The notes under the pieces are model-generated. The model was not told the DNA's origin, ran no database searches, and saw only the letters and a program-made list of their open reading frames with translations. The translations under genes and the position numbers were made by a program. A stretch of 64,000 bases of DNA from an uncultured Oscillospiraceae bacterium (GTDB lineage: Bacteria; Bacillota; Clostridia; Oscillospirales; Oscillospiraceae): the NCBI GenBank assembly GCA_944385465.1, contig CALWXH010000002.1, positions 13,569-77,568 on the forward strand, written 5' to 3'. The stretch's first letter is position 1; the number at the start of each line of letters is the position of its first letter. Shown piece by piece: positions 1 through 64,000 of the stretch.

Positions 1-101
1 ATATTTTTGTTGATCTCATAACCATAGTTGTCTGCGCGCATCAACTGTGTTAAAATAATGGTGTCTGTATGCCCGCGCAGCACGTCGGCCGAGATGGACA
101 T
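1..101 (-). CDS. PadR-family transcriptional regulator, N-terminal fragment (gene continues past the left edge)
   Basis: Minus-strand ATG at 99-101 with AAAGGAG 8 nt upstream. Translation MSISADVLRGHTDTIILTQLMRADNYGYEINKN fits the PadR winged-helix N-terminus. Absent from the ORF track because it is truncated. Confidence 0.6.
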   Translation of the reverse strand, partial: MSISADVLRGHTDTIILTQLMRADNYGYEINKN

Positions 102-135
102 AGAATCCGCTCCTTTCGGTGGTGTCAGGGTTTCC

Positions 136-282
136 CTACAGAATCGGCCGCCGGAACAGAAGCTCTGCCTCGGCCAGGCCCAGGCAGCATAGGCTGTCCG
201 GCTCCGGCCGGGGCCGGATCGGACTGCGGCAGCCATGCTGCCGGCCGGGATGGCGGATGGGGTCGGGAAGGGCGCGTTTCAT
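136..282 (-). CDS. hypothetical 48-aa Arg/Pro-rich small ORF upstream of padR
   Basis: Internal ATG of ORF 136..369 preceded by GAAGGAGG 7 nt upstream (MKRALPDPIRHPGRQ...). No recognisable family, and the composition could be GC-driven. Confidence 0.2.
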   Translation of the reverse strand: MKRALPDPIRHPGRQHGCRSPIRPRPEPDSLCCLGLAEAELLFRRPIL

Positions 283-431
283 AGGGGAACCTCCTTCTGT
301 TGTCGGATATACATCATGTGTTGAGGTATCTTGTGAGATTAAGATAGCACGATATACCTCACCTGTCAAGGTATATTTTGAAAAATTTTGCGGCCCCGGT
401 CTGCCGGGGCGGGAAAGGGAGTCAGAATGCG

Positions 432-1265
432 ATGAGCGAATGTACCCATGATTGCTCCAGCTGCGGCGCCAGCTGTGGGGAGCGGCAGGAGCCCCAGGAC
501 CTGCACAAGCCGGCCAATGAGCTGTCCAGCATCAAAAAGGTGATTGCCGTGGTCAGCGGCAAGGGGGGCGTGGGCAAGTCCGCCGTCACCTGTTCCCTCG
601 CGGCGGCCATGGCCCAGCGGGGAAAGAAGGTGGGCGTGCTGGACGCGGATATCACCGGCCCCTCAGTGCCCAAGGCCTTTGGCGTGCACCAGCGAGCGGA
701 GGGCAGTGAGCTGGGCATCTACCCCGCGGTGAGCCACGGCGGCGTGGAGCTGATGAGCCTGAACCTGCTCACCGAGCGGGAGACCGACCCGGTGATCTGG
801 CGCGGCCCGGTGATTGCCGGGGCGGTGCAGCAGTTCTGGACCGACGTGATCTGGGGCGACCTGGACTATCTGTTTGTGGACATGCCCCCCGGAACCGGCG
901 ACGTGCCCCTGACGGTGTTCCAGTCCCTGCCGGTGGACGGGGTGATCGTGGTGTCCGCCCCCCAGACCCTGGTGGGCATGATCGTCACCAAGGCGGTGAA
1001 GATGGCCGAGATGATGAACATCCCGGTGCTGGGCCTGGTGGAGAATTACAGCTACTTCAAGTGCCCGGGCTGCGGCAAGGAATACCCCATTTTCGGGGAG
1101 AGCACCATTGACATCCTGGGCGCCCAGCTGTCCCTGCCGGTGCTGGCCAAGCTGCCCCTGGACCCGGCCCTGGCCAGGGCCATGGACGAGGGCAAGGTGG
1201 AGGACTACGCGCCCAATCCCATGGCCCAGGTGGCGGCGCTGCTGGAGGAGAAGACCGGGGTCTGA
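432..1265 (+). CDS. Mrp/NBP35 (ApbC-type) Fe-S cluster carrier ATPase
   Basis: N-terminal Cys cluster (CTHDCSSCGASC), deviant Walker A VSGKGGVGKS and C-terminal CPGCG motif. Start moved to ATG 432 (MSECTH) behind AAAGGGAG. Confidence 0.9.
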   Translation: MSECTHDCSSCGASCGERQEPQDLHKPANELSSIKKVIAVVSGKGGVGKSAVTCSLAAAMAQRGKKVGVLDADITGPSVPKAFGVHQRAEGSELGIYPAVSHGGVELMSLNLLTERETDPVIWRGPVIAGAVQQFWTDVIWGDLDYLFVDMPPGTGDVPLTVFQSLPVDGVIVVSAPQTLVGMIVTKAVKMAEMMNIPVLGLVENYSYFKCPGCGKEYPIFGESTIDILGAQLSLPVLAKLPLDPALARAMDEGKVEDYAPNPMAQVAALLEEKTGV

Positions 1266-1314
1266 GCAGCCCGGGAACCAGAAAGAGAATGAGACGGAGC
1301 CGGAGGTGAAGCGA

Positions 1315-2091
1315 TTGGATCGGGAGGGACTGGCCGCCAGTGTGGCCAAGACAGCGGGTGAGCTGAGACTGCAGCTGGCCCATATCACTGCATCCAGCCA
1401 GCTGTTGGAGCGGATGGCCCAGGGCGAGCGGGCCCGGGCATATCTGGCGGTGGTGAACCAGAGCATCTGCCGGATGCTCCGGTCCATCGGGCGCATGGAG
1501 CTGCTCCACAGGCTGACCGATGAGAACGAGATCCGGGTCTTTCCCCGGCTGATGGACCTGGGGCGCTGGACGGCCCAGCTGGCCCAGCGCCTGCAGAGCG
1601 TTCTGCAGGGGGCGGATGTGACCCTGCGCTATCAGGGGCCGGACATTCTGCTGTCCTGCGCAGATGAGGAGCTGCTGCGGCAGATGCTGCTGGAGCTGCT
1701 GGTCCAGGCGGCCGGGCCGGGGGACGAGGTGTCCCTCACGCTGAAGCGCCAGGGGGAGAGCGCCTGCTTCACCGTGCGCGGGCCGGGCACCCGGCTGGAC
1801 GCGGGGGAGTGGGATGCCCTGCTGAAGCAGGAGCCCGGGCAGCTTCCGGAGGAGTGGAATATTCCGCTGGCCCAACAGATTGCCCAGCTGCACGGGGGCA
1901 GCCTGATGGTGGAGGCCGCCGCGGACGGGCCCGGGACAGTGACTGCGGTGCTGCCCATCCGGCTGGGGGACGATGACGCCCGGCTGGAGAGCCCCGCCCT
2001 GCCCCGCCAGACCGGCGGGTTTGATCCGGCGATGGTCGCCTTCAGCCAGCTGCTGCCGCCGGAGTGCTTCCTGCCGGAAGAGCTGGACTGA
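1315..2091 (+). CDS. soluble histidine-kinase-like protein with degenerate ATP-binding boxes
   Basis: H-box-like LQLAHITASSQLLE followed by an HATPase_c-like C-terminus (LHGGSLMVEAAADGPGT). TTG 1315 lies 8 nt after GGAGG (alternative GTG 1306). The upstream part of ORF 1108..2091 overlaps the mrp gene. Confidence 0.55.
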   Translation: MDREGLAASVAKTAGELRLQLAHITASSQLLERMAQGERARAYLAVVNQSICRMLRSIGRMELLHRLTDENEIRVFPRLMDLGRWTAQLAQRLQSVLQGADVTLRYQGPDILLSCADEELLRQMLLELLVQAAGPGDEVSLTLKRQGESACFTVRGPGTRLDAGEWDALLKQEPGQLPEEWNIPLAQQIAQLHGGSLMVEAAADGPGTVTAVLPIRLGDDDARLESPALPRQTGGFDPAMVAFSQLLPPECFLPEELD

Positions 2092-2110
2092 ACGGAAAAA
2101 GAACAGGAGA

Positions 2111-2149
2111 ACGGGCCCGGTTTCCCCGAGGGAAACCGGGCCCGTTTTT
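2111..2149. terminator. bidirectional intrinsic terminator between the kinase-like gene and the integrase
   Basis: ACGGGCCCGGTTTCC-CCGAG-GGAAACCGGGCCCGT followed by TTTT. An A/T run on the other side serves the minus strand. Confidence 0.75.
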
Positions 2150-2158
2150 GCCGGCGGG

Positions 2159-3253
2159 CTATTTGCTGCTCCGCCCCCGGCGCTTGAGCTTGCCGGGGGA
2201 GCGCTTGGGGACGTTCTGGGGGATGGCGGCGGCGACGGCGGCCAGCACCTCCCCGTGGGTGAGATCAAAGAGATGAGTATAGATGCGCTGGGTGGTGACG
2301 GGGCTGCTGTGCCCCATGGCGCGGCTGATCTGGTACATGGGGACCCGGGCGTTGCTGGCCATGCTGGCAAAGGTGTGGCGCAGCCCGTGCAGGGTGATGG
2401 GTGGCAGGCCGCAGGCCGTCACAAAGTGGGTGAAGGTGGACGTCATGGAGTTGGGGTGCCAGGGCTGCCCCTTGGTGTCCAGCACCACGAAGTCGTCCGG
2501 GCCGCACAGGTGATTCTGCCGGGTGCGCATCCGCCGCAGTTCCCGCAGCAGCGCCATCAGGCCCTTCAGGGAGCCGATGGCCAGGGTCCGGCGGCTCCCG
2601 GCGGTTTTGGGCTGCTTGATGACCACCCGGTGGGCCATGGTGGTGCGCACCTGCCGGACAAAGACCAGCCCGCCCTGCAGGTCGATGTCCCGCCAGCGCA
2701 GGCCCAGGATCTCGCCCCGGCGCAGGCCCAGATAGCAGGCCAGCCGGACGGGCAGGTCCAGGGGATGCCCCTCCACCTGGGCCAGCAGCTGGCCCACCTG
2801 TTTGGGCGTGTAGTAGTGGGAGCAGCCCGGGATGGTGCCCGGCGGCGTGGCCCGGCACACCGGATTGTCCGGGAGCGCGCCCTGGCGGTAGGCCTGCTGC
2901 AGGCTGGTGTGAAGCAGGATGTGGTGCTTGTAGACCGTGTTGGGGGACAGGTGCTTTTCACTGCTCAGCCACTGGTAGTAGCTGTCGATGAGCGCGGGAG
3001 TGAGTTCGGCCAGGCGGACCTCCCCCAGCGCGGGGACCAGGTGGTTTTCCACAATGTTGGAGTAGCAGTAGACGGTGGTGCGGGCCCTGTGGGGCGTGAC
3101 GTGGTAGGACATCCAGTAGCGCAGCCACTGGGCCAGGGTCAGCTCCGTGCCCACCCGGAGGGGCGCCGGGACGTCCAGGGGGAACCCGACCTGCGGCGCG
3201 TCGGCGGGAGGGCAGGGGGCGGCACGGGAGGACTTGGATGTGGATTGGGACAT
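2159..3253 (-). CDS. tyrosine-type site-specific recombinase/integrase
   Basis: C-terminal catalytic signature HGLRHTFAS...GHSSPVTTQRIYTH and an N-terminal SAM-like core-binding region. Start at ATG 3253 (MSQSTSK) behind AAAGGAG. Confidence 0.9.
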   Translation of the reverse strand: MSQSTSKSSRAAPCPPADAPQVGFPLDVPAPLRVGTELTLAQWLRYWMSYHVTPHRARTTVYCYSNIVENHLVPALGEVRLAELTPALIDSYYQWLSSEKHLSPNTVYKHHILLHTSLQQAYRQGALPDNPVCRATPPGTIPGCSHYYTPKQVGQLLAQVEGHPLDLPVRLACYLGLRRGEILGLRWRDIDLQGGLVFVRQVRTTMAHRVVIKQPKTAGSRRTLAIGSLKGLMALLRELRRMRTRQNHLCGPDDFVVLDTKGQPWHPNSMTSTFTHFVTACGLPPITLHGLRHTFASMASNARVPMYQISRAMGHSSPVTTQRIYTHLFDLTHGEVLAAVAAAIPQNVPKRSPGKLKRRGRSSK

Positions 3254-3384
3254 GAACAACACTCCTTTGCAGATCAAATTTTGTTGCGGCCCCTTCCGGA
3301 GGGCCACCACTCAAATGGTACCTGGGATTCAGGACCAAATACAAGAAGAACCTGCAAATTTGGAGCGAAATCGACAAAAAGCAG

Positions 3385-3420
3385 AAAAAGCGGGCCGGCG
3401 ATGGAACACATCGCCGGCCC
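3385..3420 (-). terminator. intrinsic terminator after the first hydrolase paralog
   Basis: GGGCCGGCGATG-TGTTC-CATCGCCGGCCC then CTTTTT on the minus strand. Confidence 0.75.
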
Positions 3421-3447
3421 GTTTGGGTGGATGGAAGGGGAGCTGGC

Positions 3448-4242
3448 TTACCAGGGCTTGTCCTTCTCCTCAGCGTACACGCTGGGCAGAATGGCGGCCA
3501 GGTTGGAGAACTCCTTGATGTTGTGGCCGTACAGGGCGCGGGGACCCATCTCGGGGATGGACACGCCGTCGGGCACGACCTTGACGAGCTCGCCCTTCTC
3601 ATTGGGGCCGTAGCCCATCCAGAAGCGGGAGCAGAACAGCACGCCGCCCTCGGCCTTCCGGATCAGGTGGGTCATCACGGCGGGGGTGTTGCCCCGGCCG
3701 AAGGCGCACACCATGCCCAGGCAGTCGTCGGTGCCCAGCAGGGACTCGTCATAGCCCAGGTCGGCGGGGCGGCGGAAGCACAGCAGCAGGTCGTCGGCGC
3801 CCAGGCCGATGTCCTCCAGGATCTGGTGATCCACGCCCCAGGTGCGCTGGCTCAGGGGGACGGAGGGATCCTTCACGTAGTCGGGCTTGTTGGCGCGGGC
3901 GTACCAGTGGTCCTCCTTGTCCCAGATCTTGTAGCGCAGGTCAGAGGTGACGCTGTGCCAGCCGAACCACCAGTAGAACATCTCGGGGGTGACGCCGGGC
4001 ATGAAGGTGGTGTTGGCCACGAAGCCGGTGCCGTTGGCGGCCACGGCAAAGCCGTTCTGCAGGCCGGGCACATCGGCGTGCTGGAACTTGGCCCGGTCCT
4101 CAAAGGGCAGGACAGTGGAGGGGTCGGCGGCGGGGCCGTGCCAGATGTCCAGCTTCTCCTGGGGGATGGGGGCCAGGGGCTGATTGAAATACTTGGCGTA
4201 GGAGAGCTTTGCCTCCTCTGCGGTGAGCACAGGACGATCCAT
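3448..4242 (-). CDS. DAPG-hydrolase (PhlG) / phloretin-hydrolase family protein, paralog 1
   Basis: 264 aa. Blocks FMPGVTPEMFYWWFGWH, RYKIWDKEDH, RFWMGYG and NIKEFSNLAAILPSVYAEEKD are shared with ORF 14834..15652. They recall the C-C hydrolase family of Eubacterium ramulus Phy and Pseudomonas PhlG. Family assignment is from memory, not a search. Confidence 0.6.
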   Translation of the reverse strand: MDRPVLTAEEAKLSYAKYFNQPLAPIPQEKLDIWHGPAADPSTVLPFEDRAKFQHADVPGLQNGFAVAANGTGFVANTTFMPGVTPEMFYWWFGWHSVTSDLRYKIWDKEDHWYARANKPDYVKDPSVPLSQRTWGVDHQILEDIGLGADDLLLCFRRPADLGYDESLLGTDDCLGMVCAFGRGNTPAVMTHLIRKAEGGVLFCSRFWMGYGPNEKGELVKVVPDGVSIPEMGPRALYGHNIKEFSNLAAILPSVYAEEKDKPW

Positions 4243-4398
4243 AGGGACTACCTCGTTTCTTTTTAAGATACTTCTATCATACCGGAAAATTGGAAAAATG
4301 TAAATCAGAAAATTTGCAGGCAGATATGTTAAAACTGCATCATGGGATAAAAATCCCGCACCCGTCCCACGGGGAGACGGGTGCGGGAAACGTGCCGA

Positions 4399-5841
4399 TC
4401 AGTATGCCACGCCCCAGTACACCATGTGCTTGGCGGGTTTTCCGCAGCAGGCGCACACATCGCCCAGGTGCTCCTGCTCCAGGGGGATGCAGCGGGAGGA
4501 CACGCCGGCCACTTCCTTCATCTTCAGCTCGCAGGCCTCGTCGCCGCACCACATGGTCTTGGCGAAGCCGCCCCGCTGGGCCATCTTCTCCCGCACCTCT
4601 TCCATGGTGGCGCAGGGATAGGTGTTCTCCTCCAGGTTGCGCTTGGCCTTGTCATACAGGCCCTGCTGCACCTGCTCCAGCATGTCGGCCACGGTGGCCT
4701 CGATGTTGTCCAGGGAGACAAAGACCTTCTCGCCGTTGTCCCGGCGGACCAGCACGCACTGGTTTTTCTCCATGTCCTTGGGGCCCAGCTCCAGGCGCAG
4801 GGGCACGCCCTTCATCTCGTACTCGGCAAACTTCCAGCCGGGGGAGTTGTCCGAGGCGTCCATCTTCACCCGGATGCCCGCCTGCTTCAGCCGGGCCATG
4901 ACGGCCTCGTTGGCCTCCAGCACGCCGTCCTTGTGCTGGGCCACGGGGATGATTACCACCTGGATGGGGGCGATGCGGGGGGGCAGCACCAGGCCGTTGT
5001 TGTCGCCGTGGGTCATGATGACGCCGCCGATGAGCCGGGTGGACACGCCCCAGCTGGTCTGGAAGGGGTGGTGGGGCTGGTTGTCCTTACCGGCGAAGGT
5101 GATGTCAAAGGCACGGGCGAAGCCGTCCCCGAAATAGTGGCTGGTGCCGGCCTGCAGGGCCTTTTTGTCGTGCATCATGCACTCCACGGTGTAGGTGGCC
5201 TCGGCGCCGGAGAACTTCTCCTTGTCGGTCTTGCGGCCCTTCACCACCGGCATGGCCAGGTAGTTCTCGCAGAAGTCGGCGTAGATGTTGAACATCCGCA
5301 CCGTCTCCTCCATGGCCTCCTCAGCGGTGGCGTGCATGGTGTGGCCCTCCTGCCACAGGAATTCCCGGTGGCGCAGGAAGGGGCGGCTGGTCTTCTCCCA
5401 GCGCAGCACGGAGCACCACTGGTTGTACAGCTTGGGCAGGTCCCGGTGGGAGTGGATGATGTGGGCGTAGTGCTCGCAGAACAGGGTCTCGGAGGTGGGG
5501 CGGATGCAGTAGCGCTCCTCCAGCTTCTCGCTGCCGCCATAGGTCACCCAGGCGCACTCGGGGGCGAAGCCCTCCACGTGGTCCTTCTCCTTCTGGAGCA
5601 GGGATTCGGGGATGAGCATGGGCAGGTACACGTTCTCGTGCCCGGTCTCCTTGAACTTCTCGTCCAGGATCTTCTGGAAGTTCTCCCAGATGGCGTAGCC
5701 GTAGGGGCGCAGGATGAACATGCCCTTGATGGAGGAGTAGTCGATGAGCTCCGCCTTGCGGCACACGTCGGTAAACCACTGGGCGAAGTCAGCTTCCATA
5801 TCCGTGATCTGACTGACCTGTTTGTTTTTCTCTTGAGCCAT
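4399..5841 (-). CDS. proS: proline--tRNA ligase (archaeal/eukaryote-like short type)
   Basis: 480 aa. N-terminus [35 protein letters not shown], class II motifs and a C-terminal Zn-binding CxxC...CxxC tail ending in Y. Confidence 0.92.
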
Positions 5842-5923
5842 TGCAATTCATTCCTTCATAAAAGCCGGCCCGGCCTGCCCCCGACGGAGGGCGGACGGGC
5901 GGCCCGGATTTCTGTGAGCCTCT

Positions 5924-5952
5924 ATTTTATTGCCAAAAGCTTGGAAAGTCAA
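5924..5952 (-). promoter_or_regulatory. sigma-A type promoter for proS
   Basis: Minus strand TTGACT-17 nt-TAAAAT, about 80 nt upstream of the proS ATG. Confidence 0.55.
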
Positions 5953-5980
5953 GGGGAAGGGCGGATTTTGCCCGCCCGGG

Positions 5981-6637
5981 TCAGGCGTCGGCCTGGCTCT
6001 CCAGCCAGTGGGACACCGCCCGCTCCAGCCGGTCGGAATTGCCCACGATGGCGGCGCAGACTTCTTCCGCGTCCCCCTGCTCCACGCCCCGGCACATGTG
6101 CTCAAAATCCGCCAGGTTCGCCTGCGCGTCCATGCCCGCCTGGGCATAGAGCTGGCGCAGCAGCAGCTGCTGGCCCTGGATGGACAGCATGCTGCGGTCC
6201 AGACGGCGGTTCCCGCAGTGCAGGTAGAACACCTCGATGAGATGGTGGACGGCCTGCACCTGGGCCTGGGCGCCCTGGGCGGACTGGAATTCGCCAAGGC
6301 GGCGGCGCAGCTGGGCGGCCATGGCGGCGTGGTCGCCCCGCTCCATGGCCAGCCGGGCGGCGGCGCAGTGCAGGGTGGTGGCCAGCTGCTGGATCTCCTC
6401 CACGTCCTTGGGGGTGAGGGTGAGCACCCGGGCGCCCACATTGTTCTCGTAGGTGACCAGGCCCTCCTGCTGCAGGCGGTTGATGGCCTCCCGGATGGGG
6501 GTGCAGCTCACCCCCAGAATGTCCTGCAGCTCGTTGACATTGACCTTGCTGCCCAGGGGCAGGCGCAGGCTGACGATGTCGGCGCGCAGCCGCTCGTACA
6601 CCTGGTCCACCAGGGAGCGTTTCTTAATGGCGGCCAT
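5981..6637 (-). CDS. GntR-family regulator with FCD (FadR-type) C-terminal domain
   Basis: wHTH LPLGSKVNVNELQDILGVSCTPIREAINRLQQEGLV plus an all-helical C-terminal domain. Start at ATG 6637 (MAAIKKRS) behind GGAGGG. Confidence 0.85.
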   Translation of the reverse strand: MAAIKKRSLVDQVYERLRADIVSLRLPLGSKVNVNELQDILGVSCTPIREAINRLQQEGLVTYENNVGARVLTLTPKDVEEIQQLATTLHCAAARLAMERGDHAAMAAQLRRRLGEFQSAQGAQAQVQAVHHLIEVFYLHCGNRRLDRSMLSIQGQQLLLRQLYAQAGMDAQANLADFEHMCRGVEQGDAEEVCAAIVGNSDRLERAVSHWLESQADA

Positions 6638-6910
6638 AGGCAGCCCTCCAAATCTTGTTTCTTGCAATATGTAAGTTAACTATAGCAGATGCGGGGCGGG
6701 AATACAAGGGGGCGGGGGCAGATTTTGATACTTTGCCCGCCTCGTCGAATCTGACGGAACCGGCGGGGTTATTTTGTGGAAAATCCCATGGGAGCGGCGC
6801 TTGACTTTTGAGAGAAGTATGGTATTCTAAAGGTAGAAATCTTGCAAGATATATAATCTTGCCGCTGGATTCCCGGTCACTGCGTAACGATGGAAAGGAG
6901 AAGATTCCCC

Positions 6911-7822
6911 ATGGTCTACAAAACCTTTGACGAACTGATTGCCGCGGCCAAGAGCAAGCCGCACACCGCCCGCATGGCGGTGGCCGCCGCCGGCGACCCC
7001 CACACCATTGAGGCTGTGCTGAAAGCCCGGGAGGAGGGCATTGCCATCCCGGTGCTGGTGGGCGACAAGGCCGCCATTGACGATGCGCTGAAGCAGTTCG
7101 GCGCCACGGTGCCCGAAGAGGACATCTACGACGTGCCCGACCTGGCCGAGTCCGCCCGGAAGGCGGTCTCCCTGGTGGTGGAGGGCAAGGCCGACTTCCT
7201 GATGAAGGGCAAGCTGGATACCGCCATCCTCCTCAAGGCCGTGGTGAACAAGGAGTGCGGCCTGGGCCAGGGCCGCACCATGAGCCATTTCACCATGTTC
7301 CAGGTGCCCGGCTATCACAAGCTGATGGTGCCCGTGGACGGCGGCATGGTCACCTATCCCACCCTGGAGCAGAAGAAGGACATCATCGTGAACACGGTGG
7401 ACACCCTGCGGGCCATGGGCTATGACAACCCCAAGGTGGGCGTGCTGGCCTGCGTGGAGAAGGTCAACCCCAAGATGCCCGAGACCGTGGAGGCCAACGA
7501 GCTCAAGGAGATGAACCGGCGGGGCGAGATCACCGGCTGCGTGGTGGAGGGCCCCATCTCCTACGACTGCGCGGTGTCCAAGGAGATCGCCGACTTCAAG
7601 GGCTTCCAGAGCCCCTGCGCCGGGGACTGCGATGTGCTCATCGCCCCCAACATCCACGCCGGCAACATCATGGGCAAGATGCTGGCGGTGACCTGCGGGG
7701 CCAAGATGGCCGGCTTCATCGTGGGCGCCAAGTGCCCCATCGTCATGACCAGCCGCGGCTCCTCCCCCGAGGAGAAGTACCTGTCCATCGTCATCAGCGC
7801 GGTGGCGGCGGAGAAGAAATAA
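6911..7822 (+). CDS. ptb: phosphate butyryltransferase
   Basis: PTA_PTB family (AVAAAGDPHTIEAVLKAREEGIAIPVLVGD...) immediately upstream of butyrate kinase. ATG 6911 behind AAAGGAG. Confidence 0.85.
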   Translation: MVYKTFDELIAAAKSKPHTARMAVAAAGDPHTIEAVLKAREEGIAIPVLVGDKAAIDDALKQFGATVPEEDIYDVPDLAESARKAVSLVVEGKADFLMKGKLDTAILLKAVVNKECGLGQGRTMSHFTMFQVPGYHKLMVPVDGGMVTYPTLEQKKDIIVNTVDTLRAMGYDNPKVGVLACVEKVNPKMPETVEANELKEMNRRGEITGCVVEGPISYDCAVSKEIADFKGFQSPCAGDCDVLIAPNIHAGNIMGKMLAVTCGAKMAGFIVGAKCPIVMTSRGSSPEEKYLSIVISAVAAEKK

Positions 7823-7835
7823 GGAGGACTGACAC

Positions 7836-8915
7836 ATGGAACGTCTGCTGATTCTGAATCCCGGCTCCACCTCCACCAAGCTGGCCGTCTTTGACGGGGA
7901 GGAGCCCCTGTTTGTGGAGTCCATCGTCCACACCCCGGAGGAGCTGGCCCCCTTTGAGCATGTGGCCGAGCAGTACGGCTTCCGCCGGGACCTGGTGCTG
8001 GACTGCCTGAAGCGCCATGAGATCTCCCTGGACTCCCTGAGCGCCATCGTGTCCCGGGGCGGTCTGCTCACCGCCATTGAGGCGGGCGCCTATGAGGTCA
8101 ACGACGACATGATCTGGCAGCTGAAGAACAAGCCCCGCAACGAGCACGCCTCCAATGTGGGCGCCATGATCGCCCTGGACATCGGCCGCCAGCTGGGCAT
8201 TCCCGCCTACATCTACGACGGCGTCACCGTGGAGGAGCTGACCCCCATCAACAAGATCACCGGCCTGCCCTCTATGCAGCGCAAGGGCATGGGCCACAAC
8301 CTGAACACCCGGGCCGCCGCCATGCGCTATGCCCGGGAGCAGGGCAAGGGCTACAGCGACATCACCGTCATCGTGGCCCACCTGGGGGGCGGCATCTCGG
8401 TCAACCTCCATAACAAGGGCCGCATTGAGGACTTCATCAACGACGAGGAGGGCCCCTTCTCCCCGGAGCGCACCGGCGGCCTGCCCATGTTTGACGTCAT
8501 CGCCGACTGCTTCAAAGAGGGGATGACCTATCACGAGATGATGAAGACGGTGAAGACCCGGGGCGGCCTCATGGCCCATCTGGGCACCACCGACAGCCGG
8601 GAAGTGGAGAAGCGGATGAACGCCGGCGACGAGCACGCCAAGCTCATCTATGATGCCATGATCCTCAACATCGCCAAGAACATCGGCAAGCTGGCCCCCG
8701 GCGTGTGCGGCAAGGTGGACGCCATCCTGCTCACCGGCGGCATCGCCTACTCCGAGTACGTCACCAAGGGCATCGAATCCTATGTGTCCTGGATTGCCCC
8801 GGTGGTGGTGTACGCGGGGGAGGACGAGATGCGCTCCCTGGCCCTGGGCGGCCTGCGGGTGCTGCGCGGCGAGGAGAAGGCCAAGACCTATGTCAGCCCC
8901 GACCGGCCCCGATAA
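7836..8915 (+). CDS. buk: butyrate kinase
   Basis: MERLLILNPGSTSTKLAVFDGEEPLF N-terminus of the acetate/butyrate kinase family; 359 aa; AAGGAGG RBS. Confidence 0.9.
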   Translation: MERLLILNPGSTSTKLAVFDGEEPLFVESIVHTPEELAPFEHVAEQYGFRRDLVLDCLKRHEISLDSLSAIVSRGGLLTAIEAGAYEVNDDMIWQLKNKPRNEHASNVGAMIALDIGRQLGIPAYIYDGVTVEELTPINKITGLPSMQRKGMGHNLNTRAAAMRYAREQGKGYSDITVIVAHLGGGISVNLHNKGRIEDFINDEEGPFSPERTGGLPMFDVIADCFKEGMTYHEMMKTVKTRGGLMAHLGTTDSREVEKRMNAGDEHAKLIYDAMILNIAKNIGKLAPGVCGKVDAILLTGGIAYSEYVTKGIESYVSWIAPVVVYAGEDEMRSLALGGLRVLRGEEKAKTYVSPDRPR

Positions 8916-8936
8916 ATCAAACCGCATACCAAAAAC

Positions 8937-8975
8937 ATCCCCTGCCGGGTTTCCCGGCAGGGGATTCGATTTTTT
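8937..8975 (+). terminator. intrinsic terminator of ptb-buk
   Basis: ATCCCCTGCCGGG-TTTC-CCGGCAGGGGAT then TCGATTTTTT. Confidence 0.85.
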
Positions 8976-9028
8976 CAAAAAGCCCCGCAGCGTGCGCACC
9001 CGCAGGCGCGCATCAACCGGGCTTCTGG

Positions 9029-11800
9029 TTACAGCCCGGTGAGGATGGCCGCCCGGCTGCCGCCGGTCTTCTCCTTGGTCACCACGATCTGCCGCTGGAT
9101 CTGTTCCTTCAGCTCGGAGACGTGGGAGATGATGCCCACCAGCCGGTCGCTCTCAGCCAGGCTGGACAGGGCCTGCATGGCCTGCTGGAGGGAGTCCTCG
9201 TCCAGGGAGCCGAAGCCCTCGTCCACAAACATGCTCTCCAACCGGACGCCGCCGGCGCTGGCCTGGATCTCGTCGGACAGCCCCAGGGCCAGGGAGAGGG
9301 AGGCCAGGAAGGACTCCCCGCCGGACAGGGTCCGGACGCTGCGGGTGGTGCCGTTGTAGTGGTCGATGACCTCCAGGTCCAGGCCGCTCTGGCTCCTGTT
9401 GTTGTCCGCCTCCCGCCGGCGGCGCAGCTCGTACTGCCCGCCGGACATCACCAGGAAGCGGATGTTGGCCCGGCCGATGACCCGGTCGAAGTAGGCGGCC
9501 TGGATATAGGCCTCCAGCTGGATGTGCTGCTTTTCCCGGAGCGTGCCGTTGGCGGTGTCGGACAGGGCCTTGACCCAGCGGTAGGTCTCCTCCGCCGCGG
9601 CCAGGGCGGCCTGCTGGCGCTGAATGTTGTCCAGGGCGGCCTGGTTGCCGGACAGGCGGACGTGGAGCTCCTGCGCCTGGGCGGCCTGCCGGGCGCGCTG
9701 TTGGGTGAGGCGCGCCTTCTCCTCCAGCCAGGCGGCGGTGTCCGGGGCGGGCTGCCCCTTCAGCAGCTGCCGGGCCTGGGCGATCTGGGCCTGGAGGGCG
9801 GTGACCTGGCCCTGGATGTCGTCAACGCGGGCCTGCCGCCCGGCCAGGGCCTGCCGGAGGGCTTCGGCCTGGCTCTTCCGCTGGCGGATGGCCTGCTGGG
9901 CGGCCTGGCTGGTCTCGTAGGTCAGGGAGGCGGCCAGCGTGCCCAGGTGGGACTCCAGATCATTCCGGCGGGAGGCGCTGGCGGCCAGCTCCTTGTCCAG
10001 CTGCACGCAGCTGCGCTCCAAATCCGCGGCCCGGGCGCGCTCCCGGGGGATCAGCTCGTCCAGGGCGGCCTTTTCCTTCACCCCCCGCCGGGCCTGGGCC
10101 AGATCGTCAGATAGCAGCGTCAGGCCGGTGCGGGCGCGGGTGAGCTCCCGCTCCAGGGTCTGGGGCAGGGCGTCGGGGGACACGCCCGGCAGCAGCTCCT
10201 CCGCCTGGCGGGTCAGGGCGGCCAGCTTTTCCTCCAGGGCGCCCTGCCTGGCCCCGGCCTTGGCGCTGGCCGCGCTGGCGGCCTGGCGGGCCTGCTCCGC
10301 CGCCTTTCCGGCGCTGTCCAGCTGTGCCCTGGTGGGGGCGTGGGGGGATTTGCAGGCGGGCTTTGGATGGTCCAGAGCGCCGCACACCGGACAGGGGATG
10401 TTGTCCCGGAGGGTGTCGGCCAGGATGCCGGCCTGTTCATCCAGATAGGCCTGGTTCAGCCGGTCATAGGTGTGCTGGGCCTGGAGGGCGGCGGTGGATT
10501 TGGCCAGATAGTCCTGCTGGGCGGCCAGGACGTCCTGCTGAAGGGCCTGGAGCGCGCGCAGCTCTTCCTCCAGCGCCTTCAGGGCCTGCTGCCGCCGCAG
10601 AAGGTCGGCCTGCTCCGCCTCCAGCCGGGCCAGCTGTTCCCCGCAGTCCTTCAGGGCCTCCTGGCGTGTGCCCAGCTCGTCCAGGCCGGCCTGGATGGAG
10701 TTGAGCTCCCCGCTGTGCTCTTCCAGCTGCTCCCGCTGGGCCTCCATTTGGGTGAGCAGGCCGCTGTGGGCGCGGCGCAGCTCGTCCAGCCGGGCGTACT
10801 GGGGCAGCTGGGCCTGGATGGCGGCGGCAGCCGCGGTGAGCTCCTCGGCCCGGCCCTGCCCGGCCTGCTCTGCCGCCAGGACCTCTCTGGCCTGCTCCAG
10901 CTGGGGCAGGCAGAGGGTGAGCTGGCTCTGGGCACGCTGGAGGGCCTGCTGGGTGCGCTCCTGCTCCTGGGCCTGGACCAGCCGGGCGTTGAGGCCTTCC
11001 AGCGCCCGGTCTGTCTCCTGGATCTCACCCAGGCAGAGGTCCCGGGCCCGGGTGTCCGCCTGGAGCAGCCGGGTGAGCAGGGCCGGGGTTTCGGACAGGG
11101 GCAGCTGCCCCTCCTGAATCTGCCCCAGGTGGAGGGCCTCCGGGCTGTCCGGGGGGCACTGGATGCCGGAGATGTACTGGCGGATGCTGGCCGCGGCGGC
11201 CTCGAAGTCTGCCCGGAGCCGCCCGGCCTCCTCCTTCAGACGGTCCTGGAGCCGCTGATAGGGGCGGGTGTGGAACAGCTTCTGAAAAATTTTCCTGCGT
11301 TCCTCGGTGGGGGAGAGCAGCAGCTTGAGAAAGTCCCCCTGGGCGATCATGGCGATCTGGGTGAACTGGCCGCGGTCCATGCCCAGGATGTCCACAATGG
11401 CCCGGTTCACGTCGGTGAGTTTGGCGACCACCTTGCCGTCGGGGAGGTGCAGCTCCGCGCCGGCCTTCTCCGCGGTGAAGCCCTCCCCCCGGGCTTTGGG
11501 CCGCTGATATTCCGGGTTGCGCCGCACCCGGTATTCCTGGCTGCCGCTGCGGAAGGTGAGCTCCACAAAGGTGGGGGTGTCGGGCCGGGCGTATTTGGAG
11601 CGCAGCATGGACGCCTCCCGGTTTTCCCCGCTGGCTTCCCCGAACAGGGCGAAGGTGATGGCGTCAAAAATGGTGGTCTTGCCGGCGCCGGTGTCGCCGG
11701 TGATGAGATACAGCCCGCCGGACCCCAGCCGGGACAGCTCCAGCTCGGTCAGACCGGCATAGGGGCCGAAGGCGGACAGGACAAGCTTCAGCGGTCTCAT
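9029..11800 (-). CDS. sbcC: SbcC/Rad50-like DNA repair exonuclease ATPase subunit
   Basis: Walker A GDTGAGKTTIFDAITFALFG, a long Q/A/L coiled coil with zinc hook CPVCG, and a C-terminal LSGGESF signature with DEGFGSLD. Confidence 0.92.
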   Translation of the reverse strand: MRPLKLVLSAFGPYAGLTELELSRLGSGGLYLITGDTGAGKTTIFDAITFALFGEASGENREASMLRSKYARPDTPTFVELTFRSGSQEYRVRRNPEYQRPKARGEGFTAEKAGAELHLPDGKVVAKLTDVNRAIVDILGMDRGQFTQIAMIAQGDFLKLLLSPTEERRKIFQKLFHTRPYQRLQDRLKEEAGRLRADFEAAAASIRQYISGIQCPPDSPEALHLGQIQEGQLPLSETPALLTRLLQADTRARDLCLGEIQETDRALEGLNARLVQAQEQERTQQALQRAQSQLTLCLPQLEQAREVLAAEQAGQGRAEELTAAAAAIQAQLPQYARLDELRRAHSGLLTQMEAQREQLEEHSGELNSIQAGLDELGTRQEALKDCGEQLARLEAEQADLLRRQQALKALEEELRALQALQQDVLAAQQDYLAKSTAALQAQHTYDRLNQAYLDEQAGILADTLRDNIPCPVCGALDHPKPACKSPHAPTRAQLDSAGKAAEQARQAASAASAKAGARQGALEEKLAALTRQAEELLPGVSPDALPQTLERELTRARTGLTLLSDDLAQARRGVKEKAALDELIPRERARAADLERSCVQLDKELAASASRRNDLESHLGTLAASLTYETSQAAQQAIRQRKSQAEALRQALAGRQARVDDIQGQVTALQAQIAQARQLLKGQPAPDTAAWLEEKARLTQQRARQAAQAQELHVRLSGNQAALDNIQRQQAALAAAEETYRWVKALSDTANGTLREKQHIQLEAYIQAAYFDRVIGRANIRFLVMSGGQYELRRRREADNNRSQSGLDLEVIDHYNGTTRSVRTLSGGESFLASLSLALGLSDEIQASAGGVRLESMFVDEGFGSLDEDSLQQAMQALSSLAESDRLVGIISHVSELKEQIQRQIVVTKEKTGGSRAAILTGL

Positions 11801-12936
11801 GGCGTCTCCTCCCAGATCTGCTCCATCAGTCCCTGGACAAACCGGGCCTGCTCCGGGGACATGGGCTGATTGTTCTGCAGCTGGTAGAATTCCTCGAACA
11901 GCTCCAGGGGGCTGCGGCGCTCCGGGGCCGGGGCCCCGTCCAGGGCGGCGTGGCTGCGGGTGCGGGTGTTGTCATAGTCCAGCTTCATGAGGTTGTGGTA
12001 GATGGTCTGCAGGCGGCCCATGGCGTTGGGGATGTCCTCCTCGTCGGTGAGGGTGATGTGGACGTAGTCCTCCTGCCAGGAAGTGCCCTGATAAAAATCC
12101 CGGAGGGTGAGCTGCTGATAGGGGCCGCGCAGCTCCACCAGGTCCCGCAGCGGCCGGAGGGGGAGGGTGCGCAGGGTGAGCGCGCCCTTTTCCTCCAGCT
12201 GGACCACGGTGACGGACTTGTGGTGGCCGGCCTCGGAGAAGGAGTACTTCAGGGGGGTGCCGCAGTAGCGCACCCGCGCCGAGCCGATGTTCTGGGGGCC
12301 GTGGATGTGGCCCAGGGCCACATAGTCAAAGGGGGCGAACACCGAGACGTCCACATTGTCCAGCCCGCCCACGCTCACCTCCTCCGACTGGCAGCGCTGG
12401 GCGCCGGTGACAAACTGGTGGGCCACCAGGATGTTGCGGCGCTCCGGATTCACCTGCATCTGGGCGATTGCCACGCCCAGGGCGTCGGTATAGCTCTGGA
12501 TGTCCTCGTCGGGGAAATACCGGCGCACATGGGCGGGCTTGAGAAAGGGCAAAAGGTACAGATCCACCGGCCCGTGGGAATCCCACAGGGTGAAGGGGGT
12601 GATTGCCCCGCTGTACACCGGGGCGAGGTGAATGCCGCTGGTGTCCATCAGCCGCCCGCCGAAGGCCAGCCGCTCCGGGCTGTCGTGGTTGCCGCTGATG
12701 ACAAAGACCTGGGTGTCCAGCTGGGACAGCCGGAAGAGAAACTCGTCCAGCAGCTCCACTGCCTCGGCGGAGGGGACGGCCTTGTCGTAGATGTCGCCGG
12801 CCAGCAGCACGCCGTCGGGGCGTTCCGCCTGGACGGCGGAGAGGATCTGCCGGAGGATGTGCCGCTGATCCTCCAGCATGGAAAAGCCGTTGACCCGTTT
12901 TCCCAGGTGCAAGTCAGACAGGTGGATGAATTTCAT
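11797..12936 (-). CDS. sbcD: SbcD/Mre11-like nuclease subunit
   Basis: MKFIHLSDLHLGK, GDIYD and GNHD calcineurin-like phosphoesterase motifs. Its stop overlaps the sbcC start (ATGA). Start at 12936 behind GAGGAGG. Confidence 0.92.
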   Translation of the reverse strand: MKFIHLSDLHLGKRVNGFSMLEDQRHILRQILSAVQAERPDGVLLAGDIYDKAVPSAEAVELLDEFLFRLSQLDTQVFVISGNHDSPERLAFGGRLMDTSGIHLAPVYSGAITPFTLWDSHGPVDLYLLPFLKPAHVRRYFPDEDIQSYTDALGVAIAQMQVNPERRNILVAHQFVTGAQRCQSEEVSVGGLDNVDVSVFAPFDYVALGHIHGPQNIGSARVRYCGTPLKYSFSEAGHHKSVTVVQLEEKGALTLRTLPLRPLRDLVELRGPYQQLTLRDFYQGTSWQEDYVHITLTDEEDIPNAMGRLQTIYHNLMKLDYDNTRTRSHAALDGAPAPERRSPLELFEEFYQLQNNQPMSPEQARFVQGLMEQIWEETP

Positions 12937-13022
12937 GGGCGTGCCTCCTCGCGTGGAATGGGCGGTCAAGGAAATTATAGCGTGGATCGCCGGGGAATAC
13001 AAGGACGGGGGAGACAAAGAAC

Positions 13023-13052
13023 GGCGCCCCGGTTCAAAAGAACCGGGGCGCC
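13023..13052 (-). terminator. intrinsic terminator after the MFS transporter gene
   Basis: GGCGCCCCGGTTC-TTTT-GAACCGGGGCGCC followed by a T-rich tail on the minus strand. Confidence 0.7.
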
Positions 13053-13074
13053 GGGAAAAGACGAGGGTGCGGGA

Positions 13075-14346
13075 TTACTGCTTGCCCTTGCACTTGTTGG
13101 TGACCAGCAGCAGCAGGATCATGCCCACCACGTCCACGCCGATGAAGATGGCGTAGGGCAGGGTGTAGTCGCCGTGAGAGGCGGTCAGGCCCACAGCCAG
13201 CACCACGAAGGCGGCCTTCTGGATCAGAGAGGCAATGGGGGAGACCAGGGAGTTGGCGGCCATGAAGTCATAGCGGCCGTACACGGCGATGACCAGGGAG
13301 GCCATCAGGTTCAGCAGGCCGCCGATGCCGAAGCCCACGAAGAGGATGCCGATGTAGGTCAGGACCTCGATCTGGGCAAAGATCAGCAGCAGCAGGGCCA
13401 CGATGTAGCACAGGGCGTACACACAGGAGGCGGCCTTGGTGCCGATCTTCTGGTCCAGCCAGCCCCAGAAGTAGGAGCCCACCAGGCCGATGATGGCGGC
13501 GATGGTCAGCATCATGGTGGCGGTGCCCTGGTCATAGCCCACGCTCTGCATCCGGGGGATGAACTGGGAGACGATGCCCACGGTGACCATCCACAGCATG
13601 CCGAAGCCCACGGAGATCAGCCACATGTCCTTGTCCCGGAGCAGGCGGCCGATGGTGAAGGGGCTCTTGTAGCTCTTCATGGCGTCCAGCTGGGCGGCCA
13701 GCTGCTTGCCGTCGTCCTTGATGTTGTCGGGGTAGGCGCCCACTTCCTCAGGATACTCCTTGATCCAGAAGAAGGAGACGATGCCCAGCACCACCACCAC
13801 GATGCCCACGATGAGGGAGCCGGTGGCAATGCCGCCGCCGGGCATGCCGTAGAGGACACCCAGGATGGCGGGGAAGGTGGCGGAGCACAGGGGGGCGCCC
13901 ATGGTGGCCCAGCCCAGGGCGATGCCCTTCTTGCGGGGGAACCAGTTGCCCATGAGGGTGGCGGTGCCGATCAGGCCGAAGGCCATGGAGACGAAGGTGA
14001 AGGCGGTCAGCACGATGAAGTACATGACCGGGGTCATCACATAGCCGAAGATGGCGTACAGCACGCCGGTGACGATCAGCGCCCAGCTGCACAGCTTGCG
14101 CACGCCGGTCTTGATGCACAGGCGGCCGAAGAGGATGCCGCCCACCACGCCCACGATACCGGCGGGGGTGGCGAAGCCCAGCAGCATGTTGCTGTCCCAG
14201 CCGTGGGTGGCGGCGAACACATTGGGGTACAGGTTCAGGCCGTCCACGCACAGGCCGGACCAGAAGTAGTACAGGAGCATGGTGTAGATGATCATGCTCC
14301 AGCCCCACTTGCCGAACCGGCTGTTGGTCAGTTGTTTGTTGTCCAT
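13075..14346 (-). CDS. MFS transporter
   Basis: 423 aa with about 12 hydrophobic segments. Start at ATG 14346 (MDNKQLT) behind GGGAGG. The upstream 160 codons of ORF 13075..14832 are non-coding AT-rich intergenic sequence. Confidence 0.85.
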   Translation of the reverse strand: MDNKQLTNSRFGKWGWSMIIYTMLLYYFWSGLCVDGLNLYPNVFAATHGWDSNMLLGFATPAGIVGVVGGILFGRLCIKTGVRKLCSWALIVTGVLYAIFGYVMTPVMYFIVLTAFTFVSMAFGLIGTATLMGNWFPRKKGIALGWATMGAPLCSATFPAILGVLYGMPGGGIATGSLIVGIVVVVLGIVSFFWIKEYPEEVGAYPDNIKDDGKQLAAQLDAMKSYKSPFTIGRLLRDKDMWLISVGFGMLWMVTVGIVSQFIPRMQSVGYDQGTATMMLTIAAIIGLVGSYFWGWLDQKIGTKAASCVYALCYIVALLLLIFAQIEVLTYIGILFVGFGIGGLLNLMASLVIAVYGRYDFMAANSLVSPIASLIQKAAFVVLAVGLTASHGDYTLPYAIFIGVDVVGMILLLLVTNKCKGKQ

Positions 14347-14833
14347 ACAGAAACCTCCCAAACTTTTTCTCTTCCGGCGCGGAGCCTCACCCGCTCCGCG
14401 CCGGCCGGCCAGAGCGGACAACTCCGGCCGGACATAATGAAAGCGGGTGAACCATGACAAAATGGCATACCCGTCATTACTTTTTAGTATAAGCCAGAAT
14501 GGGAAAATAGACAAGTCAAATTTCTGCGGGGTGCATGGAACTGGGGATTTCTGGGCATAATATGATGCTGAAAATTTGATGGGTTGCACAAATTTGGGTC
14601 GGGAAAAATTGTGGAACAGGGAGAGAGAAAATGGCGAAGATTGGATGACCTGTCCAAAACATGTGCATAGAATTTGTGGTAGCTGACCAAAAAATGCCGG
14701 CGGGGTGTGCCGGGGCGGCTGCCAGGGGGAAACCGCCGGGGGATTGGCCCTTTCCATTTGTCCGGCGGGGTGATACAATAAAAATAAGGCAGGCACAGCC
14801 TGCAAAGACATCGGAAAACAGGAGGTTTGCACA

Positions 14834-15652
14834 ATGGCCTACAATGTTCCCGTCACCATGGCGGACAAGCAGAAGAGCTACTACAAGTACTTTGTCCAGG
14901 AGATGGCCGCGCCGGACCCCGCCCTGCTGGAGAAGATCAAGCAGGGGCCCTGCGACAATCAGTACGCCCACCGCATCGAGGACCGCAACGACCTGTTCAA
15001 GCCCGGCTACCTCAACGACGGCAAGTCGGAGTTCGGCTACTGGCTGCTGGAGAACGGCACCGCCATGATCGCCAACAAGACCTTCTTCCCCGGCGCCACC
15101 GGCGAGATGTTTGACTGGTGGTTTGCCTGGCATCCCATTGACCGGCTGCGCTACGGGATCTGGGATCATGACGACCACTATGACGTGTACCTGGACGACC
15201 CCATCAAAGCCCGGGACATCACCAAGTCCATGCGGGAGCGCCACTGGGGCAGCGTCCACCACGTGTGGGAGGACATCGGCATGGGCAACGGCCTGCTCAC
15301 CATCAGCTTCAAGCGCCCCAGGGAACTGGGCTATGACGAGAGCCTGGTGGACACCGAGCACTGCAACGCCCTGGTGTGCGCCAACTGCTGCACCGTGGGC
15401 AACAGCGACATGCCCGACATCCCCGTGGTGATGACCCATTTCCTGCGCCCGGTGGAGGGCGGCTCTGAGCTGCGCAGCCGCTTCTGGTTCGGCTATCAGA
15501 TCCTGGACGGCCAGCCGGTGAAGATGATCCCCGACGGGACAGCCATCCCCGAGTTCGTCCCCGTGTGCCTGCTGCAGCACAATGTGAAGGAGTTTGCCAA
15601 CCTGGCCGCCATCCTGCCCAGCGTGTACGCCGAGGAGAAGGACAACTGGTAA
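14834..15652 (+). CDS. DAPG-hydrolase (PhlG) / phloretin-hydrolase family protein, paralog 2
   Basis: 272 aa. Blocks FFPGATGEMFDWWFAWH, RYGIWDHDDH, RFWFGYQ and NVKEFANLAAILPSVYAEEKDNW parallel ORF 3448..4242. AGGAGG RBS. Confidence 0.6.
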   Translation: MAYNVPVTMADKQKSYYKYFVQEMAAPDPALLEKIKQGPCDNQYAHRIEDRNDLFKPGYLNDGKSEFGYWLLENGTAMIANKTFFPGATGEMFDWWFAWHPIDRLRYGIWDHDDHYDVYLDDPIKARDITKSMRERHWGSVHHVWEDIGMGNGLLTISFKRPRELGYDESLVDTEHCNALVCANCCTVGNSDMPDIPVVMTHFLRPVEGGSELRSRFWFGYQILDGQPVKMIPDGTAIPEFVPVCLLQHNVKEFANLAAILPSVYAEEKDNW

Positions 15653-15669
15653 AACCGCGTGAAGTGAAA

Positions 15670-15706
15670 CAGCCTGGAACTCGTTTCGAGTTCCAGGCTG
15701 TTTTTT
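15670..15706 (+). terminator. intrinsic terminator
   Basis: ACAGCCTGGAACTCG-TTTC-GAGTTCCAGGCTGT then TTTTT. Confidence 0.9.
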
Positions 15707-15729
15707 GTCGATTCTGAACGGAAGGGGGC

Positions 15730-17388
15730 TTATACCTCCATAATCACAGGCAGGATCATGGGATTGCGCTTGGTTTTCTTATAGAGGAAGTTGGACAGGC
15801 TGCCCTTGATCTCGGACTTGATGGTGGACCAGTCCCGGGCGTGGCGGTCGGAGCAGCGCTCCAGGGCGTCCACGGCCACCTGCTTCAGCTCGTCCATCAG
15901 GGCCTCGGACTCCTTCACGTACACGAAGCCCCGGGTGATGATGTCGGGGCCGGAGATGACCTGCCCGTCCTCGCCGGACATGGACACCACCACCACGATC
16001 ATGCCGTCCTGGGCCAGGTGCTGCCGGTCCCGGAGGACCACGGCGCCCACATCGCCCACGCCGTAGCCGTCCACAAACACCTTGCCGGAGGGGACGGTGC
16101 CGTTGAGCTTGACGCTCTTGGGGGTGAGCTCGATGACCTTGCCCACGTCGCTGATGACGATGTTCCGGGGGTCCATACCCATATCCCGGGCCAGCTTGGC
16201 GTGGGTCTTGAGCATGCGCTGCTCCCCGTGGACGGGGATGAAGAACTTGGGCTTCACCAGGGCGTGGACGATCTTCAGCTCCTCCTGACAGGCGTGTCCG
16301 GACACGTGGAGGGGCAGTTCCCGCTCGTTCACCACCTCCGCGTCCCGGCGGTAGAGCTCGTTGATGACGTTGCCGATGGAATTTTCGTTGCCGGGGATGG
16401 CGGAGGCGGAGATGATCACCCGGTCGCCGGGCTGGATGTCCACCTGGCGGTGGGTGTTGAAGGCCATCCGGGTGAGGGCGGACATGGTCTCGCCCTGGCT
16501 GCCGGTGGTGATGATGCACACCTTGTTTTTGGGCATGGTCTTGATCTGGGCCACGTCCACCACCGTGCCGGCGGGCACCTGCATGTAGCCCAGCTCGGTG
16601 GACACCCGCATGGCGTTTTCCATGGAGCGGCCGGTGACCGCCACCTTGCGGCCGTATTTGGCCGCCACATTGATGATCTGCTGGATCCGGTCAATGTTGG
16701 AGGCGAAGGTGGTGACGATGATGCGCTGGTCACAGCCCCGGAACAGCGCCTCGAAGGAGGCGCCCACGCTGCGCTCGCTCTTGGTGAAGCCGGGGCGCTC
16801 CACGTTGGTGGAGTCGGCCAGCAGGGCCAGCACCCCCTCCCGGCCCAGCTCGCCCAGCCGGGTCAGGTCGGCCATGCCGCCCTGGATGGGGGTGGGGTCG
16901 ATCTTGAAGTCGCCGGTGTGGACGCACACCCCCACCGGGCAGCGGATGGCAAAGGCCACCGCGTCGGCGATGGAGTGGTTGATGTGGATGAACTCCACGG
17001 AGAACTTGCCCGCCCGGACGGTCTCGCCGGCCTCGCAGGTCACCAGCTTTACCTTGTCCGCCAGATGGTGCTCCTCCAGCTTCAGGCGGATCAGGCCGGC
17101 GGACATGCGGGTGGCGTAGATGGGGGCCTGGATGTCCCGCATGAGATAGGGGATGGCGCCGATGTGGTCCTCGTGGCCATGGGTGATGAAAATGGCCCGG
17201 ATCCGGTCCCGGTTCTGGAGCAGGTAGGTGAAGTCGGGGATGACCACGTCGATGCCGTACATGTCGTCATCGGGGAAGCCCATGCCCACATCCACCAGGA
17301 TGATATCCCCGCCGTACTCATAGACGGTGAGGTTCTTGCCGATCTCGTTGAGACCGCCCAGAGAGATGATTTTCAGTTTTTCTGCCAT
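15730..17388 (-). CDS. rnj: ribonuclease J
   Basis: Beta-CASP metallo-beta-lactamase: LGGLNEIGKN, ITHGHEDHIGAIPYL, 552 aa. Confidence 0.92.
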   Translation of the reverse strand: MAEKLKIISLGGLNEIGKNLTVYEYGGDIILVDVGMGFPDDDMYGIDVVIPDFTYLLQNRDRIRAIFITHGHEDHIGAIPYLMRDIQAPIYATRMSAGLIRLKLEEHHLADKVKLVTCEAGETVRAGKFSVEFIHINHSIADAVAFAIRCPVGVCVHTGDFKIDPTPIQGGMADLTRLGELGREGVLALLADSTNVERPGFTKSERSVGASFEALFRGCDQRIIVTTFASNIDRIQQIINVAAKYGRKVAVTGRSMENAMRVSTELGYMQVPAGTVVDVAQIKTMPKNKVCIITTGSQGETMSALTRMAFNTHRQVDIQPGDRVIISASAIPGNENSIGNVINELYRRDAEVVNERELPLHVSGHACQEELKIVHALVKPKFFIPVHGEQRMLKTHAKLARDMGMDPRNIVISDVGKVIELTPKSVKLNGTVPSGKVFVDGYGVGDVGAVVLRDRQHLAQDGMIVVVVSMSGEDGQVISGPDIITRGFVYVKESEALMDELKQVAVDALERCSDRHARDWSTIKSEIKGSLSNFLYKKTKRNPMILPVIMEV

Positions 17389-17732
17389 AATAACTCCTTT
17401 TCCAAATGAATGTCAGGTAATTTGTGCGCAAGGCAACAAGGCCGAACCCGGGGGCTCTGCCTGAGGTGCCTTATGTATCCGGGGGCGGAGCGGCGGCAGC
17501 AGAACCAGCGGGACCCCGCAGGGTTCCGCGGATCCGCGCAGGCGCAGAGGAAACCTTGCCCCATTCCGTCCCGGCCCTGTCTCGCCGGATGGGAGTGGAC
17601 GGCAGACCTGCTGCCCCGCGCTGTGCGCCGGTGTGCACGGGTGCTCCGCACCCAAATCAAAACGCCGGAAAGGCGCTTACGCCACGTCTGAAACGCTCGA
17701 CCTCCCCAGGGGAGAGGGAACAATTCCAAAAT

Positions 17733-17761
17733 AGTATAGCATAGAGGCGGGGAAAAGTACA
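17733..17761 (-). promoter_or_regulatory. possible extended -10 promoter for rnj (implies a ~340-nt leader)
   Basis: Minus strand TGTACT-17 nt (ending TGC)-TATACT. This is the only convincing -10 in the 660-bp gap. Confidence 0.35.
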
Positions 17762-17890
17762 GCATTTTTTGGCGGGCCGCCGCCAGGTGGACCGATAATT
17801 CTTTTGACACCCGGATTCCGGGGAAAACGTTCTGAAAAGGGAGGGTAAAGCGTCCGGGGGGAGAGGGGGCGGAAAAGGGCCCGACATAGA

Positions 17891-17983
17891 GTTTTCAACA
17901 GCTTCCACAGAGTTTTCCACAACCGCGTGGAAGCCGCTGAAGTTCCGAACGGGTAGACATAAAAGATGTCAAGAATAATTTCG
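17891..17983. repeat. conserved intergenic element, copy A (tandem TTCCACA 9-mers plus GACAT..ATGTC palindrome)
   Basis: GTTTTCAACA-GCTTCCACA-GA-GTTTTCCACA...GGGTAGACATAAAAGATGTCAAGA. The same architecture occurs at 45089..45192. Confidence 0.7.
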
Positions 17984-17996
17984 TGGGCAAATCCAT

Positions 17997-18031
17997 GAAA
18001 AAAGGCTGGCAGCCACCGGGCTGCCAGCCTT
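17997..18031 (-). terminator. intrinsic terminator of pepF
   Basis: AAGGCTGGCAG-CCCGGTGG-CTGCCAGCCTT then TTTTTT on the minus strand. Confidence 0.85.
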
Positions 18032-18050
18032 TCCATATGGGAGCGGAGCA

Positions 18051-19856
18051 TCAATCCGCCATCAGGGTCTCCATCTCGTCCAGCAGGGTGCCGAACAGGT
18101 CCAGGGCGTCCTGGATGGGCTGGGGGGAGGACATGTCCACCCCGGCGCCCTTGAGCAGGTCCACCGGGTCCTTAGAGCAGCCGCCGGAGAGGAAGGCCAC
18201 ATAGTCCTTCACGGCGCCCTCGCCCTCCTTCAGGATGCGGCGGGACAGGGCGATGGCGGCGGAGTAGCCGGTGGCGTACTGGTAGACGTAGTAGTTGTAG
18301 TAGAAGTGGGGGATGCGGGCCCACTCCAGGGCGATCTCCTCGTCGGACACCATGTCGGGGCCGTAGTACTTCTCGTTCAGGGCCTTGTACTCCCGGCACA
18401 GCAGCTCGGTGGTGAGAGGGGTGCCCTGGGCGTTGAGCTCGCCCATGCGCAGCTCGAACTCGGCGAACATGGTCTGGCGGTACAGGGTGCCCTTGAACTG
18501 CTCCAGGAAGTGGTTGATGAGCCAGGCCCGCTCCTTCTTGTCGGTGGTGCGTGCCAGCAGGTACTCCATGAGCAGGGCCTCGTTGCAGGTGGAGGCCACC
18601 TCCGCCACAAAGATCACATAGTCCCGGTATACCGGGGGCTGGTTCCGGTTGGACAGGTAGGAGTGGACGGCGTGGCCCATCTCATGGGCCAGGGTGAACA
18701 TGCTGTCCAGGTTGTCCTTGTGGTTGAGCAGCACGTAGGGGTGGCACAGGGCCCCGGCGGAGTAGGCGCCGGACCGCTTGCCCACGTTCTCGTACACGTC
18801 GATCCAGCGGTGGTCGAAGCCCTCCTGGATGATGGCCCGGTAGTCGTCGCCCATGGGGGCCAGGGCCTCGTAGACGGTGTCCTTGGCCTGCTGGTAGGAG
18901 ATGACCTTGTCCGCGCCGGAGACCATGGGGGCGTAGATGTCGTACATGTGGAGCTCATCCACCCCCAGCAGCTTCTTGCGCAGGCGGATATAGCGGTGGA
19001 GCTTGTCCAGGTTGGCGTTCACCGTGTCGATGAGGTTGTGGTACACCTGGGGGGGCACCCGGGTGCCGGCCACGGCGGCGGCCAGGGAGCTGTCATACTT
19101 CCGGGCGGTGGCGAAGAACTGCAGCTGCTTGACCTGGGCGGAGAGGACCGCGGCGGCGGTGTTGCGGATGGTGCCGTAGGTCTTGTAATAGGTTTTGAAA
19201 GCGTTCTCCCGCAGCACCCGATCCTCGCTCATCTGGGTGGGGCCGAAGGAGCCGTCGGACAGGGGAACGGCGTTGCCCTGTCCGTCCACCGCGTCGGGGA
19301 AGGTGAGGTCGGCGTTGGTGAGCTTGCCGTAGATGTCCTCCGGGGCCTGGGCCATCTCCCCGGCGGCGGCCAGCAGCTTCTCCTCCGCGTCGGACAGGAT
19401 GTGCTCCTTCTGGTCCTGGACGATCTGGAAATACCGGCGGTAGAGCTCCAGTTTCGGCTCGTCCCCGTAGAACTGCTCCAGGGTCTCCTGGGGGATCTTC
19501 AGCAGCTCGGGGGTCTCGAAGGACACGGCGCTGCTGATCTCCACATACAGGCTCATCACCTTGCCCACCAGGGCCTGGTTTTCCGCCACCCGGGTGTCCT
19601 GGTCGCCCTTGCGCTGGGCGTAGTTGGCCAGCTCGGTGAGGTGCTCTCCCACCCGCTGCTCCAGCTCCACATATTCATACAGGGTGTGGGCGCTCTCCCC
19701 CAGCCGGCCGGCGTAGCCGGGCAGCTTCTGGGCCAGGGCCCGGGTGGCTTCCAGGTCCTGCTGCCACGCCTCGTCAGAGGGGTAGATGTCGGCCAGGTTC
19801 CAGGTGTCCTCCACCGGGACCTGGCTGCGCTCCGGAATTTTCTTCATATCTGTCAT
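18051..19856 (-). CDS. pepF: oligoendopeptidase F (M3B)
   Basis: 601 aa with HEMGHAVH zinc motif and a typical M3B length and N-terminus. Confidence 0.9.
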   Translation of the reverse strand: MTDMKKIPERSQVPVEDTWNLADIYPSDEAWQQDLEATRALAQKLPGYAGRLGESAHTLYEYVELEQRVGEHLTELANYAQRKGDQDTRVAENQALVGKVMSLYVEISSAVSFETPELLKIPQETLEQFYGDEPKLELYRRYFQIVQDQKEHILSDAEEKLLAAAGEMAQAPEDIYGKLTNADLTFPDAVDGQGNAVPLSDGSFGPTQMSEDRVLRENAFKTYYKTYGTIRNTAAAVLSAQVKQLQFFATARKYDSSLAAAVAGTRVPPQVYHNLIDTVNANLDKLHRYIRLRKKLLGVDELHMYDIYAPMVSGADKVISYQQAKDTVYEALAPMGDDYRAIIQEGFDHRWIDVYENVGKRSGAYSAGALCHPYVLLNHKDNLDSMFTLAHEMGHAVHSYLSNRNQPPVYRDYVIFVAEVASTCNEALLMEYLLARTTDKKERAWLINHFLEQFKGTLYRQTMFAEFELRMGELNAQGTPLTTELLCREYKALNEKYYGPDMVSDEEIALEWARIPHFYYNYYVYQYATGYSAAIALSRRILKEGEGAVKDYVAFLSGGCSKDPVDLLKGAGVDMSSPQPIQDALDLFGTLLDEMETLMAD

Positions 19857-19904
19857 TGCTGTGCCTCCAAAATCAAAGTGTGGGGTGAAAACTCATCGCA
19901 AATC

Positions 19905-19933
19905 ATCATAGCACAACGGAAGGAATAGTACAA
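19905..19933 (-). promoter_or_regulatory. sigma-A type promoter for pepF
   Basis: Minus strand TTGTAC-17 nt-TATGAT. Confidence 0.5.
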
Positions 19934-20078
19934 GACCAGAAAACCAGGGCGCGGGGCGGCGGGACGCCGCCGGATTGTCACCGTTTTGTTGTTGCCTTTT
20001 TCCCGCGGCTGTGATAGGCTGGGAAAAATCCCGGACGGGCAGGCCCGGCCGGGATGGAAACCGCGAGGAGGTGCGACA

Positions 20079-20528
20079 ATGAAATTAGCCGAAGCGCTGC
20101 AGGAGCGGGCTGACCTCAACCGCCAGATCGAGCAGTTGAAGTTCCGCCTGGCCAATAACGCCATAACCCAGGAAGGGGAGGCGCCCGCCGAGGACCCCGG
20201 ACAGCTGCTGGAGAGGCTGGACCGCAGCGTGGCCCGGCTGGAGGAGCTGATGGCCGCCATTAACCTGGCCAACTGCCGTACCGTGGTGGACGGCATGACG
20301 TTGACCCAGCTCATCGCCCGGAAGGACTGCCTGCGGCTGAAAATAGAGGCTTACCGGGAGCTTGCGGAGGCGGCCAGCCAGACCGCCCACCGGGCGACCC
20401 GGTCCGAGATCCGCATCCTCAGCGCCGTGGATGTCAAAGCCATCCAGGCGGATGTGGATGCCATGGCCAAAGAGCTGCGCCTGCTGGACAACAAGCTCCA
20501 GCAGACCAACTGGACCACCGACCTGTGA
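20079..20528 (+). CDS. DIP1984-family (septicolysin-like) protein
   Basis: MKLAEALQERADLNRQIEQLKFRL... helical protein of 149 aa. ATG 20079 behind GAGGAGG. Confidence 0.7.
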   Translation: MKLAEALQERADLNRQIEQLKFRLANNAITQEGEAPAEDPGQLLERLDRSVARLEELMAAINLANCRTVVDGMTLTQLIARKDCLRLKIEAYRELAEAASQTAHRATRSEIRILSAVDVKAIQADVDAMAKELRLLDNKLQQTNWTTDL

Positions 20529-20529
20529 C

Positions 20530-20736
20530 GGGTGGCGGCTGGTAGCCGGCAGTGCGAATGTGATCTCAGCGGCTGAGAATGAGTCCGCAGGTGGCAGCGC
20601 TCACAGGGCAGGCGCCGGGTTCGAATCCCGAGGGAATCGTAATGCCCCGACCGCGCACGACCGCATGGTTATTTTGACTGCGTATCACCCAGCATTGGCT
20701 GCCGGCGAGGGCGGGCACGGGGGCCCGCCGCCCAAA
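20530..20736 (+). ncRNA. candidate structured RNA with a tRNA-like T-arm (unclassified)
   Basis: 5' GGGTGGCGG/GCCGGCAG can pair with 3' CTGCCGGC/CCGCCGCCC. Internal hairpins are TCTCAG-CGG-CTGAGA and GGCGGGC-ACGGGG-GCCCGCC. CCGGGTTCGAATCCCGA looks like a T-arm. A strong hairpin follows at 20744..20784. No coding potential. Confidence 0.3.
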
Positions 20737-20743
20737 GCATGAG

Positions 20744-20784
20744 ACAGCCCGGGGCGTCCGATCCAGACGGACGCCCCGGGCTGT
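20744..20784. terminator. GC-rich 17-bp hairpin between convergent genes
   Basis: ACAGCCCGGGGCGTCCG-ATCCAGA-CGGACGCCCCGGGCTGT, with weak T tails. Confidence 0.6.
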
Positions 20785-20804
20785 GTTGTCAGAAGGGCAG
20801 CGGC

Positions 20805-21632
20805 TCAGCGGGACTGCCGGGCAAATACGTGGATGCGGAAGTCCATGGTCACATCCAGCCGCCCCAGGGCGGCCAGCCGCTCCACCCCCGCCCTGGGGGT
20901 TTTCCAGGCGTAGGGGGTCATGCGGAACAGGTCCAGCAGACTCTGGCTGTCCCGGATGGCCATGGTGCCGGTGACCGGGACGATGTCCAGATAGTCGAAG
21001 CCCGGGTAGGCCACCGCCTCCTCCGGGTTTTCGTAGGGGCGGTCATAGAGGATCTCCTTCAGCTCCAGCAGGTGCCGGGGGGCGGGGACCACGTAGAGGA
21101 ACACCCCCCCGGGGCGCAGCACCCGGCGGTACTCCTCCAGGGCCAGGGGGGCGAAGCAGTCCAGCAGCAGATCCACCGCCCCGTCCCCCACCGGCAGGCG
21201 GTACACCGAGGCCACGGCGAACTCCGCCCCGGGCACCCGGCGGGCGGCCTTTTTCAGCGCCGCCTTGGACAGATCCACGCCGGCCAGGGAACATGATTTC
21301 CCGGCGTTTTGAAGGGCGGAGAAAATACCCTGGGTATAATACCCCTCCCCGCAGCCCGCGTCCAGCAGGGCGCCGCCCGGGGCCAGCCGCTCCGCCGCCA
21401 GCGCGCACAGGGCGTCCCGGAGGGGGGCATACCAGCCGCCGTCCAGAAAGCGGGTGCGGGCGGCGGCCATCTCCCGGTCGTCCCCGGGGTGCTTGGAGTG
21501 TTTCTGGTTGGCGGGCAGCAGGTGGACATACCCCTCCCGGGCCACGTCATAGCTGTGGCGGTTGGGGCAGCGGTAGGCCTGCCCCTCCCGGGTGAGGGGG
21601 GCGGCGCAGATGGGGCAGAGGAACAGGCTCAT
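20805..21632 (-). CDS. rlmA: 23S rRNA (guanine745-N1)-methyltransferase RlmA-like
   Basis: N-terminal Zn ribbon CPICAAPL...YRCPNRHSYD plus SAM motif LLDAGCGEGYY. Confidence 0.8.
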   Translation of the reverse strand: MSLFLCPICAAPLTREGQAYRCPNRHSYDVAREGYVHLLPANQKHSKHPGDDREMAAARTRFLDGGWYAPLRDALCALAAERLAPGGALLDAGCGEGYYTQGIFSALQNAGKSCSLAGVDLSKAALKKAARRVPGAEFAVASVYRLPVGDGAVDLLLDCFAPLALEEYRRVLRPGGVFLYVVPAPRHLLELKEILYDRPYENPEEAVAYPGFDYLDIVPVTGTMAIRDSQSLLDLFRMTPYAWKTPRAGVERLAALGRLDVTMDFRIHVFARQSR

Positions 21633-21645
21633 GGGAGCGCCTCCT

Positions 21646-23265
21646 TCATTTCACCCGGAAGGTCCGGGGGGAGCGGCGGTACACTAAGGTGAGGATGACG
21701 GCGCAGTACACCACCGTCACCGCCAGCACCAGCAGGGCGAACCAGGAGGGGGTGCTCTTGATCTGGATGCAGGCGTAGCACACGATGTACACCGCCAGGT
21801 TGATGCCGGAGAAGAAGGGGTTCTTCACCTGCAGATCGGAGGTGTAGGGCTGGAACAGGTAGTACATGCCCAGGCAGTGGACGGCGAAGAACACCCCCAG
21901 GCACAAAATGGCGGCCAGGAAGATGAGATACTCCCCCACGGGGGGCCGCCCCCCGGCGCACAGGGTGAGCACCGTGAACATGACGCACACCGCCCCGGAC
22001 AGGGCCAGCATGGTGCCGCCCAGCCGGGTGAAGCGCAGCAGGAAGTTCTTCAGCACCACGTCCTCCCGGCGGTACCAGGGGTACTTCAGCATGGCCAGGT
22101 CGCAGTTGTAGAACATGGCCTTGCAGATGCGGGTGCCCACGTTGTTGTCCATGAAGTACAGGAAAAACACGCAGTAGGGCAGGCACCGGGGTACCAGGTC
22201 GAAGGTGGCCGCCGTCTCCTCCCCCCGGAGGAGGAGCAGTGCCACCGCCCCCACTACCGTCACCCCGGCGAGGATGGCCAGCACGATCTTCACCGGCTTG
22301 TACAGCATCCGCCGGTGGCGGCGGAAGAACAGGGCCTGGAGATAGGGCCAGCCGGTGAGCCGGGAATCCCCCTCCGCCGTCAGGTCGCTGTCCTTGAGCT
22401 GCACGTCCCGGAACTGGGAGCCCTTGGCCTTCTCCTTGGCCAGCTCCGGGGAGACTGCCTCCGCCTTGCAGGTGTCCAGCACCAGGCGGTAGTAGTGGGG
22501 GAAGCGGACCATGTACGCCGCGCCCAGAATGCCCAGCACCGCCAGCGCGGCAAAAACCGCCGGGTGGAGCAGCACGTCCTGGGGGCGGCTCTGGGGGAGG
22601 GCCAGCAGGCAGGCGGCGGAGCCCGCCGTGCCCGCGATGGCCATCAGCAGGATGTACCACACCTTGCCGCCCACGCTCGCCCCAGTGCGGCTGTAGATGG
22701 CCAGGTGGAGGCCCTCGGCGGCCAGCCGGACAAAGGCCAGCTCCACGCCGATGACCAGCCCTGCCCAAGGCCCCGCCCCCAGCAGGGCGGTGAGAATCAT
22801 CAGCAGGGGGGTGAAGCCGGCAAAGGCGGCCAGGTGGTGGCCCAGGCCGGTGATCATCTGGTAGCGCCAGGCGTCCATGGCCATCATGCGCACGCAGATG
22901 TACTTCAGCTGGGAGGGGGCCACCGCGTGGGGCACGATCAGGGCGCCGATGAAAAAGCTCATCCACAGGAAGAGCCAGCAGAAGGGGCCCAGGTTGGCCG
23001 CCGTCAGGGTGTCCTGCACCCCGTCCAGGGCCACAAAGGCGGCGATGAGCAGCAGCACCGCCAGATAGATCACCTTGCCCGCGATGGCCTTCAGCACCCA
23101 CCACAGGTTCTGGAGGAGGAACAGGGCGAATTTGCCCTCCCCGGCGGCGTAGAGCCGGTCGGTGAACACCCGGCGCAGCAGGGGCAGGCGGCCCAGCCAG
23201 TAGATCAGCTTGTTGCCCCGGGTGGCGGCGTTGAGGCGGAAGATGGTCCAGGCGTTACTCCTCAT
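21646..23265 (-). CDS. large polytopic membrane protein, putative ABC exporter permease
   Basis: 539 aa and highly hydrophobic. Its start ATG 23265 overlaps the stop of the upstream ATPase by 11 nt. Confidence 0.7.
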   Translation of the reverse strand: MRSNAWTIFRLNAATRGNKLIYWLGRLPLLRRVFTDRLYAAGEGKFALFLLQNLWWVLKAIAGKVIYLAVLLLIAAFVALDGVQDTLTAANLGPFCWLFLWMSFFIGALIVPHAVAPSQLKYICVRMMAMDAWRYQMITGLGHHLAAFAGFTPLLMILTALLGAGPWAGLVIGVELAFVRLAAEGLHLAIYSRTGASVGGKVWYILLMAIAGTAGSAACLLALPQSRPQDVLLHPAVFAALAVLGILGAAYMVRFPHYYRLVLDTCKAEAVSPELAKEKAKGSQFRDVQLKDSDLTAEGDSRLTGWPYLQALFFRRHRRMLYKPVKIVLAILAGVTVVGAVALLLLRGEETAATFDLVPRCLPYCVFFLYFMDNNVGTRICKAMFYNCDLAMLKYPWYRREDVVLKNFLLRFTRLGGTMLALSGAVCVMFTVLTLCAGGRPPVGEYLIFLAAILCLGVFFAVHCLGMYYLFQPYTSDLQVKNPFFSGINLAVYIVCYACIQIKSTPSWFALLVLAVTVVYCAVILTLVYRRSPRTFRVK

Positions 23266-23977
23266 GCTGGCCCTCCCCCTCGTCCCGCAGGATGTCCACA
23301 ATGCGCTGCTCAAATTCCGGGGTGTGGATGAGGGCGGGGTCCACCTCCTCCAGCAGGCCGTGGTTGAGCACCACGATGTCGTCGCACAGGTCGGTGGCCA
23401 GCTGGAGGATGTGGGTGGAGAAGATGAGGATGTGTTCGTCCTTCATCTCCCGCAGCAGGTTTTTCATCTCCAGGGCGGCCACCACGTCGAAGGAGGTCAG
23501 CGGCTCGTCCAGCAAAATCACCGGCGGGCGGCCGATGAGGAAGCAGAGCATCTGCACCTTGTTCTTCATGCCGTGGGAGTAGCCCCGCATGAGCCGGTGC
23601 CGGTCGTCCTTCTCGATGCCCACCAGGGCCAGCCAGTCGTCGGGGGTGCGCCCCGTCTTTCCCGGGTCGCCGGTGATCTCCAGGAAGAACTTGACGAACT
23701 CGTACCCGGTGAGAAATTCCGGCACCACCGGGGTGGACAGCACATAGCCCACGTCCCCCTGGCCCAGGGGGCGGGGGGCCTCTCCGGCCAGGGAGAGGGA
23801 CACGCTGCCGCTGTCCGGGGGGTACTCGGCGGACAGGCAGTTGAACAGGGTGGTCTTGCCGGCGCCGTTGCGGCCCAGCAGGCCGTAGATGCCCTCTTTG
23901 GCAAAGGTGTAGCTGGCCCCCTTCAGCACCTGCTTGGTGCCAAAGGATTTCACCAGGTCCTGCACGATGAGTTTCAT
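23255..23977 (-). CDS. ABC transporter ATP-binding protein
   Basis: Walker A GRNGAGKTT, signature YSHGMKNK and Walker B ILLDEP. ATG 23977 behind AAGGAGG. Confidence 0.9.
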   Translation of the reverse strand: MKLIVQDLVKSFGTKQVLKGASYTFAKEGIYGLLGRNGAGKTTLFNCLSAEYPPDSGSVSLSLAGEAPRPLGQGDVGYVLSTPVVPEFLTGYEFVKFFLEITGDPGKTGRTPDDWLALVGIEKDDRHRLMRGYSHGMKNKVQMLCFLIGRPPVILLDEPLTSFDVVAALEMKNLLREMKDEHILIFSTHILQLATDLCDDIVVLNHGLLEEVDPALIHTPEFEQRIVDILRDEGEGQHEE

Positions 23978-24079
23978 GGGAGACGCCTCCTTGTGGGGGA
24001 ATTTGGTCTGTCTCAGGGTAGCGGATTGCCCCGCCCCTGTCAAGCGGCCCGGGGTTAAGATTTCATGAAGATTTGCCCC

Positions 24080-25252
24080 TCAGCGCTGGAACATGACCTT
24101 CTCGCTGTTGAACATCCGGGTCAGCCCCCACACCCCCAGGGCGGTGTAGGCCAGGTTGCACCCCACGGTGAGGAGCAGATGGGTCCAGTTCAGCTCCAGG
24201 GCGAAGAGGCCCGCCATGGCCTGCACGCTGTTGTAGAAGGGAATGAAGTAGGCCCACAGGTGGGGGCTGGCCCCGCCGCCGAACATGGCGGTGACCCCCA
24301 CCACCATGGCCAGGATCATCAGGGGGGTGACGTAGGTCTGGGCCTCCTTGATGGTCCTGGCGAAGGCGGAGATGAGGGAGATGCAGGCCACGATGAACAG
24401 CACCGTGGACAGGATGATCAGGCACAGGGCCAGATAGTGGACGGGGGTATAGGCGGCCCCCACGCCGCCCTCCATCTGCATCAGGGTGGGCATGGACAGC
24501 AGGGTGCCGATGGTGCTGGACAGCCCGGAGAGCAGGGCGATGATGGACAGCGCGCAGATCTTGCCCAGGGCCAGGTCCCGGCGGCGCAGGGGGGTGATGA
24601 GCAGGGTGGCGATGGTGCCCCGCTCCTTCTCCCCGGCGATGGACTCCGGGGCGGCGGCCATGCAGCCGGAGAACAGGAAGATCATCAGCAGCATGGGCAT
24701 CATGGAGGACATGAGGGTGCCGGCGGTGTCCGCCTGGGTGGCCAGGTCATAGGTGGTGCCGTCCCCGGGGTTGACGTCGAACTTGTTGGACAGGGAGGTC
24801 TCATACCCCTCCAGCAGGGCGGCCATCTGCGCATAGGCCGCGGAGGAGTTCACGCTGGCGGAGTTGTAGTACAGCTCCACCGCCGGGGCGGGGGCGCCGG
24901 AGGTGACGTCATAGCCGGCCACCTGGCCGTCAAAGTCCGGGGGGAACACCGCCAGCAGGTCCAGCTCCTCCTCCTGAATCAGGGCCTTGGCCGCCTCCAC
25001 ATCCTGGGCGGGCTGGATGTCCAGCCCCGCCTGCCCGGCCAGGGCGGAGACGGAGCCGGGCAGGTTCACCGCCTGGACGGCGGGGACGAAATCCTCGTCC
25101 ACGGAGAACTGGCTGGACAGGGCGGAGCCCATGAAGGTGTACACCGCGAAGATGAGCAGGCCGGGGAGCAGGATGGTGGCCAGGGCGGTGCGCTTGTCCC
25201 CGAAGAACCGGGCCAGTTCCTTGCGAAAAATGGTCAGCATTCCGCCTTTCAT
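24080..25252 (-). CDS. ABC-2 type transporter permease (NatB-like)
   Basis: 390 aa, with an N-terminal TM, a large extracytoplasmic loop and a C-terminal TM bundle. ATGA overlap with the upstream ATPase. Confidence 0.8.
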   Translation of the reverse strand: MKGGMLTIFRKELARFFGDKRTALATILLPGLLIFAVYTFMGSALSSQFSVDEDFVPAVQAVNLPGSVSALAGQAGLDIQPAQDVEAAKALIQEEELDLLAVFPPDFDGQVAGYDVTSGAPAPAVELYYNSASVNSSAAYAQMAALLEGYETSLSNKFDVNPGDGTTYDLATQADTAGTLMSSMMPMLLMIFLFSGCMAAAPESIAGEKERGTIATLLITPLRRRDLALGKICALSIIALLSGLSSTIGTLLSMPTLMQMEGGVGAAYTPVHYLALCLIILSTVLFIVACISLISAFARTIKEAQTYVTPLMILAMVVGVTAMFGGGASPHLWAYFIPFYNSVQAMAGLFALELNWTHLLLTVGCNLAYTALGVWGLTRMFNSEKVMFQR

Positions 25253-26028
25253 GCGTCCTCACCCATCCTTTCCACATAGAGGTCGAAGAAGCGGTCCTCC
25301 AAGCTCTTCCCCTGGCACACCTCGTCCAGGGTGCCGCACAGGGCCATGGCGCCGTCGATGATGACTCCCACCCGGTCGCACAGCTTTTCCACCAGGGAGA
25401 AAATGTGGGTGGATACCAGGACGGTCTTGCCCCGGCCCCGCAGCTCCTGGAGGAAGTCGGTGACCACCTTGGCGGTGATCACGTCCAGGCCGTTGGTGGG
25501 CTCGTCGAAGATGATGATGTCCGGGTCGTGGACGATGGAGATGACCAGGGACACCTTCTGCTTCATGCCGGTGGACAGGTCAGCCACCTTCACCTCGGCG
25601 AACCGGTCGATGCCGAAGCGGGAGAACAGGGCCTGCTTCCGCACCCCGCGCACCTCGGCGGGCACCTGGTGCAGGTGGGAGAAGAAGTCGTAGAGGTAGT
25701 TGGGGGTGAAGCAGTCCTCCAGCTTCAGCTCGCTGGTGAGAAAGCCGATGCGCTCCCGCACCCGCTCCGGCTCTTTGACGATGCTGGCCCCGTCCACCAG
25801 GGCGTCCCCGGCGTCGGGCCTGATGAGGGTGGCCAGCATGCGCAGGGTGGTGGTCTTGCCCGCCCCGTTGGGGCCCAGCAGGCCGAAGATCTCTCCCCTG
25901 TGGGCGGTGAAGGACAGGTCGTTCACGGCCACCTTTACCTTCTGCTTGGTCTTTTCAATTTTCTGCTGTTTGGCGGACAGGCGGAAGCTCTTGTGCAGGC
26001 CCCGCACGTCCAGAATGAGGTCAGACAT
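25249..26028 (-). CDS. ABC transporter ATP-binding protein (NatA-like)
   Basis: GPNGAGKTTTLRML, LSTGMKQKV, IIIFDEPTNGLD. Confidence 0.9.
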   Translation of the reverse strand: MSDLILDVRGLHKSFRLSAKQQKIEKTKQKVKVAVNDLSFTAHRGEIFGLLGPNGAGKTTTLRMLATLIRPDAGDALVDGASIVKEPERVRERIGFLTSELKLEDCFTPNYLYDFFSHLHQVPAEVRGVRKQALFSRFGIDRFAEVKVADLSTGMKQKVSLVISIVHDPDIIIFDEPTNGLDVITAKVVTDFLQELRGRGKTVLVSTHIFSLVEKLCDRVGVIIDGAMALCGTLDEVCQGKSLEDRFFDLYVERMGEDA

Positions 26029-26872
26029 GGGATTCAGGCTCCTTTCTCAAAGGGAAAAACAGGGTGCGCAGGCCCTTCCGGGCCAGCAGGCAGGCTACCA
26101 CGCCCACTCCGGCCAGCACCGCCAGTACCACCAGGCCGTTGGCCTGCTCCAGCTGAGGCAGGGTGAGCAGCTGTCCGATGGTGTTGAAAAGGATGTGGGT
26201 GAGAAGGCTGGGCAGGATGGAGCCGGCGCGCCAGGCCATGACCCCCAGCACCAGCCCCAGGCAGAAGGCGTAGCCCATCCACACCGGCTGGCCGTGGCCC
26301 AGGGCGAAGAGGGCGGAGGCGATGAGCACCGCCGGCCAGCCGGGCATGGCCCGGGCCAGGCGGGACTGGACCAGCCCCCGGAAGATCACCTCTTCCGCCA
26401 GGGGGGCCACCAGGGCGGTGGAGACAAAGGGGATCAGGCCGAACTGGGTCAGGGAGGCGGAGGCCTGGGCGTAGTCCTCCAGCCAGGCGGCGGGGAGCAG
26501 GGAGAGCACCAGGGTGACAGCCGCGTAAAACAGGGGGGCGACAGCCGCCCCTGCCGCCGCCATCCCGGCGGGGACGGGGCGCAGCCCCGTCTGCTCCAGG
26601 GGGTGCTTGCGCCGGGCGGCGAAGAAGATCAGCAGGAAGAACAGGGTGAGCAGGTTGGAGACCAGCACCAGCGCGGTGGCGGAGGACTGAACCTGCCGCA
26701 GCAGCGGGAGCAGATCCAGGCCGCCGGTGGCCAGCAGGGCCGCTGAGACCACCGCGAGGACAAAGACCACGCTCACCAGGGCCTGAAAGCCCCAGAACAG
26801 GGCGGCGTAGGCTATGGCCTTGCCCAGGGCGGCCAGCACCCGGGCGGCCCGGGCGGAATTGGTTTCATTCAT
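26021..26872 (-). CDS. CPBP (CAAX/Abi) family intramembrane glutamic endopeptidase
   Basis: Motifs EEVIFRG, FALGH and HILFN. Start at ATG 26872 (MNETNS) behind AAGGAGG. Its 3' end overlaps the ATPase start by 8 nt. Confidence 0.85.
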   Translation of the reverse strand: MNETNSARAARVLAALGKAIAYAALFWGFQALVSVVFVLAVVSAALLATGGLDLLPLLRQVQSSATALVLVSNLLTLFFLLIFFAARRKHPLEQTGLRPVPAGMAAAGAAVAPLFYAAVTLVLSLLPAAWLEDYAQASASLTQFGLIPFVSTALVAPLAEEVIFRGLVQSRLARAMPGWPAVLIASALFALGHGQPVWMGYAFCLGLVLGVMAWRAGSILPSLLTHILFNTIGQLLTLPQLEQANGLVVLAVLAGVGVVACLLARKGLRTLFFPLRKEPESHV

Positions 26873-26889
26873 GGTAAATCCTCCTTGCC

Positions 26890-27684
26890 TCAGAGCAGTT
26901 CTGTACCCGGCCGGTCCAGCCGGATGTTCCAGTAGCTGTAGGTGATCTGGCCCGTCCCCCAGATGAGGCACACCGCCAGGATGGGCAGCAGGCCGGTGCC
27001 CAGGAACAGGGCGGACAGGGTGAAGATGAGCCACAGCGCGCCGCACACCTTGCTCATGGCCAGGAAGGCCTTGTAGGCGCACTGGCCGATGAGGAGCTTT
27101 TCCGCCTCGTCACAGCTATCATACCACTTCTTCTGGAACTTCAGGTCGTAGACAGAGGCGGTCTTTTCCGGGTTGAGGCGTTTGGTGAGGTCCACCACCC
27201 ACTGCTGGAAGAGCAGGCACTCCACCATGGTGACGATGAAGAAGACGGGCACCCCCAGCAGCCCCAAGAGGGAGGGCTCCTCGCTGGTGAGCAGGGGGGC
27301 GGCGTAGGAGGCGCCCATGAGGAACATGGCCGCCAGCATGAAGACGTTGCAGGCCAGCGTGGCCGCGGACAGGGTGCGCTCCGCCCGGGCGGGGACGTCC
27401 TCGTCCTCCCCGTCCCACTGCGTCAGCATCTTTTTGGCGGAGCGGTACGGGGGCAGGACGGCCAGGGGCTGGGCCACGGCACAGCCCAGCAGCAGCCAGG
27501 GGGCGACGGACAGGGAGAAGAACTCGCCGGCCCGCCCCAGGGCCCCGGCCACCCCCTCCAGGCCGAAGGAGGCGGCGCAGTAGCCGAAGGTGCCCCCCAC
27601 CAGGGCGGCGCAGAACATGATGAGCAGGAATTTGGGCAGGGCCCTGCGGTTGGCCTGCCGGATGGCGTCGTTGGACTGGTTCAT
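26890..27684 (-). CDS. DUF3169-like membrane protein
   Basis: 264 aa with 5-6 TM segments, in the usual position directly after a short XRE regulator (ATGA overlap). The family name is recalled from similar operons, not searched. Confidence 0.65.
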   Translation of the reverse strand: MNQSNDAIRQANRRALPKFLLIMFCAALVGGTFGYCAASFGLEGVAGALGRAGEFFSLSVAPWLLLGCAVAQPLAVLPPYRSAKKMLTQWDGEDEDVPARAERTLSAATLACNVFMLAAMFLMGASYAAPLLTSEEPSLLGLLGVPVFFIVTMVECLLFQQWVVDLTKRLNPEKTASVYDLKFQKKWYDSCDEAEKLLIGQCAYKAFLAMSKVCGALWLIFTLSALFLGTGLLPILAVCLIWGTGQITYSYWNIRLDRPGTELL

Positions 27685-27893
27685 GACGGTTCGTCCTCCT
27701 CCAGGATAAAGATGTCCTCCACCTTGGCGTGGCAGATTCTGGCCAGCTTCAGGGCCAGGGTCACCGAGGGGGAGTAGTCCCCCCGCTCAATGAGGCTGAT
27801 GGTCTGGCGGGATACTCCCGCCAGGTGACCCAGCTCCTGCTGGTTCACATCCAGCGCTGCCCGATATTCTTTCAGGCGGTTTTTCAGCGGCAT
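27681..27893 (-). CDS. XRE-family HTH transcriptional regulator
   Basis: LKEYRAALDVNQQELGHLAGVSRQTISLIERGDYSPSVTLALKLARI. ATG 27893 (MPLKN) behind AAGGGA. Confidence 0.88.
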   Translation of the reverse strand: MPLKNRLKEYRAALDVNQQELGHLAGVSRQTISLIERGDYSPSVTLALKLARICHAKVEDIFILEEDEPS

Positions 27894-27897
27894 ACGC

Positions 27898-27999
27898 TCA
27901 TCCCTTTCCCTCCCGGTCACCGCGCTCCCGGTCCTGCTTTCCCAGGGAGCGGAAGATGAGGAACATGGCGATCATGGCGATCCAGACGGCGGCAGGCAT
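27898..27999 (-). CDS. 33-aa small membrane protein candidate, first cistron of the XRE operon
   Basis: MPAAVWIAMIAMFLIFRSLGKQDRERGDREGKG has one TM segment and a charged tail. GAGGAGGGG lies 5 nt upstream, and the stop is 4 nt before the XRE ATG. Below the ORF-track size cutoff. Confidence 0.4.
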   Translation of the reverse strand: MPAAVWIAMIAMFLIFRSLGKQDRERGDREGKG

Positions 28000-28033
28000 G
28001 TGGACCCCTCCTCGTGACAGCTTTCCTTGTCGT

Positions 28034-28088
28034 ATTGACAACTATACTTGTCAATATGCAATATATCATTGTCATCCGCCTTTGTCAA
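28034..28088 (-). promoter_or_regulatory. promoter with a perfect palindromic operator for the XRE operon
   Basis: Minus strand TTGACA-17 nt-TATATT (28083-28088 / 28060-28065), followed by ATTGACAA-N6-TTGTCAAT (28034-28055) at about +1. Confidence 0.6.
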
Positions 28089-28147
28089 GAGGGGGAGCGG
28101 AAAAACGTGGCGGAGAAATTTCCGGGGGGGGGAATCCCCGCCGGGGG

Positions 28148-28176
28148 TTGCCAGAGGGCCGGATGTTATGTATACT
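28148..28176 (+). promoter_or_regulatory. sigma-A type promoter for the GH25 gene
   Basis: TTGCCA-17 nt-TATACT, 44 nt upstream of ATG 28220. Confidence 0.55.
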
Positions 28177-28219
28177 AATGACCATCATCTCTTCTGGGTT
28201 CAGAGAAAAGGAGTGCGCC

Positions 28220-29566
28220 ATGAGGAAACGAGTTCTGACGCTGCTGCTGACGGCGGCCCTGGCCGCGGCCCTGCTGGCGGCGCCCGGTTCGGGGGCGGAG
28301 GCCCGGCGGGAAATGAATCTGACCGATGTGCCGGAGACGGCGTGGTACTATCCATACGTCAAGGACCTGTACGAGAGCGGGATTGTGGACGGCTTTGAGG
28401 ACAACACCTACCGGGGGGAGGAGTCCATCGCCTGGGGCCAGGCCTTCAAGCTCATCACCCTGGCCATCGGCTGCCAGGTGCCGGAGCCGGTGGAGGGGAA
28501 GCACTGGGCCTATCCGTACATACAGCTGGCCCGGGACAACCGGCTGCTGAAGTACTATTTTGACGAGGACTGGCTGGAGTGGCACCCCACCCGCCTTCAG
28601 GTGGCCCAGATGGTGGCCCGGGCCCTGGACCTGCTGAGCATCCCCCAGGGGGAGAGCCCCTTTGCCGACTGCGACGACGGCTATGTGACCCATCTGTATG
28701 AGAAGGGAATCCTGGTGGGGGAGTACGACGAGGCGGGGCAGTTGGTCTTTCTGCCGGAGGAGGAGATCACCCGGGCGGAGATCACCACCATCATCTGGCG
28801 GATGTACCACCTGGACGTGACGGGGGGCACCTTCCGCCACAGCAACTACTGGGTGGAGCCATTTGGGGCGGACCAGGTGGCCCCCTTCGGCTATGACACG
28901 GCGCAGTTTACCCTGGATGAGAACGGCTTCGTGACCTACGGGGACGACCCGGAGGCCCATGAGGTGGGGGTGGACGTGTCCGAGCACCAGGGGGAGATCG
29001 ACTGGCAGGCGGTGGCGGAGGCGGGCATTGACTTTGCCATCATCCGCATCGGCGGCCGGCTGATGCAGTCGGGGACCATCTTTGAGGACAAGTACTTCCG
29101 GGCCAACTTAGAGGGGGCGAAGGCCGCCGGGCTGAAGGTGGGGGTGTACTTCTTCTCCCAGGCCCTCAACGCCCAGGAGGGGCTGGAGGAGGCAGAGTTT
29201 GTGCTGGGATTGCTGGACGGCGTGGAGCTGGACTACCCGGTGGTGTGCGACTGGGAGTACCTGGGGGGCAATACCGCCCGGACCTACGGGGCGGAGCCGG
29301 CGGAGATCACCGCGGGGATTGACGCCTTCTGCGCCCGGGTGGAAGAGGCCGGCTACAGGGGAATGCTCTATTTCAACGCCTACTGCGGATACATCAAAAT
29401 GGACCTGCGGGAGCTGACGGACTATGACTTCTGGTATGCCCAGTACAGCGACGTCCCCAGCTACCGCTATCACTTCCAGATGTGGCAGTACTCCAGCAGC
29501 GGGCAGGTGGACGGCATCGACAGCGATGTGGACCTCAATCTCTGCCTGACGCCCTACGGAACATAA
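28220..29566 (+). CDS. secreted GH25 muramidase with three SLH-like repeats
   Basis: Signal peptide MRKRVLTLLLTAALAAALLAAPGSGA; SLH-like repeats (DVPETAWYYPYVKDLYESGIVDGF...); C-terminal GVDVSEHQGEIDW...DxDxN GH25 domain. Confidence 0.85.
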   Translation: MRKRVLTLLLTAALAAALLAAPGSGAEARREMNLTDVPETAWYYPYVKDLYESGIVDGFEDNTYRGEESIAWGQAFKLITLAIGCQVPEPVEGKHWAYPYIQLARDNRLLKYYFDEDWLEWHPTRLQVAQMVARALDLLSIPQGESPFADCDDGYVTHLYEKGILVGEYDEAGQLVFLPEEEITRAEITTIIWRMYHLDVTGGTFRHSNYWVEPFGADQVAPFGYDTAQFTLDENGFVTYGDDPEAHEVGVDVSEHQGEIDWQAVAEAGIDFAIIRIGGRLMQSGTIFEDKYFRANLEGAKAAGLKVGVYFFSQALNAQEGLEEAEFVLGLLDGVELDYPVVCDWEYLGGNTARTYGAEPAEITAGIDAFCARVEEAGYRGMLYFNAYCGYIKMDLRELTDYDFWYAQYSDVPSYRYHFQMWQYSSSGQVDGIDSDVDLNLCLTPYGT

Positions 29567-29568
29567 CA

Positions 29569-29600
29569 AATGGGCCTCTCCCCATGGGGAGAGGCCCATT
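29569..29600. terminator. bidirectional terminator between the GH25 gene and obg
   Basis: AATGGGCCTCTCCCC/GGGGAGAGGCCCATT inverted repeat flanked by A- and T-rich runs. Confidence 0.8.
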
Positions 29601-29608
29601 TTCTATCA

Positions 29609-30892
<1,284 letters not shown>

Positions 30893-31108
30893 AGTTACCT
30901 CCAGTCAAAGGGACCCGGCGGGAGCCGGGACGGCGCTGTGCGCCGTACAAGTGTTTTTGCGAAGCAAAAACCTTGGCGCAGGGCGAATCTACTTCGCCCG
31001 AGCATTTGAAAAAAGGGGCCCCCGGGCGGCGGTCTCGCCGCCTGGGGAAAAGACCCGGCGCCTGACGGATTCAGTTTGCCCGGACGAAAACTTCAGATGC
31101 GGGACGAT

Positions 31109-31143
31109 AAAAACAGGGCGCGCTGCGTCAGCAGTGCGCCCTG
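31109..31143 (-). terminator. intrinsic terminator of rplU-prp-rpmA
   Basis: CAGGGCGCACTGC-TGAC-GCAGCGCGCCCTG then TTTTT on the minus strand. Confidence 0.8.
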
Positions 31144-31146
31144 AAA

Positions 31147-31431
31147 TCACTGAGCGATCTCGTACACGGAGACCTTCTTGCGGTCCTTGCCGAAGCGCTC
31201 GAACTTCACAGTGCCGTCCACCTTGGCGAACAGGGTGTCGTCGCTGCCCTTGCCCACGTTGGTGCCGGGGTGAATGTGGCTGCCGCGCTGACGCACCAGG
31301 ATGTTGCCGGCCAGCACGAACTGACCGTCGGCCCGCTTCACGCCCAGGCGCTTGGCCTCGGAGTCACGGCCGTTCTTGGTGGAGCCGCCGCCCTTCTTGT
31401 GGGCGAAGAACTGAATGCTGATCTTCATCAT
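31147..31431 (-). CDS. rpmA: 50S ribosomal protein L27 with cleavable N-terminal extension
   Basis: [10 protein letters not shown]|[14 protein letters not shown]. The Firmicutes-type propeptide sits upstream of the mature AHKKG. Confidence 0.95.
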
Positions 31432-31470
31432 GGTCCTTTTCCGTCCTTTCTGTCAAAGGTGTGGGAGGCG

Positions 31471-31819
31471 TTACGCCTCTTCGTCATCGTCGTCCAGCCG
31501 GACGGCGAGATAGTCGGGATATTCCTCGCTGAGGGACTGCAGGTACACCATCAGCCCGGTCAGAAGATTCTGACAGGTGATCTCGTTGGCCTCGCCCAGC
31601 CCTCCGGGGAGCTTGAGGGAGAGAAAGCCGTCTTTCTGGCGCATCTTCACCGGCGCGGCCAGGCCCAGCACCTCATTGACGGTGCACTCTGCCATGCCCA
31701 CGCAGGCGGAGATGGCGGCGCAGACGATGTCGCTGCCCTCCCTTGCGTATCCGCTGTGTCCCTCCACGGTAAAACCGTCCAGCCGGTCCTGCGTGCTGTG
31801 GAACGTAACGGTGGTCATA
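31471..31819 (-). CDS. prp: ribosomal-processing cysteine protease Prp
   Basis: 116 aa between rplU and rpmA. GHSGYAREGSDIVCAAISA carries the catalytic His/Cys pair. Part of the longer ORF 31471..32268, which otherwise runs through rplU out of frame. Confidence 0.88.
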
Positions 31820-31829
31820 CTCCTGTCCC

Positions 31830-32141
31830 TCAGGCGTTGACCTTGGTGATTTCCACCTTGGTGTAGGGCTGACGATGGCCCTGACGGCGGCGGTAGTTCT
31901 TCTTGGGTTTGTACTTGAACACCAGAACCTTCTTGCCCTTGCCGTTCTTCACCACGTTGGCGGTGACGGAAGCGCCGTCCACGGTGGGGGCGCCGAACTT
32001 GGCGGACTCGCCGTCCAGGACGGCCAGAACCTTGTCGAAGGTGATGGAGCTGCCGGCCTCGGCGTCCAGCTTCTCGATGTAGAGGACGTCGCCCTCGGTC
32101 ACCTTGTACTGCTTGCCGCCGGTCTCGATGATTGCGTGCAT
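31830..32141 (-). CDS. rplU: 50S ribosomal protein L21
   Basis: [25 protein letters not shown]...; start at ATG 32141. Confidence 0.95.
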
Positions 32142-32545
32142 TGCTTGCACCTGCCTTTCCTTTATTACGGGCTCGCTGTCGGGGGAGGGGATCAACCCAC
32201 TTGTGTGCTCGCGCTTTGCCGGCTTGCGGCGGCTTGGCGCGTCTCGTTGTCACGCTCGGATTGGACACACGGCCGGGTCGCTTTCGCTGCGTCTCGCCCT
32301 GTAAACGGAATCGCGGGGCAATTCCTGGTTTCCAGGGCTCGCTTCACTCCAAGCTCCCCTGTGTGTCTATTCTCACGCTTCTTGCTGTCACGCTTCGCCT
32401 GTTCGCGACGCGGTTCTAAGCCCTGCGACTGCGCCAAAATCCCTCCGGCCCCCTGGGCCTGCTGGATTTTGGACTTCGCTCCGGTCTTAGCCCGCTGCTC
32501 ACGACGGCTCAGCGCTTCTCATGTCCCATTCAAAGCGGCTTTGAC

Positions 32546-32574
32546 ATTATATCAACGAGAGATGGGAATGTCAA
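32546..32574 (-). promoter_or_regulatory. consensus sigma-A promoter for the rplU operon
   Basis: Minus strand AAAAAAATCA-TTGACA-17 nt-TATAAT. This implies a ~400-nt leader. Confidence 0.7.
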
Positions 32575-32727
32575 TGATTTTTTTGCGGGGGCGGGGAAAT
32601 TTTTCGCGCTTTCCCCCGGACGGTGCACTTGTATGCATTTGCATACAAGTGCATACAAAGCTGTGCAAAACATGCCAACCGCAAAGACAAAAAACAAATA
32701 CAACAACAACCACATCCACAGCGGCAA

Positions 32728-34215
32728 CTACAGGGGCAGTGAGCGCTGGAAGCCGACGGCCTGCCGGATGTGCTGCGCACGCTTGTCCGCCGACTCCAGG
32801 TATTCCTTGGGGTACTTGGGGTTGGACAGCCGGGTGATCTTTCCCGTGTCCGGGTTCACCAGCTTGGTGATGCCCCCGGCCCCCAGGGACAGGACGCTCT
32901 GCAGCTCCTCCATCATGATGATGTTGTAGTCGCACCGGGTGCCCGGCAGGCACCAGCCCACATTTTCAAAGGAGCCGGACATGTACTTCTGCCGGTAGAG
33001 GTAATAGGGCTGGTACCCCCCGGCGGCCAGGGCCCCCTTGGCCTGGGCAAGCATGTCCGCCACGGCCTCCGGGGCGCACAGGTTTTCCTGCCGCTCCATG
33101 AGCCCGGCCCCCTTTTTCAGGGCCAGGGTGTGGACGGTGAGGTTGGCGGGGGCCATGGCCAGCACCTGCTCCAGGGTGCGGGCAAAGCCCTCCGGGCTGT
33201 CCCCCGGCAGGCCGGCGATGAGGTCCATGTTCACCAGGCCGCCGAAGTGGGCCCCGGCCAGGGCCATGGCGTCCCGGATCTGGGCGGCGGTGTGGGCGCG
33301 GCCCATGGCGCGCAGCACCGCGTCCTCCATGGTCTGGGGGTTGATGGAGATGCGCTGGATGCCGTGGGAGCGGAGCACCTCCAGCTTGTCCGCCGTGATG
33401 GTGTCCGGCCGGCCCGCCTCCACGGTGAACTCCGTACACCGCTCCAGGGGCAGATGCTGTTCCACGGCGGACAGCACCCGGTCCAGCTGGCCGGCGCTCA
33501 GGGTGGTGGGGGTGCCGCCCCCCATATAGGCGGTGGACAGGTGCAGCCCGGCGCCCTTCAGCTCCGCCCCCGCCAGGGCGATATCCCGGCACAGCGCGTC
33601 CACATAGGGCTCCACCAGGGCCAGGGCCCCCCGCACGTCGGCGGAGATGAAGGAGCAGTAGGCGCACCGGGTGGGGCAGAAGGGGATGCCCAGGTAGAGG
33701 GACAGGCCGTCCCGGCCCAGCCCCCGCCCCACCTCCAGAGAGGCCTGGGCGCAGGTCAGGGCCAGCGCCGCCCGGTCGGGGGTCACCCGGTACAGGCCGG
33801 TGAGCTCGTCCAGCACCTGCTCCCCGGAGGCCCCGGCGGCCAGCCGCCGGGTGGGCAGCTTCACCGGGCGCACCCCGGTGAGGGCTCCCCAGGGGGGCTG
33901 ATGGCCCAGGGCCTGGACGGCGGCGTCATAAAAGGCCAGGCGGACGGTGCGCTGCCGCGCCCGCCGGGCGGAGAGTGCGTCAGAGCCGGGCTCGACCCGG
34001 GCGGCGGCGCCTGCCTCATACCGCCGCCCTTCCCACCAGAGGACGGCCCGGGCGGCAAAGGCGCCGTCCTGCTCCTCCTCCAGGGTTACCAGGGCGGAGG
34101 GGGAGGCGCCCTCCGGCTCCCCCTGGGGATAGCGGGGCAGCTGGCCGGGGAAGAGGGTGAGCATGGTCTGCTCCACCGCGTAGCGGTAGTCGTGGCCCCG
34201 AAAATACAGGTCCAT
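32728..34215 (-). CDS. hemZ: radical SAM coproporphyrinogen-dehydrogenase-like protein (HemZ/HemN family)
   Basis: CxxxCxxC cluster IPFCPTRCAYCSF, a HemN-like core and C-terminal domain; 495 aa. Confidence 0.75.
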   Translation of the reverse strand: MDLYFRGHDYRYAVEQTMLTLFPGQLPRYPQGEPEGASPSALVTLEEEQDGAFAARAVLWWEGRRYEAGAAARVEPGSDALSARRARQRTVRLAFYDAAVQALGHQPPWGALTGVRPVKLPTRRLAAGASGEQVLDELTGLYRVTPDRAALALTCAQASLEVGRGLGRDGLSLYLGIPFCPTRCAYCSFISADVRGALALVEPYVDALCRDIALAGAELKGAGLHLSTAYMGGGTPTTLSAGQLDRVLSAVEQHLPLERCTEFTVEAGRPDTITADKLEVLRSHGIQRISINPQTMEDAVLRAMGRAHTAAQIRDAMALAGAHFGGLVNMDLIAGLPGDSPEGFARTLEQVLAMAPANLTVHTLALKKGAGLMERQENLCAPEAVADMLAQAKGALAAGGYQPYYLYRQKYMSGSFENVGWCLPGTRCDYNIIMMEELQSVLSLGAGGITKLVNPDTGKITRLSNPKYPKEYLESADKRAQHIRQAVGFQRSLPL

Positions 34216-34218
34216 GGC

Positions 34219-34851
34219 TCACTCCGCCATGGCCTGGAGCATGTAAAGATTGCTCCGGCGCTCCTCGTCCAGGGTGGACAGGCCCTCGTGGCCGGGGCAC
34301 ACCTGGTAGTCCCCGGGCAGGGCGGCCAGCTTCTTCAGAGAGGCCATGATCTGCGCGCCGCTGCCCCCCTCGAAGTCGGTGCGGCCAATGGAGCCCTGGA
34401 ACAGGGTGTCCCCGGTGAAGAGGACGTTTTCCCCCTTCAGGGTGACCGAGCCGGGGGTGTGGCCCGGGGTCTCCAGCACCTCCAGGGTGATGGGGCCCAC
34501 GCTCACCCGGTCCCCCTCCCGGTAGTAGCGCAGGTTGCCGAAGGAGCTCACCGAGGGGAAGGTGGCGCCGAACATGCGCACGGTGTGTACCTTCTCGTCC
34601 ACATCGGCGGGGTGGCAGTACACCGGCAGCTGGGGCCACTGCGCCCGCAGGCCGGGGATGCCCAGGATGTGGTCAAAATGGCTGTGGGTGAGGAGGATGG
34701 CCTGGGGCTCCAGCCCCTGGTCCTGGATCCAGGCGGCCACCTGCTCGCCGCTGTCGCCGGGGTCCACGACGCCGCAGCGCCGGTCCCCCTCCTCCCAGAA
34801 AATGTAGCAGTTGGTGCCGATCATGCCCAGCTGCATGACTTTGATCTTCAT
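34219..34851 (-). CDS. MBL-fold metallo-hydrolase (glyoxalase II-like)
   Basis: LLTHSHFDHILG motif; 210 aa. Confidence 0.85.
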   Translation of the reverse strand: MKIKVMQLGMIGTNCYIFWEEGDRRCGVVDPGDSGEQVAAWIQDQGLEPQAILLTHSHFDHILGIPGLRAQWPQLPVYCHPADVDEKVHTVRMFGATFPSVSSFGNLRYYREGDRVSVGPITLEVLETPGHTPGSVTLKGENVLFTGDTLFQGSIGRTDFEGGSGAQIMASLKKLAALPGDYQVCPGHEGLSTLDEERRSNLYMLQAMAE

Positions 34852-34890
34852 ACCGATCCCTCCGTTGTGGTTGATGGGCCGGGAGCCGCC

Positions 34891-35769
34891 TCAGGTTCCG
34901 GCCAGGGTGTCCCGCGCCAGCCGGAAGAGGTCCAGCAGGGCGGCCAGGTCCTTCCCCTCCCGGTCCAGGGAGGGATTGTATTCCACGCATTCAAAGCTGC
35001 ACACCTGGCCGGTACCCAGCACGGCCTCCAGAATGGCGCGCACCTGGGCCAGGGTCAGCCCGTTGGGGAGCAGGTAGCCGGTGGAGGAGAACTGGCTGGG
35101 GTCCAGGCTGTCCACGTCGAAGCTGATGTGTACCCGCTTGCCCGCCAGGGCGGGGAGCAGCTGGGAGAGCGCCCCCTCCAGCCCATCCCCGGCCAGCTGC
35201 TCCGGGGTGTACAGGTGGGCGCCCTGTTCCGCCAGGATGCCGTACTCCGGCGGGTCGATGGACCGCCCCCCCAGGATGTACAGGTTGTGTCCCAGCAGAT
35301 TCACCTTCTGCCGGCCCACGGTGAGCGCGTCGCAGCACAGCCCGCAGGCGGCGGCCAGGTCCATGCCGTGGATGCAGCCGGTGACCGAGGTCTGCTCCGT
35401 GTTGATGTCGGCGTGGGCGTCAATGTACACCACGGCCAGGTTCTCCGCCCCGTAGAACTCCCCCAGGGCGGCCAGGGAGCCCATGGCGATGGAGTGGTCG
35501 CCGCCGATGACCACGGGGAACTGCCCCCCCTCCAAGGCGGTGAGCAGGTTGGCGCGCAGGGCGCGGCTCACCGCCATCACCGTGTCCAGGTGGAGCAGGT
35601 GGGGGGGATACTGGGTGCAGGGGGGGAGCTTTTCCATGGGGTAGCAGGCCGCGCCCCCCAGCAGGGCGGGCAGGCCGGTGCCCACCAGGGCGTCGTAGGC
35701 GAATTCGGTGCCCCGGGTGGGGGAGCCGCAGGAGACCGCCGCCTCCAGCAGCGCGAAATGTCGTGCCAT
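34891..35769 (-). CDS. arginase/agmatinase/formiminoglutamase family protein
   Basis: Metal-binding motifs GGDHSI, DAHADIN and SFDVDSLDP. Confidence 0.8.
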   Translation of the reverse strand: MARHFALLEAAVSCGSPTRGTEFAYDALVGTGLPALLGGAACYPMEKLPPCTQYPPHLLHLDTVMAVSRALRANLLTALEGGQFPVVIGGDHSIAMGSLAALGEFYGAENLAVVYIDAHADINTEQTSVTGCIHGMDLAAACGLCCDALTVGRQKVNLLGHNLYILGGRSIDPPEYGILAEQGAHLYTPEQLAGDGLEGALSQLLPALAGKRVHISFDVDSLDPSQFSSTGYLLPNGLTLAQVRAILEAVLGTGQVCSFECVEYNPSLDREGKDLAALLDLFRLARDTLAGT

Positions 35770-35787
35770 GATCGTAAATCCTTTTCC

Positions 35788-36744
35788 TTATGAGATGGGG
35801 GAGGGGGCGTCCTCCCCGGAGAACAGGCCGGTGGAGAGATAGCGCTCCCCGGAGTCGGGCAGCAGCACCGCGATGGTCCTGCCCGCGTACTCCGGCCGCC
35901 GGGCCAGGGCCATAGCGGCCCAGAGGGCGGCGCCGGAGGAGATGCCCGCCAGCAGTCCTTCCCGGGCGCGCAGCAGCCGGGCGGCGCGGCAGGCCTGCTC
36001 CTGGGTGACGGGGATGACCTCGTCCAGCACGCCGGTGTTCAGGGCGGCGGGGAGAAAGTTGGGGCCGATGCCCTGGAGCCCGTGGGGGCCGGTGCGCCCC
36101 TGGCTGAGCAGGGGGGAGTCGGCGGGCTCCACCGCGATGACGCGCACCCCGGGGTCGCGCCCCTTCAGGTAGCGCCCCACCCCGGTGATGGTGCCGCCGG
36201 TGCCCACCCCGGCCACAAAGGCGTCCAGCCGGCCGCCGGTGTCCGCCCAGAGCTCCGGCCCGGTGGTGTCAAAGTGGGCCTGGGGGTTGGCGGGGTTGGC
36301 GAACTGGTCGGGGACAAAGCTGCCGGGGATGGAGGCGGCCAGCTCCCGGGCCCGGTCCACCGCCCCCTGCATGCCCAGGGCGCCGGGGGTGAGGACCACC
36401 TGGGCGCCGTAGGCGGCCATGAGCTGCCGGCGCTCCGCGCTCATGGAGTCGGGCATGACGATGATGGCTCGGTAGCCCCGCACCGCGGCCACCCAGGCCA
36501 GGCCGATGCCGGTGTTGCCCGAGGTGGGCTCGATGACGGTGCCGCCGGGGGCGAGCAGGCCCCGGCGCTCCGCGTCCTCCACCATGGCCAGGGCGGCCCG
36601 GTCCTTCACGGAGCCGGCGGGGTTGAAAAACTCCAGCTTGGCCAGCACCCTGGCCTTCAGCCCCTGGCATCGGGCCAGGCGGCCCAGCTCCAGCAGGGGG
36701 GTGTGGCCCACCAGATCTTCCGCGCGGGGATAGAGTTTGCCCAT
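35788..36744 (-). CDS. cysK: cysteine synthase A (O-acetylserine sulfhydrylase)
   Basis: PLP lysine context NPAGSVKDRAA and loop TSGNTGIGLA; 318 aa. Confidence 0.88.
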   Translation of the reverse strand: MGKLYPRAEDLVGHTPLLELGRLARCQGLKARVLAKLEFFNPAGSVKDRAALAMVEDAERRGLLAPGGTVIEPTSGNTGIGLAWVAAVRGYRAIIVMPDSMSAERRQLMAAYGAQVVLTPGALGMQGAVDRARELAASIPGSFVPDQFANPANPQAHFDTTGPELWADTGGRLDAFVAGVGTGGTITGVGRYLKGRDPGVRVIAVEPADSPLLSQGRTGPHGLQGIGPNFLPAALNTGVLDEVIPVTQEQACRAARLLRAREGLLAGISSGAALWAAMALARRPEYAGRTIAVLLPDSGERYLSTGLFSGEDAPSPIS

Positions 36745-36793
36745 GGTTGATCCCTCCCGGCCGCTAGCGCGGCGGCAATCAGACTTTCCATAG

Positions 36794-36823
36794 ATTATAG
36801 TGGCCGCCGGTGAGGGCTGTCAA
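36794..36823 (-). promoter_or_regulatory. sigma-A type promoter for cysK
   Basis: Minus strand TTGACA-18 nt-TATAAT. Confidence 0.55.
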
Positions 36824-36835
36824 GGGCGGCGGGCA

Positions 36836-36866
36836 AAAGAAAAACCCGCCTGCTTGCGCAGGCGGG
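36836..36866 (-). terminator. intrinsic terminator of rpsT
   Basis: CCCGCCTGC-GCAA-GCAGGCGGG then TTTTTCTTTT on the minus strand. Confidence 0.85.
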
Positions 36867-36877
36867 CTGGTGAGAAC

Positions 36878-37141
36878 TCAGGCCAGCTTGTTCAGCTTCA
36901 GGGTCAGAGCGCTCTTCTTGTTGGCGGCATTGTTGCGGTGGAGCAGACCCTTGGCGGCAGCCTGATCCACAGCCTTGACGGCCACCTTATAAGCGGCATC
37001 GGCCTCGCTGCGGTTGCCACCGGCCACCGCGGCCTCAAACTTCTTCAGATCGGTCTTCAGCGCGGACTTCTGAGCCTTGTTCTGAGCGGCCTTGGTGGCG
37101 TTCACCAGAACACGCTTCTTGGCAGACTTAATGTTGGGCAA
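36878..37141 (-). CDS. rpsT: 30S ribosomal protein S20
   Basis: (M)PNIKSAKKRVLVNATKAAQNKA. TTG start at 37141, 8 nt after GGAGGAGG. The longer ORF 36878..37234 is not used. Confidence 0.92.
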   Translation of the reverse strand: MPNIKSAKKRVLVNATKAAQNKAQKSALKTDLKKFEAAVAGGNRSEADAAYKVAVKAVDQAAAKGLLHRNNAANKKSALTLKLNKLA

Positions 37142-37329
37142 ACCAAACACCTCCTCCGATGAAAGTATAGTTCCGATATGGTTTTTTCCATAGCAGATAT
37201 GTATTCTAACATCAAAGTGGGAAAAAAGCAACACTTATTTTTCGATTTTCGCATAGAAAATTTCTTCCCGCAAAAAATAGGGCAGAATCGTGCAGCTTCC
37301 ACAATATCTTGGGGAGAGGAGTGAGGGAA

Positions 37330-38205
37330 ATGGCGCAGCGTAGGACGGATCTGGCCCGGGAGGCCCACGGGCTCTGGCGGGAGCGGGCGGGGGCGGGGGC
37401 CAGGCTGGCCGGCGTCCGGTCCCACACCGGGCGGGAGCAGGGCTTTGAGACCCACACGGTGGAGGTGCTGGATGAGCGGGGGGCCAGGGAGCTGGGCAAG
37501 CCCCCGGGGCGGTACGTCACCCTGGAGCTGGACGGCCTGCTGCGCCGGGAGGAGGGGGCCTTTTCCCGGGCGGCGACGGCGCTGGCGGCCCTGCTGCGGC
37601 CCATGGTGCCGGAGCGGGGGGAGGCTTTGGTGGTGGGGCTGGGCAACCGGGCCATCACCCCGGACCTGGTGGGGCCGCTGGCGGTGGAGCACACCCTGGT
37701 GACCCGCCACCTGGTGGAGCGGCTGGAGGGCTTCGGCCATCTGCGGCCGGTGGCCGCCCTGGCGGCGGGGGTGCTGGCCACCACCGGGGTGGAGAGTGCG
37801 GCGATGGTCCAGGCGGTGTGCGCCCGGCTGCGGCCGGCCTGCGTCATCGCGGTGGACGCGCTGGCATCCCGGTCGGTGGAGCGGCTGTGCCGGACGGTGC
37901 AGCTGGCGGACACCGGCATTGTCCCCGGCTCCGGGGTGGGCAACCACCGCATGGCCCTGAGCCGGGAGACCCTGGGGGTGCCGGTGCTGGCGGTGGGGGT
38001 GCCCACCGTGGTGGAGGCGGCCACCCTGGCCCTGGACCTGCTGGGCCGGGAGGACGGGGCGCAGCTGCCCGGGGACGGGCTGTTCGTCACCCCCCGGGAG
38101 GTGGACAGCCGGGTGGCCGACCTGGCCCGGGTCATCGGCTATGGGGTGAGCCTGGCCCTGAACCCGGAGCTGAGCGTGGAGGAGCTGACCATGCTGCTGG
38201 AGTGA
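37330..38205 (+). CDS. gpr: GPR germination (spore) endopeptidase
   Basis: A25 peptidase blocks GLGNRAITPD and ADTGIVPGSGVGN. The conserved rpsT-gpr divergent arrangement of endospore formers is present. Confidence 0.85.
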   Translation: MAQRRTDLAREAHGLWRERAGAGARLAGVRSHTGREQGFETHTVEVLDERGARELGKPPGRYVTLELDGLLRREEGAFSRAATALAALLRPMVPERGEALVVGLGNRAITPDLVGPLAVEHTLVTRHLVERLEGFGHLRPVAALAAGVLATTGVESAAMVQAVCARLRPACVIAVDALASRSVERLCRTVQLADTGIVPGSGVGNHRMALSRETLGVPVLAVGVPTVVEAATLALDLLGREDGAQLPGDGLFVTPREVDSRVADLARVIGYGVSLALNPELSVEELTMLLE

Positions 38206-38307
38206 CCCCCGGGGGGCGGAAAATTCCGGTTGTTCTTTTTTCAAGGCTCTGGTATACTGAGGGGTAAGCATACCTAATCATCCGAGAAAAGAGAGGAGGG
38301 CGGCTGC

Positions 38308-39183
38308 GTGAAAGGTGCCTTTCACCGCCTGGGGCAGACCCGGGGGATGGGCTATGTCAAGGAAGTGGCCGGCCTGTACTTCAGCAAGCGGGTGAGCCGG
38401 GCGGCGGCCGAGCTGGCCTATTTCCTGCTGCTGACCTTTTTCCCCATCTTCATCTGCCTGTCCGCCTTTGTGGAACGGCTGGACCTGAATCTGTCCGCCA
38501 TTCTGGAGCAGACCAACTACCTGCTGCCGGAGGGCGTGATCTCCGTGTTCCAGGAGTATCTGAACTACCTGAACGGGAACCTGTCCATGGCCATGTTCGT
38601 CACGGGGATCTTCCTGGCCATCCTGTTCGCCTCCGCCGCCATGCGGGGGCTGATGAACATCATGCACGAGATCTACGGCCGGGCCACCTTCCGGGGGATG
38701 CGCCAGCTGGGGGCCAGCCTGCTGTTCTCCGCCCTGCTGCTGGTGACGGTGTACCTGTCCCTGGCGGTGGTGGTCACCGGCAACTGGTTTTTCCACCTGC
38801 TGGGCGAGATGCTGGGGCTGGAGGATTTTGTGGACCGGTTCGGCACCTGGCAGTGGATGAAGTACGTGCTGCTCATTGCCATGGTGTTTTTGTTCATCCT
38901 GCTGCTCTACCGCTTTACCGCCCCCTGGGATAAGCCCAGGCCGCCGGTGGTGCCCGGGGCGGTGGGGGCGGCGGTGGCGCTGGCCATCGCCTCCATGATC
39001 TTTTCCGCCATCATGGGCAACTCCGCCCGGTACTCCCTGGTGTACGGCTCGCTGACGTCGGTGATCATCCTGCTGGTCTGGCTGTACCTGTGCGGGAATA
39101 TCCTCATCATGGGTAATGTGGCCAACTACGTCATCTACTGCCACCGGAAGCAGAAGCGGGAGAAGCAGCAGAAAAAAGCGTGA
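38308..39183 (+). CDS. YihY/BrkB (virulence factor BrkB) family membrane protein
   Basis: AAELAYFLLLTFFPIFI motif and 6 TM segments. GTG start behind GAGAGGAGGG. Confidence 0.8.
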   Translation: MKGAFHRLGQTRGMGYVKEVAGLYFSKRVSRAAAELAYFLLLTFFPIFICLSAFVERLDLNLSAILEQTNYLLPEGVISVFQEYLNYLNGNLSMAMFVTGIFLAILFASAAMRGLMNIMHEIYGRATFRGMRQLGASLLFSALLLVTVYLSLAVVVTGNWFFHLLGEMLGLEDFVDRFGTWQWMKYVLLIAMVFLFILLLYRFTAPWDKPRPPVVPGAVGAAVALAIASMIFSAIMGNSARYSLVYGSLTSVIILLVWLYLCGNILIMGNVANYVIYCHRKQKREKQQKKA

Positions 39184-39291
39184 ACACGGGAACAGCGGCG
39201 GCGTCTGCGGACGCCGCCGCTGTATCTGCCCCGCGCATAAACCGGGGTGAAACCAGGCAAGCTATCCCCATCAAGACAGGGGGCGAGGGTC

Positions 39292-39753
39292 ATGTGGCAG
39301 ATCGGGGTGTGGGAGCGCAGCGAAGGGCTGGCCGAAGGGGTGACGGACCTGGCCCCGGAGGGGACGGCCCTGGTGCGGGCCTGCCGCCATCCGGCCCTGC
39401 TGGCGGGGGTGAAGCTGGACCTGCTGGTGGTGTCCCCGGGGGCCATGGGCTGGGCCGGCGCGCCGGCCCTGTGCTGCCACACCGCCCTGCTGCCCGGGGG
39501 GCTGTCCGCCCTCACCCGGGCGCTGCCGGCGGAGACGGTGGTGAGCTACGGTTCGGCCAGCCGCAATACCCTCACCCTGTCCAGCCTGGAGGAACACCGG
39601 GCGGCGGTGGCGGTCCAGCGGGAGTTCATCGCCCTGGACGGCCGGGCGGTGGAGCGCCAGGAGCTGGTGCTGCCCTACGACGGCTCGCCGCCGGAGCTGT
39701 TTCTGGTGCTGGCGGGGGCGGCGCTGCTGCTGGGCAGGCTGCCGGAGGAGTGA
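39292..39753 (+). CDS. hypothetical protein
   Basis: 153 aa (MWQIGVWERSEG...) with coding-like periodicity and a terminator right after. No family recognised. Confidence 0.5.
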   Translation: MWQIGVWERSEGLAEGVTDLAPEGTALVRACRHPALLAGVKLDLLVVSPGAMGWAGAPALCCHTALLPGGLSALTRALPAETVVSYGSASRNTLTLSSLEEHRAAVAVQREFIALDGRAVERQELVLPYDGSPPELFLVLAGAALLLGRLPEE

Positions 39754-39768
39754 GAAGGCCGGAAACAC

Positions 39769-39800
39769 GCGCCCTGCTTCCTGGGAAGCAGGGCGCTTTT
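39769..39800 (+). terminator. intrinsic terminator
   Basis: GCGCCCTGCTTCC-TGG-GAAGCAGGGCGC then TTTT. Confidence 0.85.
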
Positions 39801-39925
39801 CTGTATGCCCTGCGACTTGTTTTGCGCCCCGATTCATGATATAGTAGTAGCCCAATGGCCCGCCGCGGCGGGAGCATCAACCAAACGGCGGAATTTGCCG
39901 CCTGACCATATGGAGGGACCTGACA

Positions 39926-41338
39926 TTGAACCGAACCACCCCTGTGATTCCCCAGGAAGAGATCGCCCGGCAGCGGGCGTACTGCGCCGAAATCCGCGCC
40001 CTCAACGCCCGGCTGGAGCGCGCCCCTGCCGCCTATGTGGACACCTACGGCTGCCAGCAGAACGAGGCGGACTCGGAGCTGCTGCGGGGCATGCTGGCCG
40101 AGATGGGCTATGAGATCGTGGATACGGACCGGGACGCCGATGTGATCGTCATCAACACCTGCGCCATCCGGGAGCACGCCGAGCAGCGGGTGCTGGGCAA
40201 TGTGGGCGCTCTGGTCCACGGCAAGCGGCGCAAGCCGGAGCAGATCATCTGCCTGTGCGGCTGCATGGCCCGGGAGCAGCACGTGGCGGACAAGCTGCGC
40301 CAGTCCTACCGCCATGTGGATCTGGTGTTTGGCCCCCAGGTGCTCTGGCGCTTTCCCGAGCTGCTGCGCCGGGTGATCACCCGCCGGGGCCGGGTGTTTG
40401 AGACGGGGGACGTGCCCGGGGCCATCGCCGAGGGCCTGCCGGTGCGCCGCTCGGGCAGGGTGAAGGCCTGGGTGTCCATCATGTACGGGTGCAACAACTT
40501 CTGCACCTACTGCATCGTCCCCTACGTCCGGGGGCGGGAGCGCAGCCGGGAGCCGGAGGCCATCCTGGCGGAGATCCGCCAGCTGGTGGAGGAGGGCTAT
40601 AAGGACATCACCCTGCTGGGCCAGAACGTGAACTCCTACGGCAAGGACCTGGGGGAGGGCGTGGACTTCCCCGACCTGCTGGAGCGGGCGGCGGCCATCC
40701 CCGGGGACTTTCTGCTGCGCTTCATGACCAGCCACCCCAAGGACGCCACCGAGAAGCTCTTTGACGTGATGGCCCGGTGCGAGAAGGTGGCCCCGGTGAT
40801 CCATCTGCCCTTCCAGTCGGGCAACAGCCGGGTGCTGTCGGCCATGAACCGCCGGTACACCCGGGAGCAGTACCTGGAGAAGGTGCGGGCCCTGCGGGCG
40901 CGCATCCCGGATGTGGTGCTCACCAGCGACGTGATCGTGGGCTTCCCCGGGGAGACCACGGAGGAGTTTGAGGACACCCTGTCCCTCATCCAGGAGGTGC
41001 GCTTTGACGCGCTGTTCACCTTCATCTACTCCCCCCGGAAGGGCACCCCGGCGGCGCAGCTGCCTGACCCCATGTCCAAGGAGGAGAAGTCGGCCAACTT
41101 CGACCGGCTGGTGGAGGAGCAGAACCGCATCTCCCTGGAGAAGCATCAGGCGTACATCGGCACGGTGCAGCGCTGCCTGGTGGACGGGCTCAGCGACGAC
41201 CCCCGGAACAATCTGAACGCCCGCACCCCCGGCGGGCGGCTGGTCCACCTCAGCGGCGACCCCGCCCTGGTGGGGCAGTTCGTGGACGTGGAGATCGTGG
41301 ACTGCTCCACCTGGGCGCTGTTTGGCGAGAAGCGCTGA
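39926..41338 (+). CDS. miaB: tRNA-2-methylthio-N6-dimethylallyladenosine synthase
   Basis: UPF0004 domain YVDTYGCQQNEADSE, radical SAM cluster CNNFCTYC and C-terminal TRAM domain. TTG start 7 nt after GGAGGGA. Confidence 0.9.
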   Translation: MNRTTPVIPQEEIARQRAYCAEIRALNARLERAPAAYVDTYGCQQNEADSELLRGMLAEMGYEIVDTDRDADVIVINTCAIREHAEQRVLGNVGALVHGKRRKPEQIICLCGCMAREQHVADKLRQSYRHVDLVFGPQVLWRFPELLRRVITRRGRVFETGDVPGAIAEGLPVRRSGRVKAWVSIMYGCNNFCTYCIVPYVRGRERSREPEAILAEIRQLVEEGYKDITLLGQNVNSYGKDLGEGVDFPDLLERAAAIPGDFLLRFMTSHPKDATEKLFDVMARCEKVAPVIHLPFQSGNSRVLSAMNRRYTREQYLEKVRALRARIPDVVLTSDVIVGFPGETTEEFEDTLSLIQEVRFDALFTFIYSPRKGTPAAQLPDPMSKEEKSANFDRLVEEQNRISLEKHQAYIGTVQRCLVDGLSDDPRNNLNARTPGGRLVHLSGDPALVGQFVDVEIVDCSTWALFGEKR

Positions 41339-42300
41339 GCCGTTGCGAGCAGCCCGGATGGACCGGAGCGAGGGCGAGCGGAGGGCCGCGCAGCGGCCCG
41401 CAGACCAGCCCGAGTCGAAGGGAAGCCGGGCGTCGCGAGCAGGCGAGGCGTGACACCAGAGAAGCGCTGAGCCAAGGATTCCGCCGCCTGCGGGCGGCGG
41501 GCGCTCCGCTGGGGGGCTTCCCTTTCGCCGGAGGGTTCCGGAAAATCTTTCAACTTGTCGGGTCCCGCCCCGACAGGCGGGGTACTTTCTCTTGCGCAAG
41601 AGAAAGTACCCAAAGAGTGCGCATAGGGGGCGAACCCCCTATGTACCCCCTGTTCAGTAGACCTGCCAACATCTCTTTCCGGCGTGCGTGACCCGCGGCT
41701 GCGCCGGTTCCATCGACGGCCTCCGGCCTGCTGCGTCCGTATGCTTTGGTGCCTGCGGCCCAGGTGACACGCCTCCACTGGCAGGGCCCTTCGGTGCCTG
41801 CGCCGTTAGAGGTGCAGGCTCGCAGGCTTGAACACCAAGAGCAGGCGCCCATAGGCGGGGAACGGGGTGACAAGTCACCTGCGCAAAAGGCCGGGGGCCG
41901 CCGTGCGTGGCAGGGAGTGTCAGCAGGAGGACGCCGGTCGTTAGAGTGACGCACCAATTCTGCTCTCCCGCTTTGGGGCCCCCGCCGAAACCCAGCGTCA
42001 GCGGTTTCGGTGGGGAGAGGACGAGCAAGGAAGCGAAGCGCAGTTTTCGCCGCCCTTGGGCGGAAACGAAGCTAAGCGGACTTTGCGAGGACGAGGGGGT
42101 TCTTAGGGAGAAAAATCCTGGAGGACGCCCTTTGTCCGATGGATTTGTCCCCCTAAGCGGGCTTTTGCCTACTTTTCTCCCGCGAGAAAAGTAGGTCGCC
42201 CTCAGGCGAAACCTGAGACGCGCCCGCCGGTGCGGGAACCGGCAAAAGTCCGGGGCTCCGGGGGCAGCGCCCCCAGGGCCAAAGAAAGCGCAGAGCCGCG
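41339..42300. repeat. mosaic intergenic repeat cluster L1 (modules C+, E+, core+, D+, B+, A+)
   Basis: About 960 bp without credible coding. It shares long blocks with 46157..47006 and 62018..62868 (see findings for module coordinates). Confidence 0.85.
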
Positions 42301-42334
42301 CGGCGGCCAGATTCATCCAGAAAGGACTCGTGCT

Positions 42335-42838
42335 ATGACCCAACGGGATCTTGTCCTGCGGGGGGCGGCCTACGGCGTGGCCCTGGCCCTGATCACAATT
42401 GTAAATTATTATGTGCTGGGGCTGCTGCCCATCCCCCTGCCCCTGATGCTCCCCGCCGCCGCGGTGGCGGTGGGGGCGCTGGAGGGGGAGAAGTTCGCCG
42501 CGGGTTTCGGCCTGGCGGCGGGGCTGCTCATGGCCACGGCGGGCCACGCCAGCCTGCTGGTGATCCCCGTGCTCACCGCGGCGGGGTGGATGACCAGCCT
42601 GCTCACCCAGCATGTGCTGCGCCGGGATCTGGTGGGCCACCTGCTGTGTATGCTGATTTTGCTGCTGGCCTGGGAGCTGTGCCAGACGGGCAGCCGCTGG
42701 CTGGCCGGCACGGCGGGGCCGGCGGCCCTGCTGCGGGTGGCGGGGCCGGAGCTGCTGTGTTCGCTGGTGTGCTCCCTGCCGGTCTACTGGGTGGGGCGGG
42801 TGTGCTGCCGCGGCTACGGGAGAATCTATCATGAATAA
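42335..42838 (+). CDS. mreD: MreD-like rod-shape membrane protein
   Basis: 167 aa with 4-5 TM segments. It sits directly upstream of, and overlaps, the PBP2 gene. No mreC lies upstream, so the assignment rests on position and size. Confidence 0.5.
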   Translation: MTQRDLVLRGAAYGVALALITIVNYYVLGLLPIPLPLMLPAAAVAVGALEGEKFAAGFGLAAGLLMATAGHASLLVIPVLTAAGWMTSLLTQHVLRRDLVGHLLCMLILLLAWELCQTGSRWLAGTAGPAALLRVAGPELLCSLVCSLPVYWVGRVCCRGYGRIYHE

Positions 42839-44951
42839 GTACCAGAAGGGTCACTATGGCTCCCGGGACGATCGGAAGCCCCATACGGAAGACGATAACC
42901 GCCGCCTCCAGGTGCGCACCGGGGTGCTGGTGGGCATTTTTGCCGCCATTCTGCTGGCTTTTGCCGCGGTGCTCTACCAGACGCAGATCGTCCACGGGAA
43001 GGACTATCTGGACCGGGCCTTCACCAGCGTGCAGCAGGTGGAGACGGTGGAGAGCGTCCGGGGGGAGCTGCTGGACCGGTATGGCCGGGTGCTGGTGAGC
43101 AACGCCGTCAGCTACCACGTCACCCTGGACACCTCCCTCATGGGGGAGGGGCGCAACGAGACCCTCTCCCGCCTGCTGGAGCTGTGCCGGGAGCAGGGGG
43201 TGGAGTGGACCGACTCCCTGCCCGTCAGCGCCGGTGCCCCCTGGCGGTACACCAAAACGGACAGCCTCTTCTGCTACCAGTACGAGGATGACGAAGGCGT
43301 CACCCAAACGGCAGCCACCAACTTGGGGGAGCTGGCGGAGGACTGCGGCTGGGTGGAGGACGCCCGGCGGGCGGACCTCACCGCCCAGGAGCTGCTGTCC
43401 GCCATGGCGGACACCTTCGGCCTGGAGCGGGAGGGACAGGCCCTCACCCAGGCCGACCGGCAGTTGCTGGGGGTGCTGTATGAGCTCTATCTGCGGCGGT
43501 ATGAGGTGGTGAACACCCAGTATACCTTTGCCCGGGATGTGGACATCGCCTTTATCTCCAGAGTGAAGGAGCAGGGCCTCACCGGCGTGGTGATTGAGAC
43601 GGACACCGCCCGGCAGTACCACACCGACGTGGCCCCCCACGTGCTGGGCACCACCGGGGCCATCACCGCCGAGAACTGGCCAACCTATCAGGAGCTGGGC
43701 TATCCCATGGACGCGGTGGTGGGCCGGGACGGGGTGGAGCTGGCCTTTGAGGAGTACCTCCACGGGGCCAGCGGCCGCCGGGCCGTTGAGACGGACGACA
43801 GCGGCAAGATCGTCACCCAGGAGTGGCTGGAGGAGCCGGAGCCGGGGGACAACGTGGTGCTCACCCTGGACGCCAGCCTTCAGGCGGTGACGGAGGACTA
43901 CCTGGCCGACTTCATCCAGGGCCTGGATGACCCCGCCGGCGGCGCCGCCGTGGTGATGGACATGACCGGCGGGGTGCTGGCCATGGCCTCCTACCCGGAC
44001 TTTGACCTGGCCACCTACGGGCAGGATTACAGCCAGCTGGTCTCGGACGAGGCCCACCCGCTGCTCAACCGGGCCACCCGCGGCCTGTACGCCCCGGGGT
44101 CCACCTTCAAGATGGTCTCGGCGGTGGCGGGGCTGGCCAGCGGGGTCATCACCGCGACGGATCAGGTGGAGTGCACCGGCTACTACTCCTACTACGGCAC
44201 CACCCAGCGGTGCTGGATCGCCCCCGGCCGCCACGGGCTGGAGAACGTGACCCAGGCCATCACCGACTCCTGCAACGTCTTTTTCTATGACACCGCCGGG
44301 AAAATGGGGATCGCCACCCTGCGGGACTACGCCCGGCAGTTCGGCCTGGGGGAGTACACCGGCATCGAGCTCCCCGAGGAAAAGGGCCAGATGGCCGGGC
44401 CGGAGGCGGCGGAAGAGGCGGGCTACACCTGGTACGGCGGCGAGGTGCTCTCCGCTGCCATCGGCCAGAGCCTGAGCTTGTTCACCCCCATCCAGCTGGC
44501 CAACTATGTGGTCACCCTGGTGAACGGGGGCAGCCACTACCGGGCCCACCTGCTCAAAGAGGTCAAGTCCAGCGACTATAGCCGGGTGGTGTACGACTAC
44601 CAACCCGAGCTGCTCCACTCCATTGACATCGCCCCCGGCGATCTGAAGGCGGTGCTCCAGGGGATGTACGACCTGTCCAAGACCGCCTCCATGGCCCGGT
44701 ATTTCGACGGCCTCCCCGTGGAGGTGGGCTGCAAGACGGGCACCGCCGAGGTGGGGGCCGGCCGCACCGCCACCGCCACCTTCACCTGCTTTGCCCCCTA
44801 TGACGACCCCGAGGTGGTCATCTACCTGGTGGCGGAGAACGGATCCTCCGGCGGTGGCCTGGCCCAGGTGGCCGCGGGCATCCTGGCGCAGTATTTCTCC
44901 GGCGGGGACTCCCAGTCCGCCCCCGCCCGGGAGAACACCCTCATCCGGTAA
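42831..44951 (+). CDS. mrdA: penicillin-binding protein 2 (class B transpeptidase)
   Basis: N-terminal TM anchor, dimerisation domain, then STFK, SCN and KTGTA active-site motifs. Confidence 0.9.
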   Translation: MNKYQKGHYGSRDDRKPHTEDDNRRLQVRTGVLVGIFAAILLAFAAVLYQTQIVHGKDYLDRAFTSVQQVETVESVRGELLDRYGRVLVSNAVSYHVTLDTSLMGEGRNETLSRLLELCREQGVEWTDSLPVSAGAPWRYTKTDSLFCYQYEDDEGVTQTAATNLGELAEDCGWVEDARRADLTAQELLSAMADTFGLEREGQALTQADRQLLGVLYELYLRRYEVVNTQYTFARDVDIAFISRVKEQGLTGVVIETDTARQYHTDVAPHVLGTTGAITAENWPTYQELGYPMDAVVGRDGVELAFEEYLHGASGRRAVETDDSGKIVTQEWLEEPEPGDNVVLTLDASLQAVTEDYLADFIQGLDDPAGGAAVVMDMTGGVLAMASYPDFDLATYGQDYSQLVSDEAHPLLNRATRGLYAPGSTFKMVSAVAGLASGVITATDQVECTGYYSYYGTTQRCWIAPGRHGLENVTQAITDSCNVFFYDTAGKMGIATLRDYARQFGLGEYTGIELPEEKGQMAGPEAAEEAGYTWYGGEVLSAAIGQSLSLFTPIQLANYVVTLVNGGSHYRAHLLKEVKSSDYSRVVYDYQPELLHSIDIAPGDLKAVLQGMYDLSKTASMARYFDGLPVEVGCKTGTAEVGAGRTATATFTCFAPYDDPEVVIYLVAENGSSGGGLAQVAAGILAQYFSGGDSQSAPARENTLIR

Positions 44952-44969
44952 AAAAGTCAGATAACGCAG

Positions 44970-45010
44970 TCCGCCGCCCGGCGCTGAGCCGGGCGGCGGA
45001 TAATTTTTTT
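44970..45010. terminator. intrinsic terminator after PBP2
   Basis: TCCGCCGCCCGGC-GCTGA-GCCGGGCGGCGGA then TAATTTTTTT. Confidence 0.85.
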
Positions 45011-45088
45011 CGGCAATTTTCGCGGGGCGGAACTTGCGGGAAATCCGCCACAAGATGTCATACAGTTTTTGACAAGTCCAGCGGACAC

Positions 45089-45192
45089 ACAGCTTCCACA
45101 GCTTCCACAAAGTTTTCCACACCCGGCGGAAGGGCACGGATGGGGGAAATCCTGCAGAATCGGGTTGACATAAGAGACGTCAAGACTTTTCG
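45089..45192. repeat. conserved intergenic element, copy B (tandem TTCCACA 9-mers plus GACAT..ACGTC palindrome)
   Basis: AGCTTCCACA-GCTTCCACA-AA-GTTTTCCACA...GGGTTGACATAAGAGACGTCAAGA. The palindrome overlaps the mog stop codon. Confidence 0.7.
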
Positions 45193-45719
45193 CCCCGCTG
45201 ATTTTCACAAACTTGCCTGGCGGGGTCAGGGGCGGCGCAGTTGTGGGCGTTGCCCCGGAGGATGTCCAGGCCGTGCTCCAGGGCGGGCAGGATGCACGCC
45301 AGGGATTCCCGCACCGCCTTGGGGGAGCCGGGGAGGTTGACGATGAGGGTCTGCTTCCGGATGCCCGCCGCGGCCCGGCTGAGCATGGCCCGGTTGGTGA
45401 TCCGGGCGGACTCAGCCCGCATGGCCTCGGGGATGCCGGGGGTGGGCCGCTCCACCACGTCCATGGTGGCCTCCGGGGTGCAGTCCCGGGGGGAGAAACC
45501 GGTCCCCCCGGTGGTGACCACCAGGGCGGCGGTGTCCGTGTCGCACAGCCGCGCCAGCTCCCGGGCCAGCATGGCCCGGTCGTCGGGGAGCAGGGCGCAG
45601 TGGACCACCTGATAGCCCGCCTGCTCCAGAAGCTCCCGGGCGGCGGGGCCGGACAGGTCCTCCCGCTCCCCGGCCCAGCCGCTGTCGCTGGCGGTGATGA
45701 CTGCCGCTTTGTAGTTCAT
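45180..45719 (-). CDS. mog: MogA/MoaB-family molybdenum cofactor biosynthesis protein
   Basis: VVTTGGTGFSPRD and LIVNLPGSPKA motifs. Start at ATG 45719 (MNYKAAV). Confidence 0.85.
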   Translation of the reverse strand: MNYKAAVITASDSGWAGEREDLSGPAARELLEQAGYQVVHCALLPDDRAMLARELARLCDTDTAALVVTTGGTGFSPRDCTPEATMDVVERPTPGIPEAMRAESARITNRAMLSRAAAGIRKQTLIVNLPGSPKAVRESLACILPALEHGLDILRGNAHNCAAPDPARQVCENQRGEKS

Positions 45720-45721
45720 GT

Positions 45722-46156
45722 TCAGCCCTCCAGTACCGTCAGGGTGTCCCCCACGGAGATAGTCCCCCCGTGGAGCACCCGGGTGAACACGCCCTCGTGG
45801 GGCATGATGCACTCCCCCATTTTCTGAAAGATCTGGCACCCGTGGTGGCATTCCTTGCCGATCTGGGTCAGCTCCAGCACCACATCGTTGCACTGGAACT
45901 TAGTCCCGATGGGCAGGGCGCGGAAGTCGATGCCGGACACCACCAGGTTTTCCCCGAAGTCGCCGTCACGCACCTGGGCGCCCCTGGCCCGGAAGGCCTC
46001 GATCTTGTCCCAGCTCAGCAGGGACACCTGGCGGTGCCACTTGCCCGCGTGGGCGTCCCCCACAATGCCCCAGTCCTCCTGGAACCGGGCGGAGCCCACG
46101 TTGGTCTTCTGGGTGCCCTTGGCAGGGCTGGTGCACACGGCGATGACGTTGCCCAT
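45722..46156 (-). CDS. MOSC domain-containing protein
   Basis: 144 aa (MGNVIAVCTSPAKGTQK...GENLVVSGIDF...). Start at ATG 46156 behind AAGGAGGAA. The N-terminal part of ORF 45722..46405 lies in repeat sequence. Confidence 0.8.
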   Translation of the reverse strand: MGNVIAVCTSPAKGTQKTNVGSARFQEDWGIVGDAHAGKWHRQVSLLSWDKIEAFRARGAQVRDGDFGENLVVSGIDFRALPIGTKFQCNDVVLELTQIGKECHHGCQIFQKMGECIMPHEGVFTRVLHGGTISVGDTLTVLEG

Positions 46157-47006
46157 GTGTGATTCCTCCTTGTAATATGAGAAGTGAACATTACGAGTTG
46201 TGGTGAGATTTGGCCGTTGTTTGGGGCGGGGGCCAGGCCTCTGCTCAGGTTTCGGCCCCGTCCGAAAGGAACCAAAGGGCAGGGGATTCCGCCGCCTGCG
46301 GGCGGCGGGACGCTCCGCTGGGGTGACTTTTCTCACGCAAGAAAAGTCACCAAAAGTGCGCCCAAGGGGGAGCGCCCCCTTGGGTATCCCCCCGCTCAGT
46401 TGCACTGCGTCTTTCTCTTTCCGGCGTCCTGGACCCGCGGTTGCGCCGGTTCCCCCGACGGCCTCCGGCCTCCTGAATCCGGATGCTTCGGCTGCCGCAC
46501 CCCACCAGGGCGCCTGGCCGGGCGGGGCCCTTCGGCGTGTGCGCCGTTAGGGGAGCAGACCCGCAGGCTTGAACACCAAGACCAGGCGCCCGTAGGCGGC
46601 GCAGAAGATTGCAGGGCAAAACAGCAAAAGGCCAGGGGCCGCCGTGCGTCGCCGAGGGTGTCAGCAGATGTGCGCCGGTCGTTAGAGTGACGCACCGATT
46701 CTACTCCCCCGTAAAACGGGGGTTCTTAGGGGGCCAAATCCTGGAGGACGTCCTTTGTCCGATGGATTTGTCCCTCTAAGCGCGTCTTTGCCTACTTTCT
46801 GCGCGTGCAGAAAGTAGGTCGCCCCTCCGGGCGAAACCGGGGCCGGGCTGTTCGCGACGGCTCAGACGTTTCTGGGATCACGCTTCGCCTGCTCACGACG
46901 CCCGGCTTCCCGACCACTCGGACTGGTCTGCGGGCCGCTGTGCGGCCCTTCGCTCGTCCTCGCGACCGTCCATCCGGGCTGTTCGCGGCGGCTCAGACGC
47001 TTCTGA
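46157..47006. repeat. mosaic intergenic repeat cluster L2 (E+, core+, B+, A+, C-)
   Basis: An 850-bp non-coding gap inside the Moco gene cluster. It is collinear with L1 over the core, B and A modules, and module C is inverted. Confidence 0.85.
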
Positions 47007-47975
47007 TTACCCCCCAATCTGGCTCATCATATGCCCCTCGGCCCCGGGCACCTGGGCCTGAGCCTGGGCAAACTGGTGGGCGGCGGGCTTTTGGAGGATG
47101 GCCGCACCAATGGCCGCCTCCAGCTCCCCGTCGGAGCCGGAGAGCAGGGGGCGCAGCCATACCCCCCGGTCATATTGCAGGCAGGTCTTCAGAAAACCGG
47201 TGGCGGTGAGGCGCACCCGGTTGCACTGGTGGCAGAACTGGTGGCTCAGAGCGGAGATGAAGCCGATTTGCCCCTGGAAGCCGGGCAGCGTCCAATACCG
47301 GCTGGGCCCGCTGCCCAGGCGGCCGGAGTAGGGGGTCAGGGGGCCGTAGGCCGACTCCAGCAGGGCGCGCAGTTCTCCTTCGCTCCGGCCATGGAGTTCC
47401 TTCCCCAGGCCGATGGGCATCAGCTCGATGAACCGCACGGGGATGGGCTTGTCCCGGGCCAGCGCCGCCAGCTCCAGCAGCTCCTCCTCCGGGGCGATGG
47501 GGACGCAGTTGACCTTCACCGGCACCCCGGCGGCCAGACAGGTGTCCAGAGCGCCCAGGGTGCGCCCCACGCCCTCCCGGCGGGTGATGCGGCGGAAGGT
47601 GTCCTCGTTCAGGGTGTCCAGGCTGAGGTTTACCCCGGTGAGCCCCGCCTCCAGCAGGGCGGGCAGCTGCTGGCTGAGCAGGATGCCGTTGGTGGTGAGG
47701 GCCACCTCCCGGATGCCGGGAATGGCGCGCAGGCCGGCCACCAGCTCGGGCAGGCCCCGCCGCACCAGGGGCTCCCCCCCGGTGAGCCGGACCCGGCGGA
47801 CGCCCAGGCGGGCAAAGATGCGCGATAGGCGGAGGATGTCCTCAAAGCGGAGGATCTGGTCGTGGGGCAGCCACTCCACCCCCCCTTCGGGCATGCAGTA
47901 GCGGCAACGCAGGTTGCACCGGTCGGTGACGGAGATGCGCAGATAGTCGATGGAACGTCCGAATCCGTCCAGCAA
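47007..47975 (-). CDS. moaA: GTP 3',8-cyclase
   Basis: Radical SAM motif RISVTDRCNLRCRYCMP and C-terminal cluster CxxCxxxxC. TTG start 8 nt after GAGGAGG. Confidence 0.92.
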   Translation of the reverse strand: MLDGFGRSIDYLRISVTDRCNLRCRYCMPEGGVEWLPHDQILRFEDILRLSRIFARLGVRRVRLTGGEPLVRRGLPELVAGLRAIPGIREVALTTNGILLSQQLPALLEAGLTGVNLSLDTLNEDTFRRITRREGVGRTLGALDTCLAAGVPVKVNCVPIAPEEELLELAALARDKPIPVRFIELMPIGLGKELHGRSEGELRALLESAYGPLTPYSGRLGSGPSRYWTLPGFQGQIGFISALSHQFCHQCNRVRLTATGFLKTCLQYDRGVWLRPLLSGSDGELEAAIGAAILQKPAAHQFAQAQAQVPGAEGHMMSQIGG

Positions 47976-47988
47976 GACGCTCGCCTCC

Positions 47989-48477
47989 TCAGCAAAGGGA
48001 TAGGATGAGGTCGGCCATGGCGGGGATGTCGTCCAGGCCGACGGTGGGGATGCCCGGCAGGGTCAGGGGCAGGTCGGTGGCCACCGCCAGCAGGGTGGCC
48101 GGGGGGCACACCGGGGCGGCGGAGTTGCCGGAGCGCACCACCTCGATCTTGGGATAGGGGCTGTCCTTGAACCCCTCCAGCAGAATGACGTCCGCGCCGG
48201 GGAAGGCGTCAAAGAAGTCCCGCTCGCACACCCCCTGGGTCTGCCGCACCAGCTGGAAGCGGCAGGGGGAGTAGATGGCGTAGCCGCAGGCCCCTGCCTG
48301 GCCGAAGCGCCAGGAGTCGGTGCCAGGCACATCGGGGGTGAAGTCGTGGCCGTCGTGCTTGATGGCGGCCACCTGCAGGCCCCGGCGGCTGAGCTCCTGG
48401 ATGAGCTTTTCCATCAGGGTGGTCTTGCCGGAGTTCTTCACCCCGGAGACGGCGGCGACAATGGGCTTACCCCTCAC
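47989..48477 (-). CDS. mobB: molybdopterin-guanine dinucleotide biosynthesis adapter MobB
   Basis: P-loop [11 protein letters not shown] followed by [13 protein letters not shown] start overlapping the moaC end. Confidence 0.85.
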
Positions 48478-48946
48478 GGGTGAACACCCCCGATTTTCCG
48501 CCCTCTTTCCGCATGAGGCGCACGTTGGTGATGGTCATGGCCCGGTCCAGGGCCTTGCACATGTCATAGATGGTGAGCAGGGCGGCGGATACGCCGGTGA
48601 GGGCCTCCATCTCCACCCCGGTGTTGCCGGTGATCTTCACGGTGCAGGCGGCCTCCACCCGGCCCTCCTCCGGAAACAGGTCAAAGTCCACCGAGCAGCC
48701 GGACACCGCCAGCGGGTGGCACATGGGGATGAGGTCGCTGGTGCGCTTCACCGCCATGATGCCCGCCACCCGGGCCACCCCCAGCACGTCGCCCTTTTTG
48801 GCGGTGCCGGTCTGGATGGCGGTCATCACCGCCCCGTTCACGTGGATTTCCCCCCGGGCCACCGCCAGGCGCTGGGTGGGGGCCTTGTCCGTCACGTCCA
48901 CCATGATGGCCTTGCCCTGGGCGTCAAAATGATTCAGTCCGTTCAT
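48467..48946 (-). CDS. moaC: cyclic pyranopterin monophosphate synthase
   Basis: MVDVTDK...[31 protein letters not shown]. Confidence 0.92.
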
Positions 48947-49152
48947 AACAGCACCGCCTTTACCATGGTTCCGGCCTCCAGGGCCGGGGAGCCCGCCGGG
49001 ATGTCCACCAGGCAGTTACAGCCGCCCCACCCGGCCCAGGCCGGGCGGGGACCCCCGAGGATGACAAAATCGCGGGGGCCAAATGAATTGCCTCCCGCTC
49101 CGCGCCAAAAGGCGCGCCGCCTGCCGGCGGTGGGTGGGCTGCACCTGCTCAT
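48943..49152 (-). pseudogene. duplicated moeA 3' fragment fused to a 125-bp insert (69-codon ORF)
   Basis: The last 25 codons ([25 protein letters not shown]) repeat the MoeA C-terminus. The 81-bp copies 48943-49023 and 49149-49229 match at 78/81 positions. Confidence 0.75.
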
Positions 49153-50354
49153 AGCAGCACCGCCTTTACCATCGTTCCGGCCTCCAGGGCCGGGGAGCCC
49201 GCCGGGATGTCCACCAGGCAGTTGCAGCCCACCTGGGAGCGCAGCTGGCCGGAGGAGTGGCCGTCGGGCAGGGAGATGGAGCCGTCCCGGAGGACGCCCC
49301 GGACAAACCGCCGTCCGCCGCTGGCCTTGGGGAAGGGGGTGGCCAGAGGGGCGGACAGGCGGACCGGCTGCCAGTGGGGCTGGCCCTCCAGGGCCGATAG
49401 CAGGGAGCGGCCCAGCAGCTCAAAGGTGGCCGCGGCGGCAAAGGGGTTGCCGGACAGGGACAGTACCGGCTTGCCCTGGATCAGGGAGAACATCAGCGGG
49501 GTGCCGGGTTTGAGCTGGACCCGCCAGAACAGCCGCTGGGCGTCCGCCAGGGGCAGGGCCTGGTGGAAAATGTCCTTATCCCCCACTGACACGCCGCCGG
49601 TGGTGATGACGCAGTCAAACAGTCCGGCGCTCTCGCTCAGTGCCTCGGCCACGGCGCGGGGGTCGTCCGGCCACCAGGCGGTGGCCGCCTCCAGTCCCAG
49701 CTGCCGGCACCGGGCGGCCAGCTGGGGCAGGTTGGAGTTGTAGATCTGGCCGGGGCGCAGGGTGTCCCCCGGCTGGGCCAGCTCGTCGCCGGTGCCGGCC
49801 AGCAGCACCTTGGGCCGGGGGTGGGCGGACAGGGGGGTCTCCCACAGCCCGGCGCTGGCCAGCACCCCCAGGGCGACGCTGTCCATCCGGGTGCCGGCGG
49901 GGAACAGCAGGCTGCCGTTTTGAAAGTCCTCCCCCGCGAAGCAGTAGTTCTCGTGGGGGGCCAGGGCGCGGAAGATGCCCACCCGGGGGTGGGCGCGGTC
50001 AGTGTCCTCCTGGCGGATCACGCAGTCGGCGCCGGGGGGGATGGGTGCCCCGGTCATGATCCGGGCGCACTGGCCGGGGTTCAGCGGAATCTGGGGCCAG
50101 TCCCCGGCGCAGAGGGTCTCCCGCACCTCCAGGAGAACGGGGTGGTCCGGGCTGGCGCCCAGGCTGTCCTCAGCCCGCAGGGCATAGCCGTCCAGGGGGG
50201 AGCGGTCAAAGGGGGGCTGGTCCATGGGGGCGATGACGTCCTGGGCCAGGACGTGGTCCTGCAGCCAGTTTCCCGCCAGCTCCACCGGAGGCAGGGGGGC
50301 GGTGTGCAGCCGGATGAGCTCCAGCGCCCGCTCCAGGGTGATGCCGGTCTCCAT
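49149..50354 (-). CDS. moeA: molybdopterin molybdenumtransferase
   Basis: METGITLERALELI...PFDRSPLDGYA...TTGGVSVGDKD. Start at ATG 50354 behind GGAAGGAGGGG. The longer ORF 49149..50678 overlaps the upstream gene. Confidence 0.9.
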   Translation of the reverse strand: METGITLERALELIRLHTAPLPPVELAGNWLQDHVLAQDVIAPMDQPPFDRSPLDGYALRAEDSLGASPDHPVLLEVRETLCAGDWPQIPLNPGQCARIMTGAPIPPGADCVIRQEDTDRAHPRVGIFRALAPHENYCFAGEDFQNGSLLFPAGTRMDSVALGVLASAGLWETPLSAHPRPKVLLAGTGDELAQPGDTLRPGQIYNSNLPQLAARCRQLGLEAATAWWPDDPRAVAEALSESAGLFDCVITTGGVSVGDKDIFHQALPLADAQRLFWRVQLKPGTPLMFSLIQGKPVLSLSGNPFAAAATFELLGRSLLSALEGQPHWQPVRLSAPLATPFPKASGGRRFVRGVLRDGSISLPDGHSSGQLRSQVGCNCLVDIPAGSPALEAGTMVKAVLL

Positions 50355-50356
50355 GC

Positions 50357-51382
50357 TCACCCCTCCTTCCCGAAGGGGCACACGGGGTAGCGGCACTCCC
50401 CGCAGCCCAGGCACAGCCCGCCGTGGCCCAGCTCCACCAGCTCGGCCCGGGTGACGGGCAGGCCGGCGGCCAGCCGAGGCAGCACCAGGTCGAAAATGGT
50501 GGCCTTGGCGTACATCACGCAGCCGGGCAGTCCGCACACCGGGGTGCCCTTCAGGTCGCTGAGCAGGAACATGGCCCCCGGCAGCACCGGGGCGCCGTAG
50601 GTGATGATGTCCGCCCCGGAGGCCCGGATGGCGCCGGGGGTGCGGTCGTCGGGGTCCACGCTCATCCCGCCGGTGCACACCACCAGGTCCACCCCCGCCG
50701 CCTGGTAGTCCAGGATGGCCTGGGTGATGGCCTGCCGGTCATCGCCGGGGGTGCACTCCATGGTGACGGAGATGCCGTACTGGGCCAGCTTGGCCTTCAC
50801 CACCGGGGAGAACTGGTCCCGGATGAGGCCGCTGCGCACCTCGCTGCCGGTGACGATGAGGCCGCAGGTTTTCCGCACATAGGGGTGCAGGGACAGGATG
50901 GGCCCGCCTGGGCCCACCGCCGCCTGGGCGGCGTCCAGCTTGTCCTCGGCGATGATCAGGGGGATGACCCGCATGGCCGCCAGCCGGTCCCCCGCCTTCA
51001 CCGGGGCGTTGGTGTGCCGGGTGGCCACCATCAGCTCCTCCTGGCTGTTCAGGGCCCGCAGCCGGTTCACATCCACCCGGAACAGGCCGTCGCAGGCTGC
51101 CCGCAGCTCGATCTTGCCCTCCTTGGGCGGGGTGGCGGTCATATGTTCTCCTTGGCACAGGGCCCGCAGACGCTCCGCCCCCTCGTCCTCGTGGAGCATC
51201 CCGGGGGTCTTTTCCCACACGTACAGATGCTCCTTGCCCATGCTCAGCAGCACGGGGATGTCCTGCGCCGTCACCACGTGCCCCTTGCGGAACCGGGCGT
51301 CCTTGATGACGCCGGGGATGATCTGGGTCATGTCGTGGCACAGCACATGGCCCACGGCGTCCTGGGTCCTCACCAGATTCAC
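50357..51382 (-). CDS. molybdopterin-binding (MoCF_biosynth) domain protein with C-terminal Cys cluster
   Basis: VCTGGMSVDPDDRTPGAI plus the tail GGLCLGCGECRYPVCPFG. Preferred start is GTG 51382, 8 nt after AGGGAGG. ATG 51403 lies immediately after the riboswitch terminator and lacks an RBS. Confidence 0.75.
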   Translation of the reverse strand: MNLVRTQDAVGHVLCHDMTQIIPGVIKDARFRKGHVVTAQDIPVLLSMGKEHLYVWEKTPGMLHEDEGAERLRALCQGEHMTATPPKEGKIELRAACDGLFRVDVNRLRALNSQEELMVATRHTNAPVKAGDRLAAMRVIPLIIAEDKLDAAQAAVGPGGPILSLHPYVRKTCGLIVTGSEVRSGLIRDQFSPVVKAKLAQYGISVTMECTPGDDRQAITQAILDYQAAGVDLVVCTGGMSVDPDDRTPGAIRASGADIITYGAPVLPGAMFLLSDLKGTPVCGLPGCVMYAKATIFDLVLPRLAAGLPVTRAELVELGHGGLCLGCGECRYPVCPFGKEG

Positions 51383-51404
51383 GGCAAATTCCTCCCTTTC
51401 CATG

Positions 51405-51565
51405 ACAAAAGCGGCCCTGTCCCCAAGGGACAAGGCCGCCAGAATCCATATGCTCCGACAAACGCCTGACCCTTTTCAACAAGGAAGGCGGCGCCGTTTC
51501 CCGCGCCACCCCGGCCCGGAGGCCATAGCGGATGCCTTAGGCCGGCGGGCTCGGATCAATTGGTG
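51405..51565 (-). promoter_or_regulatory. probable molybdenum-cofactor (Moco) riboswitch with terminator expression platform
   Basis: The minus strand contains GAUCCGAGCC...GGCCUCCGGGCC...GAAAAGG, blocks recalled from the Moco RNA motif. The terminator GGCCTTGTCCC-TTGG-GGACAGGGCC+GCTTTT follows (about 51413..51437), directly upstream of Moco genes. Confidence 0.6.
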
Positions 51566-51570
51566 TTACC

Positions 51571-51599
51571 AGTATAATGCAGATCACAGGGGATTGCAA
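51571..51599 (-). promoter_or_regulatory. promoter driving the riboswitch and Moco operon, embedded in the mobA 3' end
   Basis: Minus strand TTGCAA-17 nt-TATACT. Confidence 0.55.
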
Positions 51600-52228
51600 C
51601 CCTCTTTTTCCGCCGCCGTCACATCGGCGGGGGTGTTCAGGTTGCGAAACAGGGCCGGGTCCGGGGCGGGGAGGGTGATGGTATGTACCCAGCCTAGCAG
51701 GGTGGACATGCGGTTGTCCCCGCCCAGCAGGAGGGTTTCGGCCAGGGTGAGGCAGTTTTTCCGGTACAGGCCGAACAGGGGCTGGGGATGCCCGTCCAGG
51801 GTGTAGACGCAGGCGTCCGCCGTGCCGATGGCCGCCAGCAGCCCGTCCGCCAGGGCGGGGGTGAGAAAGGGGCAGTCCACCGCGGTGAGCAGCAGCAGGG
51901 GGGTGGGACAGGCGCGCAGCCCGGCGTGGAGCCCGCCCAGGGGCCCCCGGTCGGGATAGACGTCCGCCACGGCCGTGGCGCCCCGGGGGGCCAGGGCGCG
52001 GCGGGAGGGGTCGCCCACCGAGAGCTGGAGCCCCGCGCCATAGCTCTGCCAGGTGTCCACGGCCCGGGCCAGCAGGGTTTTGCCCCCCAGCTCCACCAGC
52101 GCCTTGTCCCGGCCCATGCGGGTGGAGCGGCCGCCCAGCATGACCTGGACGGTGACGGAGCGGCGGCGGGCCAGCAGGGCCTCCGGCGGGAGAGAGGGGG
52201 TGGTGGGCTGACAGCTTTGCAGATCCAT
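51584..52228 (-). CDS. mobA: molybdenum cofactor guanylyltransferase
   Basis: MLGGRSTRMGRDKAL...GPLGGLHAGL...AVDCPF motifs. ATG 52228 lies 6 nt after GGAGG. Confidence 0.85.
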   Translation of the reverse strand: MDLQSCQPTTPSLPPEALLARRRSVTVQVMLGGRSTRMGRDKALVELGGKTLLARAVDTWQSYGAGLQLSVGDPSRRALAPRGATAVADVYPDRGPLGGLHAGLRACPTPLLLLTAVDCPFLTPALADGLLAAIGTADACVYTLDGHPQPLFGLYRKNCLTLAETLLLGGDNRMSTLLGWVHTITLPAPDPALFRNLNTPADVTAAEKEGCNPL

Positions 52229-52397
52229 AAGCGCCTCCGTTCTTCCGCCTGGGGCGGAGCTTCAAGATAGTATCATCATACACCCAACCGCGGGAGAATA
52301 CAACCGGGGAAGAGAAAAATCCCGGCGGCGGGAAACGCCCGGGAGAAGGGCGCAAACCCCCGGCCCCGGCAGGGTTGTGCCGGAGCCGGGGGCGTGT

Positions 52398-53120
52398 TTA
52401 CAGGACTTTGGAGAGAAAGTCGATGGTGCGCTGTTCTCTGGGGTGGGCGAAAAACTCGTGGGGCTCGTTCTGCTCCAGGATGTGGCCCCCGTCCATGAAC
52501 AGCACCCGGGTGCCTACCTCCCGGGCAAAGCCCATCTCGTGGGTGACCACCACCATGGTCATGCCCTCCTGGGCAAGCTCCTTCATCACCTCCAGCACCT
52601 CGCCCACCATCTCCGGGTCCAGGGCGGAGGTGGGCTCGTCGAAGAGCATCACCTTGGGCCGCATGGCCATGGCCCGGACGATGGCGATACGCTGCTTCTG
52701 GCCGCCGGACAGCTGGGCGGGATAGGCGTCCGCCTTGTCCAGCAGGCCCACCCGTTCCAGCAGCTTCTCCGCCTCTGCCTCGGCCTCTTCCTTTTTCATC
52801 AGCCCGGTACGGATGGGGGCCAGGGTGATGTTGCGCCGCACGGTCATGTTGGGGAACAGGTTGAAGTGCTGGAACACCATGCCCATCTGTCGGCGCACCG
52901 CGTCGATGTCCACCTTGGGGTCGGTGATGACGGTGCCGTCAAAGGTGATGGTGCCGGAGGTGGGGGTCTCCAGAAGGTTCAGGCACCGCAGGAAGGTGGA
53001 CTTGCCCGAGCCGGAGGGCCCGATGATGACCACCTTCTCCCCCTCGCTGATGTGCTCGGAGATGTCGTCCAGCACCAGGTTGCTCCCGAAGGATTTGCTC
53101 AGATGTTCAACGTCGATCAC
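52398..53120 (-). CDS. polar amino-acid ABC transporter ATP-binding protein
   Basis: [29 protein letters not shown] and [13 protein letters not shown] (GlnQ-like). GTG start. Confidence 0.9.
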
Positions 53121-53880
53121 TTTGACGCAGCCTCCTTTCCAGCTTGCCCTGGAGCCAGGTGAAGATCATCACCAGCACCAGATAGATGATGGCCGCCCCG
53201 ATGAGGGGGAACATGGCGTCAAAGGTCCGGTTGACGATGTTCTTGGCGAAGTAGACCATCTCCTGCCCGCCGATGATGGAGATCAGCGAGGTGTCCTTCA
53301 GTAGGACGATGAACTCGTTGCCCAGGGAGGGGAGGATGGCCTTAAAGGCCTGGGGCACCACGATGAAGCGCATGGTGTCCAGGTAGTTCAGGCCCAGGGA
53401 ACGGCCTGCCTCACTCTGTCCGATGTCCAGGCTCATCAGGCCGCCCCGGATGATCTCCGCCACATAGGCTCCAGAATTGATGCCCAGGGTCAGGGCGCCC
53501 ACCGCGGTGTAGTTCCGGCTGCTGGAAAAGACCACCATGCCCATGATCAGGATTTGCACCATCATGGGGGTGCCCCGGATGACGGTGACGTAGATTTTAC
53601 AAATTAGGTTGACCACGCCCAACAGGAAGTTCCGGGGCCGACCGGGGCGCTGCTGGTCATGGGCGGTGCGGATGACGGCCACCAGCACCCCCAGCACCAC
53701 GCCGATGGCCAGGGCCATGGCGGTGGCCACGATGGTGACCCCCACGCCCTCAAGGTACTGCTGCCAGCGGTCGGCTTCGATGAATGCCTGATAGAAGCGC
53801 ACATAGAACTCCTGCCACCAGGTGGCTTCCTGGTCCAGCATCAGTGCGCGCCACGCCTCAAAAGTCTGCGCCAGATCCAT
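53107..53880 (-). CDS. amino-acid ABC transporter permease
   Basis: HisM/GlnP-type permease with EAGRSLGL in the EAA loop. ATG 53880 preferred over TTG 53886. Confidence 0.85.
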
Positions 53881-53967
53881 GGGCAATCTCTCTCCTTCCC
53901 TTTCTTAACAAGACACCGCAAGAGGGGCGGCTCCTGCCGCCCCTCTCCGCGGAACACACGTGCGGGC

Positions 53968-54882
53968 TCAGCCGCCGATGTACTGGTTCATGATCTCCTC
54001 GACGGTGCCGTCGTCGATCATCTCGTTCAGGGCTTTGTTCACGGCCTCCAGCAGGGCGGTGTTGCCCTCGTCCACGCCCACGCAGTAGTCCTCGATGGTG
54101 TAGGCGCCCTCCACGATCTTCAGGCCGGGGGTGGCCTCCACATACTCCTGGGCGGGGCCGATGTCGATGACCACGCAGTCCACCTGGCCGTTGACCAGGG
54201 CCTGCACCGCCACGGAGCCGTTGTCCAGGCTGGTCACCTTGTCCACGCCGTAGGCGTCCTGGCAGTAGAGCTCGCCGGTGGTGCCCCGCTGCACGCCGAT
54301 CTGCACGTCCTCGACCACGTTACCGTCAGCGTCCACCAGCATCAGGTCGTCGTTGCCGCCGGCGATGCGGTCGTCATCCTCCCGGACGATGATCACCTGG
54401 TAGCCGGTGGCGTAGGTGTCGGAGAAGTCCATGACGAGGTCCCGCTCCTCGCTGTAGGACATACCGGCCAGCATCACGTCGGCCCGGCCCTCCTGCACCG
54501 CCAGCAGGGCGGCGTCAAAGTCGATGTTGTCGATGACCAGCTCCAGCCCCAGCTTGTCGGCGATGACCTGGGCGATGTCCGGGTCGATGCCGATGACGTT
54601 GTTGTCGTCATCCGTCATCTCATAGGGGGGGAAGGAGGCGTTGGTCACCATGATGAGCTTGCCGGGCTCGATGAGGGCGTCGGCAAAGTCGCCGTAGTCG
54701 CCGGTGGCGCCGCCCTCAGAGGCGGCGGGCTCCTCAGAGCCGGCGGGGGCGGCGGACTCGGCGCCCGCCTGGCTGGGGGTCTGGGTGTTGTCGCCACCGT
54801 TGTCGCCGCAGGCGGCCAGGGCGAACACCAGGCTCAGGGCCATGAACATGGCCAGCAGTTTCTTCATTGCTTTCATTTTCAT
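53968..54882 (-). CDS. amino-acid ABC transporter substrate-binding lipoprotein
   Basis: Lipobox LALAAC followed by a Gly/Ala/Glu-rich linker and an SBP_bac_3-like domain. Confidence 0.85.
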   Translation of the reverse strand: MKMKAMKKLLAMFMALSLVFALAACGDNGGDNTQTPSQAGAESAAPAGSEEPAASEGGATGDYGDFADALIEPGKLIMVTNASFPPYEMTDDDNNVIGIDPDIAQVIADKLGLELVIDNIDFDAALLAVQEGRADVMLAGMSYSEERDLVMDFSDTYATGYQVIIVREDDDRIAGGNDDLMLVDADGNVVEDVQIGVQRGTTGELYCQDAYGVDKVTSLDNGSVAVQALVNGQVDCVVIDIGPAQEYVEATPGLKIVEGAYTIEDYCVGVDEGNTALLEAVNKALNEMIDDGTVEEIMNQYIGG

Positions 54883-54934
54883 CTATCTCCTTTTCCATAA
54901 CATCGAACTTGACCAGATGATCTGGAATGGGGTA

Positions 54935-54963
54935 ATTATACTTCTGCGATGAATAAAATGCAA
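54935..54963 (-). promoter_or_regulatory. sigma-A promoter for the amino-acid ABC operon
   Basis: Minus strand TTGCAT-17 nt-TATAAT. Confidence 0.6.
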
Positions 54964-55054
54964 GAGGATTTTGGGAATCCCCCTGCATTTTATGGAAATT
55001 AACCATTCAGATGTGAATGTATATGCATTTTTATGCAGGGTGCTCGTCCATCCC

Positions 55055-55885
55055 TCAGTCAAAGGCCAGCCCCAGGTAGCCCTGGGGGGAGCGCTGCCAC
55101 CGGGAGGGCGGGGCGGCGTACAGCCAGCGGATGGCCCCGAAGGGGGTGTCCTCCGGCCCGCCGGGCAGGCGCACCTGGGCGGGGGCGGCGCACAGGGCGG
55201 CGGCGGCCGCCGCCCCCTGGGCCTCGTCCAGAGGGTGGCATAGCAGCTCCTTCACCACCGGTGCCCCCGGCCAGCACTCCACCGCGGCGCACCCCGGGCC
55301 GTGGGCCAGCTCCAGCCGGTACAGGCCGCTGCCCGGATGGGGACAGAGCCGGCGCTGGAATTCCATCTGTCCGGGGTCCTGAACCACGTGGGTGGTGCCG
55401 GTCAACAGAGACTCTCGGAGCGCGTCATACGCCTCAGGAGAAATGGAGCGGGCCGGAGCGGCGGCGGGCCGAGCTTCTACCCGGCGGTGATAGAAGGCAG
55501 GAGCAAAGTCATTCTTGGCAAAAAAAGAGAACAGGGAGGGCTGGGCGGGGACGGTGAGGATGCAGTCCGCCCGGCGGTTGCGCAGCACCTCGCAGGCGTA
55601 GCTGAGCAGCTGCCCGGCGTACCCCCAGCCCCGGGCCTCCGGCCGGGTGGCCAGGGCATAGACATAGCCCCCCTTCACCCTCCAGCCGTCGGGGAAGGTG
55701 AGGGTGACCTCCGGCAGGGCCAGCATGGCCTGGACCTGCCCGTCCTCCGTCAGCACCAGGGGGCCGGGCAGGCGGGTGAGGGCGTAGAACGCCCGTTGTA
55801 AGGCAGGGCCGTCGTCAAAGACCTGGGTCCAGAGGGCTTCCGCCTGGGGCAGCTCCTCCGGGCGGGCCTGGTGCAGTTCCAGCAT
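55055..55885 (-). CDS. GNAT-family N-acetyltransferase with extra C-terminal domain
   Basis: The acetyl-CoA pocket region ALATRPEARGWGYAGQLL supports the family. ATG 55885 lies 2 nt after the upstream stop. Confidence 0.7.
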   Translation of the reverse strand: MLELHQARPEELPQAEALWTQVFDDGPALQRAFYALTRLPGPLVLTEDGQVQAMLALPEVTLTFPDGWRVKGGYVYALATRPEARGWGYAGQLLSYACEVLRNRRADCILTVPAQPSLFSFFAKNDFAPAFYHRRVEARPAAAPARSISPEAYDALRESLLTGTTHVVQDPGQMEFQRRLCPHPGSGLYRLELAHGPGCAAVECWPGAPVVKELLCHPLDEAQGAAAAAALCAAPAQVRLPGGPEDTPFGAIRWLYAAPPSRWQRSPQGYLGLAFD

Positions 55886-55887
55886 AC

Positions 55888-56799
55888 TCATTCCTCCCGG
55901 GCGGTGAATTTCTCCAGCAAAATGTCGGGGTAATAGGACAGCTTGGCCTTCCGCAGGCCCTCCAGCCCCAGATCGTCCTCCCGGTTGAGCCATCTGACCT
56001 GAGGGTGGCGCTGGCGCACCATTCGGGCCATCTCCCGGTTGATGACGGCGTAGGCCCCCTGGATGTCCCCGTCCGCCTTTTCAAAGTGGACGTCGAAGCA
56101 CTCCGGGGTGGTGAGGCTGCCCAGGGAGAAGGCCACGGGCGTTCCCCCCGCCCGGATGAGGCCGCCCTCCAGCCCCAGGGGCTCCATGTGGTAGAGCGCC
56201 TCGATGACGGCGATGGTCTCCTCGGACAGGGATTCCTCCCCCGCCTCCGGCTCACTCTCCTCCCGCCGGGCGGACCAGGCCCGCTCCAGGTCCAGGCACT
56301 CGGGGATGTTGGCCGGGGTGATGGGCTCGAACATCCAGTCGGGGAACTGCTCGTCAAAGCGGTGGATGTGGTTGCGCTTGGCGTGGAGCTTTTTGCCGGG
56401 CAGGTCGGCCAGCCGGTTCACGTCGTAGAGATAGTCCCAGCCGTCCCGGTCCTCCTGAAAGGAGAAGCGGCCGGGAAACTGCCCCTCCAGCGCCTGGCGC
56501 TGGGCCGCCGTGACGCACACCAGGGTGAGGGGGGCGCCGTGGGCGGCGGCGTCCTGGGACAGGGCGTCCAGGGCGGGGGCCAGCGGCCCGCTGCCGGCGG
56601 GGTAGAGGTAGCAGGTGCCCAGGCTGCCCTGGATGCGCACCAGCAGCCGGTCCCCCAGCCGGGAGAGCTTCTGGGGATAGGCCCGGCTCCACAGGTAGAT
56701 GTTGTCGAAGTTGTACTCACAGCCCATCTCCCCCTCGGCGGCCAGCAGGGGGAGGACCCACTGGCGGTCGGCGGGATCGGGACATCGGAAGGGTTCCAT
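55888..56799 (-). CDS. DUF2156-like protein (MprF C-terminal aminoacyl-transferase-like fold)
   Basis: 303 aa (MEPFRCPDPADRQW...KKLHAKRNHIHRF...YYPDILLEKF). The upstream 220 codons of ORF 55888..57468 are antisense to rny. The family name is recalled, not searched. Confidence 0.6.
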   Translation of the reverse strand: MEPFRCPDPADRQWVLPLLAAEGEMGCEYNFDNIYLWSRAYPQKLSRLGDRLLVRIQGSLGTCYLYPAGSGPLAPALDALSQDAAAHGAPLTLVCVTAAQRQALEGQFPGRFSFQEDRDGWDYLYDVNRLADLPGKKLHAKRNHIHRFDEQFPDWMFEPITPANIPECLDLERAWSARREESEPEAGEESLSEETIAVIEALYHMEPLGLEGGLIRAGGTPVAFSLGSLTTPECFDVHFEKADGDIQGAYAVINREMARMVRQRHPQVRWLNREDDLGLEGLRKAKLSYYPDILLEKFTAREE

Positions 56800-56926
56800 A
56801 TCGTCAAATCCTTTTCTTTGGCAGAATTGACCCCGGCGGGGCCTTGGCGGATTTATCATAGCATAGTTGTAGGATAAAGGCAATACAAAAAAGGTTGCTG
56901 CCCCGCCGGGGGCAGCAACCCTGGGT

Positions 56927-58483
56927 TTATTTGGCGTATTCGATGGCCTTGGTCTCCCGGATGAGGTTGACCTTGATCTGGCCGGGGTACTCCAGTTCGT
57001 CCTCGATCTTCTTGGCGATCTCCCGGGCCAGGATGACCATCCGGTCCTCGGAGACCTCCTCCGGCTTGACCATGATGCGCACTTCCCGGCCGGCCTGGAT
57101 GGCGTAGGCCTTGTCCACGCCGGGGAAGGAGGAGGTGAGCTCCTCCAGCTTCTCCAGACGCTTGATATAGTACTCCACGTTCTCCTTCCGGGCGCCGGGG
57201 CGGGCGGCGGAGATGGCGTCGGCCGCCTGGACCAGGCAGGCCACGATGGTGCGGGCCTCCACATCCCCGTGGTGGGCCTCGATGGCGTGGATGACGCCCT
57301 CGCCCTCCCGGTATTTCCGGGCCAGCTCCACGCCGATCTGCACGTGGGAGCCCTCCACCTCGTGGTCGATGGACTTGCCCAGATCGTGGAGCAGGCCGGC
57401 CCGCTTGGCCTCGGTGACGTTGGCGCCGATCTCGGCGGCCAGCAACCCGGCCAGGTGGGACACCTCAATGGAGTGGTTGAGCACGTTCTGCCCGTAGCTG
57501 GTGCGGTAGTGCTGGCGGCCCAGCAGCTTGATGAGCTCGGGGTTCAGGCCGTGGACGTTGGTCTCGAACACGGCCCGCTCGCCCTCGGCCTTGATGGTGG
57601 CGTCCACCTCCCGCTTGGCCTTCTCCACCATCTCCTCGATGCGGGTGGGGTGGATGCGCCCGTCCAGGATGAGCTTTTCCAGGGCCAGCCGGGCGATCTC
57701 CCGGCGCACCGGGTCGAAGCAGGACACGGTGATGGCCTCGGGGGTGTCGTCGATGATGAGGTCCACCCCGGTGAGGGTCTCCAGGGTGCGGATGTTCCGG
57801 CCCTCCCGGCCGATGATCCGCCCCTTCATCTCGTCGTTGGGCAGGGGGACCACGGAGACGGTGGCCTCGGACACGTGGTCGGCGGCGCACCGCTGGATGG
57901 CCAGGGCGATCTGCTCCCGGGCGTAAGTGTCGGCCTCCTCCTTGAAGCGGGCCTGGATCTCCTTGATCTTCAGCGCCTCCTCGTGGGTGACCTCGTCCTC
58001 CAGCTGCTCGATGAGGTAGCGCTTGGCCTCCTCAGTGGTGAGGCCGGAGATGCGCTCCAGGGCCTCCAGCTGGCTCTGCTTGAGGGTTTCAATCTCCTCC
58101 TTGTCCCGCTCCAGCTGGGCGGAGCGGGCGGAGAGCTGTTCCTCCTTGCGCTCCATGTTTTCCGTCTTGCGGTCCAGGTTTTCCTCCTTCTGGTTCAGGC
58201 GGTTTTCCTGGCGCTGAAGCTCGCTGCGGCGGTCCTTGACTTCCTTCTCAAACTCGTTGCGGGCCTTGAGAATTTCCTCCTTGGCCTCCACGGTGGCTTC
58301 CCGTTTCTTGTTTTCCGCGCTCTTGATGGCTTCGTTGATGACACGCCGTGCCTCTTCCTCGGCAGAGCCGATCTCCCGCTCCGCGAAGGCCTTGCGCCGC
58401 TGATAGCCGATGACGGCGCCGATGATCAGGCCCGCCGCCAGGGCGACGATGATGAGGACCACGGCCAGAATGACAGGCATCAT
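56927..58483 (-). CDS. rny: ribonuclease Y
   Basis: N-terminal TM segment, coiled coil, KH domain ([12 protein letters not shown]) and HD domain (LHDLGK...HH). Start at MMPVILAVV. Confidence 0.92.
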
Positions 58484-58711
58484 AATGGGCTTCCACACCT
58501 CCTGTGACAGATAAATTTCCAGAATTGCAAAATAAGACGCGATGCGCATCACGCACACCGCGATAACTGAAAAGCCGCCCGCCATGGGCAGGGTATTTGA
58601 GTGTCATATATCGGGGCCGGTAGGGATGAAAATATATGAAAACGCGCCCAACGGCGCCGCAAACGCTCAAACAGGCGGAGACCGCCCGGATTTTCAAAAT
58701 TATCTGCCTCT

Positions 58712-58740
58712 ATTGTAAAGGGATGTGTCTTTTCTGTCAA
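58712..58740 (-). promoter_or_regulatory. sigma-A promoter for rny (about 225-nt leader)
   Basis: Minus strand TTGACA-17 nt-TACAAT. Confidence 0.6.
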
Positions 58741-58941
58741 GGGCAATGTGAAGGAGTTGTCAAAGTGCCGGAGAGAGAAAATGGGAAGATGTTCGGACTT
58801 TTTCGGCGAAAAATCCCGGAGGATGTGGGGAAAACCTGAAAATGGGGAATAAATGGCGGGGAGCGCAAAAAATGCGGAAAGAGAGGGCGCGGCCGGCGGA
58901 AAAGGCTGGGCTTTTCCGCCGGCCGCGGGGGGGTGGGCCGG

Positions 58942-59031
58942 TCAGGGGCGCCGGCCCGGCGCCCGGCGGGCCAGCGCCAGGGCGGCCAGCGCCAGGCCCG
59001 CCAGGGCCAGCGGGAACAGCAGGCGTTTCAT
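58942..59031 (-). CDS. 29-aa hydrophobic peptide candidate downstream of the FtsX-type permease
   Basis: MKRLLFPLALAGLALAALALARRAPGRRP with AAAGGAG 7 nt upstream. A GC-rich hairpin at 58886..58925 follows. Below the ORF-track cutoff. Confidence 0.3.
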   Translation of the reverse strand: MKRLLFPLALAGLALAALALARRAPGRRP

Positions 59032-59055
59032 GGCAGACTCCTTTCCTGAAGGGGA

Positions 59056-61131
59056 TTACCGGACGATTTTGTAATAGGTCCGGGCGGTGAGCAGGTAGAC
59101 GATCCCGTACACCAGGCAGAACACCAGCAGCGTGCCCCCGGTGCACAGCGCGGTGGTGAGCACGCTCCGGACGGAGAACATGGTGAGCAGCTGCACCACC
59201 AGGTTGAAGTCGAAGAGGATGTGCACCGCAGCGGCCAGGATGGGCAGGGAGAACACGGTGAGCACCTGGCTGCGGATGGAGGCGCGCACCTGCCCCTCGG
59301 ACAGGCCCACCTTGCGCATGATCTCAAACCGGCCCTGGTCCTCGTACCCCTCGGACACCTGCTTGTAGTAGATGATGAGCACCGTGGCCAGGAGGAAGAC
59401 CACCCCCAGCAGGATGCCCAGGAAGAGGAAGCCGCCGGCCATGGCGTAGCCGTCCACCTCCATCCGGGCCCGGGTGGACACGGAGAGATAGTCAAAATAG
59501 CCGGTGTTCTGGTAGGCGTCCTCTCCCAGGTTGTGGTCGTACCAGGCGTTCTCCAGCTCCAGGGCCTGCGCCTGGGTGCAGTCCAGGTCCAGCAGGTCCA
59601 GGTAGTAGTAGGTGGTGGTGTCGGGGCCGCCGGCGGCGGCAGTCTCCAGGGCGGCGAAGGCGTCCAGCGCCCCGCTGTCCGGCAGGATCAGGGCCACGGC
59701 CTCGAAGGTGTCAAAGGTGTTGGAGAAGAAGGGGATGGCCGCCAGGGTGTGGGCGATCTCCACAGTGAGGTCGGGGCCGGTCTCCTCCGGGCCGTTTTCC
59801 CCCATGGTGATGGCCTTGAACACGATGGACTGCCCCAGTTCCTGGGGCAGCGTTCCGCACAGGGCGGCCTGGCCGGGCCCCAGCTCCGGGGCGGCCTGGC
59901 CGGTGAGGGCCTGGTAGCTGTCCCGGGTGAGCAGGTAGATGGTGCGCCCGGTGGTGCGGTCGGCGGTGGCGCCGATCTCCACGCGCCGGGTGGCGGTGTT
60001 GGCCAGGGCGGTGAGGCGCAGGTAGGTGACGGACCGGGCGTCCTCCACCCCGATGCCCTGGCTGTCCAGGAACTGCCGGGCCAGCTCGTCCATGGCCTGG
60101 CCGTCAAAGGGCTCCTCGCCGTTGGCGGCCGCCACATCCGGGGTGTAGCGCACCTCGATCTGGAAGTCGGCGGGGTACTGGGCGGCGATGATGTCCCCGG
60201 TGCCCAGATACAGGGACAGGGTGCCCGAGATCATCACCATCACCATGGTGGACAGGATGCAGATGTTGGCCAGGCCCACGGCGTTGCGCTTCATGCGGTA
60301 GAGCATGCCGGACACGCCGATGAAGTGGCCGGTCTGGTAGTAGAAGGCCTTGTTCTTCCGCAGCAGCTTCAGCACGGCGATGGAGCCGGCCACAAACAGG
60401 CAGTAGGTGCCCACGATGACCAGCAGCACCGCCAGGAAGTACAGGACGATGGCGCTCATGGGGTCGGCGGTGAGGACGGCGATGGCGTACCCCGCCCCCA
60501 GGCAGGCGATGCCCAGCACCGCCAGCAGCCAGCGGGTCTTGGGCTCCCGCTCCCCCACCTGGCCGCCCCGGAGCAGCTGGATGGGGCTGACCAGGGACAC
60601 CCGGCCCAGGTTGAGGACCAGGGCCAGCACCAGCAGCGCCCCGAACAGCACGGCGGTGAGGGCCAGGGCGGGCAGGGACAGCCCCGGGGAGAAGGGGATG
60701 GAAAAGCGCAGCAGTTTGGTGAGCAGCAGGGTGGCTAGGCTGTGGAGGATCACCCCGGCCGCCGCGCCCCCCACGATGCCGATGAGGGCGGTGTACAGGC
60801 TCTCCCAGCACTGGAGCAGGGCCAGGTTGCCCTTGCCCATGCCCAGGATGTTGTACAGCCCCAGCTCCTTTTTCCGCTGTTTCATGAGGAAGCTGTTGAT
60901 GTACAGCACCAGGATGGCGGAGAAGATGCCGGCGATGACCATGCCCAGGCTCATCATGATCTGGACATACTCCGCCCCCCGCAGCTGGTGGACGCCGGGG
61001 TCGAACACCAGGGCGGCCATGACGTAGAAGGCGGCGGCCAGCCCCACCAGGGCCAGCAGATAGGGGAGGTAGAACCGGCGGTTCTGCCGCAGGTTCTGGG
61101 CCGCCAGCTTGGGGTAGAGTCCGTTACGCAT
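59056..61131 (-). CDS. BceB-type FtsX-family ABC transporter permease
   Basis: About 690 aa with 10 TM segments and a large extracellular loop between TM7 and TM8. ATG 61131 lies 8 nt after GGAGG and overlaps the ATPase stop. Confidence 0.85.
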   Translation of the reverse strand: MRNGLYPKLAAQNLRQNRRFYLPYLLALVGLAAAFYVMAALVFDPGVHQLRGAEYVQIMMSLGMVIAGIFSAILVLYINSFLMKQRKKELGLYNILGMGKGNLALLQCWESLYTALIGIVGGAAAGVILHSLATLLLTKLLRFSIPFSPGLSLPALALTAVLFGALLVLALVLNLGRVSLVSPIQLLRGGQVGEREPKTRWLLAVLGIACLGAGYAIAVLTADPMSAIVLYFLAVLLVIVGTYCLFVAGSIAVLKLLRKNKAFYYQTGHFIGVSGMLYRMKRNAVGLANICILSTMVMVMISGTLSLYLGTGDIIAAQYPADFQIEVRYTPDVAAANGEEPFDGQAMDELARQFLDSQGIGVEDARSVTYLRLTALANTATRRVEIGATADRTTGRTIYLLTRDSYQALTGQAAPELGPGQAALCGTLPQELGQSIVFKAITMGENGPEETGPDLTVEIAHTLAAIPFFSNTFDTFEAVALILPDSGALDAFAALETAAAGGPDTTTYYYLDLLDLDCTQAQALELENAWYDHNLGEDAYQNTGYFDYLSVSTRARMEVDGYAMAGGFLFLGILLGVVFLLATVLIIYYKQVSEGYEDQGRFEIMRKVGLSEGQVRASIRSQVLTVFSLPILAAAVHILFDFNLVVQLLTMFSVRSVLTTALCTGGTLLVFCLVYGIVYLLTARTYYKIVR

Positions 61132-61891
61132 CCCGCTCACCTCCGGCGGCCAGCTGGGTCAGGGTGTGGGCGATGAGCCGGTACATCTCCCCGTCCCCCC
61201 GGCCCTCCCGGTACAGCTGGTGGTACACCGCCCCGTCCCGGATGAACAGTACCCGGCCGGCGTGGCTGGCGGCGGAGGTGGAGTGGGTGACCATGAGCAC
61301 CGTCTGCCCCGCCCGGTTGATCTGGCTGAACAGGGCCATGAGGCTGTCGGCGGCCCGGGAGTCCAGGGCGCCGGTGGGCTCGTCGGCCAGGATGATCTCC
61401 GGCTGGGTGATGAGGGCCCGGGCCACGGCGCACCGCTGCTTCTGGCCGCCGGACACCTCATAGGGGTATTTGTCCAGCAGCTGCGTGATGCCCAGGGTGT
61501 CCGCCAGGGGGGCCAGGCGGCGCTCCATCTCGGGGTATTTCTTCCCGGACAGCACCAGGGGCAGCAGGATGTTGTCCCGGAGGGAGAAGGTGTCCAGCAG
61601 GTTGAAGTCCTGGAACACAAAGCCCAGGTTGTCCCGGCGGAAGGCGGCCATGTCCTTCTCCCGCACCCCGGCCAGGTCCCGGCCGGAGAGCAGCACCGTG
61701 CCGGCGGTGGGCCGGTCCAGGGCGGCCAGGATGTTCAGCAAGGTGGTCTTGCCGGAGCCGGACTCCCCCATGATGGCCACGAACTCCCCCTGTTCCACGG
61801 TGAAGGACACGTCGGTGAGGGCCTCCACCTGCTGGCCGCCGAAGCGGGTGGTGTAGACTTTCTTCAGATGACTGACTTCCAGAATGGACAT
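61124..61891 (-). CDS. BceA/MacB-type ABC transporter ATP-binding protein
   Basis: GESGSGKTTLLNILA, VSGGQKQRCAVARA, ILADEPTGALD. Confidence 0.9.
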   Translation of the reverse strand: MSILEVSHLKKVYTTRFGGQQVEALTDVSFTVEQGEFVAIMGESGSGKTTLLNILAALDRPTAGTVLLSGRDLAGVREKDMAAFRRDNLGFVFQDFNLLDTFSLRDNILLPLVLSGKKYPEMERRLAPLADTLGITQLLDKYPYEVSGGQKQRCAVARALITQPEIILADEPTGALDSRAADSLMALFSQINRAGQTVLMVTHSTSAASHAGRVLFIRDGAVYHQLYREGRGDGEMYRLIAHTLTQLAAGGERDA

Positions 61892-62017
61892 ATGCGCAGC
61901 TCCTCTCCGCGTTTCAGCGCGTTGAATGTATTAACCGTGTTGGTACAGTTAATATATCACGGAAACAATAAGAAAGGAAGGGGGAAATCTTAAAGAATGT
62001 CTTAAGACTTTTGAAAG

Positions 62018-62868
62018 CAAACCCCGGGGCGCCCCGCCCGGGGTTCGCCCGGAAGGGCGACCTACTTTCGCCGGAAAGTTCCGGCAAACCCTATGGCTTG
62101 TCGGGTCCCGCCCCGACAGGCGGGGGACTTTCTCTTGCACCAGAGAAAGTACCCAAAGAGCGTGTCCAGGGGGAGGGCCCCCTGGATACCCCCCCACTCA
62201 GTTGGGGTGCGCCCTTCTCTTTCCGGCGTCCTGAACCCGCGGTTGCCCAGCTTCCCCCGACGCCCTCCGGGCTCGTGCGTACGTATGCTTCGGCTGTCGC
62301 ACTCCAATGGGCCGCCTGGCTGGGCAGGGGCCTCCGGCGTGGCGCACCGTTAGAGGTGCAGCCCCGCAGGCTTGAATACCAAATACAGGCGCCCATAGGC
62401 GTGGGACAAGGTGACAGGTCACCTGCGCAAAAGGCCGGAGGCCGCCTTGCGTCGCTGAGGGTGTCAGCAGGCGTGCGCCGGTAAGAGGACACCGCGCCAG
62501 TTTTACTCTTCCGTAAAATGGGGGTTCTTAGGGGGTGGGCCGACTGTGAGCGAGGCCCCGCACTTGGGGGCCGAAGTCGAACCGGAGGCCGACCCCCTAA
62601 GCCGCCCTTTGGTTCCTTTCGGGCGGTGCCGAAAGGAACTCGCCCTCAGGCGAAACCTCGTCGTCGCAAAGTCCGCTTAACTTCGTTTCCGCCCAAGAGC
62701 GGCGAAAACTGCGCTTCACTTCCTTGCTCCTCCTCTCCCCACCGAACCCGCTTCGCTGGGCTTCGGCGGGGACCCCGAATGCCTGCCGGGACGAGACCCG
62801 GCAAACTTTAGGATTTGCCGGCACCCTCCGGCGAACGAAACGGGGGAACAGGGGACTCTGCCCCCGCC
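62018..62868. repeat. mosaic intergenic repeat cluster L3 (A-, core+, B'+, D-)
   Basis: An 850-bp non-coding gap. The core is collinear with L1 and L2, while modules A and D are inverted relative to L1. Confidence 0.85.
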
Positions 62869-64000
62869 TCAGATATACAGGCTGCTGGGCATGACCTCCC
62901 GCACCTCATACCCCGCCTGGCGCAGGCTGTCCAGGATCTCCTCCTTGTGGGCCTTGCCGAAGGCCTCCAAGGTGACCTTCAGCTCCACCCCGGACTGGCG
63001 GTTGATGTTGACAAACTGGTTGTGATCCAGCTTGATGATGTTGCCGCTGCGCTGGGCCACCAGCTCCGCCACCCGCAGCAGCTCACCGGGCCGGTCGGGC
63101 AGCTGTACCGAGAAGGTGAAGATCCGGCTGCGGTTGATGAGCCCGTGCTGCACCAGGGAGGAGACGGTGATCACGTCCATGTTGCCCCCGGACAGGACGC
63201 TCACCACGCTGCACCCCTTGCAGTCCAGGTGGTGCAGGGCCGCGATGGGCAGCAGCCCCGCGTTCTCCACCACCATCTTGTGCTTTTCCATCACGTCCAG
63301 GAAGGCGTCCACCAGCTCGTCATCCTCAATGGTGAGGATCTCGTCCACATTCTTCTGGATGTAAGGGAACACCTTTTCCCCCGGGGTTTTCACCGCCACG
63401 CCGTCGGCGATGGTCTCCACCTTGGGCAGGGTGACCACGTGCCCCGCCTCCAGGCTGGCCTTCATGGAGGCCGCGCCGGTGGGCTCCACCCCGATGACCT
63501 TCACGTGGGGGTTGAGCAGCTTGGCCAGGGTGGACACGCCCGCGGCCAGCCCGCCGCCGCCGATGGGGACCAGGATCACGTCCACATCGGGCAGGGACTG
63601 GAAGATCTCATAGGCGATGGTGCCCTGGCCGGTGGCCACGGTGAGGTCGTCAAAGGGGTGGACGTAGGTCAGCCCCTCCTTTTCGCTCAGCTGGGCGGCC
63701 AGGGCGGCCGCGTCGTCAAAGGTCTCCCCCTGGAGGATGACCCGGGCGCCGTAGTCCTTGGTGTTGTTCACCTTCACCAGGGGGGTGGTGGTGGGCATGA
63801 CCACGGTGGCGGGAATGCCGGCGGCCTGGGCGGCGTAGGCCACCCCCTGGGCGTGGTTGCCGGCGGAGGCGGTGATGAGCCCCCGCTCCTTCTCATCCTG
63901 GCTGAGGGTGGAGCACTTGAAATAGGCCCCCCGGATCTTGTACGCGCCGGTGACCTGCATGTTCTCCGGCTTGATGTACACGCTGTTCCCCGTGGTCTTG
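62869..64000 (-). CDS. ilvA: threonine ammonia-lyase (threonine dehydratase) with C-terminal ACT-like domain; 5' end beyond the window
   Basis: PLP lysine context TGAYKIRGA, SAGNHAQGVA and GGGGL loop. The reading frame stays open to position 64000. Confidence 0.88.
   Translation of the reverse strand, partial: KTTGNSVYIKPENMQVTGAYKIRGAYFKCSTLSQDEKERGLITASAGNHAQGVAYAAQAAGIPATVVMPTTTPLVKVNNTKDYGARVILQGETFDDAAALAAQLSEKEGLTYVHPFDDLTVATGQGTIAYEIFQSLPDVDVILVPIGGGGLAAGVSTLAKLLNPHVKVIGVEPTGAASMKASLEAGHVVTLPKVETIADGVAVKTPGEKVFPYIQKNVDEILTIEDDELVDAFLDVMEKHKMVVENAGLLPIAALHHLDCKGCSVVSVLSGGNMDVITVSSLVQHGLINRSRIFTFSVQLPDRPGELLRVAELVAQRSGNIIKLDHNQFVNINRQSGVELKVTLEAFGKAHKEEILDSLRQAGYEVREVMPSSLYI

What the first reader, a model, noticed from the sequence alone, without database searches (positions are those of the whole stretch)
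41327..41473. ~132-bp repeat unit bounded by AGAAGCG(T)CTGAGCC that abuts stop codons and always runs with local transcription
Unit C is delimited by 15-bp direct repeats.
- L1: GAGAAGCGCTGAGCC at 41327-41341 and 41459-41473, period 132.
- L2, inverted: 46859-46873 and 46990-47004, period 131.
- rplU leader, inverted: about 32372-32382 and 32506-32520.

In L1 the first boundary contains the miaB stop codon and its last four codons (GEKR*). In L2 the boundary starts 3 nt after the moaA stop. In all three places the unit has the same orientation as the transcript (miaB 3' end, moaA 3' end, rplU 5' leader).

The boundary repeats are more alike within a locus than between loci: both L2 boundaries carry an extra T. 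Each unit has a central hairpin, either GGGCCGC-GCA-GCGGCCC or, in the rplU leader, CCAAAATCC...GGATTTTGG at the same position. The orientation bias suggests function at the RNA level, or insertion coupled to transcription.
Basis: seen in the sequence. Interest (0 to 1): 0.65.

Follow-up and report, generated by a model that had tools for sequence, protein, structure and literature searches.

The report
Stop-codon-hugging hairpin repeat family
The flagged stretch is one copy of an apparently undescribed ~130-base hairpin-forming repeat that gut Oscillospiraceae carry in many copies, mostly right behind stop codons on the transcribed strand; its "boundary repeats" are the start of a second, cut-off copy, not an insertion scar.

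Summary
The window holds three full copies of a 131-139-nt unit: after miaB, after moaA and in the rplU leader.

A pattern scan found the same unit in about 114 of 120 loci, from many Oscillospiraceae (Intestinimonas, Pseudoflavonifractor, Flavonifractor, Lawsonibacter, Flintibacter and MAGs).

- **Fold.** The unit folds as one long rod hairpin. It has compensatory base changes, G-U pairs on the sense strand, conserved purine-rich internal loops and a swappable tip.
- **Position.** In co-directional gene contexts 74 copies are sense and 15 antisense. Half of the copies have a same-strand stop codon within about 15 nt of their 5' end.
- **Boundary repeat.** The 15-bp "boundary repeat" is the first 15-31 nt of a truncated next unit. 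Only about a third of copies have one.
- **moaA alleles.** Strains of this species differ by exactly one 131-nt period at moaA.
- **miaB junction.** Close relatives have miaB overlapping the next gene by 4 nt (ATGA) with no unit. L1 is therefore part of a ~1-kb insert that replaced MiaB's last two residues and stop codon, and I found no target duplication.

Best reading: a REP/ERIC/BOX-like interspersed repeat that is co-transcribed and constrained as a sense-strand fold, most likely RNA. How it spreads and what it does as RNA are unknown. Rfam and the paper library gave no match.

The parts
41326..41458 (+). Full unit L1 (rod hairpin). Its first bases supply MiaB's last three codons and stop.
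   Evidence: Model R1 scores it at 111 bits. Fold, alignment A2.
41459..41473 (+). Truncated second unit: 15 nt of the 5' arm.
   Evidence: In same-species strains L131/L132 its first base differs.
39926..41338 (+). miaB. The C-terminus GEKR* is element-derived; most relatives end GEL(V/L/A/I)*.
   Evidence: Pfam; C-termini of 120 homologues; empty sites.
41474..42331 (+). Rest of the ~1-kb insert relative to the empty miaB/next-gene junction. It holds the nested-hairpin island and a degenerate unit-like stretch (AGAAAGCGCAGAGCC..., about 42283-42331). It ends just before TGCTATGACCC.
   Evidence: repeat families D1, D2, D9, D12 and D15.
46874..47004 (-). Full unit L2, starting 2 nt after the moaA stop.
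   Evidence: R1 scores it at 103.8 bits. Fold z-score -2.97. It is absent from same-species contigs L138, L137 and L139.
46843..46873 (-). Truncated second unit: 31 nt of the 5' arm, 29/31 identical to 46974-47004.
   Evidence: The only copy in L138 is a hybrid of the two.
47007..47975 (-). moaA (GTP 3',8-cyclase).
   Evidence: Pfam Radical_SAM + Mob_synth_C.
32383..32521 (-). Full unit L3 (GGGCTAAGA subtype) at the start of the rplU-prp-rpmA leader.
   Evidence: R1 scores it at 110.2 bits. Fold z-score -4.39. Metatranscriptome contigs cover it.
32200..32372 (-). Related 'type B' unit following L3 in the leader (AGAAGCGTGAGAATAG...GAGCGTGAC).
   Evidence: R1 partial match at 32276-32358, 35 bits, E = 8e-9. 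The same type follows miaB in L125-127.
32546..32574 (-). Promoter-like site upstream of L3 (TTGACA-17-TATAAT, 12/12).
   Evidence: No RNA contig reaches beyond about 32557.

Best explanation
Unit C is a member of a large, modular family of ~130-nt rod-hairpin repeats found in gut Oscillospiraceae. Forms range from 27 to about 240 nt.

As DNA, the units come and go:
- they insert at gene junctions;
- they form short tandem arrays;
- they gain or lose whole periods;
- they collapse between short direct repeats inside the arms;
- they exchange their tip cassettes.

The 15-31-bp 'boundary repeat' is the beginning of a truncated next unit of such an array.

The units are co-transcribed with the gene upstream, as 3' UTR, intercistronic spacer or leader. 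They fold on the sense strand into a long hairpin with conserved purine-rich internal loops.

Inferred, not shown: this sense-strand fold (most likely as RNA) is what selection keeps. It most likely works as REP, ERIC and BOX hairpins do, as a barrier or processing or protein-binding site that sets the fate of the upstream mRNA right behind its stop codon. How new copies are made is unknown.
For: **Family**
- About 114 of 120 pattern-scan loci carry true units, from many genera.
- Model R1 picks out exactly the three window copies.

**Fold**
- 94.8% of cells are paired against 85.4% in shuffles (0 of 500 reach it).
- 200 compensatory cells against 55.5 in shuffles; slid controls give 27-44% pairing.
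- 11 of the 22 RNAalifold pairs show compensatory change.

**Strand**
- 175 G-U cells against 32 A-C cells at paired columns.
- The sense strand folds better than the antisense strand.

**Orientation**
- Flanking genes: sense/sense 74, antisense/antisense 15, convergent 14, divergent 3.
- Where the adjacent genes oppose the locus majority, the unit follows the adjacent genes 6 times to 1.

**Stop codons**
- 63 of 124 units have a same-strand stop codon ending between -16 and +12 nt of the GAGCC anchor.
- In 11 of these the gene uses a TGA inside the unit.

**Insertion at miaB**
- Relatives at 93% and 89% MiaB identity have miaB and the next gene overlapping by ATGA, with no unit.
- A different unit type sits at nearly the same junction (6 nt upstream) in another clade.
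- The element-derived tail needs at least 5 changes on the MiaB tree.

**Tandem nature of the boundary**
- Three alleles occur at moaA within one species. One differs from the window by exactly one period.
- 33 of 121 units are followed by a partial unit, 7 by a full unit and 81 by none.

**Constraint**
- At orthologous sites (rpsJ-rplC, argG-argH) the unit arms are 0.80-0.94 identical. Third codon positions next to them are 0.58-0.68 identical.

**Transcription**
- Metatranscriptome contigs cover the rplU leader including L3.
- At convergent gene ends the order is stop codon, unit, terminator (L022, L025, L033).
Against: - No RNA 3'-end or decay data could be had. Only assembled contigs of RNA runs were served.
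- G-T pairs also stabilise single-stranded DNA hairpins, so the strand asymmetry alone does not prove an RNA role.
- Conservation above synonymous sites could come from gene conversion among about 100 copies per genome.
- 15 co-directional copies are antisense. They include units inside stem III of two different T-box leaders, so hairpin formation alone may be enough for tolerance.
- The census is seeded on one conserved 22-mer and on 8-kb pieces of one genome per species.
- Genes were called with my own codon-usage score.
Confidence: 0.6

Rival explanations
1. Purely selfish or neutral DNA. The unit is a non-autonomous element moved in trans, MITE-like or by a single-strand hairpin-recognising enzyme. 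Its sense bias and stop-codon adjacency come only from insertion-site preference and from purging of harmful insertions. The transcript has no role.
For: - Presence or absence differs between close relatives and between strains.
- Decayed footprints exist (L133, L136, L086).
- Units are tolerated antisense inside T-box stem III.
- A few IMG/VR contigs carry units.
- Summed contig depth over the unit is about 15-20 times that of miaB beside it in four metagenomes. This sum includes copies from other organisms and is not a copy number.
Against: - No target duplication at the miaB junction.
- No IS-sized element bounded by the arms in about 1 Mb sampled.
- The interior loops, not only the ends, are the most conserved parts.
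- Orthologous copies persist in the S10 operon across species and change more slowly than third codon positions.
- G-U cells outnumber A-C cells about fivefold.
Confidence: 0.27
2. One reading: the boundary is a 15-bp target-site duplication made when the unit inserted into AGAAGCG(T)CTGAGCC-like targets, perhaps coupled to transcription.
For: - The two boundaries of a locus share locus-specific variants: the T in L2, CC in L140, GTCGAGAGC in L002.
- A strain without the L2 unit has exactly one copy of the boundary (L138).
Against: - The 'target' is itself the conserved 5' arm of the family.
- The repeat length varies from 0 to 36 nt, and 81 of 121 units have none.
- The naive miaB site has no such sequence and is not duplicated.
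- Full tandem arrays exist with a period of 131-136 nt.
Confidence: 0.05
3. A translation-coupled RNA switch. The terminating ribosome melts the hairpin foot, which holds the stop codon. This frees the 3' arm to pair with the downstream partial 5' arm and changes the fate of the downstream cistron.
For: - Stop-codon bases co-vary with the 3' tail (TAAGCG with GTGATA, GAAGCG with GTGACA, ATAGCG with GTGAATA, ACAGCG with GTGAGTA).
- In L2 the alternative hairpin is stable (-28.8 kcal/mol, z-score -3.0).
Against: - The alternative hairpin is not significant in L1 or in the sister species (z-scores 0.15 and 0.24).
- Two thirds of units have no partial copy.
- The full-length fold of L2 keeps the long hairpin.
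Confidence: 0.05
4. A double-stranded DNA site for a chromosomal protein, as BIMEs are for gyrase and IHF. The hairpin potential would be incidental.
For: Conserved non-palindromic purine-rich blocks (GGAGCGAGG, GAGTCGGAGGGAAG).
Against: - Compensatory changes keep the pairing.
- The strong sense-strand asymmetry and the orientation relative to genes are not expected for a duplex-binding site.
Confidence: 0.03

Closest known systems
ERIC / IRU elements of Enterobacteriaceae and Vibrio
   Same: An imperfect palindrome of about 127 nt in transcribed intergenic DNA. Shorter and longer variants arise by internal deletion or insertion. ERIC is co-transcribed and affects upstream mRNA stability (PMC3184786, read).
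   Different: - No sequence similarity to E. coli genomes.
- A different phylum.
- No TA target duplication.
- Strong sense bias and stop-codon adjacency.
- A swappable tip cassette and tandem arrays.
BOX elements of Streptococcus pneumoniae
   Same: Modular: conserved end modules that pair, and a variable middle. Intergenic, transcribed, and with an RNA-level role proposed (PMC3184786).
   Different: Unrelated sequence. BOX varies by the number of boxB modules. Here the variation is by nested hairpin cassettes and by whole-unit tandem copies.
REP / BIME (and REPIN-RAYT) of Proteobacteria
   Same: Abundant extragenic hairpins in 3' UTRs and between cistrons. They protect upstream mRNA. From my own knowledge (Liang, Rudd and Deutscher 2015, not read here), REPs within about 15 nt of a stop codon lower translation.
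   Different: REPs are 20-40 nt with a GTAG head, alternate in orientation within BIMEs and are tied to RAYT genes. Here the units are about 130 nt and one orientation dominates. No RAYT link could be tested.
Mycobacterial interspersed repetitive units (MIRU)
   Same: Tandem units between cistrons of operons, in the orientation of the genes, touching stop codons, with copy-number differences between strains. These MIRU properties are from my own knowledge (Supply et al. 1997), not read here.
   Different: MIRUs are 46-101 bp, are not long hairpins, and carry small ORFs that couple translation. In 11 cases here the upstream gene ends on a TGA inside the unit; whether units carry coupling ORFs was not examined systematically.
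Integron attC sites
   Same: Imperfect hairpins of 57-141 nt with a variable centre, right after the stop codon and in the orientation of the gene, with strand-specific features.
   Different: No RYYYAAC/GTTRRRY core sites. The copies sit in core operons (S10, miaB, moaA, argGH), not in cassette arrays.

Membership tests
ERIC-type MITE | An imperfect palindrome of about 127 bp in transcribed intergenic regions. | tested here: met
   Units are 131-139 nt. The rod fold is supported by covariation. The units lie in leaders and 3' UTRs.
ERIC-type MITE | Terminal inverted repeats flanked by a TA target duplication. | tested here: not met
   The empty miaB junction compared with filled ones (window, L133, L136) shows no duplication and a few bases lost.
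ERIC-type MITE | Sequence related to the enterobacterial consensus. | tested here: not met
   blastn with word size 11 against 5,426 E. coli genomes gave no match.
REP / BIME | A 20-40-nt palindrome with a conserved GTAG head, in alternating orientation within clusters. | tested here: not met
   Units are about 130 nt and start with (A)AGCG. Arrays are head-to-tail.
REP / BIME | A RAYT (Y1 transposase) gene flanked by the repeats in the same genome. | not testable with these tools
No IS-sized element bounded by the arms was seen in about 1 Mb.
BOX | boxA-boxB(n)-boxC modules with pneumococcal sequence. | not tested
   No pneumococcal BOX sequence or model was compared here. The only resemblance seen is the modular plan (conserved pairing ends, variable middle).
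MIRU | Tandem intercistronic units in gene orientation with copy-number variation between strains. | tested here: met
   Arrays with a period of 131-136 nt; a one-period difference between alleles at moaA; sense bias.
MIRU | Small ORFs in the unit that overlap the flanking stop and start codons (translational coupling). | tested here: inconclusive
   Upstream ORFs end at or a few bases into the unit. I did not look systematically for unit-internal ORFs.
Integron attC | R''/R' core sites (RYYYAAC ... GTTRRRY) and a cassette-array context. | tested here: not met
   The ends are AGAAGCG... and ...GCGTGAYA. The neighbours are core operons.
Any Rfam 15 family | A match to a curated covariance model. 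| tested here: not met
   No match at E up to 10 on 41280-41520. The only gathering-score hit in the window is the Moco riboswitch.

The most novel reading that the evidence does not exclude
The units are a dedicated RNA module rather than tolerated junk. A trans-acting factor reads the conserved purine-rich loops of a hairpin whose foot holds the stop codon. This links translation termination to mRNA processing or decay in about a hundred operons per genome. Alternatively, new copies are placed at stop codons by a mechanism coupled to transcription or translation, possibly through unit-length circular intermediates, which would explain the terminal redundancy of 0-36 nt.
Probability: 0.15. 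Interest if true: 0.85.

Novelty: new variant of a known kind. Interest (0 to 1): 0.6.

Why it matters
Oscillospiraceae are major gut anaerobes with almost no known post-transcriptional biology.

A repeat that sits behind the stop codons of core operons (S10, miaB, moaA, argGH, the L21 leader), keeps an RNA-like fold across genera and differs between strains would matter in four ways:
- as a handle on mRNA fate in these bacteria;
- as a source of strain markers, since it behaves like a VNTR;
- as a cause of contig breaks and mis-called C-termini in MAGs (MiaB's GEKR, GRKREG and GEKC tails);
- as a Firmicute test case for the old question of whether REP/ERIC/BOX-type repeats are selfish DNA or domesticated RNA elements.

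Tried and rejected
- **Target-site duplication.** Rejected from the empty and filled miaB sites and from the variable length of the 3' repeat.
- **Orientation set by replication.** Unlikely. The three window copies alternate -, +, - within 15 kb, and units follow the adjacent genes 6 times to 1 where these oppose the locus majority.
- **Alternative hairpin between the 3' arm and the partial unit.** It forms only in L2.
- **Parent IS with the same ends.** None in about 1 Mb.
- **Plasmids, GenBank phages, E. coli genomes.** No similarity.
- **RNA 3' ends.** Only Logan contigs of metatranscriptomes were available. miaB itself had no RNA coverage, and unit-containing RNA contigs cannot be assigned to a locus.
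- **Papers.** Four conserved k-mers and several keyword sets found no description of the family.
- **K-turns.** The internal loops do not fit the 3-nt-bulge plus tandem G-A rule by inspection. They are symmetric or 5-by-4 purine loops.
Full report
**What is in the window**

- GAGAAGCGCTGAGCC stands at 41327-41341 and 41459-41473.
- An inverted copy of the unit lies after moaA, and a third lies in the rplU leader.
- L1 and L2 are 87% complementary over 126 nt.
- A 24-mer of the 3' arm occurs three times against none expected.
- Pfam confirms miaB (39926-41338, +), moaA (47007-47975, -) and the L21-Prp-L27 operon on the minus strand.
- miaB reads E-K-R-stop out of the first boundary. moaA stops 2 nt before its unit.
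- L3 begins about 17-19 nt after the start site implied by a 12/12 promoter at 32574-32546.

One correction: the L2 repeat is 31 nt long (46974-47004 and 46843-46873, 29/31), not 15.

**The unit is one long hairpin**

Each copy folds from its first bases to its last into a rod. The sense strand folds better than the antisense strand (z-scores -1.65, -2.97 and -4.39 against -0.08, 0.20 and -3.88).

**A family across Oscillospiraceae**

About 114 of these are true units. They come from Intestinimonas, Pseudoflavonifractor, Flavonifractor, Lawsonibacter, Flintibacter and many MAGs of human, chicken, mouse, rabbit and ruminant guts.

An alignment of 96 full units (A2) shows:
- a conserved 5' arm, (T/G)AAGCG(Y)CYGAGCCGTCGTGAGCAGCGCGGATGGACCGGAGCGAGG;
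- a conserved 3' arm, CCGAGTCGGAGGGAAGCCGCGCGTCGCGAACAGGCGARGCGTGAYA;
- a tip that comes in a handful of recurring cassette types.

On a 27-pair structure:

| Measure | Observed | Shuffled |
|---|---|---|
| Cells paired | 94.8% | 85.4% (0 of 500 shuffles reach it) |
| Compensatory cells | 200 | 55.5 |
| Pairing with partners slid | n/a | 27-44% |

Eleven of the 22 pairs predicted by RNAalifold show compensatory change.

At paired columns there are 175 G-U cells against 32 A-C cells. This means the fold is kept on the strand that matches the flanking genes.

The internal loops are purine-rich and among the most conserved columns: tandem GA/GA, AUGGA/GAAG and GGA/GGA.

Rfam has no match even at E = 10. 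Neither the paper library, nor plasmids, GenBank phages or E. coli genomes have one.

**Where units sit**

I called genes in the 8-kb loci with a self-trained codon-usage score. The flanks of the units are then:

| Flanking genes (upstream/downstream of the unit) | Units |
|---|---|
| Sense / sense | 74 |
| Antisense / antisense | 15 |
| Convergent | 14 |
| Divergent | 3 |

- Where the adjacent genes oppose the strand majority of the rest of the locus (a rough proxy for replication direction), the unit follows the adjacent genes 6 times to 1.
- In the window the three copies alternate -, +, - with their genes.
- Of 124 units with a recognisable 5' arm, 63 have a same-strand stop codon ending between -16 and +12 nt of the GAGCC anchor. 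Nineteen are in the exact register TAAGCG/TGAGCG. In eleven the gene runs into the unit and stops on its CTGAGCC or GTCGTGAGC TGA, as miaB does.
- Distances to the next start codon are broad by contrast.
- At convergent gene ends the order is stop codon, unit, terminator.
- The antisense copies are mostly in 5' leaders. They include units or their remnants inside stem III of two different T-box leaders, one of them orthologous in four species.

So 'always with transcription' is a strong bias, not a rule.

**What the boundary repeat is**

Among 121 units, 7 are followed by a full unit, 33 by a partial 5' arm of 9-36 nt and 81 by nothing of the kind. Tandem arrays have periods of 131-136 nt.

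Contigs of the same species (MoaA 98-100% identical) show three alleles behind moaA:

| Allele | Contigs | Behind the moaA stop |
|---|---|---|
| A | window, L121 | unit plus 31-nt partial unit |
| B | L138 | a single 31-nt piece, a hybrid of the window's two copies, then the repeat island |
| C | L137, L139, run X3 | only AGAAGCGT, then a rearranged island |

Alleles A and B differ by exactly one 131-nt period. That is what slippage or unequal recombination does to a tandem repeat. The 'empty' allele still holds family sequence.

A sister species (MoaA 83% identical; L140-143) has a unit plus a 27-nt partial unit at the same place and no island.

It fits local duplication or conversion.

**L1 is an insertion**

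Of the 120 closest MiaB homologues listed, 69 end in a short tail, mostly GEL(V/L/A/I)*.

In relatives at 93% and 89% identity, miaB overlaps the next gene by 4 nt (...GGAGAACTGCTATGACC...). That next gene encodes 167 residues and precedes a PBP gene.

The window and same-species strains L131/L132 carry about 1 kb between GGCGAG| and |TGCTATGACCC. This insert holds the unit, the 15-nt partial unit, the nested-hairpin island and a degenerate unit. Nothing is duplicated, and a base or a few are lost.

Other lineages:
- Another clade has a different ('type B') unit 6 nt further upstream at this junction, which gives the tail GRKREG*.
- One lineage keeps GEKR* with only a 34-nt spacer. The spacer is a collapsed footprint, 12 nt of the 5' end joined to about 14 nt of the 3' end (L133-135).
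- One lineage has a decayed GEKC* remnant (L136).

On a MiaB tree built without the tails, the element-derived EK tail needs at least five changes. This means repeated insertion at one spot or spread of filled alleles by recombination. I cannot tell which. The empty site shares GAGAA with the unit's 5' end.

In the rplU leader, a metatranscriptome contig of a relative joins 32188 to 32521 with 17 other bases between. That is a leader without the 332-nt repeat block.

**Decay, collapse and cassette exchange**

- Short forms (27 nt: AAGCGTCYGAGCC-GTCGYGARCAG-GCGARGCGTGA) keep one copy of the 11-nt block. That block occurs in both arms because its core TCGCGA is palindromic. Either arm's version or a hybrid is kept, as deletion between direct repeats predicts.
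- Orthologous sites carry full, short or enlarged forms. Examples are rpsJ-rplC in L004, L068, L085, L087 and L108, and the T-box site in L031, L070, L075 and L086.
- Orthologous or tandem neighbours with the same arms can carry different tip cassettes (L017/L026, L021/L080, the two units of L019).

**Constraint**

At the rpsJ-rplC and argG-argH sites the arms are 0.80-0.94 identical between species. Third codon positions of the adjacent genes are 0.58-0.68 identical. Purifying selection would explain this. So would conversion towards a family consensus that some trans-acting factor holds constant.

**RNA data**

Only assembled contigs of metatranscriptomes were served.
- They cover the rplU leader including L3 and stop near 32549-32557, next to the predicted start site.
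- miaB had no RNA coverage. Unit-bearing RNA contigs cannot be assigned to a locus.
- In DNA runs the summed depth over the unit is about 15-20 times that of miaB. This fits many near-identical copies in these communities.

**Verdict**

Shown:
- a real, widespread and, as far as the libraries searched show, unpublished family;
- a rod fold with covariation on the sense strand;
- a strong sense bias and adjacency to stop codons;
- insertion and plus-or-minus-one-period polymorphism;
- no target duplication.

Inferred:
- the fold is selected as RNA;
- the unit acts like REP, ERIC and BOX hairpins on the fate of the upstream mRNA.

Unknown:
- how copies are made;
- why they end up against stop codons.

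Two earlier follow-ups of this scan (e1-5199365, e1-5199366) described the same family in another genome and reached the same kind of reading. They are AI notes, not independent proof. Their main claims (family, fold, strand, stop-codon adjacency) were re-derived here from other loci.

Noticed in passing
L086:5963-6212 (+); also L031, L070, L075; a second leader in L105: T-box leaders (Rfam RF00230, 104.7 bits in L086) carry a unit or its remnant in antisense orientation inside the stem III region. The size ranges from about 30 to 133 nt at the orthologous site.
   Followed up: partly
window 46700-47006 against L137, L138, L139 and run X3: Three allelic arrangements of the repeat cluster behind moaA within one species. 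They include a rearranged or flipped nested-hairpin island.
   Followed up: partly
L004, L085, L108, L068, downstream of the rpsJ unit: A conserved non-coding stretch (…GTACC(C)GCAGTCCGCCGC…GGCCGAGCAATGRCAGYCCAATGG) lies between the unit and rplC. It may be an S10-operon regulatory structure. It was not examined.
   Followed up: no
run X26 (metatranscriptome), laid on window 41328-41455: A 166-nt contig at depth 95.9 reads 3' arm, 5' arm, 84 other bases, 3' arm. This is a cyclic or tandem unit contig. Its depth is about 13 times that of this organism's r-protein contigs in the same run, which is similar to the DNA ratio.
   Followed up: no
window 49105-49171 (-) and 42539-42595 (-): Weak matches to the unit model (E = 0.18 and 0.0023). 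The first lies in the 125-bp insert between the duplicated moeA/moaC junctions. The second lies inside the coding region downstream of the island and is probably chance.
   Followed up: no
L144, L145/L147, L148, L149 (IMG/VR contigs): A few predicted viral contigs carry true units, and L149 carries a tandem pair. They may be prophages or mis-called host DNA.
   Followed up: no
L049 (contig filed under Alloprevotella sp.): A canonical unit sits at the end of a contig binned as a Bacteroidota genome. This is most likely a binning error.
   Followed up: no
window 51456-51568 (-): A Moco riboswitch (RF01055, 64 bits), the only Rfam gathering-score hit in the window.
   Followed up: no
MiaB homologues P0032, P0064, P0111 and others: Other variant MiaB tails (ELSAEHPGAGG, ELSTEPS, ETYLNE) suggest further insertions or read-through at the same gene end in other lineages.
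   Followed up: no

Follow-up and report, generated by a model that had tools for sequence, protein, structure and literature searches.

Several kinds of repeat are known from the intergenic regions of bacteria. The REP/BIME repeats of enterobacteria are short palindromes in alternating orientation, combined with other conserved motifs in mosaic extragenic clusters. The clusters are found after genes and within operons, and REPINs come with RAYT (Y1) transposases. BIME-1 has a central motif with an IHF site between inverted palindromes, and the loops of REP/BIME palindromes are insertion targets of IS1397/ISKpn1 and IS621. Bacterial MITEs include the Correia elements, RUP, and Nezha, and some of them are nested; in a selfish MITE the termini are expected to be the most conserved part. 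The BOX elements of Streptococcus pneumoniae consist of boxA, boxB, and boxC in direct arrangement. PATE/HEARO elements are derived from IS200/IS605 and have subterminal hairpins without terminal inverted repeats (TIRs), an omega RNA, and TnpA/TnpB or IscB nearby.

The repeats described here are found in a 64,000-nucleotide stretch of a contig from an uncultured Oscillospiraceae bacterium (the window). Their distribution and variation suggest, with a probability of roughly 60%, that they are a repeat family of the MITE/REP-BIME kind, lineage-specific, non-coding, and non-autonomous, in an uncultured species of gut Oscillospiraceae. An earlier note had described three copies of a conserved core at 41558-41955, 46324-46696, and 62099-62495, all on the + strand, and the coordinates are correct. 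The hairpins and nearly invariant blocks that it listed are present as written, and the genes next to them are on the + strand at locus 1 and on the - strand at loci 2 and 3. All three copies are intergenic and lie in long gaps. They are diverged, with a mean column identity of 76%, and a 27-nt pattern from the conserved centre has exactly three matches in the window, compared with none in 100 shuffles. The similarity is real, but it runs on beyond these coordinates into islands of shared modules. Each copy is the innermost part of an intergenic island of 0.8-1 kb that is made up of nested inverted repeats. Two hairpins, hp1 and hp2, had been taken as parts of the core; they are present, but they belong to a module, M, of which every copy has an inverted counterpart on its 3' side (42096-42197, 46718-46818, and 62520-62640). 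The features of the three islands are as follows, with M-L and M-R for the left and right M modules.

Locus 1, + strand: neighbours are a miaB-like radical-SAM gene, then mreD-like/PBP2
41328-41341 and 41460-41473: 14-bp direct repeats of the G unit; 41328-41341 is the last codons and stop of the miaB-like ORF
41342-41459, + strand: G unit at the left edge of island 1, with the exact 14-bp direct repeat AGAAGCGCTGAGCC on both sides
41478-41582, + strand: left modules of island 1, A (the hairpin CCGCCGCC-TGCG-GGCGGCGG, common to copy 2) and B (a double hairpin with the end GTCGGGTCCCGCCCCGACAGGCGGGG, common to copy 3)
41580-41650, + strand: M-L of copy 1, with hp1 at 41583-41608, hp2 at 41622-41643, and an ACCCCC run
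41651-41970, + strand: central core of copy 1, with outer arms CTCTTTCCGGCG... and ...CGCCGG; its conserved centre holds CCGTTAGAGG, AGGCTTGAACACC, AGGCGCCCATAGGCG, and GCAAAAGGCCGGGGGCCGCCGTGCGT
41971-42095, + strand: nested E repeat at the 3' end of copy 1, in the loop of a CCCCCG-TAAAC-CGGGGG hairpin
42096-42213, + strand: M-R of copy 1 (inverted M-L), with GGGG TTC, hp2' at 42102-42157 with a 22-nt insert, and hp1' at 42168-42195
42196-42213, + strand: F hairpin of island 1, directly after M-R of copy 1
Locus 2, - strand: neighbours are MOSC and moaA, inside a moa operon
46208-46321, + strand: left modules of island 2, an F-like hairpin and an A module
46322-46393, + strand: M-L of copy 2, with hp1 at 46322-46351, hp2 at 46361-46384, and the C-run at 46388-46393
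46394-46717, + strand: central core of copy 2, with the end ...CTCCCCCGTAAAAC
46718-46850, + strand: M-R and F hairpin of copy 2, with GGGGGTT, hp2' at 46725-46780, and hp1' at 46791-46818
46843-46874 and 46974-47005: 32-bp direct repeats of the second G-unit copy
46859-47004, - strand: second G unit in inverted orientation, with 85% identity to 41328-41473, adjoining the moaA stop
Locus 3, - strand: neighbours are an ABC ATPase and a PALP enzyme
62017-62125, + strand: left modules of island 3, an F-like hairpin and the B module
62067-62121, + strand: B module of island 3, the left arm of a 55-nt inverted repeat
62123-62195, + strand: M-L of copy 3, with hp1 at 62127-62150, hp2 at 62165-62186, and the C-run
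62196-62519, + strand: central core of copy 3
62520-62657, + strand: M-R and F hairpin of copy 3, with hp2' at 62527-62601 with a 45-nt insert and hp1' at 62612-62639
62656-62779, - strand: inverted E repeat of island 3
62781-62835, - strand: B' module, the right arm of the 55-nt inverted repeat and the outer edge of island 3

The layers of the islands, from the outside to the inside, are as follows: outer modules (G, A, B, and F), M on the left with its mirror image on the right, the core TIR, 60-nt arms, and the centre. On the left, M is two perfect hairpins followed by ACCCCC, and on the right it is GGGGGT followed by two hairpins. The core TIR is about 25 nt and imperfect (TACGGGGG.G.CAG.A.C.GTGCC / GGCAC.GAT.CTG.TCCCCCGTA). 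The L082b, L001, and L086 types from other strains show it clearly, and in the window copies it is 5'-truncated; the inverted M modules lie outside it. Inside the TIR are the imperfect inverted arms and then a centre of about 150-190 nt. The core is about 320-340 nt in length, or about 490 nt with the M modules. Inverted symmetry is also seen at other levels. The arms of the 55-nt inverted repeat in island 3 (62067-62121 and 62781-62835) are 80% complementary, and in nhmmer searches the core weakly matches its own reverse complement over its full length. The hp1 stems come in at least 12 different forms, 8-12 bp long and without exception perfectly Watson-Crick paired, and hp2, A, B, and F are further hairpin-forming palindromes. 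The loop of hp2 is 4 nt or contains inserts of about 22-38 nt or 45-57 nt. No relevant tandem repeats were found. The segment 41328-41473 was considered as a duplicated fragment of the miaB gene and rejected; it codes over just 11 nt and forms a repeat unit in its own right, with direct repeats of 14 bp.

The islands resemble REP/BIME clusters in consisting of hairpin-forming palindromes and in being mosaic, extragenic, and of alternating orientation, with insertions in loops. They differ in having a centre of about 320 nt rather than tens of nt and in lacking a conserved GTAG head on the hairpins, since GTAG is present in some hp1 variants only. In addition, the host belongs to the Clostridia, and cassette replacement and inversion at the same locus are prominent. 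The window ORFs that were examined include no RAYT, and none is known for the source organism. The unit is like a MITE in being small (less than about 600 bp), non-coding, dispersed, and intergenic, with imperfect TIRs, high folding potential, nesting, and presence/absence of some units (E and G). In contrast to MITEs, the unit is always at the centre of a larger palindrome, and neither a target-site duplication at the core nor a parent IS whose ends match was found. Its interior is also more conserved than its termini, which is the opposite of what is expected for a selfish MITE and suggests some function. BOX elements are likewise modular intergenic repeats of a Firmicute with stable predicted structure and a module composition that varies by locus, but they have no sequence similarity to the islands, which have multilayer inverted repeats and a 190-nt conserved centre. 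Unlike PATE/HEARO elements, the islands have TIRs, no TnpA/TnpB or IscB is beside any of the at least eight loci, and there is no HEARO match. Literature searches on Clostridiales-2, MITEs in Oscillospiraceae, and REPIN/RAYT in Firmicutes found nothing useful.

The core is dispersed and appears specific to one lineage. It is found at a minimum of eight loci with unrelated flanks: the three in the window, an opp-like locus (L001), a YpsA locus, a DpaB-CorA locus, and two loci in L115. In the closest species representative (L002, with 77% amino-acid identity in PBP2) the orthologous gaps lack it, and it is also missing from 79 other relatives. Pattern scans gave no matches in genomes, one in metagenomes, and none in viral contigs, the last with three patterns. 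Plasmid and phage databases contain no match to the core; only the E module is matched, at 77-79%, by two fecal "Bacteriophage sp." records that are unannotated. ARAGORN predicted no tRNA or tmRNA, so an origin from either is unsupported.

The same loci vary greatly between strains. The comparison included 15 distinct variants from other strains at eight or more loci. On strain contigs that share a locus, the flanks are 98-100% identical, while the cores are only 67-86% identical, with sharp boundaries between the two. Identical alleles recur across independent samples and studies, and one allele is from a "tig" contig, a name suggesting a long-read assembly. The core had been described as always on the + strand; this holds for the source strain, but in other strains it is inverted at locus 2 (L088/L109) and locus 3 (L094 and L101). 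The junctions of the inverted cores are ACCCCC| and |GGGGGT, which are the inner ends of the inverted repeats. The inverted alleles (L088 and L094) are 72-78% identical to any forward allele, and none of them is a simple flip. L082b is a mosaic whose left part is like L001 and whose right part is identical to L104. Islands at different loci have exact stretches of up to 91 nt in common; these are in the flanking modules, extending at most to the first bases of the core, and never in the conserved centre.

Nested units and outer modules also differ between strains. Presence/absence polymorphism is found for both the E and the G units: the E repeat at the 3' end of copy 1 is absent from L082 and L084, and the interior of the inverted second G-unit copy is missing from the long-read contig L104. 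In L115, the conserved centre is broken up by two insertions, one E-like and the other a different repeat of 120 nt. Other modules take the place of the left block of island 2 (46208-46321) in L082 and L088. At the DpaB-CorA locus the innermost cassette is swapped, and a diverged paralog there has lost the invariant blocks. At the inner inverted repeat, L083 is either internally inverted or chimeric; a flank is rearranged in L085, and the B' module (62781-62835) is the breakpoint of a flank rearrangement in L112. All of the comparison contigs are metagenome assemblies, and chimera formation at repeats could account for some of the flank rearrangements. None of the strain contigs compared showed a clean empty site for the core. 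L101 was considered as one and rejected, as its sequence is an E unit followed by an inverted core.

Because strains flip, swap, and interrupt the repeat, it behaves like repeat or mobile DNA and not like a demonstrated RNA gene. The repeat-element reading is supported by the dispersed loci, the nested and terminal inverted repeats, the differences in orientation and allele, and the nested small repeats. The islands may have grown as palindromic units inserted into the hairpin loops or palindrome centres of earlier units. Present turnover would then occur by homologous recombination and gene conversion, with the shared modules as homology arms. Since each arm is an inverted copy of the other, a donor could go in either way round. 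Such exchange would yield cassette replacement, inversions, and mosaics without target-site duplications. A core-free M-M palindrome would read …CTAAGAACCCCC GGGGGTTCTTAG…. The hairpins probably keep pairing because they are DNA palindromes, and not because of a strand-specific RNA fold. They may be kept as recognition or structure elements at the level of DNA or ssDNA, or by correction within the palindrome.

The core itself may be mobile. With no target-site duplication and no clean empty site, this suggestion is based on dispersal and on the polymorphism of orientation and alleles. The core junctions (ACCCCC| and |GGGGGT) are inverted and not direct repeats, and direct repeats were found only at the separate G unit. 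No cognate transposase or recombinase for the core was found near the loci. An IS30-like transposase beside the L114 copy was considered as a partner and rejected, as the low-GC foreign DNA to which it belongs begins beyond the edge of the island.

No reading frame is conserved across the copies, as the earlier note had stated, and the core is non-coding. The variable columns have no 3-periodicity (0.66/0.53/0.54), there are stops in all frames in most of 13 variants, and the longest stop-free translations have no Pfam match. Minus-strand ORFs of 99-135 aa are partly in the same frame in the core. They were rejected as Arg/Pro/Ala-rich read-through of GC-rich DNA; they have stops in copy 2, no periodicity, and no Pfam match.

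The earlier note had also proposed a structured RNA as an alternative to a non-autonomous element, and the tests that were run support the element and not the RNA. According to the RNA proposal, the centre or the whole core is a structured ncRNA gene (an sRNA, a ribozyme, or a bridge/omega-type guide RNA) that is carried as cargo. Its variable-length hairpins would be expansion segments, and its invariant blocks a functional single-stranded or tertiary core. The blocks are indeed invariant across 13-14 variants and lie between variable hairpins, the core is non-coding, and its folding z-score is -4.8. Pairing is retained in 94.9% of cells, compared with 91.8% in shuffles (0/500), and slid controls are also exceeded. 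Nine of 56 pairs are changed on both sides, compared with 3.7 in shuffles, although this is also expected for DNA palindromes and related sequences; the pair 86-94 changes from G-C to C-G in 5 of 15 sequences. The compensatory changes are real; they are mainly in perfectly Watson-Crick DNA palindromes, which are equally expected for hairpins or inverted repeats at the DNA level. The covariation in the core is marginal. The RNAalifold covariation terms are near zero, with values of -0.07, -0.16, and -0.87 on the + strand and +1.09 on the - strand, and the two strands fold equally well (consensus energies of -69 kcal/mol for + and -71 kcal/mol for -).

The core also lacks the signals and relatives of an RNA gene. 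No sigma-70-type promoter was found in it, and terminator-like sites in the islands are no more common than in shuffles. A sigma-54 promoter (CTGGCACCGATTCTGCT) at the 3' end was dropped, because the essential GG varies among variants. No Rfam family was found for the copies, in agreement with the earlier note, which could not place them in a familiar RNA family. A scan of the window at gathering thresholds matched only a Moco riboswitch elsewhere, and permissive scans (E<=10) of the three loci and three strain contigs gave noise and one sub-threshold match to the candidate sRNA Clostridiales-2 (RF02937). This match, at 62513-62639, has 19.6 bits compared with a gathering score of 58.6, and it is in a flanking module rather than the core. 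In it, the 3' end of the copy 3 core and M-R align to the whole 82-nt model, with UAAAAU-GGGGGU, a stem of xxxGGGG...CCCCxxx, and G.CGAA.GGAAC as the aligned elements. However, the match is found in only one of the three copies and in no other modules or strains, and the loop is 58 nt instead of 4. No motif, model match, or neighbouring gene supports a group II intron, a bridge RNA, or an omega RNA. The 33 spurious ORFs that overlap the copies have no Pfam domains, and no associated protein gene was found. The orientation of the core relative to genes and flanking modules differs between strains, the conserved blocks are interrupted in some copies, and they are missing in the DpaB-CorA paralog. 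A structured RNA gene is therefore unlikely.

For the conserved centre, the most likely role is that of a sequence-specific module for binding or recombination within the repeat family. A functional RNA or protein-binding role for these approximately 190 nt is doubtful. It is rather improbable that the centre (CCGTTAGRGG ... AGGCTTGAACACC ... AGGCGCCCATAGGCG ... GCAAAAGGCCGGGGGCCGCCGTGCGT) is a trans-acting guide or bridge-type RNA or a recombinase recognition site that steers cassette insertion or exchange at ACCCCC^GGGGGT. If it does steer cassettes into the M palindrome, gut Clostridia would have a new mobile system that targets hairpins and swaps cassettes, and the islands would be more than repeat DNA in decay.

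The islands could also be REP/BIME-like elements that have been domesticated by the host, with hairpins that act on transcripts or chromosome structure. Examples are the stabilization of mRNA 3' ends, transcription termination or insulation, and the binding of nucleoid proteins or gyrase. This proposal overlaps with a repeat family, as it concerns the benefit to the host and not the origin of the islands. It is suggested by the extragenic location, downstream of stop codons and terminators as well as within the moa operon, by the mosaic architecture as in BIMEs, and by GC-rich hairpins followed by T-rich arms, which are on both strands and face inward. On the other hand, the terminator-like sites do not exceed shuffles, and strains freely replace, invert, and interrupt the islands. 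Domestication is quite unlikely on this evidence.

An inverton is very unlikely. A site-specific recombinase would flip the segment between the inverted M modules and thereby alter the expression of neighbouring genes. As in the invertons of gut bacteria, inverted repeats bound the core, and natural populations carry it in either orientation at one and the same locus. Its junctions coincide exactly with the inner repeat ends, and the window encodes a tyrosine recombinase (2159-3310). However, the recombinase is 40 kb from the islands and linked to none of them, and no linked invertase was found. The two orientations differ in sequence, and no sigma-70-type promoter was found inside the core. 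Instead of short recombinase sites, the inverted repeats are composite hairpin modules 70-110 nt long. The islands are also between convergent or co-directional genes of unrelated function, with one inside the moa operon. Finally, it is very improbable that the islands are static relics of old segmental duplications, immobile, functionless, and neutrally diverging: the lack of a target-site duplication, transposase, or clean empty site, the G unit as neighbouring sequence common to islands 1 and 2, and the 60-86% identity of the copies, which are thus not young, would fit, but this reading is largely contradicted by same-locus cores that neutral point mutation cannot produce between nearly identical flanks, by orientation differences and mosaics between strains, by exact 50-91-nt stretches common to different loci, by invariant blocks amid 25-40% divergence, and by nested E and G units that are present or absent between strains.

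Two features deserve the attention of specialists: a centre of unusually high conservation, and cassettes that are cleanly replaced while the flanks stay identical. If the repeat-family reading is true, the islands represent an undescribed family of nested palindromic intergenic repeats in an uncultured gut Oscillospiraceae. They would then be a caution that a hairpin with compensatory changes is not, on that ground alone, an RNA. Most contigs of the source species end in these islands, which would break metagenome assemblies. They would also mark hotspots of rearrangement and strain variation beside housekeeping genes.

The window contains three copies of a repeat core of about 320-340 nt. 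The three copies described in the earlier note were recovered, as were all of the hairpins and invariant blocks listed there. In a three-way alignment the copies have a mean column identity of 76% with few indels, and a repeat finder returns the same families. A 27-nt pattern from the conserved centre has exactly three matches in the window and none in 100 shuffles. Every copy sits in an unusually long intergenic gap, in a genome that is otherwise tightly packed (65-70% GC).

Core copies in the window and their gene settings
41558-41955 (+): copy 1, locus 1, between a miaB-like radical-SAM gene and mreD-like/PBP2 genes; flanking genes on the plus strand
46324-46696 (+): copy 2, locus 2, flanked by MOSC/MoCF genes and moaA within a molybdenum-cofactor operon on the minus strand
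62099-62495 (+): copy 3, locus 3, between genes for an ABC ATPase and a PLP enzyme; flanking genes on the minus strand

Other features were seen in the window. A Moco riboswitch (51456-51568, minus strand; 64 bits, gathering score 36) lies upstream of molybdenum-related minus-strand genes, and the neighboring operon, moaC-mobB-moaA-MOSC-MoCF, contains island 2. An 81-nt direct repeat (48943-49023 and 49149-49229; 96% identical, spacing 206 nt) is apparently located where two small, adjacent minus-strand genes end, downstream of the moa genes. A tyrosine recombinase with Phage_integrase and SAM-like N-terminal domains (2159-3310, minus strand) adjoins a gap of about 900 bp (1265-2159) and has no linkage to any island.

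Every island, taken as a whole, consists of nested palindromes. The core does not stand alone as a unit: hairpins 1 and 2 of the earlier note belong to a mirrored module, M. The left module (M-L) consists of hp1 (…CTTTC…GAAAG…), hp2 (C.TAGGGGG…CCCCCTA.G) and an ACCCCC run. The right module (M-R) is its mirror image, GGGGGT followed by hp2' and hp1', and is found 3' of each core.

42096-42197: M-R of copy 1
46718-46818: M-R of copy 2
62520-62640: M-R of copy 3

Outside M are small hairpin modules (A, B, F, G and E), which are shared as a mosaic and often mirrored again; island 3 is bracketed by a 55-nt inverted repeat (62067-62121 / 62781-62835). Inside M, the core ends carry a terminal inverted repeat, imperfect and about 25 nt long, followed inward by inverted arms of about 60 nt, likewise imperfect (CTCTTTCCGGCGTCC… / …GGACGCCGGAAAGAG), and an inner inverted repeat (GGGCGCCTGG / CCAGGCGCCC) surrounding the centre, which is more conserved than the ends. 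Because inverted repeats nest at every level, the core profile weakly matches its own reverse complement over its entire length.

The repeat family is dispersed to at least eight loci and appears to be restricted to a single species-level lineage. A search for exact matches to the conserved-centre pattern found none among 185,579 species-representative genomes, none in viral contigs, and one in the metagenome collection, where the core occupies a fourth locus, flanked by oligopeptide-type ABC transporter genes (contig L001). The window was assigned to Oscillospiraceae by its PBP2 protein, for which the closest representative, L002, has 77% amino-acid identity and the next 52%. The core is absent from all 80 related loci examined; in L002 the short orthologous gaps contain only E, a different small repeat. 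A search of a metagenomic protein collection with the translated core returned 33 spurious, domain-less ORFs called over further copies, and their contigs contribute four more loci, bringing the family to at least eight. No description of it was found in the searchable literature.

Loci added from spurious-ORF contigs
YpsA locus: one copy
DpaB-CorA locus: a paralog, about 60% identical
Phage terminase genes (contig L115): two flanking copies

Between identical flanks, cores are replaced, inverted and mosaic. Contigs encoding identical MreD-like, ABC and MOSC proteins made the three loci available from about 30 further metagenome assemblies. In sliding-window comparisons the flanks have 98-100% nucleotide identity versus 67-86% for the core at the same locus; alignments likewise show identity falling sharply at the core and recovering on the far side. 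The alternative alleles are not assembly noise, as the same allele recurs in up to six samples; recurrence spans different studies and assemblers, and one allele is from a 'tig' contig, a name that suggests long-read assembly. The alleles are mosaics of each other and of copies elsewhere. Different loci have exact stretches of 45-91 nt in common; these stretches consist of flanking-module sequence and at most the first core bases, with none in the conserved centre. All three window copies are on the plus strand as reported, but this orientation is not constant in other strains: locus 2 carries an inverted core in L088/L109, as does locus 3 in L094 and L101, with junctions exactly at ACCCCC| and |GGGGGT. 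Contig L083 has a partial inversion with its breakpoint at the inner inverted repeat.

Genes beyond the island edge differ in several contigs, with breakpoints at island edges (e.g. window 62835). These changes are either real, repeat-mediated rearrangements or metagenome mis-joins or chimeras at repeats.

L083: upstream neighbor PhoU/PHO4
L085: upstream neighbor GNAT
L112, 9008: PTA_PTB in place of the PALP gene of window 62869

Most metagenome contigs of the species end inside islands (L086-L091, L093-L101, L105-L111), so the repeats account for much of the fragmentation of its assemblies.

Other small units have inserted into the hairpin loops of the element.

Small units and swapped segments
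41971-42095 (+) and 62656-62779 (-): E repeat, about 124 nt, in the window
9315-9480 and 12440-12640: E repeat in L002
41328-41473: G unit in the window
46843-47005: second, inverted copy of G
10235-10390 in L116/L118, 10235-10300 in L117: innermost segment of the DpaB-CorA locus

Window copy 1 holds E in its terminal hairpin loop, where two other strains (L082 and L084) lack it. E also occurs in another species (L002), and two unannotated fecal 'Bacteriophage sp.' records (MT839225, MT839899) contain it at 77-79% identity; it is a separate, mobile-looking small unit. In L115 the conserved centres of the two cores flanking the terminase genes are interrupted (1299-1419 and 3819-3937), one by a 120-nt unit that has a terminal inverted repeat of its own (GCCTCATCCG…CGGATGAGGC) and the other by an E-like unit, possibly with a duplication of some 9 nt (GSCGCCTGG). 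Some hp2 loops are 4 nt long; others carry inserts of roughly 22-38 nt or 45-57 nt. The DpaB-CorA locus differs among three strains in its innermost segment, which lies between GGGCGCCT and AGGCGCCC and measures 65 nt in one of them and 145 nt in the other two, with identical surroundings in all three, a cassette swap within the innermost level of nesting. G has an insert of about 118 nt (41342-41459) between exact 14-bp direct repeats (AGAAGCGCTGAGCC), the first of which supplies the miaB-like ORF with its final codons and stop. Its inverted copy adjoins the moaA stop, with flanks CAGAAGCGTCTGAGCC / CAGAAACGTCTGAGCC. Contig L104 lacks the 99-bp G interior and retains one repeat, and the same miaB stop in the related species L002 carries an inserted E-like repeat.

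On contig L114, low-GC foreign DNA (2806-12636) encoding an IS30-like transposase (HTH_38 + rve) and an HTH regulator begins directly at an island edge. This foreign DNA also carries, within a prophage-like region, a diversity-generating retroelement signature (RVT_1 + bAvd).

The evidence speaks against the view that each copy is a strand-specific RNA gene. The element is outside every Rfam family: none matches any copy even at E<=10, except for a sub-threshold Clostridiales-2 match (19.6 bits, gathering score 58.6) that spans the last bases of copy 3 and M-R, outside the core proper, and this sequence likeness of M-R is a lead only. Single sequences fold far more stably than shuffles on both strands (z = -4.8 and -3.7). 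For 10-15 distinct variants, RNAalifold consensus energies are -69 (+) and -71 (-) kcal/mol, with covariation terms of -0.07, -0.16 and -0.87 on the plus strand and +1.09 on the minus strand. Pair counting in a 15-sequence alignment gave 94.9% paired cells versus 91.8% in shuffles and nine pairs changed on both sides versus 3.7 (0/500), with double-sided changes confined to 17 of 836 cells; the structure was derived from the same 15 sequences, and relatedness alone can beat shuffles without structure. The single pair that clearly covaries lies in the GGCC/GCCC-TCC hairpin listed in the earlier note. At least 12 sequence variants of hp1 are all perfect Watson-Crick palindromes without G-U, which is the look of DNA palindromes. 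No sigma-70-type promoter or tRNA-like gene was found in the element, terminator-like sites are no more frequent than in shuffles, and no coding signal was detected, in agreement with the reported lack of a conserved reading frame. Given these results, the variable orientation and the interrupted copies, a cargo RNA gene is unlikely, even with the stable folds and the covarying pair.

On the best-supported reading, these repeats form a non-autonomous palindromic family of the MITE / REP-BIME kind that is specific to one lineage. Of the two possibilities offered by the earlier note, structured RNA or non-autonomous element, the second is favored by a dispersed, nested and polymorphic repeat; the strand-specific RNA gene is not. 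The islands may have been assembled by successive insertions into palindrome centres, and present-day turnover would occur via homologous recombination or gene conversion with the shared modules as arms. Such exchange would account for installation in either orientation, sharp boundaries within modules and the lack of target-site duplications. The element works like BIMEs and nested MITEs, but no target-site duplication like that of MITEs was found for the core, the GTAG head of REPs is not conserved and occurs in some hp1 variants only, no RAYT was found among the window ORFs examined, and no parent IS is known for it. A REP-like host function, which is compatible with the palindromic repeat family, is unlikely and somewhat less probable than the RNA gene. 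An inverton would fit the exact inversion junctions, but none of the inverted alleles is a plain flip of a forward one, and this explanation is very improbable. Static duplicates are just as improbable given the allele differences between strains. The conserved centre may be functional, and the family would gain in significance only if that centre turned out to be an RNA with a function or a site of recombination.
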